Shown: positions 1 to 64,000 of the stretch, one piece after another | Layout of the letters: each line of letters starts with the position of its first letter | How positions within the stretch are numbered: position 1 is the first letter of the stretch | Assembly (NCBI GenBank): GCA_963804995.1 | Contig: CAWDSK010000005.1 | Span: forward strand, 128,001 to 192,000 | Direction: 5' to 3' | From: an uncultured Acidobacteriota bacterium | GTDB taxonomy: Bacteria; Acidobacteriota; Terriglobia; UBA7540 | DNA: 64,000 bases | The notes under the pieces: generated by a model | Database searches by the model: none | What the model saw: the letters and a program-made list of their open reading frames with translations, nothing else | Told to the model about the DNA's origin: nothing | Position numbers and translations under genes: made by a program

Positions 1-119
1 AACATCTATTCATCGTCCAGAATTCATAATTCACCTTTCACCCCTCACCCTTTACCCTTTGCAATTCCTTCCGCCCATGCGAGTATTCCCTTCCAACCGC
101 CATTACCGAGGTTCAAACC

Positions 120-155
120 ATGGCCAACCCAGAACACCTGAAGATTATTAAGTAG
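120..155 (+). pseudogene. N-terminal stub of a pentapeptide-repeat(-TIR) protein, cut by a REP
   Basis: GAGGT RBS then MANPEHLKIIK*, resembling the MANPEHLxIL start of pentapeptide-repeat/TIR proteins; the TAG stop is part of the GTAG of the following REP. Confidence 0.5.
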
Positions 156-201
156 CGCCGACCTTCAGGTCGGCACCTGCTGACCTAAAGGTCAGCGCTA
201 C
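152..201. repeat. GTAG-type REP doublet
   Basis: GTAGCGCCGACCTTCAGGTCGGC followed by inverted GCTGACCTAAAGGTCAGCGCTAC. Confidence 0.75.
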
Positions 202-228
202 GAAGCCCGCCTGGCGCTGCTAGGTTCT

Positions 229-571
229 AGCCCCAACGGGGCGTCCTAACAAAGCCCAGGGCAACGCCCTGGGTCAAGGAAGCCACCCCTTTCCATCGGT
301 AAGCCCTGAAGGGGCGCGCTAACCCTACTCACCATCGTGCCGGTTCGTTCCAGCCGGTCGGACGGTTCAGGGGGTTGCGTAGATCGCCCCTACAGGGCTC
401 GGGCCGGGAAACAATCTGTTGACCCAGGCCTTCGGCCCATAAGCGCTAAGATAAGGGCTCGATTCGGCGGTTTTTGAGCGGTTCAGTTTACCCAAATAGC
501 AGGATGGGGAGGTTTAACTTAGCGCTTATGGGCCTTCGGCCTGGGCTTTGTTAGGGCGCCCCTTTGGGGCT
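229..571. repeat. Long palindromic REPIN-like element (CCCAGGG type) interrupted by a MITE
   Basis: Terminal inverted repeat AGCCCCAACGGGGCGTCCTAACAAAGCCCAGG, 30/32 match to the reverse complement of 540-571. Confidence 0.7.
438..530. mobile_element. 93-bp non-autonomous MITE with IS4-family (IS186-like) ends
   Basis: IRs CATAAGCGCTAAGATAA / TTAACTTAGCGCTTATG (16/17); 11-bp direct repeat GGCCTTCGGCC at 427-437 and 531-541. Confidence 0.8.
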
Positions 572-780
572 CACAAGCGCGAAGTGCGGACCGGTTCGTT
601 AGGTCCGCGGCATTTTGTTGTCGATGGGGGGCGAACCGCCCCGATGAATCGGGGCGCTACCACCGCCCGCAGCAAGCCTCCAAGAGCGGGTAGCACAGCG
701 CGGCGAAGCCGCAACCCAACGCGTCGCCCCGATTCGAGTCTGGAAGTAAGCACCCTTCACTGCGGGCGCAGCCCGCTTTT

Positions 781-880
781 GGAGTGCGGTCGCAGCAGCT
801 ACCGCTTTCCGCCTTTGGTCCATACGGGAATGGTGCAAGAGCCAGACCCAGAAAAGCGGTAGCTGCTGCGACCGCACTCC
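781..880. repeat. REPIN-like inverted repeat (GGAGTGCG type)
   Basis: Perfect 28-bp inverted repeat at 781-808 / 853-880. Confidence 0.75.
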
Positions 881-988
881 GAAAGCGCTGCGCGCAGGAT
901 CCAACAATGGCTTGTCTTAAATAGGGCACCAATATACTTGACTCATCCACTGGGTTTTGGTATAGTTTTGCTTGTGAGGAGCGAAACC

Positions 989-1957
989 ATGCGCGAACCC
1001 CGTACCCTGCAAGAAGCCATTATCTATTTTTCGAACCCTGACAATTCCCGCGCCTACCTTGTGGCGAAGCGCTGGCCCCAGGGCGTCATCTGCCCAACCT
1101 GCGGGTCGGAAAAGGTCAAATTCAATCCGGCTCGCGGCGTCTGGCAATGCCCCCGCCATCATGCCCGGCGGCAATTCTCCGTCAAGGTGGGCACCCTGTT
1201 TGAGGATAGCGCCATCGGCCTGGATAAGTGGCTCACGGCGGTGTGGATGCTCACCAACTGCAAGAACGGTATCAGTTCCTATGAAGTAGCCCGCGACCTG
1301 GGGGTCACGCAAAAGACCGCCTGGTTCATGCTGCACCGCATCCGGCTGGCCTTGCAGGACGAGGGCGGCGGCAAGTTGGGAGGAGAAGTCGAGGTTGACG
1401 AAACCTTTATCGGCGGCCTCTCCCGCAACATGCACATCGGTAAGCGGCGGGAGAAAATCCAGGGCACGGGCGGGCGCGATAAAATTGCGGTCCTGGGAAT
1501 TCTGAAACGGCGAGGCAAAGTTCGCACTTCGGTCGTTCCCGATGTGACCCTCAAAACTCTTCGCGGCAGCGTTGTCGAAAACGTTTCGGCGGGCTCGCAG
1601 GTTTTCACGGACGCTTGGATTGGTTACCACGGGTTGGATTCCGAATATGTTCATAGCGTTATTGACCATGCCCAAGCCTATGCCGTGGAAAACGTCCACA
1701 CCAACGGCCTCGAAAACTACTGGAGCCTTTTGCAGCGCACCCTCCAAGGGACCTACGTTAGCGTCGAACCGTTCCATTTGTTTCGTTACCTTGACGAGCA
1801 AGCCTTCCGTTACAACCAGCGCGAAGGACTTGATGATCGTGGCCGCTTCGATGCGGCGGTTTCCAGGATCATCGGTAAGCGCCTCACCTGGAATCGCCTC
1901 GCCGGAAAGACGCAAGCTCGTCCAACCTGTTCTAACGCACAAGGCAAGGCAACGTGA
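989..1957 (+). CDS. IS1595-family DDE transposase
   Basis: GAGGAG RBS; Zn ribbon CPTCG..WQC; VEVDETFIGG, VFTD, HTNGLENYWSLL, YLDEQAFRYN motifs. Confidence 0.93.
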   Translation: MREPRTLQEAIIYFSNPDNSRAYLVAKRWPQGVICPTCGSEKVKFNPARGVWQCPRHHARRQFSVKVGTLFEDSAIGLDKWLTAVWMLTNCKNGISSYEVARDLGVTQKTAWFMLHRIRLALQDEGGGKLGGEVEVDETFIGGLSRNMHIGKRREKIQGTGGRDKIAVLGILKRRGKVRTSVVPDVTLKTLRGSVVENVSAGSQVFTDAWIGYHGLDSEYVHSVIDHAQAYAVENVHTNGLENYWSLLQRTLQGTYVSVEPFHLFRYLDEQAFRYNQREGLDDRGRFDAAVSRIIGKRLTWNRLAGKTQARPTCSNAQGKAT

Positions 1958-1974
1958 GCGCCGGGGGAAGCGGG

Positions 1975-2121
1975 TCAAGCCTTCGCCCGCTTCTTCCGCT
2001 GGCGTTGCTTCTTCCACTCCGCTTTCCTTCGCTGTAACTCCTCCCGCGGGACGGAGAAAATCTTGCTGATTGCAGCGTCGAAATTCTGGAATTCTGAGGT
2101 TTTTATCCCCTTCTGGCTCAT
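1975..2121 (-). CDS. 48-aa basic passenger ORF inside IS1595
   Basis: MSQKGIKTSEFQNFDAAISKIFSVPREELQRRKAEWKKQRQRKKRAKA, convergent with the transposase, helical and Lys/Arg-rich. Confidence 0.5.
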   Translation of the reverse strand: MSQKGIKTSEFQNFDAAISKIFSVPREELQRRKAEWKKQRQRKKRAKA

Positions 2122-2414
2122 AAACATTAAATGCCTCAGTCCGTGACAATACCTTATCCACTCAACATCGTACACCTCCAACCCGTTCATCTCGCACCTT
2201 TCGAATGGATGAGTCAAGTAAGTTGGTGCCTTAAATAGGCAGGAGAATCGCCGCACCTAACGCCCAAAATCTTTGCTAAAAAAACAAGCATCTACGGTAT
2301 TGCAATGCAGGGCGGTCAGCTATCAGCGGACAGCCCTCAGCGCACAGCGACCAAGAACCGGCACGGCGGAGTTTTTTACTGAGAACTGACTACTGATAAC
2401 TGATGACTGATTAC

Positions 2415-2606
2415 TTATGCTTCCTTTAGAAAATAGCTCGTGCTACGGCCACCCGCGGGGTCTTTGATCAGGATGTCGTGATCGACCAATTCGAGAATAT
2501 CGCGGTATGCCGTGTCCTGAGAGCACTTCGTCAGCTTTGCCCATTTTGAAGAAGTCAGCTTTCCATCAAAGCCATCCAGCAGCTTATTCAGGATAAGGCG
2601 TTGCCG
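2415..2606 (-). pseudogene. C-terminal winged-helix fragment of a Fic-family protein
   Basis: RQRLILNKLLDGFDGKLTSSKWAKLTKCSQDTAYRDI..GGRSTSY is the typical C-terminus of Fic/DUF4172 proteins; Fic domain absent. Confidence 0.75.
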
Positions 2607-2766
2607 TCGTCGAAGGGATGGACCGTGACGAACCACAAATGGCCTATGGCCGCTCTTAGAACCGGGTCTGTTTCGCCGGGCTCATTTGCCCAATCGATGA
2701 ATGCGGTCATTGATAAAATACGCACAATATGCGGGGATTACGGGCGGTATTCTCCGCAAGTAAAAG

Positions 2767-2958
2767 TTCGACGAAAATGCCAAGTGGGGTGAGCCGGTGT
2801 GGGGTGAGATTGACACTGCCATACGGCACTATGACAAGCTGGTGGTGATTTGCTCCGAGCATTCGCTGCAAAGCGAGCCCGTCATTCGCGAAATCGAGCG
2901 CGCCTTGCAGAAGGAAGACCGCGAACATAGGAATGTGCTCTTCCCCATCCGCATGTAG
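2767..2958 (+). pseudogene. TIR (TIR_2-like) domain fragment, not in ORF track
   Basis: FDENAKWGEPVWGEIDTAIRHYDKLVVICSEHSLQSEPVIREIERALQKEDREHRNVLFPIRM*; no convincing start, in-frame stop just upstream. Confidence 0.75.
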
Positions 2959-3063
2959 TGGGTCACGATGATGTTGTAGCGGCGAGTTTACCTCGCCCTT
3001 CTCGAGGCGGCATTACGCCGTCATATGGCGAGGTGAACTCGCCGCTACAAATTCACCCCCTAC
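2955..3063. repeat. Nested REPIN (GTAGCGGCGAGTTTACCTCGCC family)
   Basis: Inverted pair 2976-2997 / 3027-3048; same unit near 17325 and at 54732-54846. Confidence 0.75.
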
Positions 3064-3163
3064 GCTTTTTGTGTCGCCGCGGAATTTAGCTCGGCGGAAG
3101 CATTTTCGTGTAGCATACGAAGCGCGCAGAGGGTTCTTCGAATCATTCGGGCGGAGGTAGGAA

Positions 3164-3619
3164 ATGATCTTGGACGTGGTCGCAAACGAGGAAAGGTTGA
3201 AGCAGTTGCATCCCGGTTTCAGTCCCGCTCTGCAGTATCTGCGACGGACGAACTTGGGCGAGCTCCCCGAGGGGCGCCAGGAGATTGACGGTTCCCGGCT
3301 TTATGCCGCGGTTATTCGGGGTCAGGGCCGAGGTCAAAAAGGGGCAAAGCTGGAGGCCCACCGCCGGTACATTGATATCCAGTATTCCATCACGGGTTCG
3401 GACGTGATCGGCTGGAAGCCGACTTCCACTTGCCGTGATCCCGAGCAGGCCTACGACGAACAAAAGGATATCCAGTTCTTCCGTGACGCAGCGGACTCCT
3501 GGGTGACCATACCGCAGGGAAACTTTGGGATTTTCTTCCCTGAAGATGCCCATGCGCCGACGGGAGCCGACGGGCCGATTCACAAGGTGGTCGTCAAGGT
3601 CGCTGTCGATTGGGCGTGA
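3164..3619 (+). CDS. YhcH/YjgK/YiaL (DUF386) family protein
   Basis: GGAGG RBS; MILD start, LEAHRRYIDIQY, IFFPEDAHAP, KVVVKV motifs. Confidence 0.9.
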   Translation: MILDVVANEERLKQLHPGFSPALQYLRRTNLGELPEGRQEIDGSRLYAAVIRGQGRGQKGAKLEAHRRYIDIQYSITGSDVIGWKPTSTCRDPEQAYDEQKDIQFFRDAADSWVTIPQGNFGIFFPEDAHAPTGADGPIHKVVVKVAVDWA

Positions 3620-3694
3620 CGGCTGACAGGGAGGGGCGTCGCGACCCTGAATCGCCAGCGCGAACACGTTGCCCAAGCGCAAGCCAGGCCCCAA

Positions 3695-3928
3695 TCAGGT
3701 GTAAGGCGTGCGGGAGTGCGGCGGGTGGGCTTCGAATCGTTCCTGGGCCATCTCTTTCCACATTCGAGTCCGGCAATTCAGGACACGGAGGTATTCATGG
3801 CCAGGGGTGGCGGGACTGCGTGCCGTCTCGGCGAGCAGCCGGATCCCCAATAGCGAATCATTGGTCAGGCGGTCGCGCGTCAGAATCCGCTCCAAGAGAA
3901 GATCGTCGGTTAACAGGTTGGGTGTCAC
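3695..3928 (-). CDS. Hypothetical 77-aa protein
   Basis: GAGGAG RBS before a GTG start; no recognised family. Confidence 0.55.
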   Translation of the reverse strand: MTPNLLTDDLLLERILTRDRLTNDSLLGIRLLAETARSPATPGHEYLRVLNCRTRMWKEMAQERFEAHPPHSRTPYT

Positions 3929-4330
3929 AATATGCTCCTCTGAGGGGCCGGTAAATACTAGTCAATCAAGTCAATCAAGTGACCACGTAATAAATAGGTG
4001 CGACGCGCCAAACTCACTTGCCGGTTGGGCACCAGTACGAACCTCGTGCGATTCTTTATTTTGCATTGCGCTGAGCGTGTTCCCTCAGCGTTACCTGTCG
4101 GGCTTTAGCAATCCACGCTTTCGAGGTTAGGGTTTTCTTTTTGCGATCCTGAAATCACTACCGTAGGGCTTTTTCAGGAACCAAGCAATTGCGTCCCCTT
4201 GCTTGCGGCGACACTTCCATACGACCTGTGAGTCAGGTGAACCTGAGGGACTCCCCGTTCAAGCCACCCGCCCCAGGGGCGACACGCTATTCCAGGCGGG
4301 ACGAGCGGCAAGGCTACCAATCTACCCAAT

Positions 4331-4359
4331 AGGCTATGATTCTTTTCGACACTTGTCAA
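4331..4359 (-). promoter_or_regulatory. Sigma70-type promoter upstream of a ~390-nt leader
   Basis: TTGACA-17 bp-TAGCCT on the minus strand. Confidence 0.5.
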
Positions 4360-4543
4360 GGGCCGGAAGTTCAGCTTAGACAGGCTTATATCCGGGGTGG
4401 GTCTGGGGTTACGGGTGCTGGTGCGGGAGGGAGGCAGGGGTGGCCGGAAATGTTTAGCGGCGGCAGTAGCCGCACACCGTGGCGTGCCCCTACGACGATT
4501 TCTTCGCAGATGCTTTGCTCTTCAGCCTTGGCCAGCGGCCGGA

Positions 4544-5080
4544 CTAGTCATCACTCTTCTTGGGTGTTGATAACAAGTCCGACGGCGGCTCTGTCAGCGG
4601 AGAGTCCTCGCTGTGGGGTTCGGTTGCCATTCCGGCCATCTGGATAATCGATTCGGCCAGCAGATGCAGGCCATCGGCAGCCACCTTGTTACCCTTCATT
4701 TTCATGGCACTCAATTGCAGAATATTCTCCACGGTTTCTTTATAGAGGGTGCGGGTGTCAGGCGGTAGGGAACGCAAGAAAGCCGGGTCGAGGTAGCGTC
4801 GTTCCAATTCCGCCTGGCCGGGTGGCGTCTGCTTGCCCCGTGAGACATCTGTGGCTGGCGCGCCGGGTGGCGCTGTGGTGAATAGGGCACGGGTTTCCGC
4901 GTCGGGGCACAATTCCAGCAATCGCCGGAGACGATAGCCGCGTGGGGTGGAGCGCCCGGATTCCCAAAATTGCACGGCACTTAGGCTACAACCCACCCGA
5001 GCGGCAAGCTCCTGCTGAGTAATCTGTAGCCTTTCCCGAAGTGACGATACGGCACGCGGCTCTATTCTGGCAAATCTCAT
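4544..5080 (-). CDS. XRE/HTH_3 transcriptional regulator (CI-like position)
   Basis: LRERLQITQQELAARVGCSLSAVQFWESGRSTP helix-turn-helix; GAGG RBS; no S24 peptidase motif seen. Confidence 0.85.
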   Translation of the reverse strand: MRFARIEPRAVSSLRERLQITQQELAARVGCSLSAVQFWESGRSTPRGYRLRRLLELCPDAETRALFTTAPPGAPATDVSRGKQTPPGQAELERRYLDPAFLRSLPPDTRTLYKETVENILQLSAMKMKGNKVAADGLHLLAESIIQMAGMATEPHSEDSPLTEPPSDLLSTPKKSDD

Positions 5081-5090
5081 AATTTTCCTC

Positions 5091-5118
5091 TTGACTTACT
5101 AACGATTAAGTATACAAT
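5091..5118 (+). promoter_or_regulatory. Rightward promoter in the AT-rich divergent gap
   Basis: TTGACT-16 bp-TACAAT between head-to-head HTH genes. Confidence 0.5.
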
Positions 5119-5136
5119 AAAGCCTATTAAAAGGCG

Positions 5137-5430
5137 GTGAACAAAGTTCACCGACGTATAATGACGCAACTTAGCACAAAACGCCAGACAAAAAAACTTG
5201 ATCGCGACACCTTGCTTTCCATCCGCCGCACGCATGGAATGGCCGCCGCCATTGCCCGTGTGGCGGGCGTCTCACGTGGGTTTGTCAGCGAGGTGCTAAC
5301 TGGGCGGAAGCGGCCCAGCGCGCGCTTTTTGGCGGCCTTACCGTGTGCCTTTGACCTGGTCACTTTGCAGTCGGGGGCACGCCTAGACGAGCTGGAAGCA
5401 TCCAGCCGAGAAGACGAGCAGAAGAGGTGA
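5137..5430 (+). CDS. Cro-like HTH protein (alternative start 5161)
   Basis: AAAIARVAGVSRGFVSEVLTGRKRPS HTH signature, divergent from the XRE gene. Confidence 0.75.
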   Translation: MNKVHRRIMTQLSTKRQTKKLDRDTLLSIRRTHGMAAAIARVAGVSRGFVSEVLTGRKRPSARFLAALPCAFDLVTLQSGARLDELEASSREDEQKR

Positions 5431-5438
5431 CCTGCGTC

Positions 5439-5660
5439 ATGGCTGAACAGAACAAAGTCGAGTTCGGTATCACGGTTAGTCATCGGCTCCCCGAAAGTTT
5501 GGTGGCCAGCGTCGACCAGTGGGCGAATAGGACTTGGCGCGATCGTGCCAAGATCCTATCGGCGATATGTTGCCGCGTCCTGGAGATGGTCCGCCAAGAG
5601 GGGGGCTTTAAGCAAGATCTAAGTGATGTCCTACGCCGTTTACGTCTCGATCCGGCATAA
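5439..5660 (+). CDS. Ribbon-helix-helix-like small DNA-binding protein
   Basis: GAGGTGA RBS; ITVSHRLPESLVASVDQWANRTWRDRAKIL fits a strand-helix-helix CopG/Arc pattern. Confidence 0.6.
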   Translation: MAEQNKVEFGITVSHRLPESLVASVDQWANRTWRDRAKILSAICCRVLEMVRQEGGFKQDLSDVLRRLRLDPA

Positions 5661-5805
5661 AAAAATTTTCCGGCAGTTTGTCTTCTATGTCTATTTCGTA
5701 TTTAAAGCTTACAGGGGTTGATCCCCTGCACACCTCGAGGTGTGTCCAGTCGTCCTTCATCATCCGGCTGCGCGTCACTGACGCGCAGAAGGTAGGTGAG
5801 GGATT

Positions 5806-5862
5806 ATGCGGAGCCAACCGCAAGGCGGACCCCATCCGCCTATGCCTTGGCCGCCACGTTAG
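5806..5862 (+). CDS. 18-aa proline-rich peptide MRSQPQGGPHPPMPWPPR (unannotated)
   Basis: AGGTGA Shine-Dalgarno 6 nt before ATG; in-frame stop just upstream; 7 Pro including two PP pairs. Confidence 0.55.
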   Translation: MRSQPQGGPHPPMPWPPR

Positions 5863-5877
5863 GGCGGCTCGCACGCG

Positions 5878-5908
5878 CCGGGGCCTCCCGGCATTCGGGA
5901 GGTCCCGG
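5878..5908 (+). promoter_or_regulatory. Hairpin sequestering the RBS of the downstream membrane-protein gene
   Basis: 13-bp stem CCGGGGCCTCCCG-gcatt-CGGGAGGTCCCGG (one G-U); 3' arm contains GGAGG and the G of the GTG start; no U-tail. Confidence 0.65.
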
Positions 5909-6438
5909 TGAAATCGTATGCCATCTATTTCGCTGCCTGTGCTTTGCACTTTGTGCTGCTTTTCCTCTTCAGCAACCAACAGTTATATCAGCGTTACCCT
6001 TTCTTTATGCTCTGGCTGCTGGCCGAACCCTTTTCCAATCTCGCGCTCTGGGTACTCTATTGGTCGAAGGAATTTCCCCTGATGACCGCCGCCAAGAATG
6101 GCTTGGACATCTTGTGGTACGGCATCCTGGCCGCCGCCCTGGTGCAAGCCTGCCTCGCCTGGGGAGACCCCATCGGCGGCGTTCTCCGCCGAGGGATCAT
6201 TGCCTTGGTGCTTCTCGCCGTGATCGGTCGTGAAGCCGGAGGAATGAAGCTGGCGGGAGGGTTCGGAGTGGCTCTCGCCACCGCCATGAACCTGGCCTAT
6301 ATGGCTCCCACAGTTTATCTGGTGGCAAAGCTTTCCGATATACGCCTGGAGCGTATTCCACTTTGGCTGCGAGAAGACGTTCCTTGGGTGAGCGCGGCAC
6401 GTCAAGTCTGGGGTTACGCCCATTCCCTGCTCAGTTGA
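5908..6438 (+). CDS. Hypothetical integral membrane protein (~5 TM)
   Basis: Five hydrophobic segments, LYQRYPFF loop after TM1, GGAGG RBS. Confidence 0.8.
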   Translation: MKSYAIYFAACALHFVLLFLFSNQQLYQRYPFFMLWLLAEPFSNLALWVLYWSKEFPLMTAAKNGLDILWYGILAAALVQACLAWGDPIGGVLRRGIIALVLLAVIGREAGGMKLAGGFGVALATAMNLAYMAPTVYLVAKLSDIRLERIPLWLREDVPWVSAARQVWGYAHSLLS

Positions 6439-6524
6439 TGGAAAGGTCAGAATTTTAATCCTTAGTTGCAGTGATTTTGTCATGATTACCATGTATACAA
6501 TGTATCACAATTTACTAGGCACCC

Positions 6525-6959
6525 ATGAAGACCTCTAGCGTCCCGAGCCAAAAGATCGTTGAACAAGTCAGTCCCAATGAACCGGGATGCAACGTGTTGC
6601 CTGGCCACCAACGCGGCAGGCTGACAGCGCCACTCCGGTTCAATTCCCACCATTACTCAGCGAGAAAGCACTGGGCAGAACGGCCCACCTCCCATCCTAT
6701 ACCGACGACGGCACCCACATTTATACCAGCCTTCTTCTTTTCCCCTCATCCTCCTGCCACCCTACCGTTCCGCCCAGCGCTTTCTCGCCGAGAAAAACAA
6801 ATATCTCAAGGGATCAAAGACGCCGCGCCATCCACGCTTGGGCTCTTCAGCTCCTGCTCTGCCTCTTGCGAGGCGCAAAGCCAAGGCCCAGGACGGATCC
6901 CTGCGCCGGCCATCCCCAGCCCCCAGCGAAAGGTAGTTCATGCGACTCCTGATTGTTGA
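6525..6959 (+). CDS. Hypothetical Pro/Ser-rich ORF (doubtful)
   Basis: ATG after an AT-rich segment, overlaps the next start; no recognisable domain. Confidence 0.3.
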   Translation: MKTSSVPSQKIVEQVSPNEPGCNVLPGHQRGRLTAPLRFNSHHYSARKHWAERPTSHPIPTTAPTFIPAFFFSPHPPATLPFRPALSRREKQISQGIKDAAPSTLGLFSSCSASCEAQSQGPGRIPAPAIPSPQRKVVHATPDC

Positions 6960-7460
6960 AGACAACGAGTATCTCGCGGAAGTCACCGCGCAACTTCTAC
7001 ACTCCTTCGACCGGCAAGCGCGGCGAACTCGAAGAGCATTACCATTGCCGGTGACCTTGAGACAGCCATCTACTTCCTTCCCGAGCACGATGCTGTCCTC
7101 TGTGACGGGCGGTTTCCAATTTCTCTTAACTCCCGCTTCATCGCGGAAGAGTGGGATGTGGTCCGGCACGAAGCCGACCGCCGAGGCATCCACTTTGTCC
7201 TCTACAGCGGCTGCGTCCCCGCTCTTCTTTCCGCGCGCGAGGCCAACACTCCGGCGCTTGCCAAACCCGCGCCCATAGAGGAAATCTATGCGGCAATTAC
7301 CGGTCCGAAGTCGGGTACCCACGGTCCGAAGTCAGGGGATGACACCTTGGGAATGGGGGGGAACTTGATTGCACGGAGTTCAGTGCTTGCGTGCGTCGCG
7401 CCAAGCCAGCCACAGGCAGCCATCGGCAGTCAAATCAAGCTGATTTCTGAGGGCGGATAG
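6940..7460 (+). CDS. Stand-alone response regulator receiver domain, frameshifted at ~7026-7033
   Basis: MRLLIVEDN.. joins in another frame to ..DAVLCDG..FVLYSG..LAKPA; acidic pocket, Asp acceptor, Ser and Lys all present. Confidence 0.75.
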
Positions 7461-7482
7461 CTCGGAGCTAGAAGGGGGTTTT

Positions 7483-7725
7483 GTGCACCAGGCCTTCGAA
7501 CAATACTGTGAAGTAGTCAGGGCAAAAGCGGCCCAACTCGGAGAAGAAGCCGAGATGCGCGCCCGTTTCGAGCATCTTCGGGCCTTCAATTTTGGCCGCT
7601 CGATTCAGCACCTCGAAAACTCCCAACACGAGTTGCGGATGCGCTTGTGCTGGCTGCTGTTGGGGGCGGCAATGGGCGCTGCCTTGGTGGCGGGATTCCT
7701 GCACATGTTGGGTCGCGCACCCTAA
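7483..7725 (+). CDS. Hypothetical protein with C-terminal TM helix
   Basis: Helical N-terminus plus LCWLLLGAAMGAALVAGFL; AGGGGG RBS. Confidence 0.6.
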   Translation: MHQAFEQYCEVVRAKAAQLGEEAEMRARFEHLRAFNFGRSIQHLENSQHELRMRLCWLLLGAAMGAALVAGFLHMLGRAP

Positions 7726-7950
7726 GGTTTAGGACCCACCCTGAACTTTTGAAGTCTTAAGCCTGCTCAGCTCATTCGCAGGCAGTGTTGAATAGGCCGG
7801 TACAGTTGAACCAATCGAAAAAGCTGAACCATCAACTTCTCAACTCTTCAATTCCATCGAAGCGGCGCCTCGAACGCCAGTCAAAATGCGAGGTTCCAAC
7901 CGCTCGATCGCTAAATCTCGAAATACTCGAATTTTTGCCGGAGGGGAAAA

Positions 7951-8175
7951 ATGAGATGTCCAAAGTGCGGAGCCATTACGGAAGTAAGACAGAAACGCGG
8001 GCCCTTTCGCGACCGCCGCTGCGTTAATCCAGCCTGCATTTTTGGTTTTACCACCTGCGAGAACCTCGCGACTCAGAACGAACACCAGCGCATAAACGCC
8101 AAGGCCCTGGCGCGGCGATGCGAAGAAGGCGTTTATTCACCTGCCGAGCTGCAGAAGGCAGCAGCCGCGGGGTAG
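7951..8175 (+). CDS. Zn-ribbon protein (NrdR-N / Ogr-Delta-like)
   Basis: GGAGG RBS; MRCPKCG...RRCVNPAC...FTTCE. Confidence 0.7.
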   Translation: MRCPKCGAITEVRQKRGPFRDRRCVNPACIFGFTTCENLATQNEHQRINAKALARRCEEGVYSPAELQKAAAAG

Positions 8176-8338
8176 GAACATGGACGTGGTTGATTGAAGG
8201 CCTTTGATTTGCATGAACCGGGGATCGCGAGAACAGCGATCAGCGGTCAGCAATCAGTTTGGGCTACTCTCCATACGCCGTCTGAGCGCATGGCAGATTG
8301 CACAACTCGCACCAGCCGCGATGTCTGCGTGGACTTCT

Positions 8339-9682
8339 TTAGGGAATGGGAAGCTGGGAGCGGTCCTGCCGCCGGGCGACCTTTTTTTGCAGCCTCTCCA
8401 GGCGGTGCGCGAAGCGGGGTGTGTGCTTTTGTAGGGCCAGGGCTTGCCCCGGCTCCAGGCCGGCCCCAGGGGCGGCTCCACCTGCCAGACGTTCGAGGGC
8501 GGCCAAGGTAAATTCCATCGCGCCTTTCGGATCGCGCCGATGGTGCTCGTAATGAATTGCCAACTCCTCCAAGGCTTCGAGAGCCAGCGGGGACGGCCGC
8601 CGGGTGAGCTCGAGCCAAGTCTCTACAGCCAATTCGTGTCGGTGCTGCCGCTTGTACTGCAAGGCCAACTGGTGCAGCGCTCGGGCCGCGATTTCTTCCG
8701 GCAAACCGCCGGAGAGGGCCCGCTGGCAGGTCTCAACCGATTGCTGCCTTGAGCCCGCGGTTTCAAACATGCGGCTGAGGCTGAAGAGATCCACGGGAGA
8801 GTCGAGGGTGCTCGCGCCCGCGTCGCCAATGGCTCGGGCCAATTCCACGGTCACGGCGGCGAGGGTGATGATATCCAGCGCATTGTGGTAGAACACGGGT
8901 TGGAGGCCGCGCGCGTCACCGGTGCGCAGGTAATCAAAGTAAATGCCGGGGATTTCTGAGCCGGCCACGTCGCCTTCGCGGCCGATTCCCAGCACCGCGC
9001 TTTCGAGGTCGGTCAGCTTGCAACTCTCCAGGCGCAGTTTCCAGAGGCGCCGGGCTGGGTGCAGGGCATCGAGGTGCAGCAGTCTCGCGAAAGGCGACCG
9101 CAACCGCGCCAGGGCGTAGCGGGTCTCGAGCAGCGGCACGTCGAACGTCTTTCCGTTGTAGGTTACCAGACCCTCGCAGGCCCCCAGCACTTCCGCCAAG
9201 TCTTGCAGGATGGCCTTCTCTTCCGGATAATCCCGCAAAAAGAACTGCCTCACTACGAATTGAGTTCCTTCGACCGTGCCGATCCCGATCAGGAACGCAC
9301 AGGTTCCCGTTCCACCTGCGAGGCCTGTGGTTTCGGTGTCGAGGTAAACCAGCCGCTCGGGCGCGGGCATGGCGGCCTGGGGGAAAAGCAGATTCAGCGG
9401 GGTTAAGTCGGCCGTCGAGATGTCACCGATGCGCAGCTTGCCGTAGGGCCTGCCGAAGGGAAAGGCCTGCCGGGCCACAAAGTATTCACCCCAATCGTTT
9501 TTGGCCAGGGCGCCATCCACGTACTCCTCGATGCCTTTGGCCACTCGCTGCGCGGGGAGCTGGCGCGGTTCGGGCGGCTGGTCCAGTCGACGCAGGTATT
9601 CGAGTGTTTGCTCGAGCTCGCGATCAGGGTCGCGAGGCTGGGCGGCCTTCTTAAGCTGGCGAAGTTTTTGATCGAGGTTCAC
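8339..9682 (-). CDS. RNase_H_2 (DnaQ-like) exonuclease with TPR C-terminus, YprB/MrfB-like
   Basis: YLDTETTGLAGG, VTYNGKTFD, HNALD motifs; EELAIHYEH TPR region; GTG start at 9682 preferred. Confidence 0.88.
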   Translation of the reverse strand: MNLDQKLRQLKKAAQPRDPDRELEQTLEYLRRLDQPPEPRQLPAQRVAKGIEEYVDGALAKNDWGEYFVARQAFPFGRPYGKLRIGDISTADLTPLNLLFPQAAMPAPERLVYLDTETTGLAGGTGTCAFLIGIGTVEGTQFVVRQFFLRDYPEEKAILQDLAEVLGACEGLVTYNGKTFDVPLLETRYALARLRSPFARLLHLDALHPARRLWKLRLESCKLTDLESAVLGIGREGDVAGSEIPGIYFDYLRTGDARGLQPVFYHNALDIITLAAVTVELARAIGDAGASTLDSPVDLFSLSRMFETAGSRQQSVETCQRALSGGLPEEIAARALHQLALQYKRQHRHELAVETWLELTRRPSPLALEALEELAIHYEHHRRDPKGAMEFTLAALERLAGGAAPGAGLEPGQALALQKHTPRFAHRLERLQKKVARRQDRSQLPIP

Positions 9683-9695
9683 AAGCAAACCAAAC

Positions 9696-9768
9696 CGCAG
9701 AGACGCAGAGACGCTGAGGGCGAAGCTTCGGTTTTCAAATCTCAGCGCCTCCGCGCCTCTGCGGTGAG
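9696..9768. repeat. REP-like palindrome (CACCGCAGAG type)
   Basis: CGCAGAGACGCAGAGACGCTGAG..CTCAGCGCCTCCGCGCCTCTGCGG; relatives at ~12435-12565 and ~50986-51063. Confidence 0.6.
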
Positions 9769-12220
9769 ACAGTGTCAATCATACGGCGTAGAATCTCCAG
9801 CGCGACCTCTTTCCCTTTTTCTCCGATTTCCCCCACCGGCCCCACGCAGGAGGGGCATCCCGTGGGGCAGGGGCACTCTGCGATCAGCTTGTGAGTCTTC
9901 TGAGCAACGAGTCGGCCAGCCGGAACAGCGGCTCGCTCAGCCCCACGCCTCCGGGGTAGGAATCGTAGAGATAGATGTTAGGCTCGAACACCTTTCGCAC
10001 CACCGTGCGCTTGCCCAGCTTTTCGATGGGAGCTTCGGGTTCTCCGGAAACTTCCAGCTCGGCGTTCTCTCCCACGGAAGTCCCCAGGTCACGAGCGTCG
10101 CACATGACGAGCAGCGTGGCAATAGCTCCCAGGGCATTCGCGAGGCCGTTCACGCCGTCGAGCCGCTCGGTGGAATTGTAAGGCAAGGTATCCATCATGG
10201 GGCGTGGCAGGGTCAGCCAAAACGCGGTGGTGTGCATCTCCTGCTCAGGCAGGGTCAGCTCACCCGAGCCTACGTTTTCCATGGTGTAGAACTTGATCTT
10301 CTTGAAGCCTACCACCTGTGTGTTTACCTGAACTTCGCCGTGATTCTTGCTCGCGGCCCCGCCTGCAGGCCGAAGCTTGAATGCTGTCTCCCCATCGGCC
10401 GTAGGCCCTTGGGCGGGCGTAGGCCCAGCCGGAGCGGAGTCGAACGTCTCCAGGATTTTGATTTTGGTGTATGAGATGGCGTCAGTGAAGTATTCGGAAT
10501 CAACATGATGCACGTAGGCCTTCCGATCGTCGTAGTCGAGGCGCTCGACGTGATATTGCACGCCATCCTGGATGTAGATGGCTTTCTCGTGCAGCGTGGT
10601 GAGGGCGCTGGAGAAGTCCGTCTCACCGATCACCCGCGGTTCGTGCGTGTTATCCACGATCACGAAGTTGTCCGAGGAAACGGAGCGCAGGCTGATGGCG
10701 TCGGCGGGATAGCTTTCCGACAGCCAGTGCCAACCGTCTGAGGTGTGATGCAGAAAGCCGGTCTCTTCCAGGTGCTCGCAGAGCCGCTTTAGATCGAGTG
10801 CGCCGAATTTTTCGTCCTCGCGCAAGGGCAATTCGAATGCCGCGCACTTCAGATGATTGAGAAGGATAAAGAGATTGTCGGGGTTCACGTAGCCGTGCTC
10901 GGGGGAGCGGCCGAAAAAGTACTCAGGGTTCTGCACCATGAATTGGTCGAGCGGGGCGCTCGAGGCGATGAGCACTGCGGCTGAGATTCCTTGTCGACGC
11001 CCGGCGCGGCCCGCGCGTTGCCAGGTGGAGGCAATCGTTCCCGGATACGCGGCGAGCAGCGCCACATCCAGGCTGCCGATATCGATTCCGAGTTCGAGAG
11101 CGTTGGTCGCCACCACACCGCGCAACTGGCCGCTGCGCAAGTCACGCTCAATGGCGCGGCGCTCCAGCGGCAAGTAGCCTCCGCGATATCCACGCACCGC
11201 TTCCGGCCCCGCGGGCGCTTGTGAGAAATCTTCCTTGAGATAAGTCACCAGGATTTCAGTGGCCAGGCGGCTGTTGGCGAAGACGATGGTCTGAAGCCCG
11301 CGCGAGAGGAAGGTCCGCGCCAGGCGCCGCGTTTCATTCAAGTACGACCGGCGGATCCCCAACTGCGGGTTGACCACGGGCGGGTTGTAACAGACGAAGT
11401 ATTTCTCCGCCGCCGGCGCCCCGTTGTCGTCAATGAGCGTCACATCCTCTTCCAGGATGCGGGCGGCAAGCTCTTGAGGATTGGCAATCGTCGCCGAGGT
11501 ACAAATGAACTGCGGATGACTTCCGTAAAAATGTGCCACGCGCTTGAGCCGGCGCAGGACATTACCCAGGTGGCTGCCCAGAACCCCGCGATAGTAGTGC
11601 AGCTCGTCGATGACCACGTAGCGCAGGTTTTCAAACAGCCGCTGCCACTTGGTGTGGTGAGGCAGGATGCCGGCGTGCAGCATGTCAGGATTGGTGATCA
11701 CCAGATTGCCGCGCGCGCGAATGGCTTTGCGAGCATCCTGCGGCGTGTCACCGTCGTAAGTGAAGGTGCGAATTTCATCGCCGAGCTGCTCGGTCCAGCG
11801 ATTCAGCTCTACGAGCTGGTCCTGCGAGAGGGCTTTGGTGGGGAAAAGATAAAGCGCATGAGCCTCAGGGTTCTCAATAAGCTCGCTCAGGATCGGCAGG
11901 TTGTAACACAAGGTCTTGCCCGATGCCGTGGGCGTGACGACCACCAGGTTCTTGCCCTCACGCGCCAGATCGAAGGCCAGCGCCTGGTGGGTATACAATG
12001 AGGGAAACCCGCGAGCCTTCAGAACCTCCGCAAGCCGGGAGGGCAGAGAAGTGGGGAAGGGCGCCACGCGCGGCTCGCGAGCGGGGAAGTGCCGGATTGC
12101 GGTCACGCCGCCTTGGGCACGTGAGGCACGGAACTTTTCTGCGATTTCCTTGAGCGCGCTTTCGACGGGGGCGAGATCCTTCGGTTGGAAGCTTATTAAG
12201 GCGTCGGCTTTCGGTTCCAT
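9735..12220 (-). CDS. DEAD/DEAH-box helicase with DUF1998 (YprA/MrfA/Hrq1-like); 1-nt deletion at ~9902
   Basis: PTASGKT, DELH, SAT, ALELGID, QRAGRAGR motifs; CPCPTGCPSC cluster continues in another frame to a stop at 9735. Confidence 0.92.
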
Positions 12221-12657
12221 CCCAAATCCCTTCCCAAGTGTCAGGCATTAGATTGACAAAAGCGACTATCCCACCACTCCCCAATAATAGGCCCTATACG
12301 GTGCTCCGATCAGGGTTGTCCCATGCCTTCGCCTTTTATTCGCTCACTTTAGCACAGTCAGGAGGCCGCTCAAAGAAGAGAGTTAGAAGGAATGGGGATC
12401 TTATCTCCCAGCGCGGTTGTAGGCCGCAAGATTTCACCAAGGCGCCGATAGAGGTCACGGAGAGCAGGTTCAGATGAAGAATTTGGGTTAACAAGTTAAG
12501 GAGCCGCCCGCCCTTGCGGCGCAAGCAGGAGTTCTTTTCTCAGTGATCTCTGTGTGCTCCGTGGTAGGCCCTTCCTGCCGCCTGAAGAAAACGAATCAGC
12601 CGGGCGAAATATCCGGCAAGACACGTCCGGGGTCGAAAGAATCGGGCATACAGTCGA

Positions 12658-12686
12658 TTGACTTTGCCCTTTCATAATCTGATAAT
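12658..12686 (+). promoter_or_regulatory. Sigma70-type promoter candidate for the fused E1 gene
   Basis: TTGACT-17 bp-GATAAT. Confidence 0.4.
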
Positions 12687-12759
12687 CTGGGTTGGGAAGA
12701 GTCGAAGTCTGCTGTGGGAACTGGAATTTCTGCCGGCACCTAACGTCCTACGAGGGACT

Positions 12760-14874
12760 ATGTCTACCACTACAAACCATGTCCTGAAGGCTGCCAAGCT
12801 CTCACGGGGGTTACTTCTGGGCGCGTACCGAACCATGTACACATCGCGCCGCGTGGATGAAAAAGAGATCCAGCTCAAGCGTCAGAATCGAGCCTTTTTC
12901 CAGATCAACGGGGTGGGGCACGAATGCATCGGTGTCGCCACAGCATTGCACCTCAGACCTGGATACGACTGGTTTTATCCTTACTATCGCGACCGGGCAT
13001 TCTGTCTCCAGATTGGCATGACGCCGCACGAGATGCTGCTGGCTTCCGTGGGAGCGAAGGACGATCCCGTCTGCGGCGGCCGTCAGATGCCTTCGCATTG
13101 GGGATCGAAGAAGCTTCACATCATAACGGGCTCGAGCCCCACCGGCACACGCATCCTGCATGCTGTGGGTGCGGCGGAAGCCAGTTGGTACTTCTCCCAA
13201 ATCCAGGAAGCGGCGGAGCTTGCCTCCAGTTTTCACGATGACGAGGTCGCTTACGTCTCACTGGGCGACGGCGCTTCGAGCGAAGGTGAATTTTGGGAGT
13301 CGCTCAACTGGGCTTGCGGCCGGAAGCTGCCGGTCCTTTACGTGGTCCAGGACAATGGCTACGCGATCTCGGTGCCGGTCGATATCCAGACCGCCGGGGG
13401 AAGCATTTCCCGCCTGGTGCGAAGTTTTCCCAATCTGCTGACGCTGGAGTGTGATGGCACGGATTTTCCCGAGAGCTACGAGGCGGTGGGGAAGGCGGTC
13501 GAGCACGTCCGCCAGCGGAAGGGGCCGGCGCTGATTCATGCTCACGTGGTTCGTCCCTACTCGCATTCGCTCTCTGATGACGAGCGGACGTACAAGCCGG
13601 AGGAAGTTCGCCAACAGGAAGCCAAGCGTGACCCGGTCATCCGGCTGGCCAAGCTCCTCCAACAAGAAAAGCTGGTCACGGAAAGGGAGTTGAAGGAGAT
13701 GGAGGCGGAGGTCGAGCATGGCGTGCGCGAGGCCGCGGACCGGGCGCTCGAGGCCGAGCCCGTCTCGCCTGACACCGTGCTGCGGTACATCTACTCGCCC
13801 AGCGCGGATCCCACCTCCGGGCAATTCGATCATCCGCCCAAGTTTCACGGTGAGCCCAAGACGATGGTGGACCTCATCAACGCCTGCCTGCGGGACGAGA
13901 TGACCCGCGATCCGCGCGTGGTGGTCTTTGGCGAGGACGTTGCCGACTGCGGCCATGAAAGCGATTTGACGAAAGTAAAAGGCAAGGGCGGTGTTTTCAA
14001 AGTCACCCACGGCTTGCAGAGGCATTTCGGCGGCACGCGCTGCTACGACACATCCCTGGCGGAAGCCTGCATCGTGGGCCGCGCCATCGGCATGGCCACG
14101 CGAGGGCTGAAGCCCGTGGTGGAGATTCAGTTCTTTGATTACATCTGGCCGGCGATGATGCAGATTCGGGATGAAATGATCAACCTGCGCTGGCGGTCCA
14201 ATAATATGTTTGCCTGCCCGCTGGTCATCCGTGCGCCCATCGGCGGCTACCTGGCGGGCGGCGCCATTTACCACAGCCAGTCCGGGGAATCGATCTTCAC
14301 TCACCTGCCGGGACTGCGCGTGGTGATGCCCTCCACCGCGCTCGATGCCAACGGCTTGCTGCGCACGGCGATCCGTTCCGACGACCCGGTGCTCTTCCTT
14401 GAGCCCAAACATCTCTACCGCCAGACGCACAATCGCTCCCCCTACCCGGGACCCGATTACATGATTCCCTTCGGCAAAGCCAAGCTGGTGCGCGAGGGGA
14501 CGTCGTTGACGATTGTGACTTATGGATCGCTGGTGGTTCGCTCCGTACAGGCCGCCAAGGTTCTGGAGCAAGAGGGAATTCAGCCGGAGATCCTGGATTT
14601 GCGCTCCCTCAGCCCCTATGACTGGGATCTGATTGCGGCGTCGGTGAAAAAGACGAACCGCGTCCTGGTTCTTCACGAGGATTGTATCTCCTGGGGCTAC
14701 GGAGCCGAGATTGCCGCCCGGATTGCCGATGAGCTGTTTGAGTTCCTCGATGCGCCGGTGCGCCGCCTGGCGGGGAAGGACGTCTTCGTTCCCTATCACC
14801 CCGTGCAGGAAGATGCGGTGCTTCCCCAACCCGCGGATATTGTGCAGGTGGCGACAGCCTTAGCGGCGTACTGA
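12760..14874 (+). CDS. 2-oxoacid dehydrogenase E1, fused alpha+beta (branched-chain type likely)
   Basis: [11 protein letters not shown] ThDP motif, HSLSDD loop, FGEDVA, EIQFFDY, YHSQS, transketolase C domain. Confidence 0.9.
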
Positions 14875-15011
14875 ATAGGGATTTGGGGTTAGGGATTAGG
14901 GATTGGGGGTCCAGGACACCAACTCCTTTGTTTATTTGCGGCCCCATTTGATTTCATCATCGGATTCTGAAAATCCAAATCTCGCCCGATTCCCCTATTT
15001 CGAATCCTGAG

Positions 15012-15067
15012 CCCCAAACCCCAAACCCCAAACCCCAAACCCCAAACCCCAAACCCCAAACCCCTAA
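15012..15067. repeat. Heptamer tandem repeat (CCCCAAA)7 CCCCTAA
   Basis: Read directly; complementary G-rich heptamers at 14877-14909. Confidence 0.95.
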
Positions 15068-15241
15068 CCTCACCCGACCTCCTCGGCCCTCGTCGAGCCG
15101 GACATGCAGATTTCCCTCCTCATTTGATTCATTTTCTTACCTGACACCGCCGATTATCGATATGGGAAAGTGTGACACGGCAGGAGGGTGATCGGTTGGG
15201 TGCTGGGCCGTCAGTTCATCAGCACAAGGCAAGAATCCATA

Positions 15242-15729
15242 GCCCTCTCCGAGGGGAGAGGGTGGACCGCCGCCGGCGCTTTTATCAGCCGGGGCGGGAC
15301 GGGTGAGGGGTCACTTTGTGATGAGGTAGATGGGCCGAGGATCATGACCGCCTACCTCCCAAGGTGCGGCACTTATGCGCCACGACGGTAATCGGGAGAT
15401 CGGGACAATGAGGCTTTGAGTGATTTTGCGATTGGGCGATTTGGTAATTTTCAAACCTCCAGCCGATTTTTGGCTCAGGTTTGGGTACCAACGCGCCGAT
15501 AACCGATACGGGGAAGTGTGTCACGGTGCGGTTGGGGGTCTGTTGGGGGAATGGAGCAGCGGGACATCGGTTAATCAGCAAGAGGTGAGAAGTCATGGCC
15601 CTCTCCGAGGGGAGAGGGTGGCGCGCTGCCAGCGTTTTCATCAGCCGGGGCGCGACGGGCCTACGCCCACCGAAGGGGCACATGGAGACTGTAAACAACT
15701 TCGGCTTCGGCCCGCAGGCGGGTGAGGGG
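15242..15729. repeat. Two copies of the GCCCTCTCC-GGAGAGGG..GGGTGAGGGG palindromic repeat with shared upstream flank
   Basis: Copies at 15242-15310 and 15597-15729; further copies at ~43979-44052 and 58007-58075 (inverted). Confidence 0.8.
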
Positions 15730-15882
15730 TCACTTCCCAGGCGGTGCATATTGACCGAACGTTGTGACCGCATACATGCCAAAATACGCCACGTATGCGC
15801 CACCCCCCCAATTCCCAACCCCGAACCCCTAACCCCGAGCTTTGCGGGGCGGCGGACCTCCCTGACACGGCCGAATGGTGTG

Positions 15883-16021
15883 GTAGCGCAGACCTCCGCT
15901 TTTGAGGTCTGCGGTTCTTCGTAAAGTTCACGCTATCGAATCCGAGGGCGGTCCCCCTCATGGTCATCTGAGATTTATCGCAGGAAGAGCCGCGGACCTC
16001 AAATGCGGAGGTCCGCGCTAC
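15883..16021. repeat. 139-bp REPIN (GTAGCGCRGACCTC family)
   Basis: Two inverted GTAG hairpin REPs around a spacer; partial copy ends at 16313. Confidence 0.85.
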
Positions 16022-16353
16022 GCTCCTTCTCGCGCCGGCTCGGCGTCTTGCGGTACCTGCCGGGGAGCGCCGGCTACACCTACGACGCGGCGGGGAATCG
16101 CACCAGCAAGACGGCCGTCCAGCAGGCGGACCCCAATCCCGTTTCGACCGCGTACATGCCATAATGCGGGGCGCCAGCCTGCCGATGCATCGGGGCGGTT
16201 CTTCGTGTGTCATCTGAGTGAATGTATCGTGGCAAATACGCCGCCTGAGTTTGGGATTTGAGGAATTTTTCAAATGAAGTACCGCGGACCCCAAAAACGG
16301 GGGACCGCGCTACAAAGCTGATTCCCTAATTACGTGTCCCGTGCCCCGCTCTA

Positions 16354-16509
16354 TCAGCCGATTCCGAGTTCATCAATCTTCTCGAGCGGCGTTCCACACT
16401 TGCGGCAGATGACTGCCGCGCAGTCGCCACACACGAGCGGCTCTGATACTTCCTCTTTGCAAACCGGGCAGTAGAGGGCCTCGCGTTCGCCATCTGTCGA
16501 GTCGGCCAT
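16354..16509 (-). CDS. 51-aa protein with three CxxC pairs (not in ORF track)
   Basis: AAGGAGG RBS; MADSTDGEREALYCPVCKEEVSEPLVCGDCAAVICRKCGTPLEKIDELGIG. Confidence 0.8.
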   Translation of the reverse strand: MADSTDGEREALYCPVCKEEVSEPLVCGDCAAVICRKCGTPLEKIDELGIG

Positions 16510-16519
16510 TCATTCCTCC

Positions 16520-17194
16520 TTATGATTTGCCCCGCGGCCAAGCATCCTGAGAAACGGAACTGCCGCCGAGGCTGGCAAGGAATTCGCGCAACGCCTTCTG
16601 AACCTCTTCCAGCTTTCCGGTAAAAAAGTGGTCGGCGTCCTGGACCCAGTGAATCTGTTTTGGCTCCGCGAGGCGGTCATAGAGCGCTTGGACCTCGGCA
16701 CGCGATCCGAATTCATCGCGGGTTCCCTGGATGAGCAGTTTCGGTTTGCGCACGTCCAGAAGGAAACTGAAGTCGCTCGAGTCCACCGGCACGCCCAAAC
16801 CTACGAGCGTAGAAACGCGCGGGTCGGTCGCTCCCACGGCCAAGCCCACCCAGGATCCGAAAGAGAATCCCATCAAACAAACTGGCAATCCCGGAAAGCG
16901 TGCCGCAAGGAAGTCCAGAGCCGCACGAACATCTTCGCGTTCGCCGACGCCTGAAGCATGGTTCCCCGCGCTCTTGCCCGCTCCCCGGAAGTTGAAACGA
17001 AGGGTGGGGAGGCCGACTTCGATCGCGGCCTTGGCGGCGCGAAAGACCACCTTGTTGTGCATCGTCCCGCCGTAAAGCGGGTGCGGGTGGCAAACCAGGG
17101 CCACCCGAGCCGGGGCGGGCTGGGGATTCCACTCGAGCAACGCTTCGAGCGCTCCATCCGGCCCGGGAATAAAGAGTCTCTCGATCTTCGTAAT
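16520..17194 (-). CDS. Alpha/beta-fold hydrolase
   Basis: CHPHPLYGGTMHNKVV, GFSFG nucleophile elbow, ADHFF; homology runs upstream of the called start (FIPGPDGALEA), true start unclear. Confidence 0.88.
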   Translation of the reverse strand: MTKIERLFIPGPDGALEALLEWNPQPAPARVALVCHPHPLYGGTMHNKVVFRAAKAAIEVGLPTLRFNFRGAGKSAGNHASGVGEREDVRAALDFLAARFPGLPVCLMGFSFGSWVGLAVGATDPRVSTLVGLGVPVDSSDFSFLLDVRKPKLLIQGTRDEFGSRAEVQALYDRLAEPKQIHWVQDADHFFTGKLEEVQKALREFLASLGGSSVSQDAWPRGKS

Positions 17195-17565
17195 TCACCT
17201 CCGGGACACGTCATGCCCATAGACGGGCCAAATTTCCCTTGCCGCCGTTCCACGGTAGTGGTGCAGTTTGACGTAGAGGCGGCGGCATACATCCCGATCT
17301 GATCGGGACGCCGCCATGTGGCGAGGTAAACTCGCCGCTACAACATCAAACTGCACCACCCCCCCTCCCACAGCCCAGCGCATCGCCTCGAACCAGATAG
17401 TGTAGAATGAAGGCGAGTCACGCGTCATCTATCGGATGGGGGTTGGCGCAAACAAGTGTGAAGCGCAGGACGGGCTTCGGGAACGGTCGCCGCTCCAGCC
17501 GATTTGCTGAACGAACTTCTCGGTCAAGACGTAAGTGAGGTAATTCCATTCGGCTCAAAATCCTT

Positions 17566-18543
17566 TTGCTCTTTTTGCTCGTTGCGGGTGGGTCTTCTGC
17601 CTATTACTACTTTGTGTATAGGCCCGCGCACCAGGCGGTTGTCGAGTTCGCATACGTATTGGCCCCCAGCACGGAAATGGTGGATACGCCGGCCGAAGTG
17701 CGCATCGTGGTCGGCTCCTTGAAGGGCGGCGACCGCCTCGAAGTAATCAGCCGCACGCGCAACTGGGCGCGGGTCAAGACCTCCGAGGGGCTCACGGGTT
17801 GGGTGGAATTGAAGGACCTGCTCGATTCCCAAACCTATGAGGAAGGCCAGCAATTGCTCCGCGGGTTGGCCGGCCTTCTCGCCCAGGCCGACGGCCACAC
17901 CAGCGGCATCGTCAACCTGCGCCTGGAACCGTCGCGAGATGGAGCGCAGCTTGGCCAATTGACGGAAAGCCAGAAGGTGCAAGTTTTTGGCCGGCGTCTG
18001 GTGGACCGGCCCGCTCCGCCGGACCAACCGTCGGCGCCTAAGGTTCGTGACGCGTGGTATCTGGTTCGAGCCAACGGCCACGCGGGCTGGGTGCTGGGAC
18101 GGTTCGTTGCTCTCAACATCCCCGCCGCGTTGTCGCCCTATGCCCAGGGGTCGAACATGGTGGCATGGGTCGTCATCAAGACGGTTACCGATGGGGACCA
18201 ATCAGTTCCTGAGTATCTTGTCGCCGACCGCATGGGCACGCAAGATGTAGACTTCACCCACATCCGCGTTTTCACCTGGTGGGTGAAGAATCACCATTAC
18301 GTGACGGCTTACGTGGAGAGCGATTTGAAGGGTTTCTTTCCGATTCGCGTGGCGGTCCTCAATGGCGCTCCTTATTTCCGTTTGCGGCTGGTGGACGATC
18401 AGGGGGAAAAATTTCAGAAGGTGTACCGGATGTTTGACACTATTACTCGGGCCGTAGGGACAGTGCCGGGTTGGGAAAGTGACGCGTTGCCGACCGCCTC
18501 CCAGCCCCATCACCCCAAGCACCCGGGACGGCGAAAGAAATGA
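17566..18543 (+). CDS. Membrane-anchored tandem SH3 (SH3b)-domain protein
   Basis: TM then WARVKTSEGLTGWV and NLRLEPS..WYLV..GWV; frame probably starts at 17443 with an in-frame TGA at 17536. Confidence 0.8.
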   Translation: MLFLLVAGGSSAYYYFVYRPAHQAVVEFAYVLAPSTEMVDTPAEVRIVVGSLKGGDRLEVISRTRNWARVKTSEGLTGWVELKDLLDSQTYEEGQQLLRGLAGLLAQADGHTSGIVNLRLEPSRDGAQLGQLTESQKVQVFGRRLVDRPAPPDQPSAPKVRDAWYLVRANGHAGWVLGRFVALNIPAALSPYAQGSNMVAWVVIKTVTDGDQSVPEYLVADRMGTQDVDFTHIRVFTWWVKNHHYVTAYVESDLKGFFPIRVAVLNGAPYFRLRLVDDQGEKFQKVYRMFDTITRAVGTVPGWESDALPTASQPHHPKHPGRRKK

Positions 18544-19878
18544 GTGAACCAGGCCCAGGAAACTCCGCGAGGCGTGGAATTTGCCGGCGGCTCGTCCGCG
18601 GGTGGCTTGCTTTGTTGTCCCGCAAGATCCGCGTGCTGCGCGCCGGGGACGTGAACGAGCAAGGCCCCACACTGTTGGCGGTCAGTCACCCCGCGAGCTT
18701 TTGGGATGCGTTGATTCTGGCCACTGCCTTTGAGCGCCCCGCCTGCTGCCTGGTGCCAAGGGAAACGGTCGAGGGCCCGCTCGCCAGGTTCTTAGCCCGT
18801 GGCTTGGGCATGATTCTTTCTGAAAGTGCAGGAGGTCCTGCGGAGGAATCAATACAGGCGGCGGTCGGGGTTCTGGCAGGCGGGGGAAGCTTGGTGGTGT
18901 TTGCTGATCAAACCCCCGCGTCGCAGGCCACGGCCGGCGCATTTGCCTCCCGGGTGGCCTCCCTGGTGGGGAACGCGGAGTCACAGCTTGCCGGGCGCCA
19001 GGTGACGATCCATCCTGTGCACCTTTTCCTGTCCTCGTCGCAATCGCGCGAGTTGTTGATTTACATTGATTCCGCCTTGGTTCGCCCGGCGGCTGGTCAA
19101 GCTGCTGACGGGGCTACGTCCATCGTCGCCCAGCTCAATGCAAGTTTTCAAGAGAACGCCTTCCGGCTTGCCCCCGCAGACCTCGAATACTTTCTCGCCG
19201 ATCTTGAGGAAGTGCTGCGCGCTGGTCTGGAGCAGGACTGGTCGTCACGTCCGAACTGGAAACAAGATACCGAGGGTTTTGTGCTGAGCCGGTTTGTGGC
19301 CGACTGGGTCCGGCAGACAAACACCTTGAATCCGGGACGGCTTGTAGGCCTGCGCGAGTCACTGGAGAGCTATCGCCGGTCTCAAGCAGCAGTTGGCCTT
19401 GGGTAAGTTGAAGGTCGAGTCGGCGAGCTCCTGGATGCACTCCCGCCTGCGCCGGGCGATGGTGTGGCTGGAAACCATAGTCGGCCTGCCGATTGCCCTC
19501 TATGGCCTTGTGAATCACCTGGTAATTGGAGCGGTACTGTTTCTGAGCGGTTCGTTCAAAAAGGACAATTCCCGTGACCGTACCACAGAGTGGGTGATTC
19601 GCGGCGCAGTTGCATTGGCGGGGTATGCTGTCCAAGTCTTCTTCGTGGCGCATAGGTGGGGGAGAGCCGCAGCGGGGTATTACGCTCCGACCTTGCCGGC
19701 AACGGGCCTCTACCTGTGGAGATACCTGTGGTTGCTCGAACACCAGACCCGCCCCTTGGTCACCTCATTCAGGAGTCCGGCTTCGACCTTGAAAGCCCAA
19801 CGCCTGCGGGAGGCGTTCCTGGAAGAACTTGATAAAGTATTGACTGATTACGAGGCTAGAGCGAGTGTTCCGCGGTGA
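18540..19878 (+). CDS. PlsC-like acyltransferase with C-terminal TM region; +1 indel at ~19380
   Basis: SHPASFWD (Hx4D) motif; two overlapping ORFs join into one protein. Confidence 0.7.
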
Positions 19879-19951
19879 GGGTGTAGGCGGCGGTCCACCC
19901 TCTGTCGCCGCAGCGACCGAGGGCTGAACATTCGAATCGATGGAGCAAAGT

Positions 19952-20090
19952 GTAGCGCAGACCTCCGGGGTTGAGGTCTGCGGTTCTTCATTCGATTCAC
20001 GCTATGAACCTCGCGGGCGGCGCTCAGGGTTGAGATCCGAGATTTTTCACACGAAGAGCCGCGGACCTCAACCCCGGAGGTCCGCGCTAC
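19952..20090. repeat. 139-bp REPIN (GTAGCGCRGACCTC family)
   Basis: Same length and ends as 15883-16021; hairpin sequences differ while staying paired. Confidence 0.85.
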
Positions 20091-20258
20091 GATGGCTCCG
20101 AAGGGAACATCGAGAAATCAAATTAACTCGCACCTCGGTGCGCGCGGCGACTGAGGGGCCGGGGTGAAAGGGTTCGAGGGTCAATCTGGGACCTTCCCAG
20201 CTCACGTGAACAGTATTGGATTTCCCGAGGCGTTCTCACCTAATCCTGCGAGGCACAC

Positions 20259-21215
20259 ATGGCACTCTTTCTTTCGGAAGCCAACGTCCGCGACCTTCTG
20301 CCGATGGAACGCGCACTGGAGTGTGTTGAGGCGAGTTTTGTGGCGCAGGGCAGCGGCAAGGCCACAAACCGTCCGCGCGAGCGTATTTTGTTGCCGCAGG
20401 TGTCTTTGCACTACATGGCGGGGGCGCTGCCGGAGTTAAAGCAGATCGGAATGAAAATCTACACGGTCACGGCAGAGGCCCTGAGATTTATCGTTCTGCT
20501 TTTTGACACTGAGAGCGGCAAGCTTCAGGCTTTGATCCAGGCTGACCACCTGGGGCGCATCCGCACCGGCGCTGCCAGCGGTATCGCCACCAAGTACCTG
20601 GCGCGCCCCGAAGCCTCGCGGGTGGGGTTGATCGGCACAGGCCGTCAGGCGCGCACTCAGCTTGAGGCTATCGCCAAAGTCAGAAAACTTTCCGGGGTGA
20701 AAGTCTTCGGCCGCGACGCGAATCGGTTGAAAAGCTTTTGCAGTGAAATGGCGGAACAACTGGGTGTTGCCGTCGAACCTGCGCCCAGCCCCGAGGCAGC
20801 CACCCGATTTGGTGAGATTGTGACTACGGCGACCTCTGCTCAGCAGCCTGTTGTGCACGGCGAGTGGTTCGAGCCAGGGACACACCTGAATGCCATAGGG
20901 GCGAACATGCCCAATCGCCGAGAACTGGACGATCAAGTCCTTACGCGCGCGGGTCTTATTACGGTGGACTCTGTGGAGCAGAGCCGGGAGGAATCCGGCG
21001 ACCTTATCCAGGGGTTCAAGAATTTGGGGCGAAGCTGGGATGCGGTTGTGGAACTCCACGCCGTTGTGACCGGCAAGCATGCGGGCCGGTCCTCCAAGGA
21101 GCAGGTCACCCTGTTCAAGTCACATGGTATTGCCTTGTGGGATGTTGCCGTGGCGAGCTATATCTACCGGCGCGCGCGGGAAGAAGGAAGAGGGAAGGCG
21201 ATGGAGATCGATTAA
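20259..21215 (+). CDS. Ornithine cyclodeaminase / mu-crystallin family protein
   Basis: RTGAASGIATKYLA, IGTGRQA, HLNAIGA, FKSHGIALWD. Confidence 0.9.
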   Translation: MALFLSEANVRDLLPMERALECVEASFVAQGSGKATNRPRERILLPQVSLHYMAGALPELKQIGMKIYTVTAEALRFIVLLFDTESGKLQALIQADHLGRIRTGAASGIATKYLARPEASRVGLIGTGRQARTQLEAIAKVRKLSGVKVFGRDANRLKSFCSEMAEQLGVAVEPAPSPEAATRFGEIVTTATSAQQPVVHGEWFEPGTHLNAIGANMPNRRELDDQVLTRAGLITVDSVEQSREESGDLIQGFKNLGRSWDAVVELHAVVTGKHAGRSSKEQVTLFKSHGIALWDVAVASYIYRRAREEGRGKAMEID

Positions 21216-21226
21216 CGAGCCGGCCT

Positions 21227-21598
21227 TTAACTTGCTGCTTTCTTCTGCGGGGCCTCCGTCTGGATTTCAATCTTCTTGGCCATGATTTCTCCGCTCTCGG
21301 CCAAATCACCCGCCACGCTGATCCTTATTCCGACATGCAAATCTTTGGCCGTGCCGGGGGTGCCATCCTTCTTCTTTATTTCCGTCGTGTCGCTGTAACG
21401 AACGTGGAAGATGATGTTTTCCTCCGTGCTCACCGTAAGCCTCTCTCCCGCGATGGCGGTGATCTTGCCTTCCAGCGTAAAGTTCATGTCCTGAGCTGCG
21501 AAGGCTGAGGCCATGGGGGGAGCGGTCAGCGGTGTCGAGGGAAGTTGCAGAACCAGCAGCAGGAAACCAACTATTGCAGCTATGAGGTTTGAGCGCAT
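21227..21598 (-). CDS. Secreted OB-fold-like protein (DUF5666-like)
   Basis: AGGAG RBS, signal peptide, LEGKITAI..DLHVGIRISVAG..AKKIEI. Confidence 0.65.
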   Translation of the reverse strand: MRSNLIAAIVGFLLLVLQLPSTPLTAPPMASAFAAQDMNFTLEGKITAIAGERLTVSTEENIIFHVRYSDTTEIKKKDGTPGTAKDLHVGIRISVAGDLAESGEIMAKKIEIQTEAPQKKAAS

Positions 21599-21742
21599 CG
21601 GTATTCTCCTTGTCTTAACCAATGCGCGTATTCTACCGCTTCCTGGGAGTGTTGTCGCAGATTCGAGAGAGGAATTCCTGAGTGAAGCCTCGCGAGACGG
21701 AAGTAATTCTAAATCTCTGAAATCCTAGAGCCCCGAGGACAA

Positions 21743-22075
21743 TTATTGATCAGGGAAGCTGACTCCGAGCAGACTGGTTACTTCCTGAGAGTATTCAACA
21801 CCCACTTCGCCCGCCCGCGGAGTTCCTTCGCGGCCAATCCAGACCACTTTAAAAACCCCGGACTTGTGCCCGTGCCGGGGCTGGACCTTCACGTGCATCC
21901 CGACATGCAGGGGCAAACGCGTCTTCACCTTCGCCCCAAACTTGCTGATGGTAATGATCTGTGTGTCTTCCGCGAATGGCTGGTTGTTCGCCAATATCCC
22001 TGAGATTTTTACAGGGCACCCAATGTTGACGCGCCCGCTTCGGCGCACGGGGAGCGAACTGGTGGTTTTTCCCAT
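21743..22075 (-). CDS. PilZ-like domain protein
   Basis: RRSGR (RxxxR) and ISKFGA, VVW, GVEY pattern. Confidence 0.65.
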   Translation of the reverse strand: MGKTTSSLPVRRSGRVNIGCPVKISGILANNQPFAEDTQIITISKFGAKVKTRLPLHVGMHVKVQPRHGHKSGVFKVVWIGREGTPRAGEVGVEYSQEVTSLLGVSFPDQ

Positions 22076-22234
22076 GGCGTACCTCGCTAACACTCTGCCC
22101 GGATAAAGTGCAAGAACCCGAGCCTAATTGTGAAGCAGAACTAGCCCGTATTCCAGTCCACAATATAGAATAACACACCCGGAGCCTCGGGGCGAGGCAG
22201 GCGAGGATCCGGGATTAAGGAGGGACTCTCCCGA

Positions 22235-22684
22235 ATGCGAGCGGTGGTGCAGCGAGTCAAGCGGGCGGAAGTTCGAGTGGGAGAAGAGGTCGTGGGCCGG
22301 ATTGAGGCAGGCCTTCTGGTACTGGTCGGGGTGGGAAAGACCGACACCCAGGCGAGTGGAGAGGTCCTGGCGGAGAAGATCGCGAATCTGCGGGTCTTTG
22401 ATGACGACCAGGGAAAGATGAATCGCTCGCTGCTGGAGGCCGGAGGACAGGCCCTGTGCGTGTCTCAGTTCACGCTCTACGGTGATTGCCGAAAGGGCAG
22501 GCGGCCGAGTTACGATCAGGCGGCTCCACCTGACGAGGCCCTGCGCCTTTACGAGCGTTTCGTTGAATCCCTGCGCAAAATCGGCGTCCGGACTGAGACG
22601 GGGCGATTCCGCGCCATGATGGATGTGGAACTTGTCAACGACGGGCCCGTGACCTTGTTGCTCGATTCGGACCGGCAGTTCTGA
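22235..22684 (+). CDS. dtd: D-aminoacyl-tRNA deacylase
   Basis: [19 protein letters not shown]. Confidence 0.96.
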
Positions 22685-22789
22685 CGGAAGGAGTTAGGAG
22701 CTAGAAGTAAGAATGGCGTGAGCCCGGTCCTGCCTACTACCTCCTCACTCCTAACTCCTAACTCCAACTTCCAACTTCTAACTCCTGCT

Positions 22790-23611
22790 TCAGAGTACGA
22801 TTTCCAGGACCTCAAAGGCGGCGCGAGTGTTGGGGAAGCGAGCCCAGGCACATTTCTGAATTTCGTCGATGGCCTGATCGCTGCTGTCCGGGTCGTGGTG
22901 GAAAAGGATCAGTTGTTTGACTCCACTCTCCTGGCACACGCTCACCCCTTCTTCCCAGGTGCTGTGACCCCAGCCTTTCTTGTCGTTGTTAAGTTGAGAG
23001 CGTGAGTACTGGGCATCATAAATCAGGATGTCAGCGCCGCGGCTAAGCTCGCGAATGGTCTGGTCGCTTCGAGGGTTCCCCGGTTCGTTATCGGTGGCAT
23101 AGACAACCGATTTCCCATTGTTCTCAATGCGGAAAGTCAAGCAACCTTGCGGATGATTGACCATGCCAGACCGGATGCGGAAATCATCGAGTTCGAAGGG
23201 GTCCACGCCAATTTCCGTATAGCGGCGCTGGGCATGCATAGCGGTCATGTCCACGGGGAAGTAGGGGTTGCTCATCTGCCCCCCCAGGGTACCCTCAAGG
23301 GAGATATCATGAGGTCGATAGGAATACATGTGGAATTGATTGGCCGGGTTGTACAAAGGGACGAAAAAGGGCAGCCCCTGGATGTGATCCCAATGAAAAT
23401 GGCTGATCAGGATATTGGCGCGGATCGGCTGGCCTCGGAACTCCTTCATCAGCGCCTTCCCAAGCATTCTCAGGCCGCTGCCGCAATCCACGATAAGCAA
23501 GGAGCCGGCGTCCGAGCGCAATTCCAGGCAGGGCGTGTTTCCACCATACCGCAAGTTCTCGGGTTGCGGGGTTGGTGTAGAACCCCGGACCCCCCAAAAC
23601 TTCAGCCGCAT
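22790..23611 (-). CDS. MBL-fold metallo-hydrolase
   Basis: WGVRGS, YGGNT, SHFHWDHIQG, WGHS, FHHDP. Confidence 0.9.
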   Translation of the reverse strand: MRLKFWGVRGSTPTPQPENLRYGGNTPCLELRSDAGSLLIVDCGSGLRMLGKALMKEFRGQPIRANILISHFHWDHIQGLPFFVPLYNPANQFHMYSYRPHDISLEGTLGGQMSNPYFPVDMTAMHAQRRYTEIGVDPFELDDFRIRSGMVNHPQGCLTFRIENNGKSVVYATDNEPGNPRSDQTIRELSRGADILIYDAQYSRSQLNNDKKGWGHSTWEEGVSVCQESGVKQLILFHHDPDSSDQAIDEIQKCAWARFPNTRAAFEVLEIVL

Positions 23612-23769
23612 ACGGTTTTCCTCTGTATAACCACCTGGGAGAGCGCCGTTAATTCGTATACCAGATTATTGAGTTGACGCCAAGAGGAAAGTTGCAAGAA
23701 AGGCGTTTGGCACCCTTTTTGAGGGGTTCCGATGGTGGCCTGTGGCCCCGCCCTACTTCTTGTCCAGGG

Positions 23770-25308
23770 TCACGGGGAGACTGGTCCGAGATGGTCGTGA
23801 CGAAAGAGAATCTGGATTTCTTTGCGCCACGAATCGTTTATGCCCAGCAGGATGACCTCAATCTTGCTGTCAAAATACCGCAGGACCTTCTCATTCGTCG
23901 AATGGAAGCGGAAGGCGGGCGAGACCAGATACAGCAACGGAGCCTCTCGGGAAAGCTCGTAACCCTGGAAATACCCGAACTCTTGAAATTGGTTGCGGTC
24001 TTGCAGCCACTTTACGCGCAACCAGTAATCCAGCCCCTGGAGGGGCAGGTTGATTTCCTCATGAACCTTCAACTCAACCACGGCCAGACGGCCTCGGCGG
24101 GTCGCGGCCAGAATATCGATGATGCCGCGATCGGTTCCTGAAAAGGCCGGAACTTGGGGATACACCCGGTCGGGCGACAGCGCGGGATCAAGACGCGTGA
24201 TGTCCGCGAGGAGCAGGCTTTCCAGCCAACGCTCGGATTGCAGCCGGTAGAGCTCATCCTGAGGATCGGGGCTGCCAGCGCGGCGGACCTGGCGAACCCG
24301 GCTGAGAAAATCCCTGAACTCGCCGCGCCGGGATTCGTCCAGCCGGCGGAAGTTGCCCTCCAAGCCGAAGTAGATGCGCGGTGCGAGTTGCCCCTCCACG
24401 CGCGCCACTTCCAACCCGGCGATACGCAGCGACAGGAAGGTGGCGGCGGAGTCAGGAATGATGGCGACGTGCTCGAACAAGTTCCCCAGTAGTTCCCTGA
24501 GCAGGCCTTGGTGTTGGTCTATCAATAGCTCCGCCTGGCGGCGGGGGGCGAGGCGGGTTTCAACATTGCCGTAATCATTCAGGTCGACGGGGATGGGAGA
24601 TTGCTGGCCCACATGCCAATCATAGATTTCCAGATGCAGCGCCGTGCGATTCAGGTGGGCGGCGCGATGCGCAATCACGCTGATCGCCGCCGGCGGCAAG
24701 AACAACTTCAAGCCTGCAACCACGACGCGGTCGGAGCGGCTGCGCAGCCAGTCCAACCAAATCAAGCCGAAAGCCAGAACGGCGTCCGCGGCGGCAGGGC
24801 CTTCCTCTTCGCTGAGGCCCAGAAATGCCCAGGCCGTCGTGCCTTGCCTTGCCACCCCACGCGTGTACCAGGCGGAAAAGGAATACTCGCGGTCGGAGCG
24901 ACTGCCCACGCGGTCGAATTGCCACCCCCGGTATTCGCGCTGTAGCATGGAGAGCAACTGCTCGCCAAATCTCCTGCGCCCCGTAGCGCGTGCCACGACG
25001 GGTGATGATCGGAGGTCACGAAACTCCAGGGTGGTGGTTTCTCGGGCCCCACGTTTGCGCACAAAAATTCCAAAGCAGTCGCGGTCGCGATAGGCCACCT
25101 CCTCCACTCGCCGGGAGATGGACTTTCCCGAATTCCAGGCGCTGAAGATCAGCTTGCCAAATTCGATCGTCAGCCGCCAGCTTGCGGACGTGAGGTCCAG
25201 CAGCGCGATATCGTCTTCCATCAGGATGGGATGAGGAACGAGCCTGAGGAAGGACTCGATCTCGCTTTGGAGCTCGCGTAGCTGCTCGGGTTTGGGAGAA
25301 GATGGCAT
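23770..25308 (-). CDS. Hypothetical protein with C-terminal PD-(D/E)XK (NucS-like) nuclease domain
   Basis: ERWLESLL..YPQV..IDILA..LAVVELK..QGLDY. Confidence 0.65.
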   Translation of the reverse strand: MPSSPKPEQLRELQSEIESFLRLVPHPILMEDDIALLDLTSASWRLTIEFGKLIFSAWNSGKSISRRVEEVAYRDRDCFGIFVRKRGARETTTLEFRDLRSSPVVARATGRRRFGEQLLSMLQREYRGWQFDRVGSRSDREYSFSAWYTRGVARQGTTAWAFLGLSEEEGPAAADAVLAFGLIWLDWLRSRSDRVVVAGLKLFLPPAAISVIAHRAAHLNRTALHLEIYDWHVGQQSPIPVDLNDYGNVETRLAPRRQAELLIDQHQGLLRELLGNLFEHVAIIPDSAATFLSLRIAGLEVARVEGQLAPRIYFGLEGNFRRLDESRRGEFRDFLSRVRQVRRAGSPDPQDELYRLQSERWLESLLLADITRLDPALSPDRVYPQVPAFSGTDRGIIDILAATRRGRLAVVELKVHEEINLPLQGLDYWLRVKWLQDRNQFQEFGYFQGYELSREAPLLYLVSPAFRFHSTNEKVLRYFDSKIEVILLGINDSWRKEIQILFRHDHLGPVSP

Positions 25309-25458
25309 GACGTGGCGGTTGGTATTATAGTCATACGCCGCTGGCGAATGCGCGGGAGGTTTCCGAGGCTTACATGCTTCTGGAGATATACCAACGCCGG
25401 CAAGTGGCAATGCGTTTGACGCCACCAGAGTATTTCTCCGTTTCAGGAGCCGCCACCT

Positions 25459-27579
25459 ATGAGCAAACGTCTCCTTTTCCTCTTACTACCGTCTCTTCTC
25501 GTTTTCCGCATAGCTTTTGCGCAAGACACCGAATACCGGCCCAAGGGCTCGCAGATCCCAGGGCCAGCGCGCGCCGCAGATTTCCCGAAATGGCTCGAGG
25601 ACGTGCAGCACTGGCGCATGGAACGGCGAATCCGCCTCGGTTATGACGGGGCGCAATACGAGCGGCCGGAGCTCCTGTGGACCCAATCAAGCTTCATCCA
25701 GCCGCAGATGATGATTCACGATCGATATTTCTACGATCCCGTCGCGGGCAAGTACACCGTCGACCGTTATCTCAATGACTTGGAACAGCGTTACGGGGGC
25801 ATCGACAGCGTGCTGATCTGGCAGTCGTATTCCAATATCGGGATCGACAACCGCAATCAGTACGATATGGCACGCGACATGCCAGGTGGCATTGAGGGAT
25901 TGCGGCAGATGGTTGCCGACTTCCACCGGCGCGGCGTGCCGGTGCTTTTTCCGGTGATGGTTTGGGACCAGGGCACTCGTGACGAAGGCGTGCCGAACTC
26001 GACCGCTACGGCTCGCCTGCTGGCTCAAATCGGAGCCGACGGCGTGAATGGCGACACGATGGACGCGGTGCCGCGCACCTTCCGGACGGCCTCCGATGCG
26101 ACCGGCCACCCACTGGCGCTGGAGCCCGAAGACCTGACGAATGACCTGGGCCTCGAGTGGAACAACTTGAGTTGGGGCTACTGGGATTATTCCTTCATTC
26201 CCACGGTCAGCAAGTACAAGTGGCTGGAGCCCCGCCACATGGTGAACATCTGCCGCCGCTGGGGGCGCGATAAGACCGATGACTTGCAGCACGCGTTCTT
26301 TAACGGGGTCGGCTACGAGAGCTGGGAAAACATTTGGGGCATCTGGAACCAGATCACGCCACGCGATGCTGAAGCCTTGCGGAGAATTGCGACTATCGAG
26401 CGCGCCATGGCTCCGGTGCTGGTCAGCACGGATTGGGAGCCGCACACACCCACACTGCAATATGGTGTTTTCGCGAGCAAGTTTCCCGGAAAGGGTCGGA
26501 TCCTGTGGACGATCGTCAATCGCAATGAATATGACATGCCGGGCCGGCAGATGGAAGTCCCGCACGCGCCGGGCACACGCTACTACGACTTGTGGCATGG
26601 CGTCGAGTTGAAGGCGGATATTCAGGGAAGCACTGCCACGCTGAGCTTCGAGGTGGAGGCGCACGGTTACGGAGCCGTGCTCGCACTGACCAGTGAGCCG
26701 GACGAGTCATTGCACAAGCTGCTGGCGCGCATGAGCGAGCTTTCCCAGAAGCGCTTACAGGATTTTTCCCACGAATGGAAATTCTTGCCGCAACAACTTG
26801 TGGAAATCGCCGCGACGAAACCCGCCTCCACAGCGCCTGCGGGAATGGTGCGAATTCCGGCCGGAAAGTTTGATTTTCGCGTATCGGGCATCGAAATCGA
26901 AGGTGAGAACGATATCGGCGTCGACGTGCAATACCCCTGGGAAGACGCCCCGCGGCGGAACCATGCGAAGGCGCTCGATATGAGGCCGTTCTATATCGAC
27001 AAGTTTCCAGTGACCAACGCGGAGTTCAAGAAGTTCCTCGCCGCCACGCACTACCGCCCCAAGGACGAACGCAACTTCCTGCGCGACTGGAAAAACCAGA
27101 TGTATCCGGAGGGCGGGGCGAAGAAACCAGTCACCTGGGTTGGGCTCGAAGACGCGCGCGCCTACGCCGCGTGGGCGGGCAAGCGCCTGCCGCATGAGTG
27201 GGAGTGGCAATACGCCGCCCAGGGAACTGACGGCCGCCTGTACCCATGGGGCAACGAGTGGAACGCCTCCGCCGTGCCCCCGGCGGAAACGCGCCGCGTG
27301 ATGCGCGCTCCCTCCGACGTGGACGCTTACCCTAAGGGGGAAAGCCCCTTTGGAGTGATAGACCTGGTCGGCAATGTCTGGCAATGGACAGAAGAATTCA
27401 CCGACGAGCACACGCGCGCGGGCATCCTGCGGGGCGGAAGCTATTATCAGCCGCAGGGCTCAAGCTGGTATTTCCCGCAGGCCTACAAGTTGAATGAGCA
27501 CGGGAAATATCTGCTCATCGGTCCCAGCCTGGACCGCTCCGCCGCCGTAGGGTTCCGCTGCGTGGTAGATGCGGAGTGA
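25459..27579 (+). CDS. Secreted protein: glycoside-hydrolase-like N-terminus plus FGE-sulfatase (SUMF1) domain
   Basis: Signal peptide; VTNAEF, RLPHEWEWQYAA, GNVWQW, RGGSY, GFRC. Confidence 0.85.
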   Translation: MSKRLLFLLLPSLLVFRIAFAQDTEYRPKGSQIPGPARAADFPKWLEDVQHWRMERRIRLGYDGAQYERPELLWTQSSFIQPQMMIHDRYFYDPVAGKYTVDRYLNDLEQRYGGIDSVLIWQSYSNIGIDNRNQYDMARDMPGGIEGLRQMVADFHRRGVPVLFPVMVWDQGTRDEGVPNSTATARLLAQIGADGVNGDTMDAVPRTFRTASDATGHPLALEPEDLTNDLGLEWNNLSWGYWDYSFIPTVSKYKWLEPRHMVNICRRWGRDKTDDLQHAFFNGVGYESWENIWGIWNQITPRDAEALRRIATIERAMAPVLVSTDWEPHTPTLQYGVFASKFPGKGRILWTIVNRNEYDMPGRQMEVPHAPGTRYYDLWHGVELKADIQGSTATLSFEVEAHGYGAVLALTSEPDESLHKLLARMSELSQKRLQDFSHEWKFLPQQLVEIAATKPASTAPAGMVRIPAGKFDFRVSGIEIEGENDIGVDVQYPWEDAPRRNHAKALDMRPFYIDKFPVTNAEFKKFLAATHYRPKDERNFLRDWKNQMYPEGGAKKPVTWVGLEDARAYAAWAGKRLPHEWEWQYAAQGTDGRLYPWGNEWNASAVPPAETRRVMRAPSDVDAYPKGESPFGVIDLVGNVWQWTEEFTDEHTRAGILRGGSYYQPQGSSWYFPQAYKLNEHGKYLLIGPSLDRSAAVGFRCVVDAE

Positions 27580-27770
27580 TTTCAACTTCGGAGGAGTATG
27601 TCATCCTGGGGCAAATGGGATTGCAGCCCGGAAAGCAGAGCCTGGTGGGAGAAGACGGCCATCAGTATGACCGGCTGGAAGCCGTCAATCCCGAGACCCA
27701 CTTGCAAGTGATTCTTTATTTCAACGTCGATCGGCCCTTGGGGCACCTCGAAAAGCTCTTTAAGAAATAG
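27576..27770 (+). pseudogene. C-terminal fragment of a DUF4919-like protein
   Basis: (V)ISTSEEYVILG..QSL..YDRL..LYFNV resembles that family's C-terminus; N-terminus absent. Confidence 0.45.
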
Positions 27771-27784
27771 GAAGGGGAGCTCTA

Positions 27785-28213
27785 GTGCAGATTTCGGATG
27801 AATACTCGTCGCTCGACCTGAAGCTGGCGGAAACAATTCCTGAGGGAATCCCCGGCGCGGGTGACCTGCGACTGGACGTTGAGGTCCACGTCGCGCAATT
27901 CACGGGGCGCAACGAGACGGTTTGGGTGAGCCAGGTGGAATTCGAGCGGTTTCTTTTGGATCTGCAGCGCCTTCAGGAATCGCGCTCGGGTGCGGCAGAG
28001 CTTGCCAGCATGAGCCCTGAAAAATTCCATCTTGGGGTGCGTGTGGCGGATTCCGCGGGACACGTGGAGGTTGTAGGGGAATTAGGCAAAGTGCATTGGG
28101 GAGGGCGCGCCCGGCGGTCGCTCAAGAATCAGATCGCCTTCGCGATGGACTTTGATCCCACTCATCTTGCGAGCCTGCTGGAAGACTTTCGCGGGCTCCG
28201 CACCATGCTCTGA
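27785..28213 (+). CDS. Hypothetical protein, WapI-like immunity fold suspected
   Basis: Strong RBS; VWV..FERFLLDL..SGAAEL.S..D..GHVEV.G pattern. Confidence 0.55.
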   Translation: MQISDEYSSLDLKLAETIPEGIPGAGDLRLDVEVHVAQFTGRNETVWVSQVEFERFLLDLQRLQESRSGAAELASMSPEKFHLGVRVADSAGHVEVVGELGKVHWGGRARRSLKNQIAFAMDFDPTHLASLLEDFRGLRTML

Positions 28214-28267
28214 CTTTGATTCCGCCCGTGCGGAGGGCTCGAAACTGCGGGGCCCGGTTACGCTAGT

Positions 28268-28639
28268 TCAATCTTTCACCGTGGGGTAACCCGCCTCCTG
28301 CCAACCTCGCCATCCGCCGTCCATCGAGATGACGTCCGTATAGCCCATTTTTTGCAGATTGTCGGCCACCAGCGCGGACCGGTAGCCCCCGCCGCAATAG
28401 AGCACGATCGGGGTTGCCTTGCCCGGCACGGCATTCTCAATATCGCGCTCGATGATGCCTTTGCAGATATGAACGGCGCCGAGCAGGTGGCCCTTGGCCC
28501 ATTCACTCTCCTCGCGAACATCAATGAGTGTGAACTGGTCTTTGGCGTCAAGCCGTTGCTTGACTTCCTGAACGTTGGTTTGACGAATGCGCGTCTTGGC
28601 GTCATCCACGAGCTTTAGAAATCCAGGGGCATGTTTCAA
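28268..28639 (-). CDS. Rhodanese-like sulfurtransferase
   Basis: LIDVREESEW..GH, LYCGGGYRS, MDGG. Confidence 0.9.
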   Translation of the reverse strand: MKHAPGFLKLVDDAKTRIRQTNVQEVKQRLDAKDQFTLIDVREESEWAKGHLLGAVHICKGIIERDIENAVPGKATPIVLYCGGGYRSALVADNLQKMGYTDVISMDGGWRGWQEAGYPTVKD

Positions 28640-28712
28640 CAGGAACCTCCGTGGCCGGTAGAATCTTACTGCCGCAATTTATCCGGTCAGCGCGATCTGC
28701 CCGTTATCGCCA

Positions 28713-31502
28713 CTAGTAAATCTCAAACCGTTCCTGGTGGACGGAGGGATCGCTCTTGATGATGATATCTTTCTTGGTGAGCGATTCGAGTTCGGAGACG
28801 AGGCTCCCCTCGCGCGATTTAAGCGCCTTGGCCACTTCCGGATTGACGCGCAAGGTAAGCACGTCGCCGTCGATTCCCTTCGCCATTTTGCGGGCTTCCG
28901 CCAGGATCTCGTTGCAGACGGTATTGACGGACTTGATCCAGCCGGAACCACTGCAATAATTGCAGGGCTCGCAGAGCGTGCGTTCCAGCGATTGCTTGAC
29001 GCGCTTGCGGGTGACGGCTACCAGACCAAAATCGTGGAAGGAGATGACCTTGGTGGGCGCGCGGTCGGAGCGCAGGGCCTCTTCCAGCGCCTGCACCACC
29101 TTGGCGCGATTCTTGCGCTCGTCCATATCGATGAAGTCGATCACAATGATGCCACCCAGGTCTCGCAAGCGCACCTGTCGCACGATCTCGTTGACCGCAT
29201 CAACATTGGTCTTGACGATGGTGTCTTCCAGGCGATTAGTTTTGCCCACGTACTTGCCGGTGTTGACGTCCACGGCCACCAGCGCCTCCGTCTGGTTGAT
29301 CACGATGTAGCCACCGGACTTGAGCCAGACCTTGGGCTTGAGCGCCTTCTCCAATTCCGTCTGAATTCCGAACTCTTCGAACAGCGGCGTATCCCGGGTG
29401 TAGAGCTTGACCTTGCCAATCAGCGCCGGCTGGCAGCGATTCACGAAATCCAGCACGCGCTCGTAGTCGATTTCACTGTCCACACGCACCGACTTGAAAT
29501 CGGGAGTCAGCAGGTCGCGCAGCAGGCGTTGGACCAGGTCGAGGTCGCGATGCAGCAGCGCCGGCGCCTTCAGGCGTTCCGATTTGGACCGGATTTCGTT
29601 CCAGAGCGTACCGAGGAACTTCAGGTCGGCCTTGAATTCATCTTCGGAACGGCCTTGCCCGGCGGTGCGGACAATGAAGCCTCCCGTGAGCGGGCCTTTG
29701 TTTTCCAGGATGATGTTGCGCAGCCGCAGCCGTTCTTCCTCCGTGGAGATTTTGCGCGAGACGCCGATGTGGTCGATGGTCGGCATGTAGACAAGGTAGC
29801 GTCCCGGAAGCGCAACGTGCGATGTGATGCGCGCGCCCTTCGTGCCCAGAGGCTCCTTGGCAATCTGCACCACGATTTCCTGGCCTTCCTTGAGGAGTTC
29901 AGAAATCTGCACGGGCTGATGGTTTCCCGGGCGCGAAGGTTCCGGGCGATTCTCGGGACGGCGCTGGCCGCCACCCGCGGGGCCACCGCCCCCGGGACCG
30001 CCGCGCCGGCCGCGCCGGCGGCGTGGGGCGAAGCGCGGTCGCTGGTGGGGCTCACGCAAAGTGTAGGTACGATCGCCAGAGGCGGCAGGGGCCTCGCCAG
30101 TCGTAGGTCCACCGGGCGCAGTTTCGTGCGTTACGGGCGACTCTCCGGCTCCAGCAAACGGCTGAGCCTCCGCGGGAAAATCTCCTTCAGCTCCCGCTCC
30201 CATTTCCTCTGCGCCCTCCTGAGCCTCATACTGACCCGCCTCAGCTTCAACGTCACCAGACTCCGCGGCGTATGGCTCAGCTTGAGGCGCGCCCTCGGGA
30301 GTGGCCTCGTAAGGTGTCTCACCCGTGCTCCCGGTCTCAGTTTCTTCAACCGGGGGATAAGGTGGAGAGAATTCGGCCACCGGCGTCGGCTCCAGCGTGT
30401 GCACCGGGGGTTCAAGCGAGGATTGTGGCGCCGATGCTGGTTCCTGCTGGGGCACTTCGGATGATAGAACCTCCGCAACCACGGGTGCCTCTGGGAACGC
30501 GGCGGTGTCCTCCACGGGAGGAGCTGTCGCGGAATCGATCGGACTGACCGCAAATGCTGCGGTAGGCTCGGCGACCACCGCGTAGGACTCAGCGGCAACC
30601 GGCTCTGGCCCGGGTTCATAACCACTCGTCGCTACGGCAGCTTCCGCGGGGACAGGTTCTTGGACAGGCACGTCCGTCGTAGCGGCGACCCCCTCTGCGG
30701 TAACTTCCTCGCTGCCTGCAGGTGTAAATCTCTCGCCTTCGAGGGGTTCAGGGGTCTGCGCTACGAATTCCTCGAGAGGGGCGCCCTCCGAAGGTCCTGT
30801 TTCGAATCCTTCAGAGGCTGCTGGTTGGGCATGGCGGTACTTGGCCAAGGACTCACCGGGCAGAATCTCGAAAGTGTGCGGGGTTTCAGCGGCTTGCGGT
30901 GGCGGCGTAAACTTGCGCTCGGGAAAACGGTTTTCACTGAAGCCCGGACGGCCCCGATGGCGGCGACGGCGACCCCGCCGCTGGTCAAAGGGTTGCCGGT
31001 CGCGGGAATCACCCCTGGGAGCAGGTGGCGCAGGCGGTCCCGGTGCCGCAGCGGGAGGAATCTCTTGTACGGGTGCAGGCATCGGCGGCGCGACAGCCCT
31101 TATGGTCTCCCTGACTGGCGGCGTGACAACTTCCACCGGTGGAGGCGGAGTGGGTTCCGTTATCACTGGCAGGCCGGGCGCCTCTGCCGGGGTACTGGCT
31201 TGGCTTTCCTGCGTCGTCAGCTTGGTAGCGCGAGCTTCCGCTTCCTCGAAGACCTTGTCGTACTCTTCCTGGTCCTCGTAGAAAAAGTCGGTCACGTAAA
31301 GGAAGGCATCACGGTCGAGGCCGATATCCACGAACGCGGACTGCATGCCGGGCAGCACGCGGCTGACCCGACCCTTGTAAATGCCACCCACCAAGCCCAC
31401 ATCGGTATCCCGTTCAAAGTGGACCTCAACTAGTTGGTCGTCTTCCAACACGGCGACCTTCGTCTCGTGGGGAGACGAGGCTATGTACATCTCCTTGGGC
31501 AT
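28713..31502 (-). CDS. rne: Ribonuclease E/G family with a large low-complexity insertion in S1
   Basis: YKGRVSRVLPGMQSAFVDIG, VQIAKEPLGTKGARIT, DVNTG, IVIDFIDM, CNYC Zn link. Confidence 0.93.
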   Translation of the reverse strand: MPKEMYIASSPHETKVAVLEDDQLVEVHFERDTDVGLVGGIYKGRVSRVLPGMQSAFVDIGLDRDAFLYVTDFFYEDQEEYDKVFEEAEARATKLTTQESQASTPAEAPGLPVITEPTPPPPVEVVTPPVRETIRAVAPPMPAPVQEIPPAAAPGPPAPPAPRGDSRDRQPFDQRRGRRRRHRGRPGFSENRFPERKFTPPPQAAETPHTFEILPGESLAKYRHAQPAASEGFETGPSEGAPLEEFVAQTPEPLEGERFTPAGSEEVTAEGVAATTDVPVQEPVPAEAAVATSGYEPGPEPVAAESYAVVAEPTAAFAVSPIDSATAPPVEDTAAFPEAPVVAEVLSSEVPQQEPASAPQSSLEPPVHTLEPTPVAEFSPPYPPVEETETGSTGETPYEATPEGAPQAEPYAAESGDVEAEAGQYEAQEGAEEMGAGAEGDFPAEAQPFAGAGESPVTHETAPGGPTTGEAPAASGDRTYTLREPHQRPRFAPRRRRGRRGGPGGGGPAGGGQRRPENRPEPSRPGNHQPVQISELLKEGQEIVVQIAKEPLGTKGARITSHVALPGRYLVYMPTIDHIGVSRKISTEEERLRLRNIILENKGPLTGGFIVRTAGQGRSEDEFKADLKFLGTLWNEIRSKSERLKAPALLHRDLDLVQRLLRDLLTPDFKSVRVDSEIDYERVLDFVNRCQPALIGKVKLYTRDTPLFEEFGIQTELEKALKPKVWLKSGGYIVINQTEALVAVDVNTGKYVGKTNRLEDTIVKTNVDAVNEIVRQVRLRDLGGIIVIDFIDMDERKNRAKVVQALEEALRSDRAPTKVISFHDFGLVAVTRKRVKQSLERTLCEPCNYCSGSGWIKSVNTVCNEILAEARKMAKGIDGDVLTLRVNPEVAKALKSREGSLVSELESLTKKDIIIKSDPSVHQERFEIY

Positions 31503-31780
31503 GGAAACTCCTTTTTCCCGAACGCCGGGGAATCAACCCGTCATGGCGGGGATCAACCTCTCGCGTCCGGACCAGCCGAGCGTCCGAAGGTAACGAATCA
31601 CTAAGGCGCCGACCGGATAAAGATTATTCAGGTGGTCCGAAGCCCGCGCCTTCAGACACGAACTTTCTGATTCCACCTGCTCGGCGATTCGCGGACCAAG
31701 ACTGGCCAGTGAACCGCTTTCGTAACAGGGCCGCCTGACCAGGAGATGCGGCCCCTGGTCCCGCGGCTAAAGGGCTGCGC

Positions 31781-32872
31781 TCAATTCACAAATCGCCTCG
31801 CCCTCACACTCATGGCCAGCCCCAAGCCCAGGAAGGTGAAGAGCAAGGATGAGCCGCCCTGACTCATGAGCGGCAAGGGGATGCCGGTGATCGGGAACAC
31901 CCCGATCATCATCCCGGTGTTGATGACAACTTGGAAAAACAAAACCGACGCCAAGCCTACCAGCAGGAAGACTCCTGCCCGGTCGGCCGCCATCTGCGAT
32001 CCATCCAGCAGACGCAGGAGCAAGACGAAGTACAACAACAGCACTATCAGAGTACCCACAAATCCCTGTTCTTCGGCAAAGGCGGCGAAAATTGAATCGG
32101 CGTGGGAGACAGGGATAAATCCCAGCCGGCCCTGCGTCCCATTGCCCATGCCCTTTCCCCAAAAGCCGCCTGACCCGATCGCAATCTTGGTTTGGGTCAC
32201 CTGGTAACTGTGGCTTTGGGTGTTTTGCGCAGGGTGTGTGAAAGTCATTAACCGCTCACGCTGGTAGGGTCTGAGAAAGTGCCACCCCACCGGCAAGGCA
32301 AGGATTCCCGCCAGGCACAAGACCGCAATCTGCTGCCAGCGTATTCCAGCAAAGAGCACACCCGCGGCAACGATTGGAACGAATGTCAATGCTGTACCCA
32401 GATCGGGCTCCAAAGCCACCAGGACAGCCGGTAATCCGGCTAAAATCCCCAGTTTAAACAAATCTCCCCACGTGACTGTCTTCGTCCGCCGGTCGGCGAA
32501 ATACGCAGCCACCAATAATATTATAATCAACTTGGCGATTTCTGACACTTGGAAAGTCAAACCACCGCCCAGTATCAGCCACCGCCGGGCGCCGGCAATG
32601 GAGTGGCCCGCGACTAGCAGCCCTGCCAGCGTCAGAACAGAAATACCGTAGAGCCACGGGGTTTGCTCCAGAACCATGTGGTAATCAAACCGGCTTGCCA
32701 CTAGCGCCAGGATACAACTCAAAACGATCCAGTAAATCTGCTTCTTGTACTGGCCCGCAAGAGGGGAGTGGAGGGTGGTGCTATAAATTTCGATGACGCC
32801 GATGACAGCTAAGGCGAGTGCCAGAAGCAACAGGAACCAGTCAATATCGCGAAATCGAAAGGGTCTACTCAA
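31781..32872 (-). CDS. rodA: Rod shape-determining peptidoglycan polymerase RodA
   Basis: SEDS motifs EPDLGTA, AIGSGG, GIPLPLMSQGGS; downstream of mrdA. Confidence 0.93.
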   Translation of the reverse strand: MSRPFRFRDIDWFLLLLALALAVIGVIEIYSTTLHSPLAGQYKKQIYWIVLSCILALVASRFDYHMVLEQTPWLYGISVLTLAGLLVAGHSIAGARRWLILGGGLTFQVSEIAKLIIILLVAAYFADRRTKTVTWGDLFKLGILAGLPAVLVALEPDLGTALTFVPIVAAGVLFAGIRWQQIAVLCLAGILALPVGWHFLRPYQRERLMTFTHPAQNTQSHSYQVTQTKIAIGSGGFWGKGMGNGTQGRLGFIPVSHADSIFAAFAEEQGFVGTLIVLLLYFVLLLRLLDGSQMAADRAGVFLLVGLASVLFFQVVINTGMMIGVFPITGIPLPLMSQGGSSLLFTFLGLGLAMSVRARRFVN

Positions 32873-32887
32873 TTCTCAATCCTTCCC

Positions 32888-34822
32888 TCACCGTCCCGGG
32901 CCAGGGTTTGCCTGCTGCGGTACTTGACTTGGCCTTAACTGGCTGAGCACCCGCACCTGGGTCTCCATCTGGTTGCCGGGAGGTTTCGGCCCCTGCTTCT
33001 TATCAAAATACGTCTTGATGACATCCCTCGCAATGGGCACTGCCACGGTCGAGTGTCCGCCCTTGAGGACAAGGGCCGCGACCACGATTTCCGGCCTGTC
33101 GGGCGGTGCATAGCCCACGAACCACGCGTTATTGTTGAATTCTGCATTCTTCGCGGAGGCTTGCAGTTCTGCGCTGACCACCTGCGCCGTGCCGGTCTTG
33201 CCCGCGATCTCGACTTCGGGACAGCGGGCCGCCGCGCCGGTTCCGCCGTCTTCATTCACCACCCCCCACATTCCCGACTTGACCGCCGCCACAGTTTCCG
33301 CACTGAGGGGGAAGTCGTAAGCAGGTTTTTCCGGGGGATCGGCCCCGATGGCCAACAACTGGTCTCGAAACGCCAAATGCGGCCGCTGGAAGCCTCCGCC
33401 CATCGCAATCCCCCCAATCGTATGGGCCAACTGCAGCGGCGTGACGGAAACGGCGCCTTGGCCAATCGCCACGGAAATCGTTTCGCCGGCATACCATTTG
33501 TGCTTGAACACCCTCTCGACCCAGGCAGGCGTGGGAATCAGCCCCGCAGCCTCGCCAGGTAGATCGATGCCGGTCCGCTCCCCCAAGCCCAGGCGGGTGG
33601 CGAAGAAATCAATCTTCTCGATTCCCAGCAGCTTTCCCATGGTGTAGAAGAAAACGTCACAGGACTCACGGATGGCGCGGTGCAGGTCCACCGTGCCGTG
33701 CCCGCGGTGTTTCTCAAACACCCAATCGTGGTAGAGGTGGCCGTAGATGGTAACCGAGCCCGCACATTGCACCGTGTAGTCGGGTTTGATCGTGCCAGTC
33801 TCCAGCGCCGCCGCGGCCATAACGATCTTGAACGTTGAGCCGGGCGCGAGTTGCGCCTGGATGGCCTTGTTCATGAGCGGCTTCATGGGGTCGTGGGTGA
33901 GCTGGTCCCACTCCTTCGGGTCGATGCGCTGGGCAAAATTATTGGGGTCGAACGACGGGTGGCTGACCATGGCCAGCACTTCACCGGTGCGCGGGTCAAG
34001 CGCCACTACGGCGCCCGCCTGCTCGCCCAGGGAGGCCTCCGCCGCCATCTGCAAGTCGAGGTCGATGGTGAGGCGCAGGTCGTTTCCCGGCAGCGCATTG
34101 ATGGTGGTCAGCGAGCCCATTTCCTGCCCGCGGCTGTTCACCACCACGCGCCGCATGCCGTCGTGGCCGGAGAGAATCTGATTGTATTCGCCCTCAATGC
34201 CGAACTTGCCCACCACGTCGCCAGGCCGGTAGGTGGAGCCGGGTTTGGCGATCATCTCCTCAGAAACTTCACCCACGTATCCCAGCATGGCGGCCGCCAC
34301 CTCATGCTTGGGATAGAGTCGCTGTTGGACCTGGATGAGGTCGAGTTCGGGATACTCCAAGCGGTGGGATTCGACGAAAGCAATGTCCTCGAGCGTGGCG
34401 GATTGTTTCAGAAGCAGGGGCTGGAAGCGTGGCAATTTCGCGGAGCGCTCCACGACGTGCTGGAGATCGACGGGGTCAACTTGCAGGCCGCGCGCGATTC
34501 CTGCCACGCGGTCCGGCGCGAGCGTGGCCGACGATTCGCGCATCAGCAGCACGCTGAAGGCGGGGAAGTTGTCTGCCAACACGCGGCCCTGGCGGTCCAG
34601 TATGCGCCCGCGTGGGGCGATGATGGGCAGATTGCGAATGCGGTTGCGCTCCGCCAGGTCCTCATATTCCTGGTGATGACCGATCTGCAGTCGCCAATAC
34701 CCCATCAGCAAGCCCAGGAAGCTTGCAGCAATGGCATACTGAAGGAGGGCAATCTTCCAAGCCGGTGGGCGCTCGTCACTGGGGAATCGAACTTCCATCT
34801 TGCGCATTTCGCCGAGGGCCAA
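32888..34822 (-). CDS. mrdA: Penicillin-binding protein 2
   Basis: RGRILDR, PGSTFK (SxxK), SCD, GKTGT. Confidence 0.94.
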   Translation of the reverse strand: MALGEMRKMEVRFPSDERPPAWKIALLQYAIAASFLGLLMGYWRLQIGHHQEYEDLAERNRIRNLPIIAPRGRILDRQGRVLADNFPAFSVLLMRESSATLAPDRVAGIARGLQVDPVDLQHVVERSAKLPRFQPLLLKQSATLEDIAFVESHRLEYPELDLIQVQQRLYPKHEVAAAMLGYVGEVSEEMIAKPGSTYRPGDVVGKFGIEGEYNQILSGHDGMRRVVVNSRGQEMGSLTTINALPGNDLRLTIDLDLQMAAEASLGEQAGAVVALDPRTGEVLAMVSHPSFDPNNFAQRIDPKEWDQLTHDPMKPLMNKAIQAQLAPGSTFKIVMAAAALETGTIKPDYTVQCAGSVTIYGHLYHDWVFEKHRGHGTVDLHRAIRESCDVFFYTMGKLLGIEKIDFFATRLGLGERTGIDLPGEAAGLIPTPAWVERVFKHKWYAGETISVAIGQGAVSVTPLQLAHTIGGIAMGGGFQRPHLAFRDQLLAIGADPPEKPAYDFPLSAETVAAVKSGMWGVVNEDGGTGAAARCPEVEIAGKTGTAQVVSAELQASAKNAEFNNNAWFVGYAPPDRPEIVVAALVLKGGHSTVAVPIARDVIKTYFDKKQGPKPPGNQMETQVRVLSQLRPSQVPQQANPGPGR

Positions 34823-35125
34823 GATTATTGATACCTGACCTCAGCTTAACTACTCTGTTAACTTGTATGAAGTCGCGCCCCGCCTGCCGCGCGCTTCACC
34901 CAAGCCATGACCGTAGCACACCCCAACGGGCAAAACAAGAAAAGAGCGGGCCGCTGGCTATTTAGGGGCTTCCGGGCTGCCCTGCACTTGGCTTTTCGGT
35001 ATGGTAATTCGCCCTGCGCCGCAGGATCGCAGTCCCCCCTTCTTGCCGGTGGAGGTTCAAGCGGATTAGCCGTGAGAGAGTGCTATGATGGATTGGGGTT
35101 CTTCAACCTGGTTTGGTCTTACTGA

Positions 35126-36487
35126 TTGTCGATGGCGGCTCCGAGCACAGCACAATCCTCACCTCAACCTGCGGCGCGCCTGCCCATGATGATCCGCGCG
35201 CTGCGGCACCGCAATTACCGCCTGTTCTTCAGCGGCCAGATCATTTCGCTGATTGGCACCTGGATGCAGGCCATAGCACAATCGTGGCTTGTTTACAGGC
35301 TCACGGGGTCGTCGTTGCTGCTGGGCCTGGTAGGATTCGCGGGGCAGATTCCGGTTTTCCTCTTCGCACCGTTAGGCGGAGTTTTTGCTGACCGTCACAG
35401 CCGCCACCGCATTGTCATTGCCACGCAAGCCTCCGCCATGATCCTGGCCTTCATCCTTTCCGCCTTGACCCTGCTTCGGCACATCCAGGTCTGGCAGATC
35501 ATGGTGCTGGCCAGTTTGCTGGGCGTCGTGAACGCTTTCGATATTCCCGCCCGCCAGGCGTTTATCGTTGAGATGGTGAGCTCGGAAGATTTGATCAACG
35601 CCATCGCGCTCAATTCCGCCATGTTCAACGGCGCGCGCATTCTGGGTCCCGCGGTGGCCGGCGTGACGGTGGCGGCGATTGGGGAAGGTTGGTGTTTCTT
35701 TGCCAACGGCGTTAGCTACATCGCGGTGATCATCGGCCTGCTGCTCATGGTGGTCACGCCGCGCGAGCGCGCCCGCCGCGTGGCCTCCGGCCTCGAAAGC
35801 GTCCTCGAAGGGTTCCGTTTTGTTTTGCACACGGGGCCCATTCGTGCCTTGCTGCTTCTGCTCGGCCTGGTCAGCGTGACGGGCATGCCTTATGCCGTTC
35901 TGATGCCCATCTTCGCGGACCAGATCCTGCACGGCGGCGCGCGCGGGCTGGGCCTGCTGATGGGAGCAACGGGTGTGGGCGCCCTGGCCGCTACCCTGGT
36001 GATGGCCGCGCGGCGCGAGGTGCATGGTCTGGGCCGCTGGATCATCTTCGCCTCCACGGGCTTTGGCGCCAGCCTGATCCTGTTCTCCTTCTCGCATACC
36101 TTTTGGCTTTCCGTGGTGCTACTGCTGCCGGCGGGCTTCTCAATGCTGTTGCAGATGTCGAGCTCCAACACTCTTATCCAAACCATGGTGCCTGACGCCC
36201 TGCGCGGCCGGGTGATGTCTGTCTACTCGATGATGTTCATGGGCATGGCGCCGTTTGGTGCATTGCTGGCGGGCGCTATCGCCAATCGGGTGGGTGCTCC
36301 CCTCACCGTGGCCATAGGGGGAGCCACCTGCATTGCCGGATCGTTCTTCTTCGGATCGAAATGGCCGGCCCTGCGAGGTGAAGCACGCCGGCTCATTGTG
36401 GCGCAAGGCATGTCGAGCGGCGAGCCCCCTGAAGAGATGACCGGCCAGTTGGACGCCCTGGGCGCCCCGAAGAATGCGGGACCGTAG
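35126..36487 (+). CDS. MFS transporter (DUF894-like)
   Basis: ~12 TM; RNYRLFFSGQIISLIGTWMQ, GVFADRHSR, LRGRVMS. Confidence 0.9.
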   Translation: MSMAAPSTAQSSPQPAARLPMMIRALRHRNYRLFFSGQIISLIGTWMQAIAQSWLVYRLTGSSLLLGLVGFAGQIPVFLFAPLGGVFADRHSRHRIVIATQASAMILAFILSALTLLRHIQVWQIMVLASLLGVVNAFDIPARQAFIVEMVSSEDLINAIALNSAMFNGARILGPAVAGVTVAAIGEGWCFFANGVSYIAVIIGLLLMVVTPRERARRVASGLESVLEGFRFVLHTGPIRALLLLLGLVSVTGMPYAVLMPIFADQILHGGARGLGLLMGATGVGALAATLVMAARREVHGLGRWIIFASTGFGASLILFSFSHTFWLSVVLLLPAGFSMLLQMSSSNTLIQTMVPDALRGRVMSVYSMMFMGMAPFGALLAGAIANRVGAPLTVAIGGATCIAGSFFFGSKWPALRGEARRLIVAQGMSSGEPPEEMTGQLDALGAPKNAGP

Positions 36488-36678
36488 CGCGCCGATGATT
36501 TTTGGCTCGCAAACCGCCCGTCATCATTTAGCCCATGGCGGTAGTGAGAAATGGGGCTCCGCTCTTTCCGAGGAGAGAGGGCTAAGTCGCAATTCTGATT
36601 GGTGAGGAGAGCGCTGGGGCCGAACCCCCGTCCCTATAATCCCTCGTAAGAAATCCCGCCTAACGTGTCAGGCAATCA

Positions 36679-37773
36679 CTACCCGCCGTTCATAGGCACC
36701 GAGACAGGGCTCTTGAGCGTAAAGTCGATTTTGGTTTCGGATGGCACCTTGACCTGCTGACCTTTGGTGGCCACTTGTACGCCGGCGCCGGTGCCCGCGC
36801 CCACGGCGGAGCCGATGGCCGCGCCTTTACCACGGCCCAGCAGTCCGCCCACGAGCGCGCCCAGCACCGCGCCGCCGCCCACGGTTTCCGCAGTGCGCTT
36901 GCCGCGTGAGGCTCCGTGCTGCTCGTAGTACCCGCTCTCCGTGTTGTAGAAGGTGCCGTTAATCGTCAGGCCCGTCAATTCCAGTTGCAGTTCGGACTGG
37001 CCCTCCATGTGACCCGCGCTCTTGGCATTGACCAGGCGCACGCGGGCATCCGCGCCGCGCGCAACCACCACGCGGTCACCCACCACGATGGGCGCATCCA
37101 GGCTGGCGGTGAACACATCACCCGGCCGGTTGCGGCTGGAGTCAATCCCATCGATCATGCGAATGGTCACCACCGTTCCGGACGGTATCGACACGTTTTC
37201 GACTGGTTTAGGAGCCGGCGGTTGCGGAGGTGGCGCCGGGGCCGCCGGCGGATTAGGCTGTGCGACAGGGTTAACCGGGGCTTCAGGAGTTTGGGCGTCC
37301 GCGTAAGCAGCAGGTTGGGGGGTAGCCACTTCCTGGGTACGGGCGGTTCTGGGATGTCGTGCGGGTCGAGATTGCGCCGGGGCGGGTGCTTGGGCCACAG
37401 TTTCCGGCGCTGCAGGCGGGATTTGCGGAGTCTCCGCGGTTTGCGCCGGTTCAGCCACCGGAGCGGCGGTTTGAGAGCTGAGCGCCAGCATGTTCAGCAC
37501 GCTCTTCACGCCTTCTTCTTGCGTGGCAATCCGCTCCACGGCAGCCCTTTCCAGGTCCGTCCCTACCGTCCCCGTTAACGTGACGATCCCGCGCTGCGAC
37601 TCAACACGAATGTCGCGCGTCTTCAGGATAGGATCACCAAAAAGCTTGGCCTGGATGCCGGTGGTAATGGCCTTGTCGTCGCTCAACTACAACATCTTGA
37701 AAGTGTTACAAGCTCCGAGAAACAAGCCCCCCGCAATGATCAGAATCGCAAATCGGAGTTGTGACCTGTACAT
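36679..37773 (-). CDS. BON-domain lipoprotein with glycine-zipper C-terminus; in-frame TAG at 37687-37689
   Basis: Signal peptide and LGAC lipobox from ATG 37773 are in frame with the BON domain (DDKAIT..GIVTLTGTV). Confidence 0.8.
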
Positions 37774-37856
37774 AGTCCCTTCACCCCACTGGGAATTGTG
37801 CTCCCTCATGGTCGTTTGATTCTATCCTAAAAGGATAGGATGCACGTTATTGACCG

Positions 37857-37947
37857 CTCCCCTCCTCAGATGAGGAGGGGTGGCGCGCCGAGCCCCGATA
37901 GCGCGTTCTTTCCAAATTGATCATCGGGGCCGAGCGACGGGGTGGTC
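37857..37947. repeat. CTCCCCTCCT-AGGAGGGG palindromic repeat
   Basis: CCCCTCCTCAGATGAGGAGGGG; inverted relatives at 48361-48497. Confidence 0.7.
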
Positions 37948-38050
37948 TGAGGTCGTGTGGGTGGACTGAAATCCTGGGGGAAAAACTCTCGTCCTGAACT
38001 CACAAGCGTAACCACCCCAGATTCTCGCTTACGAATCCCCCCAAGCATAG

Positions 38051-38318
38051 CAAGTGTAGCGCGGACCTCCGCTGTTGAGGTCCGCGGTTCTTCCTGTGCC
38101 ATTTGATCGGATGTGTCGTGGAAATCGGCCGCCCATATTGGGGGGGGGTGCGGGTGTTTCAAACCAAGCAAGTGTAGCGCGGACCTCCGTTGTTGAGGTC
38201 CGCGGTTCTTCCTGTGCCATTTGATCGGATGTGTCGTGGAAATCGGCCGCCCGTATTGGGGGGAGGCGGGTGTTTCATACGAAGTGCCGCGGACCCCAAA
38301 GGTGGGCGACCGCGCGAC
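38051..38318. repeat. REPIN with 118-bp tandem duplication
   Basis: Copies start at 38051 and 38169, with few mismatches. Confidence 0.85.
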
Positions 38319-38374
38319 AAGACAGGCAGGCTGGCACAGACCCAGCCTGCCGTTTGCCTTCCTCCGAGGCTCGC

Positions 38375-39749
38375 CTAGCTGATCAGTCCCTCGTGAACCT
38401 TGGTCACAGCCTTGACGACGTCGTCCAGGTCGGCGTCGCTCCATTTCGGACCGATATACAGGCTGGCATAACGGGCCTTCACGTTCGAGCGCTCGCGGGC
38501 AACACTCAGCCCCATATTGCATGGCCTTTCCCCTGGGGGTATTGAACGACGGCCATTGCGGATGGGGTGCTACCTTGTCAGCGATGTAACCCATGGTGGG
38601 CAGATTAATCGTGCCCAGGATCCCGACATCCATCGGTACGTTTTCAGCCTTCATGGCTTTGATGAATTGGTCACGTAATTCGGTGGTGGGCAGCAGCAGA
38701 TCAAGGCTGATGTTGAGGTCTCCTCCCGGATTGTTGCTGGGCCGCAGCTTGAGGCCGGGGAGATCCTTGATTTTTTCGGTCACGTATTGGTGCATGCGTC
38801 GATGGTTGGCGATCGCGGTTTCAAGCTTGCGAACTTGGGCGCACAGAACCGCCCCCGTCTCTTCATTCATGCGGTAGTTGAGACCGACCAGCGTTTCCGG
38901 CTTACCGTCGCCGCGTCGGTGTTCGCTCATGCCCAGGGCGGGCCGGAACGTGGGCCTCACCCCTCCCAGATCGTGGAACCGGATGGCTCGTTCGTAGAGC
39001 GCTTTATCATTGGTGATGACGCAGCCGCCTTCTCCGGAGGTCATCATTTTGGCGGTTTGGAAACTGAAGATTCCGATGTCCCCCATGGTGCCGGTGTGTT
39101 TGCCCTTGTAACTTGCCCCAATGGCCTCCGCTGAATCTTCCAGCACCTTCAGGTTATGCTCGCGCGCGATGGCCAGGATTTTGTCGATATTCGCCACGGT
39201 GCCGGAAAGGTGCGATGGGATGACCACTTTGGTCTGGGGAGTGATCTTCCTTTTCAGGTCTTCGGGATCCATGGCGAAGGTCTCGTCAATTTCGCAGAAC
39301 ACGGGCAAGGCCCCGGTCATGATGATCACGTTGTAATCGGAGTGCCACGTTTCGGCGGGTAGGATGACCTCGTCGCCCGGTCCCACGCCCAGAGCGTTAA
39401 TGGCGACGTGCAGCGCGGCGGTTCCGGAAGTCACCCCCAGCGCATACTTGACGCCCATGAATTTGGCAAATTCCTCTTCGAAGGTCTTGGCCTTTTGCGG
39501 CTGGCTGAACCCGTAGAAGCGGAACAAACTCCGGGTCTCAACGGCTTCATCCAATTCCCGTTTTTCCTCAGCGCCAATGAAATTAGCCCCTTCGTAATTC
39601 GTGGTCAGGGGCGTGGCACGGACGGGTGTTCCGCCGTTGATGGCCAGGCGCGGAGCAGCCGCGCCCGCTAACAGGGGAGCTGAGGCGGCCGCGGTAACGG
39701 CAGTAAGAAATCCCCGCCGGCTGATTCCTGACATTTCATCCTTGGTCAT
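38375..39749 (-). CDS. DegT/DnrJ/EryC1/StrS PLP aminotransferase with Tat signal; +1 indel at ~38485
   Basis: SRRGFL Tat motif; SGTAALH, EDSAEA, FSFQTAKMMTSGEGG; natural C-terminus DDVVKAVTKV in the shifted frame. Confidence 0.88.
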
Positions 39750-39879
39750 AACATTTTCCTCCAGAGTTGACAGTCTGATCAAAAGGACCAGGGCCCAGGC
39801 TAGCTCCCAGCCCCACCCCCTCCTGATGCCCGAATTCTATCACAATAGTTGACCGTTGGCAGGCTGGCGCAGATTCCGG

Positions 39880-39966
39880 TGCTGTCCTAATTTAAACGTA
39901 ACGCCCCGATGCATCGGGGCTCAATGCCGGCTGGAAGCCAGCGCTACATCTGAAATTAGGACAGCA
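39880..39966. mobile_element. MITE-like element with 14-bp TIRs enclosing a REP pair
   Basis: TGCTGTCCTAATTT / AAATTAGGACAGCA; 41 bp identical to 43415-43455. Confidence 0.6.
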
Positions 39967-40209
39967 TCCAGATTCCCGTCCGTCGGGGTCTGCGATGTCC
40001 CGAAGGGACGTGTAAGCATGTATGCCGTTATGATTGCGTACCCTCGCCAAATATTGAACAAACGGGACTCAGGACCGTTGCGTTTCCAAGTTGCTAGGTG
40101 TACCTTACTTTTCATCAGGTAGTCACAAATCGAAACTTTGGATAATCGGCACCATCGTCGTCCAAGCCGAGCGAAGGTGCTGACCGCTGTGCGCAGGAGG
40201 AGGTCCCAA

Positions 40210-43200
40210 ATGAGCTTCCCGTTTACCCGCAGAGCTTCTCAGAACCGCCCGCGGTTGTCCGCTCTTTTTCTCGTGCCACTAATGATGCTTATCGTCGCAC
40301 CCCTGCTGTTACAGGCACAGGTTCCCCAAGTCGCATCGGTAAAAGTCACGGCAACTCCCCAGGGCGCCAAGGCAACCACTTCGCTTGACCCTGCCAAGGC
40401 TGCCTTTCACCCTTCGCGCGTCCTGGTTCGTTTCCGTAACGGGACCGATTTCATGCCGGGTTCCCCGGCGGCAATACACCTCGGCGGGCATGCCAATGTG
40501 TATCGCGTCGATAACCCGCCCGGCCTCTCGGTCGAGAAAGTCCTTGCGCACTACCGGGCCAATCCCAACGTGGTTTACGCCGAGGAAGACTTTCGGGTCG
40601 AGGCCATCAACACCATTCCTAATGACACGCTCTGGGCCCAACAATGGGATATGGTGAAAATTGCCGCCCCGGCGGCCTGGGACCTCCAGACCAACTCGAG
40701 TGATGTGGTGGTCGCCATCATCGACACCGGCATCGATTACACTCACCCGGACTTGGCAGCCAATATTTACACCGTGGCCTCTGCGGTGGTCGGCTACACC
40801 TGCATCGGCGGATCCTGCGTGGCGGGTGGCTTGGATGATTTCGGGCACGGCACACATGTGGCAGGTACGATCAGCGCAGTGGGCAACAATGGCGTGGGTA
40901 TCGCCGGAATCAACTGGGCGGTCAAATTGCTCTCCCTGAAGTTTCTGGATTCGAATGGAAGCGGCTATATCTCGGACGCGGTGCTGGCCTTTAATCTGGT
41001 GGCCCAGCTCAAGAGTTCCGGAGTGAACATCCGGGTAACCAGCAACTCCTGGGGGGGCGGTGGTTTTGACCAGTCGCTCAAGGACGCCATGTCGGCGGTC
41101 GAAGCCTTGGGCATCGTAAACGTCTGCGCCGCCGGCAATAGCGCGGTGAACGCGGACTTCTCCCCCATGTACCCGGCAGCCTACGACAACCGGGGCATCA
41201 TCTCCGTGCTGGCGTCCGACTCGAATGACTTGGGCGCCTACTTCACCAACTACGGGCTGGCCAGCGTGGATATCGCCGCGCCGGGTGTGAACACGCTCTC
41301 CACCGTGCCCACGGGGAGCTGCACGCTGTGCGATCCCAGTGGCTACACATTATTGTCTGGCACCTCCATGGCCACACCCCATGTCTCCGGGGTCGTTGCG
41401 GCGCTCTTGCATCGCAATCCCACGCTCACGGCAGACCTGGCGCGCGACGAAATCCTGGATCCCGGAAGTTACGACACCCTGACGGATCCATTGGCCATGA
41501 GCACGTCCACGGGCGGCCGCCTGAATTTCTATAAGGCCATCACCAATACTTCATTTCTGACCAATCCTCATCTGAACAATTTCCCCACCTTGACCATGGG
41601 CCCGAATGTTTTTGCTTCCGCGAGCGAGGCAGTGAGTCTGACCGCCACCGGGAGCGACCCGGACGGCGATCCACTTCGTTATGCCTGGGGCAAGTCAACG
41701 AGCACGGGCACGCAATGGCTGTTCGGTTGGATGTTGGGGAACATCTTTCCCGCACCGTCCGGTTCAGGAGCCTCGTTCAATGCTCCTTATATAGATCGGA
41801 CCGCCACGGTACCCTACGGCGCCTCCGTGGCCGACGGGCGAGGCGGTGGAGCGAGCGGGCAGGCTTTTGTCACGGTGTCTCCCGAGACTAACCCCGGATC
41901 GCCACCCTCAGGGAGCCTCACGCTTTCCTCGAACAGCATCGCTGTCGGGGGCAATGTCACCGTGAACTTCCCGGTCACTGATTCCAAGGGCGGCCCCTTA
42001 CCGTGGGACATGTGGGCCTCAGGGTTGTATGGCGCCAGCGGCTGGTGCTGTTTTACAGGTTCGTCGTCCTCCATTACCTTCAGCAGCGCCGGGGTCTATC
42101 GAATCGGGGTTCAAGCCATCGACCAGGAATTGAATCTTTCCACCCGCCCCACCGCCGTAGTTTCGGTGGGAGGAGCCACCGGCACCCCGCCTATCGCCGC
42201 GGCCACGGTGGACAAGTTGAGTGGTCCGGTCCCTTTGACCGTGAACTTCGACATGAGTGGAAGCACGGACCCGGATGGCACCATTTCGTATTACTACTTC
42301 ATTTGCGGAGGGACGGGGTTTGCCACTGGATCGACCAGCCCGAAAGGCAGTTGCACATATACCACTCCGGGCGCCTATTGGAATGAGCTGGAAGTTCAGG
42401 ATAACAGCGGGTACGTCGACATTATCTCGGTGTATACGGTGGCCACCCCGGTGGGGGGAGGTGATACCACGCCGCCCACGGTCTCGATTACCAGTCCCGG
42501 TAATGGCGCGAGCGTGTTCGGCACCACCGCGATTAGCGCGAACGCCTCGGATGACCCCGGCGGCAGCGGCGTCAAAGAAGTCGACTTCTATCTGGATACC
42601 ACGACCTTGCTCGGCACCGCTACCTCAGGCTCCCCCTATACGATCAACTGGGATACTTCCAGCGTCACACCCGGAGCGCATACGCTTACTGCCAAAGCTA
42701 CAGACTTTGCCGGGAACACCGGCACTTCCTCGAGTGTCAGTATCACCGTTACGAATTTCACAATCGGGGTCTCGCCGACCAGCGCCTCCGTGAACCAGGG
42801 TCTGGGCACCACAACGAAAGCCACCGTAACTCCACTCAACGGTTTTAATGGAATTGTCACCTTCAGCGTAACCGGGGCGCCGGCGGGTTTGACGACTGGC
42901 TTCAGCCCGGCCACGGTCACGGGCTCCGGCAGTTCTACGTTGACGCTGACCGCCACCGCCGTCGCGGCGGGAGTTTACCCGTTGACGGTTACGGGCTCAA
43001 GCGGAACGCTTACGCACTCGGCAACATTCACGCTGACCGTTAAGCTGGGTGGCGCGCTCTCCGTGACGGCGAGTCCCGCCTCCATCAAGGTCAGCCGCTC
43101 AACCAGCCCGTCCGTCACGACTACCATCAAGGTGACTAGCTCGAGCGGTTTCCTGGGCCCCGTCACGCTCACAGCCAGCGGCCTGCCTGGCGGCGCCACC

Positions 43201-43374
43201 GCCAGCTTCACTCCAACCAGTGTGAATGTGGCGCCGGGAAGCCCGGGCAGTTCGACCCTGAAGGTAACCGTCAGCTCAAAAACGAAAATTGGGAACTCAA
43301 GCCTCACTGTGACGGCGAAAAGCAATGGAGGACCACAAGCGCAAACGAAGCTGACGCTGCAAGTTACTAAGTAA
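40210..43374 (+). CDS. Secreted S8 (subtilisin-like) peptidase with PKD/Ig-like domains
   Basis: IIDTG, HGTHVAG, AAGN, GTSMATPHV triad; Ser/Thr-rich beta-sandwich repeats; AGGAGG RBS. Confidence 0.93.
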   Translation: MSFPFTRRASQNRPRLSALFLVPLMMLIVAPLLLQAQVPQVASVKVTATPQGAKATTSLDPAKAAFHPSRVLVRFRNGTDFMPGSPAAIHLGGHANVYRVDNPPGLSVEKVLAHYRANPNVVYAEEDFRVEAINTIPNDTLWAQQWDMVKIAAPAAWDLQTNSSDVVVAIIDTGIDYTHPDLAANIYTVASAVVGYTCIGGSCVAGGLDDFGHGTHVAGTISAVGNNGVGIAGINWAVKLLSLKFLDSNGSGYISDAVLAFNLVAQLKSSGVNIRVTSNSWGGGGFDQSLKDAMSAVEALGIVNVCAAGNSAVNADFSPMYPAAYDNRGIISVLASDSNDLGAYFTNYGLASVDIAAPGVNTLSTVPTGSCTLCDPSGYTLLSGTSMATPHVSGVVAALLHRNPTLTADLARDEILDPGSYDTLTDPLAMSTSTGGRLNFYKAITNTSFLTNPHLNNFPTLTMGPNVFASASEAVSLTATGSDPDGDPLRYAWGKSTSTGTQWLFGWMLGNIFPAPSGSGASFNAPYIDRTATVPYGASVADGRGGGASGQAFVTVSPETNPGSPPSGSLTLSSNSIAVGGNVTVNFPVTDSKGGPLPWDMWASGLYGASGWCCFTGSSSSITFSSAGVYRIGVQAIDQELNLSTRPTAVVSVGGATGTPPIAAATVDKLSGPVPLTVNFDMSGSTDPDGTISYYYFICGGTGFATGSTSPKGSCTYTTPGAYWNELEVQDNSGYVDIISVYTVATPVGGGDTTPPTVSITSPGNGASVFGTTAISANASDDPGGSGVKEVDFYLDTTTLLGTATSGSPYTINWDTSSVTPGAHTLTAKATDFAGNTGTSSSVSITVTNFTIGVSPTSASVNQGLGTTTKATVTPLNGFNGIVTFSVTGAPAGLTTGFSPATVTGSGSSTLTLTATAVAAGVYPLTVTGSSGTLTHSATFTLTVKLGGALSVTASPASIKVSRSTSPSVTTTIKVTSSSGFLGPVTLTASGLPGGATASFTPTSVNVAPGSPGSSTLKVTVSSKTKIGNSSLTVTAKSNGGPQAQTKLTLQVTK

Positions 43375-43386
43375 CCCCCATACCTC

Positions 43387-43459
43387 CCGGGAGCGCTCCT
43401 AACTTGAACGTGGCGCCGGCTGGAAGCCAGCGCTACATCTGAAATTAGGACAGCACCGG
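43387..43459. mobile_element. Second, degenerate copy of the TIR/REP element
   Basis: 41-bp identity to 39926-39966. Confidence 0.55.
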
Positions 43460-43670
43460 ATTGCTCCGTGAGTTGATTTTTCGCGGATGAACACCTATCA
43501 TCCTCTCGACTGCGTTCCCAGGGGGAGGTTATCCCTCACGCAGGGGTCGGTTCGATCATTGTGGTTTGCGCCCTATCGCTCAGCATTCTTAAAAGCGTCC
43601 TACTACCCACCGACCCAAAACCCCGGGACACGATTGCCTCGCCACGATCGCCACAGAGAGGATTGGTTTT

Positions 43671-43868
43671 ATGCCCGCTGAAGGTTCTGAATTTGAAGTG
43701 GGGACTTATATTTGCCCTAATACCCAGACTGAGGTAACGCTCAAGCAGTCTCGCTCGCTGGCCTTTGTCAGGTGGCCGATCGTCGTGGAAAAGTGCGCAG
43801 CTTGTGGAAAGGCGCACGAACTTGAATCCACCAACGTCATGCATCAGCCGATTTACGGCCGGGAATAA
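43671..43868 (+). CDS. Small Zn-ribbon-like protein
   Basis: GAGGA RBS; YICPNT...CAACGKAH. Confidence 0.6.
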   Translation: MPAEGSEFEVGTYICPNTQTEVTLKQSRSLAFVRWPIVVEKCAACGKAHELESTNVMHQPIYGRE

Positions 43869-43880
43869 ACTCCAGGCACA

Positions 43881-44107
43881 CTAGTGTCCTGAGTCAGAAG
43901 TTCGCTGATGATTCGAGAACCCCCTCCCCCCGGCCCCTCTCCCCCAAAGGGGCGAGGGGGGAGTTTGTTTGAGTTTACTGCCCTCGCCCCCTTGGGGGAG
44001 AGGGTGGCCCGCCGCCGGCGTTTTCATCAGCCGGGGCGGGACGGGTGAGGGGGTCGCCCTGGAACCCAGTGAGACTTTGTCAGCGAACTTCTGACTCAGG
44101 ACACTAG
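43881..44107. mobile_element. 227-bp MITE with perfect 28-bp TIRs carrying REP hairpins
   Basis: CTAGTGTCCTGAGTCAGAAGTTCGCTGA inverted at both ends; CTAG termini. Confidence 0.8.
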
Positions 44108-44255
44108 AGCCTCGCAGCCAAGGGATCATTGTGCGCTCAATCCTCCGGTGTGGCGGGGGTATCGTGGGTTGCGATGAAGAGGGGCTTGGTAAGGTTTGCA
44201 GGTCAGGGGCTCGATAAGTTGTCGGCCCCCGACCCACAAGCTCAAAAACATCCGA

Positions 44256-45518
44256 TCAGGGATACAGTCCGCGCAACCTGGTGGCCTCAGCAACTCGGCT
44301 GATGCCCAACATGTTGGCAGCGGTGCGCATACTCTGCTTGCGCTCCAGGTGAATCTTCAACACTTCCGCGAAGCTGGTCTTCATGACCCGCTCCAGACGG
44401 TTGTAAACATCCTGCGCCTCCCAGAACAGGTGCTGTTCGTCCTGCACCCACTCAAAGTAGGAGACCGTCACGCCACCGGCATTGCAGAGAATGTCAGGGA
44501 TCACGAAGATCCCGTTTTTCTCCAGAATGGCGTCGCCTGCGGGCGTGACCGGTCCATTGGCCGCCTCGCCGACGATCTTGGCTTTCACAGCCCCGGCATT
44601 GTGCTCGTCAATCGCGTTTTCGAGCGCAGCAGGAATCAGGATTTCGCAGTCCAGGGCGAACAATTGCTTCGGGCTGATGGCCTCGGCCCCGGGGAATCCC
44701 ACCACGCTGCCCGTCGTCTCTTTGAACGCGATCAGCTTGGTGACATCCATGCCATTGGTATTAAGAACGCAGCCGCGGGAATCATTGGCTGCGATGACCT
44801 TTGCCCCGTTGTCGAACAACAATTGCGCCGCGATGGTGCCGGCATTACCGAAGCCTTGCACGACCACCCTCGCGCCCTTGACGGGGATCTTGAGGTGCTC
44901 GGCCGCACTCACGACCGTGTAGTACACCCCGCGACCCGTCGCCTCATTTCGCCCCAGAGAGCCGCCTAAAGCAATCGGCTTTCCTGTAACGACGCCGGAG
45001 ACCGGATAGCCCTTGGTCATGCTGTAAGTGTCCATGATCCAGGCCATGATCTGCGAGTTCGTGTAGACATCCGGAGCCGGGATGTCTCGCTCCGGGCCAA
45101 TGAGCGGCAGGATGGCACTCGCATAACGCCGAGTGAGGTGCTCGATTTCAGTCAGAGACATCTCTTTGGGATTGCAAGTCACGCCACCCTTGCCACCACC
45201 GAAGGGAATGTTGACCACAGCGCACTTCCAAGTCATCCAAGTGGCCAAGGCTTTCACTTCATCAAGGGTAACGCCAGGATGATAGCGGATTCCTCCTTTG
45301 GCTGGGCCCCGCGAGGTGCTGTGCTGGACCCGATAGCCCACAAACCTTTGAATCTTGCCGTTGTCCATCCGAACGGGCAGATTGACTTCCAGGATTCGTT
45401 CCGGATACTTCACCATGTTACGAATACTCTCGTCTAGTTCCAGTGCCTCCGCCGCGAGATCGAAATTCTCCATGGCGGAGTCGTACGCAGTCTTGACAGT
45501 TTCAGTTAAGACACCCAT
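44256..45518 (-). CDS. gdhA: Glu/Leu/Phe/Val dehydrogenase (glutamate dehydrogenase)
   Basis: KGGIRYHP, GGGKGG, DIPAPD, QGFGNAG, NAGGVTVSYFEW. Confidence 0.93.
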   Translation of the reverse strand: MGVLTETVKTAYDSAMENFDLAAEALELDESIRNMVKYPERILEVNLPVRMDNGKIQRFVGYRVQHSTSRGPAKGGIRYHPGVTLDEVKALATWMTWKCAVVNIPFGGGKGGVTCNPKEMSLTEIEHLTRRYASAILPLIGPERDIPAPDVYTNSQIMAWIMDTYSMTKGYPVSGVVTGKPIALGGSLGRNEATGRGVYYTVVSAAEHLKIPVKGARVVVQGFGNAGTIAAQLLFDNGAKVIAANDSRGCVLNTNGMDVTKLIAFKETTGSVVGFPGAEAISPKQLFALDCEILIPAALENAIDEHNAGAVKAKIVGEAANGPVTPAGDAILEKNGIFVIPDILCNAGGVTVSYFEWVQDEQHLFWEAQDVYNRLERVMKTSFAEVLKIHLERKQSMRTAANMLGISRVAEATRLRGLYP

Positions 45519-45838
45519 TTCCAACACCCCCTATTCGCGAGGAACGTTCTAAAATCCAGACGGAGTATGGAGCAAATTGAAGACCAAGGCAACGACCACC
45601 CGTCAGATATGACATAAAGTCCTATAAGCCACTTTGTTCATTTTGAGACGTTAAAACCGGCAACTTTGTCACTTTTGGAGGCTCGGGGTGGGGTCTGGGT
45701 GGCATATGAATTGCTCCAACAGAGCGCCGGGCCTAGACAGATGCGAAGGTTGCCGTTCGCAGACGCGCTCCACACCCGACTTACGCACTGGGTGGGTATT
45801 AGCGCGCAGCGAAAAGGCGGTTTCAGGGAGGGAAAAGC

Positions 45839-48190
45839 GTGGATCCTCAGACTCCGAATCAGGTCAATTCTCAAGCGGAGAAGCCCAAGCCTAAAGTACG
45901 ACTTAACCCCAAAGCGCCCCGCCAGGTGTTGCCGGTGCGTTCACCCGAAGAGCGGGTGAAGGGTTGCGAAGAGGTCTCCCGGGGCTTCCAGATGGAGCAT
46001 GTCCGGATTGAGGCGCTGCGCTGCTTGCAGTGTAAGGACCCCGTCTGCATGAAGACCTGCCCCCTGCACATCGACATCAAGAGTTTCATCGGATTGATGG
46101 CGCAAGGGGATTTCGAAGCGGCCTATCAGAAGATCAGCGAGGAGAGTCCCTTCCCGGGGATTTGTGGCCGGGTGTGCCAGCACGAGTTGTACTGTGAGAA
46201 GGTTTGCTTGCTCGGCAAAAAGCTGGAGCCCGTGGCGATCGGTTCACTCGAGCGCTTTGCGGCGGATTACCACGGGAAGACGGAGTCATCCTCCGCGCCT
46301 GAGGTACCCGCCCCGAATGGCAAGCGCGTCGCCTTGATCGGCAGCGGTCCAGCCTCCTTGATTGCGGCGTATGACCTGGTGAGGAACGGGTACCGCGTGA
46401 CGGTCTTTGAAGCCTTGCACCAACTGGGCGGCGTGTTGGCCTACGGCATCCCGAATTTCCGCCTGCCCCGCGAAATCATCCACGAGGAGATTGACCGGCT
46501 GCGCGCCATGGGCGTGGAGTTCCGCAAAGACGTTATTGTGGGGAAGACTTATTCCGTTGAGGAACTTTTTGCGGAAGGCTTTGAGGCTGTATTCCTCGGC
46601 ACGGGCGCAGGGCTCCCGCATTTGATGCACATTCCGGGCGAAAACCTGATCGGGGTCTATACCGCCAACGAATTCCTGACCCGCCTGAACCTGATGGAGG
46701 CCTTTCGCTTTCCGCAAACCGACACTCCGGTGCGCGTGGGGGGGCGAACCGTGGTGGTGGGCGGTGGGAACTCCGCCATGGACGCCGCCCGGTGGGCGCG
46801 GCGGATGGGCAGTGAGACTACCATCCTGTTCCGGCGTGGGCGTGCCGAATTGCGCGCGCGCCTGGAGGAGATCGAGCATGCCGAAGAAGAAGGCGTGCAC
46901 TTTGAATTTCTGGCGGCGCCCACCCGTTTGTTTGGCGACGAGAAGGGAACCCTGCGCGAGATGGAGTGCATCCGCATGCAGTTGGGCGAAGTCGATGAAT
47001 CCGGCCGGCCCTCACCCGTACCCATGCCGGGCTCGGAGTATCGAGTGCCGGTGGATACGGTGGTCATGGCCATCGGGCAAAGCGCCAACCCGACCGTGCA
47101 GCGCGCCACGCCGCAACTGGTGACCAACCGCGGCAAAATCGTGGTCGACACTGAGGGGCAGACGAGTTTCGCCCGAGTCTTTGCCGGTGGGGACGTGGTG
47201 CGCGGCGGCTCGACCGTGATCCTGGCCATGCGCGATGGGCGTGCGGCCGCGGCGGCAATTCATAACGCTTTGAAGGATCACGACGCCACTGGGGCAACCG
47301 AGGCGGCTACGGCCGAAACATCCGGCGAAGTCCAACCCGCCGTGGTGGAGAATCGCATTCTTGCGAAGCGGCTGATCACTCCGGAAATAGCCTGGTTTGA
47401 GGTTCAGGCCACGGGCATCGCGCGCCACTGGCAGGCCGGCCAATTTGTGATTGTCCGTCCCCGCGCCGACAGTGAGCGCATTCCTCTGACGATTGTGGAT
47501 GGCGATGCAGAGAAGGGAAGCATCGTTTTGGTGGTGCAGGCGGTGGGGAAGACCAGCCGCGTCACGGTTGGGCTCGAGGTGGGCGAGGCTTTCGAAGATT
47601 TGCTGGGTCCTCTGGGCCAAGCCGCCTCGATTGAGAACGTGGGCCACGTGGTCTGCATCGCGGGAGGCGTGGGCGTGGCAGAGTTGTTGCCCGTGGCGCG
47701 CGCGTTCCGGAAAGCCGGCAATCGCGTCACGGCATTGTGCGGAGCGCGTTCGACGGCACAGATCATCCTTGATGCAGAACTCCGCACGGCATGTGATGAA
47801 GTCCAGTGGGCGACTGACGATGGTTCGGCGGGAATGCACGGCACGGTCGTGGACCTGATGCGCGCCTGGAAGTCCGCGCAGTCATCTCCGGTGGGCGCCG
47901 CGCACGTGATTGGACCCATTCCCATGATGCGCGCGGCGGCGGCGCTGACACGCGAGTGGGGTGTGCACACTTTGGCCAGTCTCAATCCCATCATGGTGGA
48001 CGGCACCGGCATGTGCGGCGGCTGCCGCGTCACTGTGGGCGACAAGGTGAAGTTCGCCTGCGTGGACGGCCCGGAATTCGACGCGCACAAAGTGGACTTC
48101 GAGGAATTGACCCGCCGCACTCGCGCCTACCTTGACCAGGAGCGCCAGACGCGCGAGCAGCACGAGTGTCACATTGGGCTCGGATGCTGA
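45839..48190 (+). CDS. Fused NfnB(GltD/SudA-like)-NfnA(PyrK/SudB-like) flavoprotein
   Basis: CLQCKDPVCMKTCP and CGRVC..CEKVC clusters, GSGPAS, GGGNSAMD; then GQFVIVR, ERIPLTI, MVDGTGMCGGCRV..CVDGPEF. Confidence 0.88.
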   Translation: MDPQTPNQVNSQAEKPKPKVRLNPKAPRQVLPVRSPEERVKGCEEVSRGFQMEHVRIEALRCLQCKDPVCMKTCPLHIDIKSFIGLMAQGDFEAAYQKISEESPFPGICGRVCQHELYCEKVCLLGKKLEPVAIGSLERFAADYHGKTESSSAPEVPAPNGKRVALIGSGPASLIAAYDLVRNGYRVTVFEALHQLGGVLAYGIPNFRLPREIIHEEIDRLRAMGVEFRKDVIVGKTYSVEELFAEGFEAVFLGTGAGLPHLMHIPGENLIGVYTANEFLTRLNLMEAFRFPQTDTPVRVGGRTVVVGGGNSAMDAARWARRMGSETTILFRRGRAELRARLEEIEHAEEEGVHFEFLAAPTRLFGDEKGTLREMECIRMQLGEVDESGRPSPVPMPGSEYRVPVDTVVMAIGQSANPTVQRATPQLVTNRGKIVVDTEGQTSFARVFAGGDVVRGGSTVILAMRDGRAAAAAIHNALKDHDATGATEAATAETSGEVQPAVVENRILAKRLITPEIAWFEVQATGIARHWQAGQFVIVRPRADSERIPLTIVDGDAEKGSIVLVVQAVGKTSRVTVGLEVGEAFEDLLGPLGQAASIENVGHVVCIAGGVGVAELLPVARAFRKAGNRVTALCGARSTAQIILDAELRTACDEVQWATDDGSAGMHGTVVDLMRAWKSAQSSPVGAAHVIGPIPMMRAAAALTREWGVHTLASLNPIMVDGTGMCGGCRVTVGDKVKFACVDGPEFDAHKVDFEELTRRTRAYLDQERQTREQHECHIGLGC

Positions 48191-48298
48191 TTAAATGCAC
48201 GCGGCCGCGCCACAGGGAAAAATCAGGGGGCGAAAAGCGCGGGCAGTTAGGGAATTTGATGGGACAACAGCCGCTACGGGCCGCGGAGAGCAACAAGC

Positions 48299-48364
48299 CG
48301 CTTTATCTTTTCAGCACCACCGCTTTATCTTTTCAGCACCAGCGCTTTATCTTTTCAGCACCAC
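48299..48364. repeat. 3 x 22-bp tandem repeat CGCTTTATCTTTTCAGCACCA(C/G)
   Basis: Copies at 48299, 48321 and 48343, no spacers. Confidence 0.9.
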
Positions 48365-48525
48365 CCCGGCGCTCAGCGCGCCACCCCTCCTCATCTGAGG
48401 AGGGGAGTTTTAAAGGGGAACTCCCCTCCTGATTCAGGAGGGGTGGCGGTCCGACCGCCGGGGTGGTTACGCGAGCGCCGGAGGCGACGGGGTGGTTACG
48501 CGAGCGCCGTAGTCTGCCGCCCTCC

Positions 48526-49920
48526 TCACGCATATTTCACGAACCCCGGGTTCAGGATTCCCTGGGGGTCGAACTTCTGCTTGGCGGCCACGACCGTCGC
48601 CCACTTCTCGCCGTAATGAGCCTTCCACGCGGCGTGGTCAAAATTGATCCAACCGGAAAGATAGCGTTTCCCACCCATCATGCTGGCCGCCTGGCTCGCC
48701 CTGTTCATATGCGGCAGCACTTCCTCCACATATTGCTTTTGCACGGCAGGCAGAATCCCGAAGCCCATCAGAAAGTTGCTTGTGGGGCGCATGAAGAGCG
48801 GCACGGATGAGGCTGTCCCGCGCGCCGGCCAGAGCAGGATATGCCCGCCCACCAGCGCCTGCGGGGGCAGGTTAGCCAGCACTTGCGAGATGTACATGGC
48901 GGTCGACTGCCAGGGCAGAACGCACTCCATCCAGGGATGCGCGTAGTCCCAAAACCCTCCGCGTTTCCAAAGCGCAAACAGGTTGTCGAGGCGGGCGAAA
49001 AATTCCAGCAAATCTCCGTCCTCCGTGTGGACGTGTTTGTAGAACTTGAGTCCGGCCAGCTTTTCCGCCGCCTCCTCGGGGGCGAGGCCGTCCTCGACTT
49101 CAACCGTTGCGTGCAGTGGGAAGAACCATTGCGCGAAAGGTACGCGTTGCCCGGCCACTTTTTTGAAACCCTGCGGGCAAGGCGTACACCACGATTCCAG
49201 GTCATCGAAGCGCGCCTCGGTCATCACGGTTTCGAGGTCGCTGAGCAAAGCGGGCAGCTCGTCGTAGATCAGGTAGAAGCTGCGGAAGCGCGGCCGGTGG
49301 CGCCGCACCTTCAGCACCGCCTCGGTGATGACTCCGAACTGGCCCGCACCGGCGCGCACGGCGTCAAAGAGGTCTGCATTCTTCTCGCTCGAACAGCGCA
49401 CGATGTCCCCGCTTCCGGTCACCACTTCCAGCTCCAAACAGTTGTCTGCCTGCGTGCCGTGCCGCCACGAGGCCACGCCCAATCCGCCCATGGAAAGTGT
49501 CCCGCCCACCGTGACGTCGAGATTATTCGTCAAGACCGGGGGTGAGAGGCGCTGCCCTGCGAGGTGCTCCACGAGCTGTCTCCATTTGATTCCCGCCTGC
49601 GTGGTCACCGCGGTCTCTTCAACACGCCGCACCTGGTCGAGCGAAGTTGTGTCGAGCACGATTTGCTCTGAGAGCGACTGCCCTGTCTGCGAGTGCCCAC
49701 CGCCGCGCGTCGATACGGAGAGCCCGTGCCGGGCCGCGAACCTCACCACGCGCGATACGTCTTCCGCCGATTCGGGGCGCACCACGGCCTGCGGCTTGCG
49801 CACCACGATGCGGCCGAAGTCTGTCGCCACGGCTTCGCGCGCGGCGTCGTCGGTCAAGACTTTGCCGGAAATTTCCCGGGCCAGTTCACTCGCCCAACTA
49901 ATGTCTTCTCCTTGTCCCAC
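48526..49920 (-). CDS. FAD-linked oxidase, cytokinin-dehydrogenase-like
   Basis: RGGGHS covalent-FAD motif, TVGGTLSMGG, HPW, KQKFDPQGILNPG. Confidence 0.8.
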   Translation of the reverse strand: MGQGEDISWASELAREISGKVLTDDAAREAVATDFGRIVVRKPQAVVRPESAEDVSRVVRFAARHGLSVSTRGGGHSQTGQSLSEQIVLDTTSLDQVRRVEETAVTTQAGIKWRQLVEHLAGQRLSPPVLTNNLDVTVGGTLSMGGLGVASWRHGTQADNCLELEVVTGSGDIVRCSSEKNADLFDAVRAGAGQFGVITEAVLKVRRHRPRFRSFYLIYDELPALLSDLETVMTEARFDDLESWCTPCPQGFKKVAGQRVPFAQWFFPLHATVEVEDGLAPEEAAEKLAGLKFYKHVHTEDGDLLEFFARLDNLFALWKRGGFWDYAHPWMECVLPWQSTAMYISQVLANLPPQALVGGHILLWPARGTASSVPLFMRPTSNFLMGFGILPAVQKQYVEEVLPHMNRASQAASMMGGKRYLSGWINFDHAAWKAHYGEKWATVVAAKQKFDPQGILNPGFVKYA

Positions 49921-49949
49921 CTAAGCGGGTAGCCAGGGTCAGTGCAGTC

Positions 49950-50118
49950 CTGACCGTGGGCTTTTCTCATGCCATGTCAGCAGGCTGCGCATTCAGAATC
50001 AAAGCAAGAACCCACGGTCAGAAAACCACTGACCGTGGGCTTTTCTCCTGCTATATCGGTAGGCCTATGTCTTCAGAATCAGAGGAAGAACCCAACGGTC
50101 AGAAAACCACTGACCGTG
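49950..50118. repeat. ~80-bp tandem units bounded by CACGGTCAG/CTGACCGTG palindromes
   Basis: CTGACCGTGGGCTTTTCTC..TTCAGAATCA..ACGGTCAGAAAACCA repeated twice. Confidence 0.7.
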
Positions 50119-50137
50119 ACCCCCTTCTAAGGTCAAT

Positions 50138-50830
50138 CTACTTTTTCAGTGTGCGCACGTAAGCAATCACGGCGTCCACTAATTGCGGTGGCAGACGATG
50201 CCGGAAGCCGGAGTCATCGATCTCAACAGGAGGCATCGTGCTGGTGCCCTTCGTGATGATCTCCCTCAAGTCCGCGTCCGACTTGCCTTGCACCTCTGCT
50301 GACGTGAGCCTCGGAATGGTAACCTTAAAGAATTTGTCCGCCCTCTCATCACCCTTGCCCGCCGGGCCATGACATCTGCCGCACGTCTGATCGTAAGCCG
50401 CTTTTCCAGAAACCTTGCTGTTATCGTTCAGACCGGAAATTAATAAAATCTCGTAACTGTGGTTTGTCGGGGTGCTGCGCAAAAGGATTCCATCCGACCG
50501 GGGCATCCATACTTCGGAGAGGATGTGGCCGCCACCCGTTTTGTCGAAGACCAGCGTGCCCTCCCGGAGAAATTGGGACGGCCCGCTGAGCCGAGAGACG
50601 ATGGCGGCTACAAACACCTCGCCGCTGGCTGATTGCACTCGGACTCCAGAGCTGACCACTGAAAGAGTATACGTCCCCGCCGGCAGCACCTTCGAACCCA
50701 AGGTAAACTCATAGGGGATTTCGGCCCGCGCCAGGAACTGCCCGAAGGCCGGGGCAACCGCCAAGGATGTGACGAAAATGAAAGCCATGAGCCTTATCGC
50801 CATCGCACTGCGAGTTTTCATTTGTTGCAT
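50138..50830 (-). CDS. Periplasmic beta-domain fused to a mono-heme cytochrome c
   Basis: AGGAGG RBS, signal peptide, IPYEFTLG..LPAGTY domain, CGRCH, distal TMP. Confidence 0.8.
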   Translation of the reverse strand: MQQMKTRSAMAIRLMAFIFVTSLAVAPAFGQFLARAEIPYEFTLGSKVLPAGTYTLSVVSSGVRVQSASGEVFVAAIVSRLSGPSQFLREGTLVFDKTGGGHILSEVWMPRSDGILLRSTPTNHSYEILLISGLNDNSKVSGKAAYDQTCGRCHGPAGKGDERADKFFKVTIPRLTSAEVQGKSDADLREIITKGTSTMPPVEIDDSGFRHRLPPQLVDAVIAYVRTLKK

Positions 50831-51185
50831 ATTGGGGCCCTCCTCCTGTTTTCGTTTGACTGTGCATCATCTGATGAACGTTAGGTCGCGTCAAGCTATT
50901 TGTGTATAAATCGTGTGACCTGCGCAGGCGAATGGGTTGACACCTGACGCTTATTCAGGAAGGGGAGGTGTGAAAAAATACCATTTTCACCGCTGAGACG
51001 CTGAGACGCAGAGAAATGACCCTTTGTTTTCAAGCCTCTGCGCCTCCGCGTCTCCGCGGTGAAAGGTTTGATGGGATTTTTTCACAGCTTCTCGTTGAGG
51101 TCTGCGGTTCTTCCTGCACCCATTGAGCGAAAGTGTGTTGGTGAAGTAGCCGCCTGTGGTGGGGATTAGCGGGTTAGTCATAATG

Positions 51186-51624
51186 AGAGCCGCGGACCCC
51201 AAAACCGGGGGACCGCGCTACGAAACATCTCCGGCCTACGGTTACTGTGCATCATAAGATGGAATTCCATGAGCAAACGTAGCGCAGACCTCCGCCGTTG
51301 AGGTCTGCGGTTCTTCCTGCGCCATCTGAGCGAATGTATCGTGGCGATCTCGTTCGTGTTTGGAGTTTGTAGAATCTTCAAACGAAGAGCCGCGGACCCC
51401 AAAACCGGGGGACCGCGCTACGAAACATCTCCGGCCTACGGTTACTGTGCATCATAAGATGGAATTCCATGAGCAAACGTAGCGCAGACCTCCGCCGTTG
51501 AGGTCTGCGGTTCTTCCTGCGCCATCTGAGCGAATGTATCGTGGCGATCCCGTTCGTGTTTGGAGTTTGTAGAATCTTCAAACGAAGAGCCGCGGACCCC
51601 AAAACCGGGGGACCGCGCTACGAA
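51186..51624. repeat. 200-bp tandem duplication of a REPIN unit
   Basis: Period 200 (51186, 51386, 51586); one T/C difference seen. Confidence 0.92.
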
Positions 51625-51671
51625 GCATCCGGACCAAAGGGCGGCATAAAGCCCGCTCCCCTGCTCTTTTC

Positions 51672-51701
51672 TTGACTTGCGCTTGACCCAGCCCATAGAA
51701 T
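51672..51701 (+). promoter_or_regulatory. Promoter candidate for cysS
   Basis: TTGACT-18 bp-TAGAAT. Confidence 0.45.
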
Positions 51702-51732
51702 TGTCCGTTTAGGTACGCAGCGAAACTCCACT

Positions 51733-53248
51733 ATGTCCTTACGCCTCTACAATACGTTGACCCGCCAGATCGATGAGTTCGCGCCGCTCGAAGGCAACAC
51801 GGTACGCATGTACACGTGCGGGCCCACGGTTTACGCCTTCGCGCACATCGGCAACTTCCGCACCTTCATTTTTCAGGATGTCCTTCGCCGCTACCTGAAG
51901 TATGCAGGTTACGAGCTTCGGCACGTCGTCAACCTCACGGACGTTGATGACAACACGATCCGCAATTCCCAGGCGGCGGGGATGCCGCTCCGCGCCTATA
52001 CCGACCAATATATCGACGCTTTCCTGATCGATCGGCAACTCCTCAACCTGGAGGAGCCGGAGTTTCTGGTTCGCGCCACGGACTGCATTCCGGAAATGGT
52101 GCGGCTCATCCAAACCCTTGTGGATAAGGGTGTTGCTTACTCCAGCGAAGGGTCGGTGTATTTTAAGGTTGCCGCCTTCCCGCCTTACGGCCAGTTGACC
52201 CACCTGGATCTTTCCAGCGTGCGCGCCGGCGCCCGCGTGGATACCGATAAATACGATAAGGAAAACGTCCGCGACTTTGTGCTGTGGAAAGCCGCCAAGG
52301 AAGGCGAGCCTTTCTGGGAAACTCCCTTCGGCCCCGGGCGGCCCGGCTGGCACATTGAGTGCTCCGCCATGTCGATGAAGTACCTGGGAGAAACCTTCGA
52401 CATCCACTCCGGCGGAAGCGATCTGATCTTTCCCCACCACGAAAATGAAATCGCGCAGAGCGAGGCGGCCACCGGCAAACCCTTCGTGAAATTCTGGGTG
52501 CACGTTCGAGCACCTGATCGTTAACGGTGAGAGTATGTCGAAATCACTCGGCAACTACTACACCTTGCGCGACCTGATCCAAAAAGGCTATAAGCCCTCG
52601 GCGGTCCGCTATCTTCTGGCCTCAGTGCCTTACCGCAAGCCCCTCAATTTCACTTTTGACGGGCTGCACCAGGCGCAGCAGTCGATCGACCGGCTGCGGA
52701 ATTTTCGCTTCCGCCTGACCAAAGAAAGTTTCCCAGCCGGAGAGAGTTCCGCCCTGCAAAATCGCGCGCGGGAGGCACGGGAGAAATTTGAAGCGGCGCT
52801 CAAAGACAATGTGAATACCGCAGAAGCGCTCGGCGCGATTTTCGATATGGTGCGCGACGGCAATACGGCGATGGACCGTGGGGACTTCCGTGACGGCGAC
52901 CGCGGCGCCTTCCTCGACACGCTCGAACGTTGGGACCGCGTCTTTGCCGTGCTCGACGATAACGACCACGCCAAGCTGGTAAAGTTCGGATTCGTCAAGC
53001 CGGTGGCGGCGGATTCGGGAGCCGGAACCGTCCGGGACGCCACGCCGCTCGAAGCAGGCAACTCTCAGCCGGCCGCGGTCCTGGTCGAAACCTTGGGCGA
53101 TGCGGAAATCGAAGGATTCATTCAGGAGCGTGTTGCCGCCCGGCGCCGGGGCGATTACGCGCGCTCCGACGAGATTCGAACGAACTTGCTTAACGCGGGT
53201 GTTATACTGGAAGATACGAAAGCTGGAACGCGTTGGAAGCGGAAGTAA
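51733..53248 (+). CDS. cysS: Cysteine-tRNA ligase; +1 indel at 52505-52506
   Basis: [29 protein letters not shown]; removing one T gives [18 protein letters not shown]. Confidence 0.95.
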
Positions 53249-53391
53249 CCATGCGGAACCTGCAACATAGTCTTCCGTCATTGGCTCGGCCCAACCTTTT
53301 TGGGGGCGACTAATTCTCTCCGCTGTCTCCTCACCGAAGGACCTGGAACCTGGCATGAACGCTGCCCGATGCAGCGGAGAGGAGAGATTTC

Positions 53392-54735
53392 ATGGAAACC
53401 AAACTGCCACACATTACGACGCCTCTTCCCGGGCCCGAAGCCCAGAAGATTCTGGCGCTCGATAAGCAGTACGTTTCGCCATCCTATACACGTGATTATC
53501 CCCTGGTCGCCAAGCGCGGGCAGGGCGCGATTGTCGAGGACGTGGACGGCAATTACTTCCTGGACTTCGCCGCCGGCATCGCCGTGGTCTCAACCGGACA
53601 CTGCCACCCCGATGTGGTGCGGGTGATCCAGAAGCAGGCCGAAACCCTGATCCATATGTCGGGGACGGATTTCTATTACCCGCTTCTGGCGCAATTGGGC
53701 GAGAAGCTGGCGCAGATCACGCCGGGGAAATTCCCCAAGCGTGTGGCCTTCGGCAACTCCGGCGCGGAAGCCATCGAAGCGGCCATGAAGATTGCGCGCT
53801 TCCACACCAAGCGCCACCGCTTCATCGCTTTTCTGGGCGGATTCCACGGCCGGACGATGGGGGCGCTTTCACTCACCGCCAGCAAGACGGCGCAGCGGCG
53901 GGGATTCGGCCCGCTCGTGCCGGGTGTCGTGCACGTGCCTTTTGCCAATCCCTATCGCTGCCCCTCCGGGCACCGCGCTCCGGAATGTGTGTGCGATTGC
54001 ATCTGCTCGGACCATATCGAACGGCAACTGTTTAAGACCACCGTCCCACCCGATGAAGTCGCGGCCATCGTGGTTGAGCCCATCCAGGGCGAAGGCGGTT
54101 ACGTCGTTCCGCCCCCGGGGTTCCTCGACAACCTGCGGCGGCTGGCCGATAAGTACGGAATCCTGCTGATCTTCGATGAAGTGCAATGCGGCATGGGACG
54201 GACCGGCAAAATGTGGGCGTGCGAACACTTTGGTGTCGTGCCTGACATCCTGGTTGCGGCCAAGGGCCTGGCCTCCGGCATGCCGCTGGGTGTGACCGTG
54301 GCGCGCGCCGACCTGATGGATTGGGGACCGGGCGCGCATGCCTCAACCTTCGGGGGCAACCCGATCGCCTGCGCCGCGGCGCTGGAGACGATTCGCCTGG
54401 TGGAAGAGAAGTACATGCTGAATGCCGCCCGCCAGGGCGAGTACATCATGGGCAGACTCGCCGATTGGCCCCATAAGCATCGCATCGTGGGCCAAGTGCG
54501 CGGCCGCGGATTGATGATTGGAATCGAACTGGTCAAGAGCCAGGAGAGCCGTGAGCCGAATCCGGAGGCGCGCGGCAAGGTGATTGAGCGAGCCTTCCAA
54601 CAGGGTTTGCTGGTGCTCGGGTGCGGCGAAAGCACGATCCGGCTGATGCCGCCGTTGGTGATCGATCGGGATCAGGCGGATTTTGCGGTCGAACGTCCTG
54701 GATCGCTCCATCGCGGAAGTGGAACACTGAAGTAG
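53392..54735 (+). CDS. Class III PLP aminotransferase (GabT/ArgD-like); likely +1 indel at ~54692, true stop 54730
   Basis: GNSGAEA, FHGRT, EPIQGEGG, DEVQCG, AAKGL, STFGGN. Confidence 0.9.
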   Translation: METKLPHITTPLPGPEAQKILALDKQYVSPSYTRDYPLVAKRGQGAIVEDVDGNYFLDFAAGIAVVSTGHCHPDVVRVIQKQAETLIHMSGTDFYYPLLAQLGEKLAQITPGKFPKRVAFGNSGAEAIEAAMKIARFHTKRHRFIAFLGGFHGRTMGALSLTASKTAQRRGFGPLVPGVVHVPFANPYRCPSGHRAPECVCDCICSDHIERQLFKTTVPPDEVAAIVVEPIQGEGGYVVPPPGFLDNLRRLADKYGILLIFDEVQCGMGRTGKMWACEHFGVVPDILVAAKGLASGMPLGVTVARADLMDWGPGAHASTFGGNPIACAAALETIRLVEEKYMLNAARQGEYIMGRLADWPHKHRIVGQVRGRGLMIGIELVKSQESREPNPEARGKVIERAFQQGLLVLGCGESTIRLMPPLVIDRDQADFAVERPGSLHRGSGTLK

Positions 54736-54846
54736 CGGCGAGTTTACCTCGCCATATTGCGGTCGTAGCGGCGAGTTTACCTCGCCATACGGCGGTCGTA
54801 GCGGCGAGTTTACCTCGCCATATGGCGGCGGTTAAGCCGCCTCTAC
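54732..54846. repeat. 3 x 33-bp tandem GTAG REP plus inverted closing REP
   Basis: GTAGCGGCGAGTTTACCTCGCCATA at 54732, 54765 and 54798. Confidence 0.9.
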
Positions 54847-54877
54847 AACCAGCAGCACCACCGAAAGGCACGGCACG

Positions 54878-55342
54878 TTGAGCATCCTGGTGCAGGTCAT
54901 GTATCGTGCGCTGGTGTGGAAAGAACGCCAGCGGGCACGCTACGCCCCGCCACACCCGGCAGCTCCCCTGAGCGAGGCGGAGCATCTTAAGACCGGGGCG
55001 CGGGGCGAGACTCTGGCCTACTGGTATTTACGGCAAGCAGGTTATGCCATCGTGGCACGGAATCGCCGGGCCCGCTCCGGCGCCGGTGAAATCGACGTAA
55101 TCGGTTGGGATGGGCCGGTACTGTCTTTCGTGGAAATCAAGACGCGGATGACCGACCTGGCTGGCCCGCCCGAGGCTGCGGTCAATAAACCGAAACAAAA
55201 ACGTATTGCCAAGGCTGCCAAGGAATACATGCGGCGCATGGGGCCTAAGCCAGTCAGCTACCGGTTTGATATTGCCAGCGTCGCCTGGGATACGGGGGCG
55301 GGCTTGCAGGTTCGACTTATCAAGGACGCCTTTAAAGCATAA
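54878..55342 (+). CDS. yraN: YraN/UPF0102 family endonuclease
   Basis: GARGE..GY..ARN..GEIDVI..FVEIKTR..RFD. Confidence 0.88.
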   Translation: MSILVQVMYRALVWKERQRARYAPPHPAAPLSEAEHLKTGARGETLAYWYLRQAGYAIVARNRRARSGAGEIDVIGWDGPVLSFVEIKTRMTDLAGPPEAAVNKPKQKRIAKAAKEYMRRMGPKPVSYRFDIASVAWDTGAGLQVRLIKDAFKA

Positions 55343-55381
55343 GGCGAGGGAATAGGGGATAGGGAATACGGAAAAGGAGTA

Positions 55382-56401
55382 ATGACTTTGCCCGAACTTA
55401 GAAAAGATCCGGTCACAGGCCGCTGGGTTATTATCGCCACGGACCGGGCGAAACGGCCATCGGATTTTGTGCGTGATAAGGTGCAGATTCGGGGAGGCAG
55501 CTTCTGCCCCTTCTGCTACAACAATGAATCGAAGACCCCTCCGGAAATCCTCGCCTACCGGAGCGATGGCAGCCGGCCCAATGGTCCCGGGTGGTCGCTG
55601 CGCGTGGTGGCGAATAAATTTCCGGCCCTGGGAATCGAAGGCTCGCTGAACCGCCAGGGCGAAGGCCTCTACGACAAGATGAATGGCATCGGCGCGCATG
55701 AGGTCATCATCGAAACACCCAACCACAATCTGACCCTCGCCACCCTGCCGGCGCGCCAGATTGAGGACGTGCTTTGGGCTTATCGCGACCGCATTATCGA
55801 TTTGAAAAAGGACCGCCGCTTCAAGTACATCCTGATTTTCAAAAACCATGGCGATGCCGCGGGCGCGTCGCTGGAACATACGCACTCGCAACTGATCGCG
55901 CTGCCCGTGGTCCCCAAGCGGGTGACCGAGGAAGTGGCGGGCGCTCGCGACCATTTCAATTTCAAGGAACGCTGCATCTTTTGCGACATCATCCGGCAGG
56001 AAATCGACAGTAAAGTCCGGGTGATTTCTGAGAATGACGGCTTTCTGGCCATGGCGCCGTTCGCTCCGCGCTTCCCCTTCGAGATGTGGATCATTCCCAA
56101 AACCCATCAGTGCGCCTTCGAGGAATCGCAGAAGCGGGAGTTTGAGCAACTCGCGCCCATGCTCAGGGATATGCTGGCGCGCCTGGACCGGGTGCTGGAC
56201 TTCCCGGCGTATAACTACATCGTCCACACCTCGCCGATTGGGGAATCCGCCGAGGACTATTACCATTGGCACATGGAAATTATGCCCAAGCTCACCAAGG
56301 TGGCCGGATTCGAATGGGGAACGGGATTCTATATCAACCCCACGCCGCCGGAAGAGTCGGCAAAGTTCCTGCGTGAAGCCGCCATGCCCGTCAGCGTCTA
56401 G
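55382..56401 (+). CDS. galT: Galactose-1-phosphate uridylyltransferase
   Basis: ELRKDP, CPFC, NKFPAL, GASLEHTHSQ, GFEWGTG. Confidence 0.92.
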   Translation: MTLPELRKDPVTGRWVIIATDRAKRPSDFVRDKVQIRGGSFCPFCYNNESKTPPEILAYRSDGSRPNGPGWSLRVVANKFPALGIEGSLNRQGEGLYDKMNGIGAHEVIIETPNHNLTLATLPARQIEDVLWAYRDRIIDLKKDRRFKYILIFKNHGDAAGASLEHTHSQLIALPVVPKRVTEEVAGARDHFNFKERCIFCDIIRQEIDSKVRVISENDGFLAMAPFAPRFPFEMWIIPKTHQCAFEESQKREFEQLAPMLRDMLARLDRVLDFPAYNYIVHTSPIGESAEDYYHWHMEIMPKLTKVAGFEWGTGFYINPTPPEESAKFLREAAMPVSV

Positions 56402-56550
56402 AGGTTTTCAGGGGGAAGAATCTTCCTGCCCTTGTCCCAGATGTGCGGCTCCGCGGGGCATAGCGCGCCAGGTCCCACCAAAAGAAGGGGGAACCCCACA
56501 AAATCCACCCCCGGAAATCGAGCCAAAATTTCAAGGGTGCGGCGCTACCC

Positions 56551-56790
56551 ATGGACTTGGAACTCCAGGTCGAATGCTATGCCGGTTATCGCGCCGACGA
56601 GCGTCCATTGCGTTTCAACTTCGTCGGGAAAACAGATGCAGCGAAGTATGAAATCAGTGAAGTCCTGGATCAGTGGTATGGAGTAGGATACCGTTGCTTC
56701 AAGGTTCGTACCGAGGATGGAAACATCTATATCCTCCGCCATCAGGAAGACACTGACCGCTGGCTTCTCGATTCTTTTCGGCGCGCTTGA
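56551..56790 (+). CDS. Conserved small hypothetical protein
   Basis: VECYAGYRADERPLRF..DQWYG..FKV..YILRH..W. Confidence 0.7.
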   Translation: MDLELQVECYAGYRADERPLRFNFVGKTDAAKYEISEVLDQWYGVGYRCFKVRTEDGNIYILRHQEDTDRWLLDSFRRA

Positions 56791-56948
56791 TCGAGAATCC
56801 ATCCATCCTCACTTGTTGATTCGCTTCGTATGAAGCAACCTCTGCTCACAAAACCGCGTCATGACATGTAGAGAAGAAATGTTCAAACAGCAGAAAGCCT
56901 TTTAGACCGTGGCCTCACCTAACCTGATGGGGAGCACGCCGGGACGAT

Positions 56949-57917
56949 ATGCAGAAAGGTGAGAGCATCATCTCCATTGCGCTGGCTGCAGTCGTATTCT
57001 TCGCCATCCTTGCCATCCAGCGTAGATGGAATCCCGCCAACCTGAAGGACGTCGCGAGTTCCGCGGAGGACTTCATCCTGACCACCACGGGCATCCGTGG
57101 CCAGGTTCCAGACATCGCCGGTTACGAAAGAGTCAAGACCTTCACGCTGGGGGATTATCGTGCCGGCCTGTACCGCGCCACGCCCGCGCCGTTGGTCTTC
57201 GCCTCGGGCCGCCTGGTGATTTACGACCGCGACGCCAAGCCGGTCTACTCCCAAGAGACTCTTGAAGGCTCGAAGGAACCCTGGACGGCTCTCTACGATT
57301 TCTCCGGCCGCCATGGACTCAGCGTGGCCGGCAGCCGGACGCGCCCCGACTACACTCGTGATCTTACCGGTGAGGGAATGCGGGAGATCGTCATCGGTCA
57401 GTATTCCGGCGGAGACCATTGCTGCACAGTGGCCACCATCATCACCCTGGGCCCTCATGCCGTCACCACCATCGGCCGCATCGATGGGCTCGATGGACTG
57501 CCTTTCGAGGGGTTGGAGGTTCGCAAGCTCAATAAAGATGCGAGCTGGGAATGCATCGCGCACCGCCCCTATGTGACAACCTGCGGCTCACATGGTGATG
57601 CCGCCGATGTGATCTCCATTTACGCTTTCGGGAATGGGCGCTACTCGGATCAGACAGCAAAGTTCGGTGACTACCTGCTGGAAGTGCTTCGCCAAAATCT
57701 GATGAAATGGCGGCAGGAAAAAAGCCGCAGCTTGAATCTCCTGCAAACATTGGCCATCAACTACGCCGCGCTTGGCCAGAGGGATGAGGGGAAACGCTTC
57801 TTTGCCTTGAACCTGAACCAGTTCATACCAGATCTTCAGAAGCAGGGCGTAGACCTCAATGCTTGCCAGGAAAGCCTGGAAGATCTTGTAGACCGCGTGC
57901 CCGCCGTGGGCCCGTAG
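56949..57917 (+). CDS. Hypothetical membrane-anchored protein
   Basis: N-terminal TM; DLTGEG..YSGGDHCC motif; high-GC codon usage. Confidence 0.75.
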   Translation: MQKGESIISIALAAVVFFAILAIQRRWNPANLKDVASSAEDFILTTTGIRGQVPDIAGYERVKTFTLGDYRAGLYRATPAPLVFASGRLVIYDRDAKPVYSQETLEGSKEPWTALYDFSGRHGLSVAGSRTRPDYTRDLTGEGMREIVIGQYSGGDHCCTVATIITLGPHAVTTIGRIDGLDGLPFEGLEVRKLNKDASWECIAHRPYVTTCGSHGDAADVISIYAFGNGRYSDQTAKFGDYLLEVLRQNLMKWRQEKSRSLNLLQTLAINYAALGQRDEGKRFFALNLNQFIPDLQKQGVDLNACQESLEDLVDRVPAVGP

Positions 57918-58253
57918 GCTCATTTTGGATTTGCGATTTTGGGTTGAGGAGGGTAAGACCCCAATTATGGTTTTTGATTTCCGAGAATTCTCAAACGACA
58001 ACGTGACCCCTCACCCGTCCCGCCCCGGCTGATGACAACGCCGGCGGCGGTCCACCCTCTCCCCTCGGAGAGGGCTAGGCACCGTATATCCCACCCTTCT
58101 CCCAGGGGAGAAGGTGGCCGACGTAGGAGGACGGATGAGGGGTTACTTCCACGCGCGGGACGTCGGAACAATTTACAACTTATAAATTCAAAAACCATTA
58201 TTGGGGCGGATTTTGTTGGGCGGAGTCGCGCCTTAATCCAAAATCCAAAATTA

Positions 58254-59555
58254 TCACAGCACCGCTTCATCCCAATTTTCCAAAGTCTTCTTGATCTTCC
58301 CCATGAATTGTTCCGCTACTGCTCCATCCACCACGCGGTGATCATAGGAAATCGAAAGGTAGACCATGTGCCGGATGGCGATGGCGTCATCGCGGACCAC
58401 CGGACGCTTTTCGATCGCACCCACGCCCAGGATCGCCACCTGGGGTTGATGGATGATGGGCAGACCGAACAACCCGCCGAAGCCGCCTGGATTGGTAATG
58501 GTGAAGGTGCCGCCCTGCACGTCGTCCACACTCAGGTGCTTCGACCGCGCACGGTCGGCCAGGTCCTGAACGGCACGTGCCAATCCCAGAAAATTCTTCT
58601 CATCGGCCCGTTTGATAACCGGCACGATCAAGCCGTTATCCAGGGCCACAGCGATGCCGATATTCACGTCGCGTTTGTAGACAATGTTGGTTCCATCCAC
58701 GGAAGAATTAATGATCGGGGCTTCCTTGATGGCCTCCACCGCGGCCCGGACGAAGAAAGGCGTGAAAGTCAGTTTGAGGCCGTTGCGCTCTTCGAATTCT
58801 TTCTTGAAGCGCTCGCGGATAGCCACTACGCGCGTCATTTCAACTTCAATCACCGTGTAAACATGTGCCGAAGTGTGCTTACTCGTCACCATGTGCTCGG
58901 CGATCTGACGGCGCATGGGGGTCATGGATACTACCTGCGTCGCCCCCGTGAAGGTTATCTGTGGTGGAGCAACCTTCTGTGCCTCCGCTGCCGGTGAGGG
59001 AGCCGCGGCCGGTGGAGCGGGTGCGACTCCCCCGCCCGAGTTCTGCCGCTCGATGAAATCCAGGATGTCTTTCTTGCTAACCCTGCCTCCCAATCCCGTT
59101 CCTTTCACCTGACTTAAATTGACGTTGTGCTCACGTGCAATGCGTCGCACCAAAGGCGAGGTCCGGATATCCTCCGCCTCGCCACCTTCTTGTTCCTCGG
59201 CCGCAGGAGGGGCAGCAGGTGACGGTGCCGCGGATGTGGGGGGAGCCGGCGGAGCAGCAACGGGAACAGCCTCTGGCCTGGCGGTGGGGGCTGGCGCTGG
59301 AGCCGCAACCGCGGCGCCGTCGCCATCGATCACCGCTACCACCGCGTTCACGGCCACGGTTTCGTTTTCGCTGACGAGGATCTTGGTCAGGATTCCTGCC
59401 GCGGGTGAAGGGATCTCCGCATCGACCTTGTCGGTCGAGATCTCAAACAACGGCTCGTCGCGTTCGATGCGCTCACCGACCTTCTTCATCCATTTGGTGA
59501 TCGTTCCTTCCGCAATACTCTCCCCCATCTGGGGCATGATGACATTCGTGGGCAT
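58254..59555 (-). CDS. 2-oxoacid dehydrogenase E2 (dihydrolipoamide acyltransferase)
   Basis: Lipoyl STDKV, E3-binding SPLVRRIA, DHRVVDGA. Confidence 0.94.
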   Translation of the reverse strand: MPTNVIMPQMGESIAEGTITKWMKKVGERIERDEPLFEISTDKVDAEIPSPAAGILTKILVSENETVAVNAVVAVIDGDGAAVAAPAPAPTARPEAVPVAAPPAPPTSAAPSPAAPPAAEEQEGGEAEDIRTSPLVRRIAREHNVNLSQVKGTGLGGRVSKKDILDFIERQNSGGGVAPAPPAAAPSPAAEAQKVAPPQITFTGATQVVSMTPMRRQIAEHMVTSKHTSAHVYTVIEVEMTRVVAIRERFKKEFEERNGLKLTFTPFFVRAAVEAIKEAPIINSSVDGTNIVYKRDVNIGIAVALDNGLIVPVIKRADEKNFLGLARAVQDLADRARSKHLSVDDVQGGTFTITNPGGFGGLFGLPIIHQPQVAILGVGAIEKRPVVRDDAIAIRHMVYLSISYDHRVVDGAVAEQFMGKIKKTLENWDEAVL

Positions 59556-59668
59556 CGTTAACCTCATTGAGCGATTGAGTGACTGAGCGATTGAGCCATG
59601 CAAAGGGCGTTAGTTGCCGCTTCGCAAAGCAAACCTGTAGTCACTAAATCACTCCATCACCAAATATC

Positions 59669-60643
59669 TTAATAACTCGCCAACTTCCTCGCCGCCTCTA
59701 CCACCTTCTGCGCGTTAGGCAGGAAGTATTCTTCGAGCGGCGGCGAGAAGGGCACAGGTGTGTCAGGCGCGGTAACCCGCACGATGGGGCCATCCAGGTC
59801 CTCAAAAGCCTTCTCTGCTATCACAGCCGCAAGTTCGCCCGCCATGCCGCCGGTGCGCGTGTCCTCGTGCAGCAGGATTACCTTGCCGCACTTGCGCACG
59901 CTGGCCAGCACTGCCTCTTCATCGTAGGGCAGCAGGCTGCGGAGGTCAACGACCTCGAGTGACAGCCCCTCTTTCTCCAGTTCGAGCGCGGCGTCGAGCG
60001 CAGTCCAGACCATGGCGCCGTAAGTTATCACGGCAATGTCTGTGCCGGGGCGGCGCACTGCAGCCTTGCCGATGGGCACCACATAATCCCCGTCCGGAAT
60101 TTCTTCCTTGATGCGCCGGTAAAGGAATTTGTGCTCGTAAAAGATCACCGGGTTGTCATCGCGGATGGCGGCTTTCATCAATCCCTTGGCGTCGTATGCT
60201 GTCGCGGGCGCCACCACCTTCAGGCCCGGCGTATGCACGAACCACATCTCGTTTGACTGTGAGTGATAGGGCCCGCCATGAACGCCTGCGCCGGAGGGCC
60301 CACGGATGACGATCGGCACCGCCGGACCCCAGCGGTAATGAATCTTCGCCGCCATGTTCACAATCTGGTTAAAGCCGCTGGCAATGAAATCCATGAACTG
60401 CATTTCGACCACCGGCCGCATGCCCATCAACGCCGCACCGGTGGCCGCGCCCACGATGGCTGATTCCGCGATCGGCGTGTCGATCACGCGCTCCGCACCG
60501 AATTTCTCAAGCATGCCGGCCGTCACCTTGAAGGCGCCGCCGTACACCCCAATATCTTCGCCCATCACGAAGACCGAGGGATCGCGTTCCATCTCCTCCC
60601 AGATGCCCTGGCGAAGGGCTTCGAGGTAGGTCACTTGCGGCAT
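59669..60643 (-). CDS. 2-oxoacid dehydrogenase E1 beta subunit
   Basis: MGEDIG, DTPIAE, EMQFMDF, HSQS. Confidence 0.93.
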   Translation of the reverse strand: MPQVTYLEALRQGIWEEMERDPSVFVMGEDIGVYGGAFKVTAGMLEKFGAERVIDTPIAESAIVGAATGAALMGMRPVVEMQFMDFIASGFNQIVNMAAKIHYRWGPAVPIVIRGPSGAGVHGGPYHSQSNEMWFVHTPGLKVVAPATAYDAKGLMKAAIRDDNPVIFYEHKFLYRRIKEEIPDGDYVVPIGKAAVRRPGTDIAVITYGAMVWTALDAALELEKEGLSLEVVDLRSLLPYDEEAVLASVRKCGKVILLHEDTRTGGMAGELAAVIAEKAFEDLDGPIVRVTAPDTPVPFSPPLEEYFLPNAQKVVEAARKLASY

Positions 60644-60811
60644 GATTTCATCGCTCCTGATTTGACCGATTCAATCATCGGGCCATCGGTTCGCTGAGTG
60701 ATTAGACGGCTTGGCATTTGATTGATCTGAAGGCACGTAGAATTTCGGCATTTGTTCATTCGCCCCATGACCAAATCAGTCGATGAATCAATCACCCGAT
60801 GGCCAGATGGC

Positions 60812-61840
60812 TCAATTCCTTTTCCACCAACAATTCGGCTCGCAGTAAACTCCCTCCACCGCATCTTCTCCACGAGGGAAAGGCCGAGCCTCGGCGTTGG
60901 CAATGGCAGCGTCGATTTCGTCGCGAACCTGCCGGTCGACCTCATCAATCTGCTTCCGCGTCAGGATCTTCTTGGCGAGCAGGTGCTTTTCGAGTCGCAG
61001 GATGGGATCCTTCTTTGCCCAGGCCAGTTTCAGTTTCTCCGGCACATATTCCGCAGCGTCGTGAGCAGAATGACCCGTCATGCGGAACGAGACGCATTCA
61101 AGAAAACTGGGACCTTTGCCGGCCCGGGCGCGCGCGATGGCTCGCCCGACGGCATCGTATACGGCCAGCACGTCACAGCCATCTACCTGCTCGCCCGGCA
61201 TCCCGTAAGCAGGGCCGCGCACCGCCAGCGACTTCACCGCATATTGCATGTCAGTCGGGGTCGAATAAGCGTACTGATTGTTGTTGCAGATAAAAATCAC
61301 CGGCAGCTTCATGACCGCGGCAAAGTTCATGGCTTCATGAACGTCACCCAGGCTGGTGGTCCCCTCTCCAAAATGCACAAGGGCCACGTTTCCCTGGCCT
61401 CGTTGCTTCAGGACCAACCCCACCCCGCAGGCCACCGGCGCGGTTGCGCCCAGCGGCGAGATGATGGGAATAATGCCGAGCTTCATATCTCCGATGTGAA
61501 TGGTGTTATCGCGGCCGCGATTGGGCGAGTCGGCGCGCCCCAGCCAGTTCGCAAAGATATCGGCAAGCGGAAACCCACGAATCACAAAAACAGAAAGATC
61601 GCGGTGGCAGGGCAGAGTCACGTCCCCCGCGCCCATCGCCATCGCCGCGCCCACGCCAATCGCTTCCTGCCCGCGCCCCACATAGACTCCGCCCACAATC
61701 TTGCCTTGCCGGTAGAGCACCTGCTCGATGCGCCAATCCGACTCCCGCGTGAGCTTGAGGTAGTAGAGCATGCGCTCAAGCGTCACAGCATCAGGCTTCG
61801 TACTGGGTTTCGACTTTTTCGCGAGCGTTGTACTCTTCAT
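60812..61840 (-). CDS. 2-oxoacid dehydrogenase E1 alpha subunit
   Basis: GQEA, GEGTTS..NNQYA ThDP motif, RMTGHSAHD. Confidence 0.92.
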   Translation of the reverse strand: MKSTTLAKKSKPSTKPDAVTLERMLYYLKLTRESDWRIEQVLYRQGKIVGGVYVGRGQEAIGVGAAMAMGAGDVTLPCHRDLSVFVIRGFPLADIFANWLGRADSPNRGRDNTIHIGDMKLGIIPIISPLGATAPVACGVGLVLKQRGQGNVALVHFGEGTTSLGDVHEAMNFAAVMKLPVIFICNNNQYAYSTPTDMQYAVKSLAVRGPAYGMPGEQVDGCDVLAVYDAVGRAIARARAGKGPSFLECVSFRMTGHSAHDAAEYVPEKLKLAWAKKDPILRLEKHLLAKKILTRKQIDEVDRQVRDEIDAAIANAEARPFPRGEDAVEGVYCEPNCWWKRN

Positions 61841-62505
61841 CTCAAACTTCTCAACTCTTCGACCGCTCGCACATCCAGCCCGAACACCTGGCCAAAATGC
61901 TCAACCACCCGCTCAGTGACCGTATTCATTTCTACCGGCTTGCCCAGGAGTTTCGCGAGTGACGTCACGCCTTTGTCGCGCAGGCCGCAGGGGACAATCC
62001 ATTCGAAGTACCGCAGGTCGGTATTCACATTGAACGCGAAGCCGTGCGAAGTAACCCAGCGCGACAGATGCACGCCCATCGCCGCCAGCTTGTCGTTTCC
62101 GACCCAGACACCCGGCGCGCCCGGCGAGCGCCCAGATTCAATGCCGAAATCGTGAGCGGTGCGAATCAGGACTTCCTCGAGCGAGCGCATGTACCAGGAA
62201 ATATCCCGTCGATGCCGGGTGAGGTCGAGGATGGGGTAACCCACCAACTGGCCGGGGCCGTGATAGGTCACATCGCCGCCGCGGTCAGTTTCAAAAACTT
62301 CGGCGCCGCGCGAGGCCAGCCACTCCACCGACACCAGCAGATTCTCGTGCCGGGCGTTGCGGCCCAGCGTGTAGACAGGCGGGTGCTCGAGCAGCAAAAG
62401 TGTGTCGGGGATCTCGTCCAACTTGCGCTGCGCGACTTTAACCCTTTGCAGCTCGATCGCCTCCGCGTAATCCACCAGCCCGAGTTGTTCGACTTGGAGA
62501 ATCAT
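61837..62505 (-). CDS. lipB: Octanoyltransferase LipB
   Basis: EHPPVYTLG, RGGDVTYHGPGQLVGYP, HGFAFN, PCG. Confidence 0.95.
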   Translation of the reverse strand: MILQVEQLGLVDYAEAIELQRVKVAQRKLDEIPDTLLLLEHPPVYTLGRNARHENLLVSVEWLASRGAEVFETDRGGDVTYHGPGQLVGYPILDLTRHRRDISWYMRSLEEVLIRTAHDFGIESGRSPGAPGVWVGNDKLAAMGVHLSRWVTSHGFAFNVNTDLRYFEWIVPCGLRDKGVTSLAKLLGKPVEMNTVTERVVEHFGQVFGLDVRAVEELRSLR

Positions 62506-62512
62506 GGGAAGA

Positions 62513-62631
62513 AGGTGTCAGGCGCCAGGGTGAAGTGTAAAGGGTAAAGTGTAAAGGATGAAGTCTTTTACACTTCACCCTTTACACCTTACCCTTTTCT
62601 TTGGCCCCTGACACCTGGTACCTGACACCTA
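62513..62631. repeat. Inverted pair of degenerate heptamer arrays
   Basis: AGGTGTCAGG..GTGTAAA/GGGTAAA units mirrored by TTTACAC..CCTGACACCT. Confidence 0.75.
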
Positions 62632-62635
62632 GTTC

Positions 62636-64000
62636 TTAGATGTGTATCGGCCAATCCACTGCCGCGTGCGCCGCCTCACCCATGGCTTCGGCGAGCGTCG
62701 GGTGCGCGTGGATGGTATGGGCGATGTCGTCGACCGTGCCTTCCAGGCGCATGGCCATCACGGCTTCGGCGATGGTTTCCGTGGCGCGCGGCCCGATGAT
62801 GTGCACGCCCAAAATCTCACCATACTGCTCGTCACTCACCACTTTGACGAAGCCCTCGCGCGCGCCCAGGATCGTTGCCTTGCTGACGGCCGCGTACGGA
62901 AACTTTCCGATCTTCACCTTGTGACCAGCCTCGCGCGCCTGCCGCTCCGTCATTCCCACGCTGGCGATTTCCGGCTCGGTGTAAGTGCAATTGGGAATTT
63001 GCCGATGGTTGATGGGCTCCGCCTGCTTGCCTGCCGCATGGGTTACCGCCACGATACCTTCCATGGAGGCCACGTGGGCCAGCAGCGGGCTATTGGCGAC
63101 GATGTCACCGATGGCGTAGACTCCCGGCTCATCCGTCTGCATGAAGCCATTCGTCTTCACGAAGCCACGCTCGAGCTTCACGCGCGTCTTGTCCAGACCA
63201 ATGTTCGCCGTGTTGGGGGCGCGGCCCACCGCCACCAGGCAGGTTTCAGCTTCCAGGATCTGCGGCTTGCCATCGCCTACCGTGTATTCCACCGTAATGC
63301 CGTTTGCAACCCTCGTGACCTTGGCAACTTTCGCCTGCGTCACGATGGCAATGCCCTGGTGCTTGAAGGACTTTTCGAGCTCCGCGGAAATCTCTTCGTC
63401 CTCCAGCGGCACCGCTCGCGGCAGCATTTCGAGCACGGTCACCTTGGTCCCGAAGCGCTCGAAGATGGAGGCGAACTCTACGCCCACCGCGCCCGCGCCG
63501 ATAATCACCATCGATTGCGGAATCCCCGGCAGGCTCAGGATTTCCTTATTGGTCAGAATTGTTTTCCCGTCCGGTTCGAGACCCGGCAACATGCGGGCTT
63601 CCGAGCCCGTGGCCAGCACGATATTCTTTGCCGTGATTACCTCGGTGGCGCCCTTGGGATCCGTCACACTGATTTTGCCGGGGCCGGATATTTTCGCGAA
63701 GCCGCGCGGCATATCGACGTGATTCTTCTTGAGCAGGAATTCCACGCCCTTCGCAAGCTTGGTCACCACTTTCGACTTGCGCGCCAGAATCGCCTGCCAG
63801 TCAAGGGAAAACTCTTTGCAATTAATACCGAATTCCTTGGCGTTCTTGAAGTAATCGTAAACGTCCGCATTGAGCAGCAGGTCTTTGGTCGGAATGCAGC
63901 CGACATGCAGACACGTGCCGCCATACTTGTCGTCCTTCTCAACGATCGCGGTCTTCATGCCCAACTGCCCGGAGCGAATCGCCGCCACGTACCCACCGGG
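62636..64000 (-). CDS. lpdA: Dihydrolipoyl dehydrogenase (5' end outside window)
   Basis: GGTCLHVGCIPTK, GAGAVG, HAHPTLAE. Confidence 0.95.
   Translation of the reverse strand, partial: PGGYVAAIRSGQLGMKTAIVEKDDKYGGTCLHVGCIPTKDLLLNADVYDYFKNAKEFGINCKEFSLDWQAILARKSKVVTKLAKGVEFLLKKNHVDMPRGFAKISGPGKISVTDPKGATEVITAKNIVLATGSEARMLPGLEPDGKTILTNKEILSLPGIPQSMVIIGAGAVGVEFASIFERFGTKVTVLEMLPRAVPLEDEEISAELEKSFKHQGIAIVTQAKVAKVTRVANGITVEYTVGDGKPQILEAETCLVAVGRAPNTANIGLDKTRVKLERGFVKTNGFMQTDEPGVYAIGDIVANSPLLAHVASMEGIVAVTHAAGKQAEPINHRQIPNCTYTEPEIASVGMTERQAREAGHKVKIGKFPYAAVSKATILGAREGFVKVVSDEQYGEILGVHIIGPRATETIAEAVMAMRLEGTVDDIAHTIHAHPTLAEAMGEAAHAAVDWPIHI

Follow-up and report, generated by a model that had tools for sequence, protein, structure and literature searches.

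A phage-type regulatory block in an uncultured Acidobacteriota bacterium is probably the early arm of a head-tail gene cluster of phage origin in its genus

In the phages P2 and 186 and the element P4, control is exerted by a CI-type repressor with a divergently encoded Cox or Apl protein, and the late activators are the zinc finger proteins Ogr, B and Delta (Pfam PF04606). The dyad of P2-type late promoters is centred at -55. Phage Mu combines the c repressor and Ner with the activators Mor and C and a Mu-type head module. The gene transfer agent (GTA) of Rhodobacter capsulatus is controlled by CtrA and GafA.

The window analysed here is a stretch of 64,000 nucleotides from the genome of an uncultured Acidobacteriota bacterium (G000; relatives are likewise given by G numbers). 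A sequence-only reading had described a block of small genes in it as an orphan, autonomous decision module. The block is not an orphan, as lysis and capsid genes are found 165 kb further on, on the same contig and strand, outside the window. We consider it about 75% probable that the block constitutes the early, regulatory arm of a head-tail gene cluster of phage origin that most genomes of the genus contain, lying here 165 kb from the lysis and particle genes, with its Zn-ribbon protein as the predicted activator of their promoter. In relatives the arm directly precedes the particle genes; the host genus comprises soil bacteria, and the cluster is present in most of its species. The phage family behind the cluster is undescribed, and its head protein is at most 34% identical to that of any isolated phage. 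Being the early arm of such a cluster comes near one outcome that the sequence-only reading had named as refuting it, the remnant of a known prophage. The two others, lack of co-occurrence elsewhere and neutral decay, were not seen, since the genes are found together in relatives and are under purifying selection.

The locus shares with P2, 186 and P4 the divergent pair of a repressor and a small HTH protein, a CX2C...CX4C protein of 70-80 aa encoded before the late genes and a dyad upstream of late promoters; as for P4 with P2, the same late-promoter signal occurs on other elements in the cell. It differs in that the Zn-ribbon protein matches Ogr_Delta only below threshold, the dyad is centred near -61, the head genes are of the Mu type with no P2-like genes in the cluster, and receiver, tail-anchored and 5-TM proteins are present in addition. 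Like Mu, it has a repressor gene divergent from that of a small HTH protein, an activator gene just ahead of the lysis and head genes, and a Mu-type portal (Portal_Mu, E 1.5e-38) and protease (Mu-like_Pro, E 1.7e-19). In contrast to Mu, no MuA/MuB-type transposase was detected among the scanned ORFs of the G015 and G043 loci, and the activator is a Zn-ribbon protein instead of a Mor/C HTH protein. Like the R. capsulatus GTA, the locus belongs to a head-tail cluster that almost every genome of its taxon carries (24 of 29), without integrase or replication genes in the annotated copies, with a receiver-domain protein in its control path and with dispersed loci sharing the promoter signal. Here, however, the regulators including the phage-type XRE/Cro pair are encoded within the element, and the chromosomal position of the cluster is not conserved.

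Table 1. Features of the regulatory arm and its surroundings (window positions)
Feature	Position	Strand	Remarks
Conserved 77-aa ORF, repressor side of the arm	3695..3928	-	homologous stretches left of XRE in G015, G007, G043
XRE-family repressor candidate, 178 aa	4544..5080	-	N-terminal HTH (Pfam HTH_3, E 2.5e-9); C-terminal ~110 aa without assignment
Divergent control region	5081..5160		rightward promoter and perfect 7-3-7 palindrome
Cro-like HTH protein, 89 aa from invariant ATG	5161..5430	+	ORF opens at GTG 5137
RHH-like small protein	5439..5660	+	best conserved gene of the arm
18-codon Pro-rich ORF, MRSQPQGGPHPPMPWPPR	5806..5862	+	candidate translated leader, 46 nt before membrane gene
Membrane protein, 176 aa, 5 TM helices	5908..6438	+	narrow family
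Inverted repeat	6653..6795		between membrane and receiver genes; 31-nt arms, 81 nt apart; from repeat search
Single-domain receiver (CheY-like)	6940..7460	+	broken in the assembly by two 1-base insertions at ~7027 and ~7032
Tail-anchored protein, 80 aa	7483..7725	+	~55-aa cytoplasmic helical part and C-terminal TM segment
C4 Zn-ribbon protein, 74 aa, predicted late activator	7951..8175	+	CPxCG-x17-C-x4-C, then FTTxE (alignment)
Half late-promoter dyad, TTTGGGCTAC	8258..8267	+	83 bp past Zn-ribbon stop

All ORFs listed by the sequence-only reading exist at or near the positions it gave (Table 1), with the exception that the receiver is not a single ORF in the assembly. The head-to-head XRE/Cro-like pair is real, as is the AT-rich gap between the two genes (27 of 80 positions are G+C, compared to 59% for the window). 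This gap contains a sigma-70-like rightward promoter identified by promoter scan (TTGACT-16-TACAAT at 5091-5118, 10/12) and, just downstream, the palindrome GGTGAACAAAGTTCACC at 5136-5152, which has no second copy in the window when 0 mismatches are allowed. Conservation of the region across four genomes amounts to 84%; it includes both hexamers of the promoter, the palindrome and also the ATG at 5161. The XRE protein matches transcriptional repressors and regulators among the PHROGs and is 70-75% identical in G015, G007 and G043 (dN/dS 0.13-0.17); as had been claimed, it lacks an S24 peptidase domain (no Pfam match at E<=0.1). The Cro-like protein (69-72% identical in G015 and G007, dN/dS 0.22) matches phrog_3642, an HTH DNA-binding protein, and the Pfam families HTH_31 (E 2.4e-5) and HTH_3 (E 1.3e-4), in each case narrowly missing the cut-off. 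Divergent genes for an XRE-family and a Cro-like protein that flank a short, AT-rich control region recall lambda CI/Cro; the locus differs by the repressor lacking the S24 autocleavage domain, by one palindrome in place of tripartite operators and by an RHH protein as the best conserved member. That only one copy of the palindrome was found, unlike the several operators of lambda, counts against the early-arm reading. On the repressor side, the 77-aa ORF shows a coding-like GC3 in the minus frame and matches no Pfam family.

The RHH-like protein is 88% identical to the G043 and G015 copies, with a dN/dS of 0.06-0.07. Its gene stands, while its assignment to the RHH fold is weak: no Pfam or PHROG family was matched, and the best PDB match of its profile is a CopG-family RHH protein (6xrw_B, E 0.044). 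The 18-codon ORF is present with the same length and register in G043, where the P-x-P-P-x-P-x-P-P-R end is kept; the G022 sequence covers only its 3' part. Compared to metagenome contigs 94-95% identical, four of seven changes are synonymous third positions of Pro codons (codons assigned by eye). A role as a signalling peptide is not supported, as the sequence, read by eye, contains no signal-peptide-like hydrophobic stretch; the ORF looks more like a translated leader preceding the membrane gene. A search of 5.8 billion proteins gave 17 homologues of the membrane protein (54-97% identical), 15 of which are 176-177 aa long; the alignment of the 18 sequences shows no internal indel and 51 invariant columns (dN/dS 0.14). 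No Pfam family was matched. The AF2 model (pLDDT 69.6) contains five TM helices plus a C-terminal helix, in line with the roughly five TM segments noted before, and structure comparison of this model gave no specific fold match. The gene is absent from G015 and G007 and reduced to stop-containing fragments at four loci (G001, G006, G003, G013), and is thus accessory to the arm. The inverted repeat downstream has no further copy in the genome; its arm cores, GGGC(A/G)GAACGG and CCGTTCCGCCC, are conserved in G043 and G022.

Fold and motifs confirm the receiver, which in this assembly is split across two frames: residues 1-26 are in frame 1 from 6940, the remainder in frame 3 to 7460. Compared to seven relatives this is a net +2 insertion of two single A residues 5 bp apart, both missing from the metagenome contigs X6 (99%; 99.3% identical) and X1 (92%). 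Intact receivers have the full acidic pocket, keeping E7-D8, D55, the S/T at the end of strand 4 and K108-P109. The AF2 model (pLDDT 81) shows a (beta-alpha)5 fold, and nearly all of the Foldseek matches listed are receiver domains of response regulators, or regulators (E ~2e-6, TM 0.6-0.75). Model and alignment show the CheY fold and the phospho-acceptor pocket of the receiver. In Pfam searches the intact G015 copy had no match at E<=0.01 and the two fragments of the window none at E<=0.1. The tail-anchored protein, always encoded between the receiver and the Zn-ribbon protein, has an invariant H31, A34-F35, R39, E45, R54, W57-L58 core and a hydrophobic tail in an alignment of 11 sequences (dN/dS 0.25). 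Alignments confirmed both this TM-anchored protein and the C4 Zn-ribbon protein.

The Zn-ribbon protein (dN/dS 0.16-0.30) had been guessed to be an Ogr/Delta-type late activator, and the guess is supported: no Pfam family is matched by more members than Ogr_Delta (9/10, all sub-threshold, best E 6.5e-5), and in intact relatives the gene is found immediately ahead of the late operon. The window's own protein reaches E 1.5 and 9.3 bits on Ogr_Delta at a cut-off of 26.3. Zn_ribbon_NrdR was matched by 7/10 members (best E 0.0081), and in the Atlas the closest clusters contain NrdR-type Zn ribbons, two of these clusters being viral (scores 0.87-0.89); the Zn-ribbon protein had no match in 50,697 phage records. 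The receiver, tail-anchored and Zn-ribbon trio is the only regulatory gene set common to both element sub-families, and the Zn-ribbon protein is its sole DNA-binding-type member. It is therefore the predicted activator of the late promoter.

In G043 the same genes in the same order, from the XRE/Cro-like pair to the Zn-ribbon gene, precede the entire late region on a single 2.8-Mb contig; G015 has this arrangement without the membrane gene. The trio heads the cluster in further species of the genus. Among 12 loci of 11 genus genomes, tblastn detected the receiver in 11, the tail-anchored and Zn-ribbon proteins in 10 each, and XRE and Cro in 2. Behind the Zn-ribbon gene, G015 and G043 encode a glucosaminidase endolysin, TerL (Terminase_6N/6C), the Mu-type portal, the Mu-like protease, the major head protein (phrog_1005, E 1.4e-68) and tail genes. 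The major head protein is found in 24 of the 29 genus genomes (91-100% identical in 23 of these), the Zn-ribbon protein in 20 and the receiver in 14.

In G000, 17 queries from G015, from lysin to tape-measure-like protein, each match once at C5:301,658-326,936(+), within homology to G015 spanning C5:301,057 to 331,716. The arm proteins likewise match at one place only. Zn-ribbon and head genes are 14.7-20 kb apart in G015, G043, G018, G008, G042, G002 and G020, compared to 179 kb in G000. Homology to G043 and G015 ends at the Zn-ribbon stop. The half dyad beyond it, the only GGGCTAC/CTACCGG-type word in window positions 3600-8400, is possibly a scar of the break. The 165-kb split is read from one assembly. 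Because the arm is cut off and both receiver and portal are frameshifted, particle production in this genome is probably lost or failing, unless the indels are assembly errors.

The dyad CTACCGGTAG lies ~19-22 bp upstream of the -35 box CTTGACA. It was seen in 8 of 10 relatives' Zn-ribbon-to-lysin regions scanned and in G000, and is conserved at the late promoter in all eight elements and in G000; it was not found in these regions of G001, G003 and G021. In G000 complete dyads head the late arm at C5:300,717-301,109, and altogether about 56-61 sites are dispersed over the genome; 15 other genomes have 15-63. Since these sites are so many and scattered, with 58 in G017, where the Zn-ribbon profile search found nothing, a host factor may read the dyad.

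Could the block instead be a domesticated switch, independent of phage particle genes, in which a secreted peptide and membrane sensing determine the output? Neither the G043 integrase nor the late genes have a relative in the window, in line with the earlier remark that integrase, capsid and lysis genes are absent, and the block is flanked by the DUF386 and RNase_H_2 (MrfB-like) genes named before; no tRNA gene was found in window positions 1-20000. The six intact genes are under purifying selection (dN/dS 0.06-0.30), and both the 5-TM protein and the 18-aa ORF have conserved counterparts in G043 and, at least partly, in G022. However, in seven other genomes the Zn-ribbon gene precedes the head gene on the same strand, the entire arm is contiguous with late genes in G043, and this genome has the late arm once. 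Nothing shows control through peptide or membrane signalling, given a peptide without signal-like stretch and an accessory, repeatedly broken membrane gene. Such a module is the least probable reading. An assembly error, with the separation and frameshifts arising in a 9-contig assembly of an ordinary contiguous element, is only slightly less improbable. It would explain two neighbouring A insertions missing from the nearest metagenome contigs, and no run containing the entire stretch was found, but each junction is internal to a 1.3-Mb contig and has ordinary genes on its far side, mrfB/mrfA (77-85% identical to 19 relatives) and a CN-hydrolase, and ~670 bp between the Zn-ribbon gene and late promoter of G043 are missing from both. 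With 1701 copies in the genome, CTCGAG shows no depletion, which gives no indication of a base-calling error linked to this motif.

More weight, though still unlikely, is due to inert wreckage, in which one or two decayed prophages left both arms behind and the regulatory arm no longer has a function in this strain. The frameshifts (receiver +2, portal +1), gene debris around the arm including a TIR fragment at 2797-2958, and rearrangement of the region agree with this: DUF386 neighbours of G020 and G004 map to other G000 contigs, and flanks past mrfB differ in nine relatives. Other loci are damaged too (G013, receiver frameshift and IS; G007, truncated Zn-ribbon). Against it, 6/7 protein genes are intact with low dN/dS, and X6 has an intact receiver frame, so the receiver was either damaged very recently or misassembled. 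An origin of the two arms from two different elements is conceivable in principle; they are exactly complementary, with every family present once and no gene duplicated, which favours one split element over two independent wrecks.

If the block is indeed the early arm, the XRE protein likely keeps the rightward promoter of the intact element shut via the palindrome. Failing repression would switch on the rightward operon from the Cro-like to the Zn-ribbon gene. The receiver might gate the late step with phosphate from a host kinase, and the tail-anchored protein might hold one of the two partners at the membrane. Binding of the Zn-ribbon protein to the dyad would then activate the genes for lysis, packaging and the particle; in G000 the protein would act in trans, possibly also on ~60 dispersed cassettes with the same dyad-promoter.

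The control block in the window, hereafter the arm, has been regarded in the sequence-only reading as an orphan module. This view had to be given up. In the related genome G043 (7 contigs) the genes for XRE, RHH, the membrane protein MEM, receiver, tail-anchored protein and Zn-ribbon are ordered as in the window and are located directly ahead of phage late genes; a diverged Cro-like ORF begins at the conserved ATG. The genome that carries the window (G000) has the corresponding late arm, which comprises lysis, packaging and head-tail genes, on the same contig, C5. Sequence comparison thereby indicates that the block is a control arm of phage type, naturally separated from its presumed targets, and that it includes an unusual conserved trio (receiver, tail-anchored protein and Zn-ribbon).

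Genes of the arm and its flanks in the window (positions in nt of the window)
Feature	Position	Strand	Basis
XRE gene	4544-5080	-	ORF listing, three-frame reading
Cro-like gene	5137/5161-5430	+	ORF listing, three-frame reading
RHH-like gene	5427/5439-5660	+	ORF listing, three-frame reading
Pro-rich ORF, 18 codons	5806-5862	+	ORF listing, three-frame reading
Membrane protein MEM, 176 aa	5908-6438	+	ORF listing, three-frame reading
Receiver gene, split over two frames	6940-7460	+	ORF listing, three-frame reading
Tail-anchored protein, 80 aa	7483-7725	+	ORF listing, three-frame reading
C4 Zn-ribbon, 74 aa	7951-8175	+	ORF listing, three-frame reading
DUF386 flank gene	3164-3619		Pfam
RNase_H_2/MrfB-like flank gene	8339-9778	-	Pfam; 778-aa ORF next

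When 41 related genomes were searched at the DNA level, parts of the module were identified in 11 genomes of the genus, away from the mrfB region. According to tblastn on 12 loci of these 11 genomes, the receiver is matched in 11 loci, the tail-anchored protein in 10 and the Zn-ribbon in 10. XRE and Cro were found in two loci (G015 and G007) and RHH in three, one of them partial. Full-length MEM is present in one locus (G022), and C-terminal MEM fragments with stops are present in four. Co-occurrence of the arm genes elsewhere, proposed as a check in the sequence-only reading, was thus observed: G043 has the whole set and each gene of the trio recurs in at least 10 of the 12 loci. A second sub-family of elements (G001, G003, G006, G013 and G019, for example locus L015:854-1762) encodes a conserved 230-300-aa protein without Pfam family directly before the receiver; the window has a 500-bp gap at the corresponding place. 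The trio of G013 (locus L021, C29:65,646-68,284) is damaged, with a frameshifted receiver and an IS (DDE_Tnp_1_4) between Zn-ribbon and lysin; the tail-anchored gene was not found in this locus. Several additional head-gene copies with 84% identity are present in G013.

A variable slot comes after the Zn-ribbon gene in G015 and G043, and beyond it lie late genes in the order glucosaminidase endolysin, TerL, Mu-type portal, Mu-like protease, major head protein and tail. The major head protein corresponds to phrog_1005 (E 1.4e-68), and Ig-domain and very large tail proteins are also encoded. The same 25-kb late block is located downstream of the trio in G001, G006 and G013. Among 29 genomes, whose members without a match include incomplete assemblies, the head protein was detected in 24 (E ≤ 1e-20; 23 at 91-100% identity), the Zn-ribbon profile in 20 (E ≤ 1e-3) and the receiver profile in 14 (E ≤ 1e-5). 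Conservation of the head protein exceeds that of the housekeeping beta-CASP protein (80-89% identity). The Zn-ribbon and head genes share a strand in seven genomes (G015, G043, G018, G008, G042, G002 and G020), with the Zn-ribbon gene 14.7-20 kb upstream; G000 is the exception with 179 kb.

The element of G043 is located between tRNA-Val and HD/beta-CASP genes. Its right flank is common to G015, and in nine other genomes the beta-CASP gene is not on the contig of the cluster. Direct repeats between the left and right ends of the G043 element do not exceed 13 bp. Among the ORFs scanned in the elements of G015 and G043, no genes for integrase, replication proteins or transposase were found. On the opposite side of tRNA-Val, G043 encodes an integrase and a Phage_CRI-type Rep; there, a small element (locus L038, C7:641,000-647,120) with a tyrosine integrase, this Rep and ORFs without assigned function abuts the tRNA-Val 3′ end beside the large element. 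The counterpart of the G043 site in G000 (C6:1,992,267-1,992,743) is empty. Beside it, at C6:1,992,342-1,993,466, tRNA-Val is accompanied by three partial tRNA-like copies (81-84% alike), which might have been left by repeated integration or excision. No tRNA was found at positions 1-20000 of the window.

The late proteins of G015 match G000 at C5:301,658-326,936 (+) in one place each, and the arm proteins match G000 at C5:131,698-136,172 only; homology to G015 extends in G000 from C5:301,057 to 331,716. Since the matches are single-copy, the two arms are complementary; they point in the same direction and are separated by 164.9 kb. At the Zn-ribbon stop, homology to G043 and G015 ends; it picks up again approximately 600 bp before the lysin gene, and approximately 670 bp of the G043 variable slot are missing from both G000 junctions. 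The word TTTGGGCTAC, located 83 bp past the Zn-ribbon stop, is the left half of the late-arm dyad, an inverted repeat ahead of the late promoter, and is a possible scar of the break. The region around the arm is rearranged: DUF386 neighbours in G020 and G004 map onto other G000 contigs, and the DNA beyond mrfB is different in nine relatives. An empty-site comparison at mrfB and DUF386 gave no insertion boundary, as every relative has different flanks.

The frame of the receiver gene is broken in the assembly by two single-A insertions at approximately 7027 and 7032 (net +2). Both are absent from two metagenome contigs similar to the arm, X1 (92% alike) and X6 (99.3% alike, from peat, depth 2). 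The portal gene has a +1 insertion near C5:310,415 in comparison with G043 and G015. These indels seem to be either very recent or assembly errors. A base-calling error linked to the motif CTCGAG was considered for the A insertions; CTCGAG sites are not depleted, and such an error was therefore not blamed. Among the sequencing runs listed, the fraction of sampled words contained was at most 0.11, and none of these runs was of RNA. The six intact arm genes have dN/dS values of 0.06-0.30, which shows long-term constraint but is hardly informative on how long ago the split occurred.

The XRE protein matches HTH_3 (E 2.5e-9), and HTH families alone were matched in Pfam at E ≤ 0.1; the proposal of a repressor without an S24 self-cleavage domain is thus supported. 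The Cro-like protein has weak Pfam support for an HTH. Reading of ORFs and promoter likewise agrees with the predicted divergent pair of an XRE-family gene and a small HTH gene, separated by an AT-rich gap of 80 bp (34% G+C vs 59% window-wide). The gap contains a sigma-70-type promoter at 5091-5118 (score 10/12) and the perfect palindrome GGTGAACAAAGTTCACC (7-3-7), whose sole further match in the window with up to three mismatches, at 38392, is within chance expectation. Across four genomes the gap is conserved at 84% and the ATG at 5161 is invariant, making it the likelier start of the Cro-like gene. The RHH-like protein is 88% identical between G000 and G043 and has no Pfam family. Its best PDB profile match, a CopG-family RHH, is weak (E 0.044), and RHH_1 is found on 11% of the members of one Atlas cluster at rank 26, so that the RHH assignment is a weak one.

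The 18-codon ORF has a counterpart of equal length and register in G043, and its prolines are retained in G043 as well as in the available part of G022. Of the seven changes in near relatives, four are synonymous third positions of Pro codons. The 18-aa product is Pro-rich and, as read from its sequence, has no hydrophobic N-terminal stretch; receptor-type families were not matched among the arm proteins. A translated leader fits these data better than a secreted signal. The suggested control by peptide signalling was not supported, and the signal sequence and cognate receptor of an arbitrium-type system were not seen. For MEM, 17 homologues were found world-wide, nearly all of 176 aa, and their alignment has no internal indels. 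The structure prediction proposed for this protein was carried out and yielded five TM helices, as expected; its fold could not be assigned, since Foldseek gave no match at E ≤ 0.001 and a VIA-wide search gave generic helical bundles only (Z ≤ 7.8). Between the MEM and receiver genes a 31-nt inverted repeat is located at 6653-6683 and 6765-6795, the arm cores of which are kept in G043 and G022. Either an RNA hairpin or a pair of sites for proteins is conceivable; a MITE was ruled out by its single occurrence in the genome.

The AF2 model of the receiver (pLDDT 81) has a (beta-alpha)5 fold of five strand-helix units, and nearly all of the listed Foldseek matches are regulators or response-regulator receiver domains (E about 2e-6). 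In ten intact copies D8, D55 and K108 are invariant, E7 and P109 are each present in nine, and a Ser or Thr is found in FVLY(S/T). We take E7-D8, D55, this S/T and K108-P109 to be the CheY acidic pair, the phospho-acceptor Asp, the Ser/Thr and the Lys-Pro, respectively. A receiver profile matched only receivers in PDB (best CheY2, E 0.03), and no Pfam family was found for the intact G015 copy (E ≤ 0.01) or the two fragments of the window (E ≤ 0.1). By predicted fold and pocket residues the protein is CheY-like, though below the Pfam threshold (PF00072). The tail-anchored protein consists of a conserved head of approximately 55 aa and a C-terminal TM segment.

The Zn-ribbon has the motif CPxCG-x17-C-x4-C followed by FTTxE, and C3, C6, C24 and C29 are invariant in 10 sequences. 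Counted at E ≤ 10, nine of ten members match Ogr_Delta (PF04606) below threshold (best E 6.5e-5); the protein of the window reaches 9.3 bits, with a gathering cut-off of 26.3. Seven of ten members match the NrdR ribbon; ribbons of the NrdR type, including two viral ones, are also the neighbours in the Atlas. The earlier suggestion of an Ogr/Delta-type late activator is consistent with the C4 site, the place before the late operon and the upstream dyad, but not with the Pfam score, which is below the gathering cut-off.

Ahead of the first late ORF, G000, G015 and G043 contain the dyad CTACCGGTAG, a spacer of approximately 19-22 bp, CTCTTGACAAC and a -10-like box. The same layout was found in G006, G010, G013, G019 and G022; altogether, 8 of 10 regions scanned in relatives have it, and none was found in the regions scanned in G001, G003 and G021. 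Outside the window, two promoter-like units in tandem before the late arm of G000 are made up of four TTTGGGCTACCGGTAGCCCAAA dyads (C5:300,713-301,114). The dyad is also dispersed: the extended form GGGCTACCGGTAGCCC has 56 copies in G000, as does the 16-mer TTTGGGCTACCGGTAGCCCAAA, which is usually located approximately 20 bp upstream of TTGACA. TTGAC or TTGCA follows 8-34 nt downstream at 51 site-orientations, and in 41 of these 51 the sequence downstream is shared over 150 nt or more. One of the dyad sites precedes a DDE transposase gene (C5:267,357-269,246), and the 384-aa ORF of one dispersed cassette has no Pfam family. GC-flanked copies number 61 in G000, 10 in G007, 7 in G015 and 4 in G043. 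The TTCCTACCGGTAGGAA-type dyad (up to one mismatch) has 15-63 copies in 15 genomes, compared to 0-5 for controls. G017 contains 58 dyads, yet the Zn-ribbon profile gave no match there. The dyad was therefore dropped as a marker specific for the Zn-ribbon, and a host factor stays a possible reader of it.

Several known systems share part of this organisation. The closest control logic is that of P2, 186 and P4, which combine a repressor switch with Ogr/B/Delta. Lambdoid CI/Cro has the same divergent arrangement of an XRE-family repressor and a small HTH gene, but has several operators, whereas here one 7-3-7 palindrome and a repressor without S24 domain are found. The head genes are closest to those of Mu; transposition genes of the MuA/MuB type were absent among the scanned ORFs of the G015 and G043 elements, and the sole DDE gene belongs to the IS within the G013 copy. 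Gene transfer agents seem the closest with respect to near-universal presence without mobility genes: the annotated copies of the widespread head-tail cluster lack integrase and replication genes, their position is variable, and the G043 integrase lies across the adjacent tRNA-Val. As a control set the trio is unusual for a phage. No head protein of isolated phages exceeds 34% identity, and the receiver and Zn-ribbon have no match in 50,697 phage records. One scan of IMG/VR gave no receiver relative, and TerL had distant relatives only; the IMG/VR record G045 (74.6 kb) encodes a 38%-identical receiver 60 kb from late genes, with no recognisable partners. Among the titles and abstract openings listed on Mu-like prophages of Acidobacteria and on phage receiver domains, none describes such a module.

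Beside the observed anatomy, homology, synteny, selection, receiver fold and conserved early and late promoter signals, we propose a mechanism. XRE would repress the rightward promoter via the 7-3-7 palindrome. The rightward operon would end with the Zn-ribbon as activator of the dyad promoter, which in G000 would act in trans. The receiver might accept phosphate from a host kinase and thereby gate activation of the late promoter by the Zn-ribbon, the tail-anchored protein might sequester a partner at the membrane, and the Pro-rich leader might tune MEM translation. The most far-reaching version, to which we assign a probability of roughly one in five, is that the arm serves as master switch for a system in Acidobacteriota that resembles a gene transfer agent. 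The Zn-ribbon, acting in trans on CTACCGGTAG, would fire the distant particle cluster together with approximately 60 dyad cassettes, and the element-encoded receiver, aided by the tail-anchored protein, would tie this decision to a host phosphorelay. One self-encoded controller, still working though split from its targets, would then unite a CtrA-like input with an XRE/Cro switch of phage type.

Identification of the block as a control arm gives the phage-like particle cluster resident in a widespread soil genus the control region that it lacked, and gives the supposed orphan block a concrete presumed target. If the Zn-ribbon reads the dyad, a single small protein would govern a programme across the genome via dozens of dispersed cassettes, and the question of an Acidobacteriota gene transfer agent would become testable by reporter and gel shift. 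The natural split would represent the conversion of a cis-linked phage circuit into a presumably trans-acting one.

Further features were observed around the arm. A 76-nt dispersed repeat at 9695-9770 had 59 blastn matches in G000 and numerous ones in relatives. Its overlap with the beginning (5′ end) of the long mrfB ORF suggests that the annotated start is probably too far upstream. Left of DUF386, gene debris at 2415-2958 includes a 53-aa TIR fragment at 2797-2958 (TIR_2, E 1.1e-7) and ORFs at 2415-2725 that, judged by eye from an HPFDDGN motif, we take to resemble pieces of a Fic-type gene. A hairpin of approximately 130 nt at 765-894 gave matches on both strands to a miRNA model of Rfam (50 bits, gathering 110) and 82 blastn matches in G000; it looks like a MITE-type repeat. 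Acido-Lenti-1 RNA was detected at 229-273 (-) with 38.2 bits (gathering 37), with a weaker second copy at 540-571 (+) of 24.4 bits.

Follow-up and report, generated by a model that had tools for sequence, protein, structure and literature searches.

The window, by which we mean the whole stretch of 64,000 nucleotides analysed here, comes from an uncultured Acidobacteriota bacterium and carries a compact block of small genes and predicted RNA structures. The block is preceded by an XRE-type HTH repressor-like gene on the minus strand (4544..5080), cI-like by context, which matched Pfam HTH_3 (E 2.5e-9) and repressor/regulator families of PHROG. Divergent from it lies a small HTH gene (5137..5430, plus strand) that matched HTH_31 below the curated cut-off (E 2.9e-5) and the HTH DNA binding protein family phrog_3642 (E 1.7e-7); judging by its position, we take it to be cro/ner-like. 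Next on the plus strand come a gene for a 73-aa ribbon-helix-helix (RHH)-like regulator (5439..5660), missed in an earlier sequence-only reading of this DNA, a micropeptide gene (5806..5862) and a gene for a membrane protein (5908..6438; 176 aa, GTG start). The micropeptide, MRSQPQGGPHPPMPWPPR, has 18 residues and runs from an ATG at 5806 to a TAG stop at 5862, and its Shine-Dalgarno (SD) sequence is AGGTGA (5794-5799); this SD and the short ORF had both been recognized in the sequence-only reading. Two predicted hairpins on the plus strand complete the block: hairpin 1 (5752..5804), which pairs the peptide's own SD, and hairpin 2 (5876..5910), which a spacer (5863..5875, plus strand) separates from the peptide stop. 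A consensus promoter scan of the window gave no plus-strand promoter near the micropeptide, no tRNA genes were found within the window, and at the Rfam gathering score the leader had no match, with four sub-threshold matches elsewhere in 4000-8400.

Several other genes surround this block. Downstream lies an ORF that we labelled response-regulator-like by eye (6940-7460), with a frameshift near 7017-7026 relative to the intact homologue of locus L001. A one-helix small membrane ORF (7483-7725) and a four-Cys zinc-finger ORF (7951-8175), the latter presumably Ogr/Delta-like, are conserved in 8 and 9 related loci. On the other side, an IS1595-family transposase gene (938-1957; Pfam E 1e-37) is found with other gene fragments nearby.

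The micropeptide gene proved to be a real and conserved gene. Homologues of 6-18 aa are present in 37 of the 39 distinct leaders: among loci with an intact 5' end, 40 carry the micro-ORF (37 distinct leaders, window included) and two, L002 and L073, possess an intact membrane gene without it. Left out of these counts were L014 and L017, where the contig ends inside the peptide, and loci with a partial membrane gene. A complete peptide without the membrane gene was not seen among the loci examined. As a control, an SD-led micro-ORF with Trp-Pro was found upstream of 1 of 1804 control genes, compared with 36 of the 39 distinct homologous leaders. The peptides comprise the window type (n=3), a W-P-R/K-P-P type of 11-18 aa (n=19), an M-x-P-W-P type of 6-8 aa (n=14) and a single peptide devoid of Trp (L071), and these types track the clades of the membrane protein. 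Trp-Pro is thus shared by 36/37 peptides. The sequence-only reading had proposed a search for short GG-P-x-PP ORFs followed by a covarying stem; the ORFs and compensatory stem changes were indeed recovered, but GG-P-x-PP turned out to be local and the conserved core is Trp-Pro. The pN/pS ratio, taken from pairwise counts that are mutually non-independent, was 0.18 over the WP[RK]PPxP core (19 leaders), 0.35 over ten codons of that type and 0.40 over the xPWPx core (14 leaders). In the Pro and Trp codons only the third position varies, the first two being fixed, while Arg is coded by CGN as well as AGR across the peptides. The micropeptide is thus selected as a protein sequence.

The position of the core within the peptide is bimodal: 17 peptides have their Trp 2-4 residues from the end, 19 have it at 9-11 residues, and within the window's own clade Trp has moved between the two positions. 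There is at most one Cys per peptide. A signal peptide is not visible, in agreement with the earlier reading, as the peptides are 6-18 aa long without a hydrophobic stretch. A small hairpin (5849-5869; z -2.54, 4/200 shuffles) spans the peptide's last codons and stop, and looks conserved within the window clade.

Two explanations of the peptide can be weighed at this point. It might be an N-terminal extension of the membrane protein, produced by stop-codon read-through, since in the window the micro-ORF is in frame with the membrane gene, without a second stop between them, and 27/37 leaders are in frame. However, an uninterrupted in-frame continuation is limited to 15/37 leaders, the frame differs in 10, and the stop codon varies (TAA in 19 leaders, TAG in 17, TGA in 1); we consider read-through extremely improbable. 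Alternatively, the released peptide might bind ribosomes in trans, like proline-rich antimicrobial peptides, and tune host translation while the phage develops, the membrane gene being a mere co-transcribed neighbour. The peptides are Pro/Arg-rich, and the window's, at 18 residues, is as long as apidaecin, which binds the exit tunnel and arrests termination (PMC7544508). Nevertheless, peptides of the 6-8 aa class are almost without basic residues, and it would remain unexplained why the peptide is so tightly linked to a single membrane family, so this possibility appears very improbable.

The membrane gene is predicted to be locked by hairpin 2, whose 15 pairs cover GGGAGG (5897-5902) and GTG (5908-5910). 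The 13-bp stem described in the sequence-only reading, 15 nt past the peptide stop, was found as claimed (core 5878-5890/5896-5908), and the pairs 5877-5909 and 5876-5910 extend it to 15. That reading was also right that the GTG is involved, but the whole codon is predicted to be paired, not its first base alone. The fold reached -35.9 kcal/mol (z -3.84) and none of 200 shuffles was as good. Opening the membrane-gene ribosome-binding site (RBS) would cost 21.4 kcal/mol, whereas 400 control starts of this genome all cost less (median 8.3). When the 37 leaders were folded singly, hairpin 2 formed in nearly all of them, with loops from a few to more than 40 nt, and G-C, A-U and G-U pairs exchange at two positions after the SD. 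An alignment of 14 relatives in the same register had 94.5% of its cells paired, which 5/500 shuffles equalled, while slid registers gave 41-65% pairing; double changes were found at only one pair of this alignment. The covarying stem that had been anticipated is therefore conserved and shows compensatory change.

The placement of hairpin 2 relative to the peptide stop is constrained as well. The distance from the stop to the conserved CC of the hairpin is 10-19 nt in 34/37 leaders (15, 11, 16 and 13 nt in L008, L027, L029 and L042, respectively), and it is 33 nt in three leaders of one lineage, which carry an inserted hairpin. The start-to-stem distance, unlike the stop-to-stem distance, spans tens of nucleotides, and the stop is separated from the membrane-gene start by 37-90 nt. 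A ribosome protects mRNA to +17 from the P site (PMC6238534), which corresponds to about 11 nt past a stop codon placed in the A site. In our folding model, which is static and does not include active unwinding, a footprint reaching 0-15 nt past the stop left the median opening energy at 14.5-15.6 kcal/mol (unblocked 15.4), and footprints of 18, 21 and 24 nt lowered it to 12.1, 10.0 and 8.8 kcal/mol; the level of control genes would thus require a modelled footprint 18-24 nt past the stop. The last Pro-Pro ends about 21-39 nt before the stem (two leaders set aside). It follows from this model that a ribosome paused on Pro-Pro cannot passively open the stem and that a terminating ribosome just abuts it. 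Stems at the edge of a terminating ribosome have been reported to block re-initiation (PMC7518266), and the stop-stem geometry fits either such an insulator (PMC7518266) or coupling by a sliding ribosome (PMC12548453).

These results bear on the earlier suggestion that the leader is an EF-P-dependent Pro-Pro stalling sensor. Its proposed step, in which a Pro-Pro-paused ribosome opens the stem, fails in the model because the last Pro-Pro is 21-39 nt away and footprints up to 15 nt leave 14.5 against 15.4 kcal/mol. The sensor itself is weakened, since Pro-Pro is absent from 14/37 peptides and the conserved core is Trp-Pro rather than GG-P-x-PP. The EF-P polyproline sensor is a weak candidate, consecutive prolines not being family-wide (23/37) and the stall site being, in this static model, too far from the anti-SD arm.

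A broader cis-acting leader deserves more attention. Here, the nascent Trp/Pro peptide would slow or arrest the ribosome at or near the stop, and the held or sliding ribosome would open hairpin 2; this is a real possibility, although we would sooner bet against it, and we hold in equal regard its corollary, that the membrane protein would then be made only in some translational or metabolic state. What keeps it close behind the reading we prefer is the stem, which is anchored to the stop while the start-to-stem distance varies, and which is too stable for free initiation. A parallel is provided by CutF, which is restricted to action in cis and opens a stem that shields the SD between the two genes (PMC9973294). 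Arrest peptides with Trp and Pro also exist, the selected peptide FXXYXIWPPP and SecM being examples (PMC11669330); the long class of peptides carries IWP, with its Trp 9-11 residues from the end in 19 peptides. At the peptide-less locus L073 (4299-5114), the last RHH codons can pair, as seen by eye, beside the SD and start of the membrane gene, which from its sequence looks like an ordinary coupling layout. On the other hand, the 14/37 peptides without Pro-Pro measure just 6-8 aa, Trp occurs at two alternative distances from the end, the spacer of one lineage extends to 33 nt and includes an extra hairpin, and the peptide offers no sensing domain or signal sequence of the kind that CutF needs. 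Moreover, the footprint would have to reach 18-24 nt past the stop, against the roughly 11 nt protected (PMC6238534).

Hairpin 1, which the sequence-only reading had missed, folds at -34.6 kcal/mol (z -6.34). In the 8 leaders of the window clade its consensus was -30.5, with double changes in 2/19 pairs, and in 28 other leaders double changes affect 6/9 consensus pairs, with a consensus energy of only -3.8. Its 5' arm carries a TA-nnn-T, -10-like box 40-51 nt before the ATG in 28/28 short-peptide leaders (5.4 expected from shuffling), and several of these leaders have a TTGACA/TTTACA-like box 17 nt further upstream. If transcription started after the box, the median cost of opening the peptide RBS in short-peptide leaders would fall from 14.5 to 7.2 kcal/mol, while that of the membrane RBS would stay at 15.1, costlier than the peptide RBS in 28/28. 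Thus, a transcript starting inside hairpin 1 would expose the ribosome site of the peptide and keep that of the membrane gene closed, and from this model the peptide is predicted to be made in excess over the membrane protein. The box is absent from the window and from 7/8 leaders of its clade, so for the window the step that opens the peptide RBS is borrowed from relatives; on a read-through transcript the window's peptide RBS would cost 18 kcal/mol to open.

Upstream of hairpin 1, three degenerate 9-nt units (5679..5705, plus strand) are candidate operator repeats, weak in the window and clearer in relatives. Self-identity at period 9 ranges over 0.26-0.56 across the short-peptide leaders (n=28) and is 0.27 for the window. 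Between the RHH stop and hairpin 1, L018-L044 and L068-L072 carry AT-rich arrays with this 9-nt periodicity (self-identity up to 0.56). Such arrays are candidate operators for the RHH-like protein, which may control the promoter of the peptide-membrane pair. The RHH-like gene lies upstream of the pair in most loci, has a homologue in 26/29 loci compared and occurs in 34/137 genomes. For the window's protein we obtained no Pfam/HMM match; its model reached pLDDT 74, with the strand region below 50 in the monomer model, and its best structural matches were mostly RHH proteins (CopASO, PutA52, TacA, NikR, omega, Arc), at a Z of only 3.0-3.9. At L091:6167-6957 in G074, a distant RHH homologue is followed by a winged-helix-like ORF, recognized by eye, in place of the peptide and membrane genes.

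The membrane protein was modelled with a pLDDT of 83.5 as five long helices, predicted to be transmembrane, plus a C-terminal helix, and the bias of Lys and Arg towards loops 1 and 3 and the C-terminus predicts an N-out/C-in topology. Near-invariant positions in 58 members are N/Q44 (55), D67 (50), R108 (50), N128 (57) and P134 (58), buried polar residues among them, and a motif after helix 5 is nearly invariant. The conserved side of the protein is its cytoplasmic face, though the peptides diverge. In three structural searches the top matches were mostly transmembrane domains of GPCRs, the best with Z 9.1 and rmsd 3.4 over 138 aligned residues. This likeness is non-significant (Foldseek E 0.058 or worse, and 0.35 in PDB), its Z lies under the 13 that is the tool's common level for helical bundles, de novo bundles scored 8.4 and 8.2, and five helices are here compared with a seven-helix bundle. 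Searches of Pfam, NCBIfam, PHROG and PDB sequences gave no match above chance for the membrane protein; hits to DUF1616 (Pfam) in 8/58 members, at best E 3e-4, were judged no better than chance. We found in it no TPR family match and no catalytic or DNA-binding output domain.

The distribution of the membrane gene is narrow. A profile search detected the gene or its remnants in 36/137 genomes of the order, all of one family, and no credible match in 400 other genomes drawn from the phylum, where two weak matches looked unrelated. In the window's genome (G000) the gene is single-copy and we found no paralogous peptide-membrane pair. Locus L014, an Acidobacteria record, holds a homologue with 52% identity; the ESM Atlas returned only hypothetical clusters, the nearest mostly from Acidobacteriota; 50% representatives gave 26 matches, from which one 1098-aa protein was excluded as spurious; and IMG/VR and phage records contained neither a homologue nor the leader motif. 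Damaged copies of the membrane gene occur at loci L044, L072, L024, L032 and L077: G056 and G078 have a frameshift in the gene behind an intact leader, and only C-terminal remnants of it were seen in G016, G019 and G029.

Some copies of the pair are embedded in prophages. At L071, a divergent pair, whose membrane-gene copy (a 33-type member) was found at E 3e-37, stands directly before genes for a transposase (phrog_310) and a DNA transposition protein (phrog_296), in a prophage that also has a terminase gene. We take the gene order at L071 to be that of a Mu-like prophage, and together with the transposase and transposition matches this leads us to label the prophage Mu-like. In G024, G056 and G077 the pair has terminase, portal and major head genes as neighbours. 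In G000 the corresponding lysis, head and tail genes are located on the same contig at a distance of about 165 kb; a transposase homologue was not found in G000. A Mu-like lysis/head/tail cluster without a detected transposase was seen at G000:C5:301000-327500 and in relatives (L078, L079 and L081); in some relatives it adjoins the same host genes, and in G000 portal matches come in two pieces. This cluster could be a domesticated, gene-transfer-agent-like element. Within the flanks fetched from three genera, no phage genes were shared around the RHH-peptide-membrane trio. G018 and G007 have kept the flanking regulators and lack both the peptide and the membrane gene, while in G034 the two stand together, away from the RHH gene; the peptide and membrane genes are thus lost or moved as a unit. 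Both genes are conserved along with the two hairpins, and they constitute a pair, as yet in no catalogue, that belongs to Mu-like prophage remnants of a single Acidobacteria group.

Such an arrangement recalls toxin-antitoxin modules. The omega-epsilon-zeta layout offers a parallel. The membrane protein could be harmful, neutralised by the peptide from the cytoplasm, with the RHH protein repressing the operon. The gene order of regulator, small gene and locked membrane gene is in line with this, as are the predicted excess of a peptide that would need no export, the presence of antitoxin DNA-binding domains and omega among the best RHH structural matches, and the joint deletion in G018 and G007. 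It is difficult to reconcile with the intact membrane genes that stand without a peptide in L002 and L073, with the lack of a toxin family match for the membrane protein in Pfam, NCBIfam and PHROG, and with a cytoplasmic face that is conserved although the peptides diverge. We therefore find such a module quite unlikely, and similarly so the proposal that its harm would serve abortive infection, superinfection exclusion or killing.

The reading that we prefer, at somewhat less than even confidence, is that the peptide, once free of the ribosome, serves the neighbouring five-helix protein as a ligand or signal; the hairpin likely keeps that protein scarce. The sequence-only reading had left two alternatives, a coupling or stalling sensor and a peptide ligand made in excess over its membrane partner; these remain the two leading readings, of which the excess ligand fits better than EF-P/Pro-Pro stalling, the binding itself being something that we infer, together with the action of the peptide in trans on the membrane protein. 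Hairpin 2, immediately ahead of the terminating ribosome, would serve as an insulator that passes little termination-coupled translation. A protease-resistant peptide might then get to the protein's outer face, either through cell lysis or via an export route, and might inform a Mu-like prophage about lysis nearby or phage density.

We favour this ligand over the cis-acting leader because the distance between the Trp-Pro core and the stop is variable, because many of the peptides are too short and without Pro-Pro, and because the stem lies beyond the passive reach of the ribosome. A shifting Trp would probably be poorly tolerated by an arrest peptide held in a fixed register in the tunnel. The selection on the amino-acid sequence of the peptide speaks for the ligand as well, as does the predicted exposure of the peptide RBS while the membrane RBS stays closed. 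The tracking of clades by peptide types and the joint loss and movement of the pair are also counted here, although they would be expected of a cis leader too, and so are the conserved buried polar residues with the GPCR-like top matches and the L071 copy before Mu-like transposition genes. Against the ligand we count the lack of a signal peptide, a dedicated exporter and an output domain, the -10-like box missing from the window, and the peptide-less membrane genes of L002 and L073. In addition, a stem that is anchored to the stop while peptide length varies from 6 to 18 aa suggests a mechanical link to termination, and with 21 kcal/mol required to open the window's membrane RBS, independent initiation should be rare, so that some activator would be needed. 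The ligand and the cis leader are not mutually exclusive and both can hold. A further-reaching picture, which we think unlikely, would be a new kind of phage peptide communication in Gram-negative soil bacteria, in which a leaderless Trp/Pro peptide of 6-18 residues is made in excess by a Mu-like prophage, released by lysis and perceived by an RNA-locked, five-helix, GPCR-like receptor, with clade dialects and later domestication by the host.

No description of the cassette was found in the open-access literature, and neither the membrane protein nor the regulator nor the leader RNA is represented by a family in Pfam, NCBIfam, PHROG or Rfam. With as few as six codons, the peptide genes fall far under annotation limits, yet selection on their amino-acid sequence is clear, and the membrane family that they adjoin is uncatalogued. 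Should the peptide be a cis leader, the family would amount to a naturally occurring set of Trp-Pro arrest peptides, 6-18 aa in length, coupled to a defined output stem. Should it be a ligand, a phage would here signal through a membrane receptor by means of a peptide devoid of a signal sequence, beyond the Firmicutes systems treated in one account (PMC10075063). At about 700 bp, the cassette is within reach of reporters and synthetic peptides.

Several known systems share parts of this layout. Structures involved in translational coupling and termination likewise place a stable stem past a stop, covering the next RBS, but they differ from the present stem, which is conserved with compensatory changes and preceded by a micro-ORF under amino-acid selection (PMC7518266, PMC12548453). 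The com-mom operon of phage Mu also combines a Mu-type phage, a small upstream product and a hairpin holding the next GUG start; however, Com binds RNA as a zinc-finger protein and Mom is a DNA modifier, whereas our peptide has no such fold and its target is a membrane protein (PMC6483171). WPPP and SecM arrest peptides have Trp and Pro motifs in common with ours, one class of which carries IWP, but relative to those arrest peptides there is no PPP, no FXXYXI context and no fixed distance between motif and stop (PMC11669330).

The two closest parallels are CutF and the RRNPP/arbitrium systems. In the cutFOG operon of Rhodobacter capsulatus, an upstream ORF ends in a Pro-rich motif with nearby basic residues, acts only in cis, and is followed within 100 nt by an SD-shielding stem for which active unwinding has been proposed (PMC9973294). 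Our leaders also have an SD-shielding stem less than 100 nt from the stop, but CutF (DUF2946) is exported by Sec and bears a CxxxC metal motif, whereas peptides of 6-18 aa have neither, as judged from sequence, 14/37 homologues are without Pro-Pro, and the target is a prophage membrane protein (PMC9973294). As in RRNPP/arbitrium, a small-peptide gene lies beside a putative receptor gene on a mobile element (in 37/39 leaders here) and its variants track clades (PMC10075063). Those systems belong to Firmicutes and use a Sec signal and a cytoplasmic TPR receptor of 250-500 aa, while the present ones belong to Acidobacteriota, pair a peptide often below 10 aa with a five-helix membrane protein of 170-190 aa (176 aa in the window), and show by eye no basic-hydrophobic leader that would indicate Sec/PptAB export (PMC10075063). 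On this analysis, the cassette appears to lack the defining features of both RRNPP/arbitrium and CutF-like leaders, yet it resembles each of them in layout.
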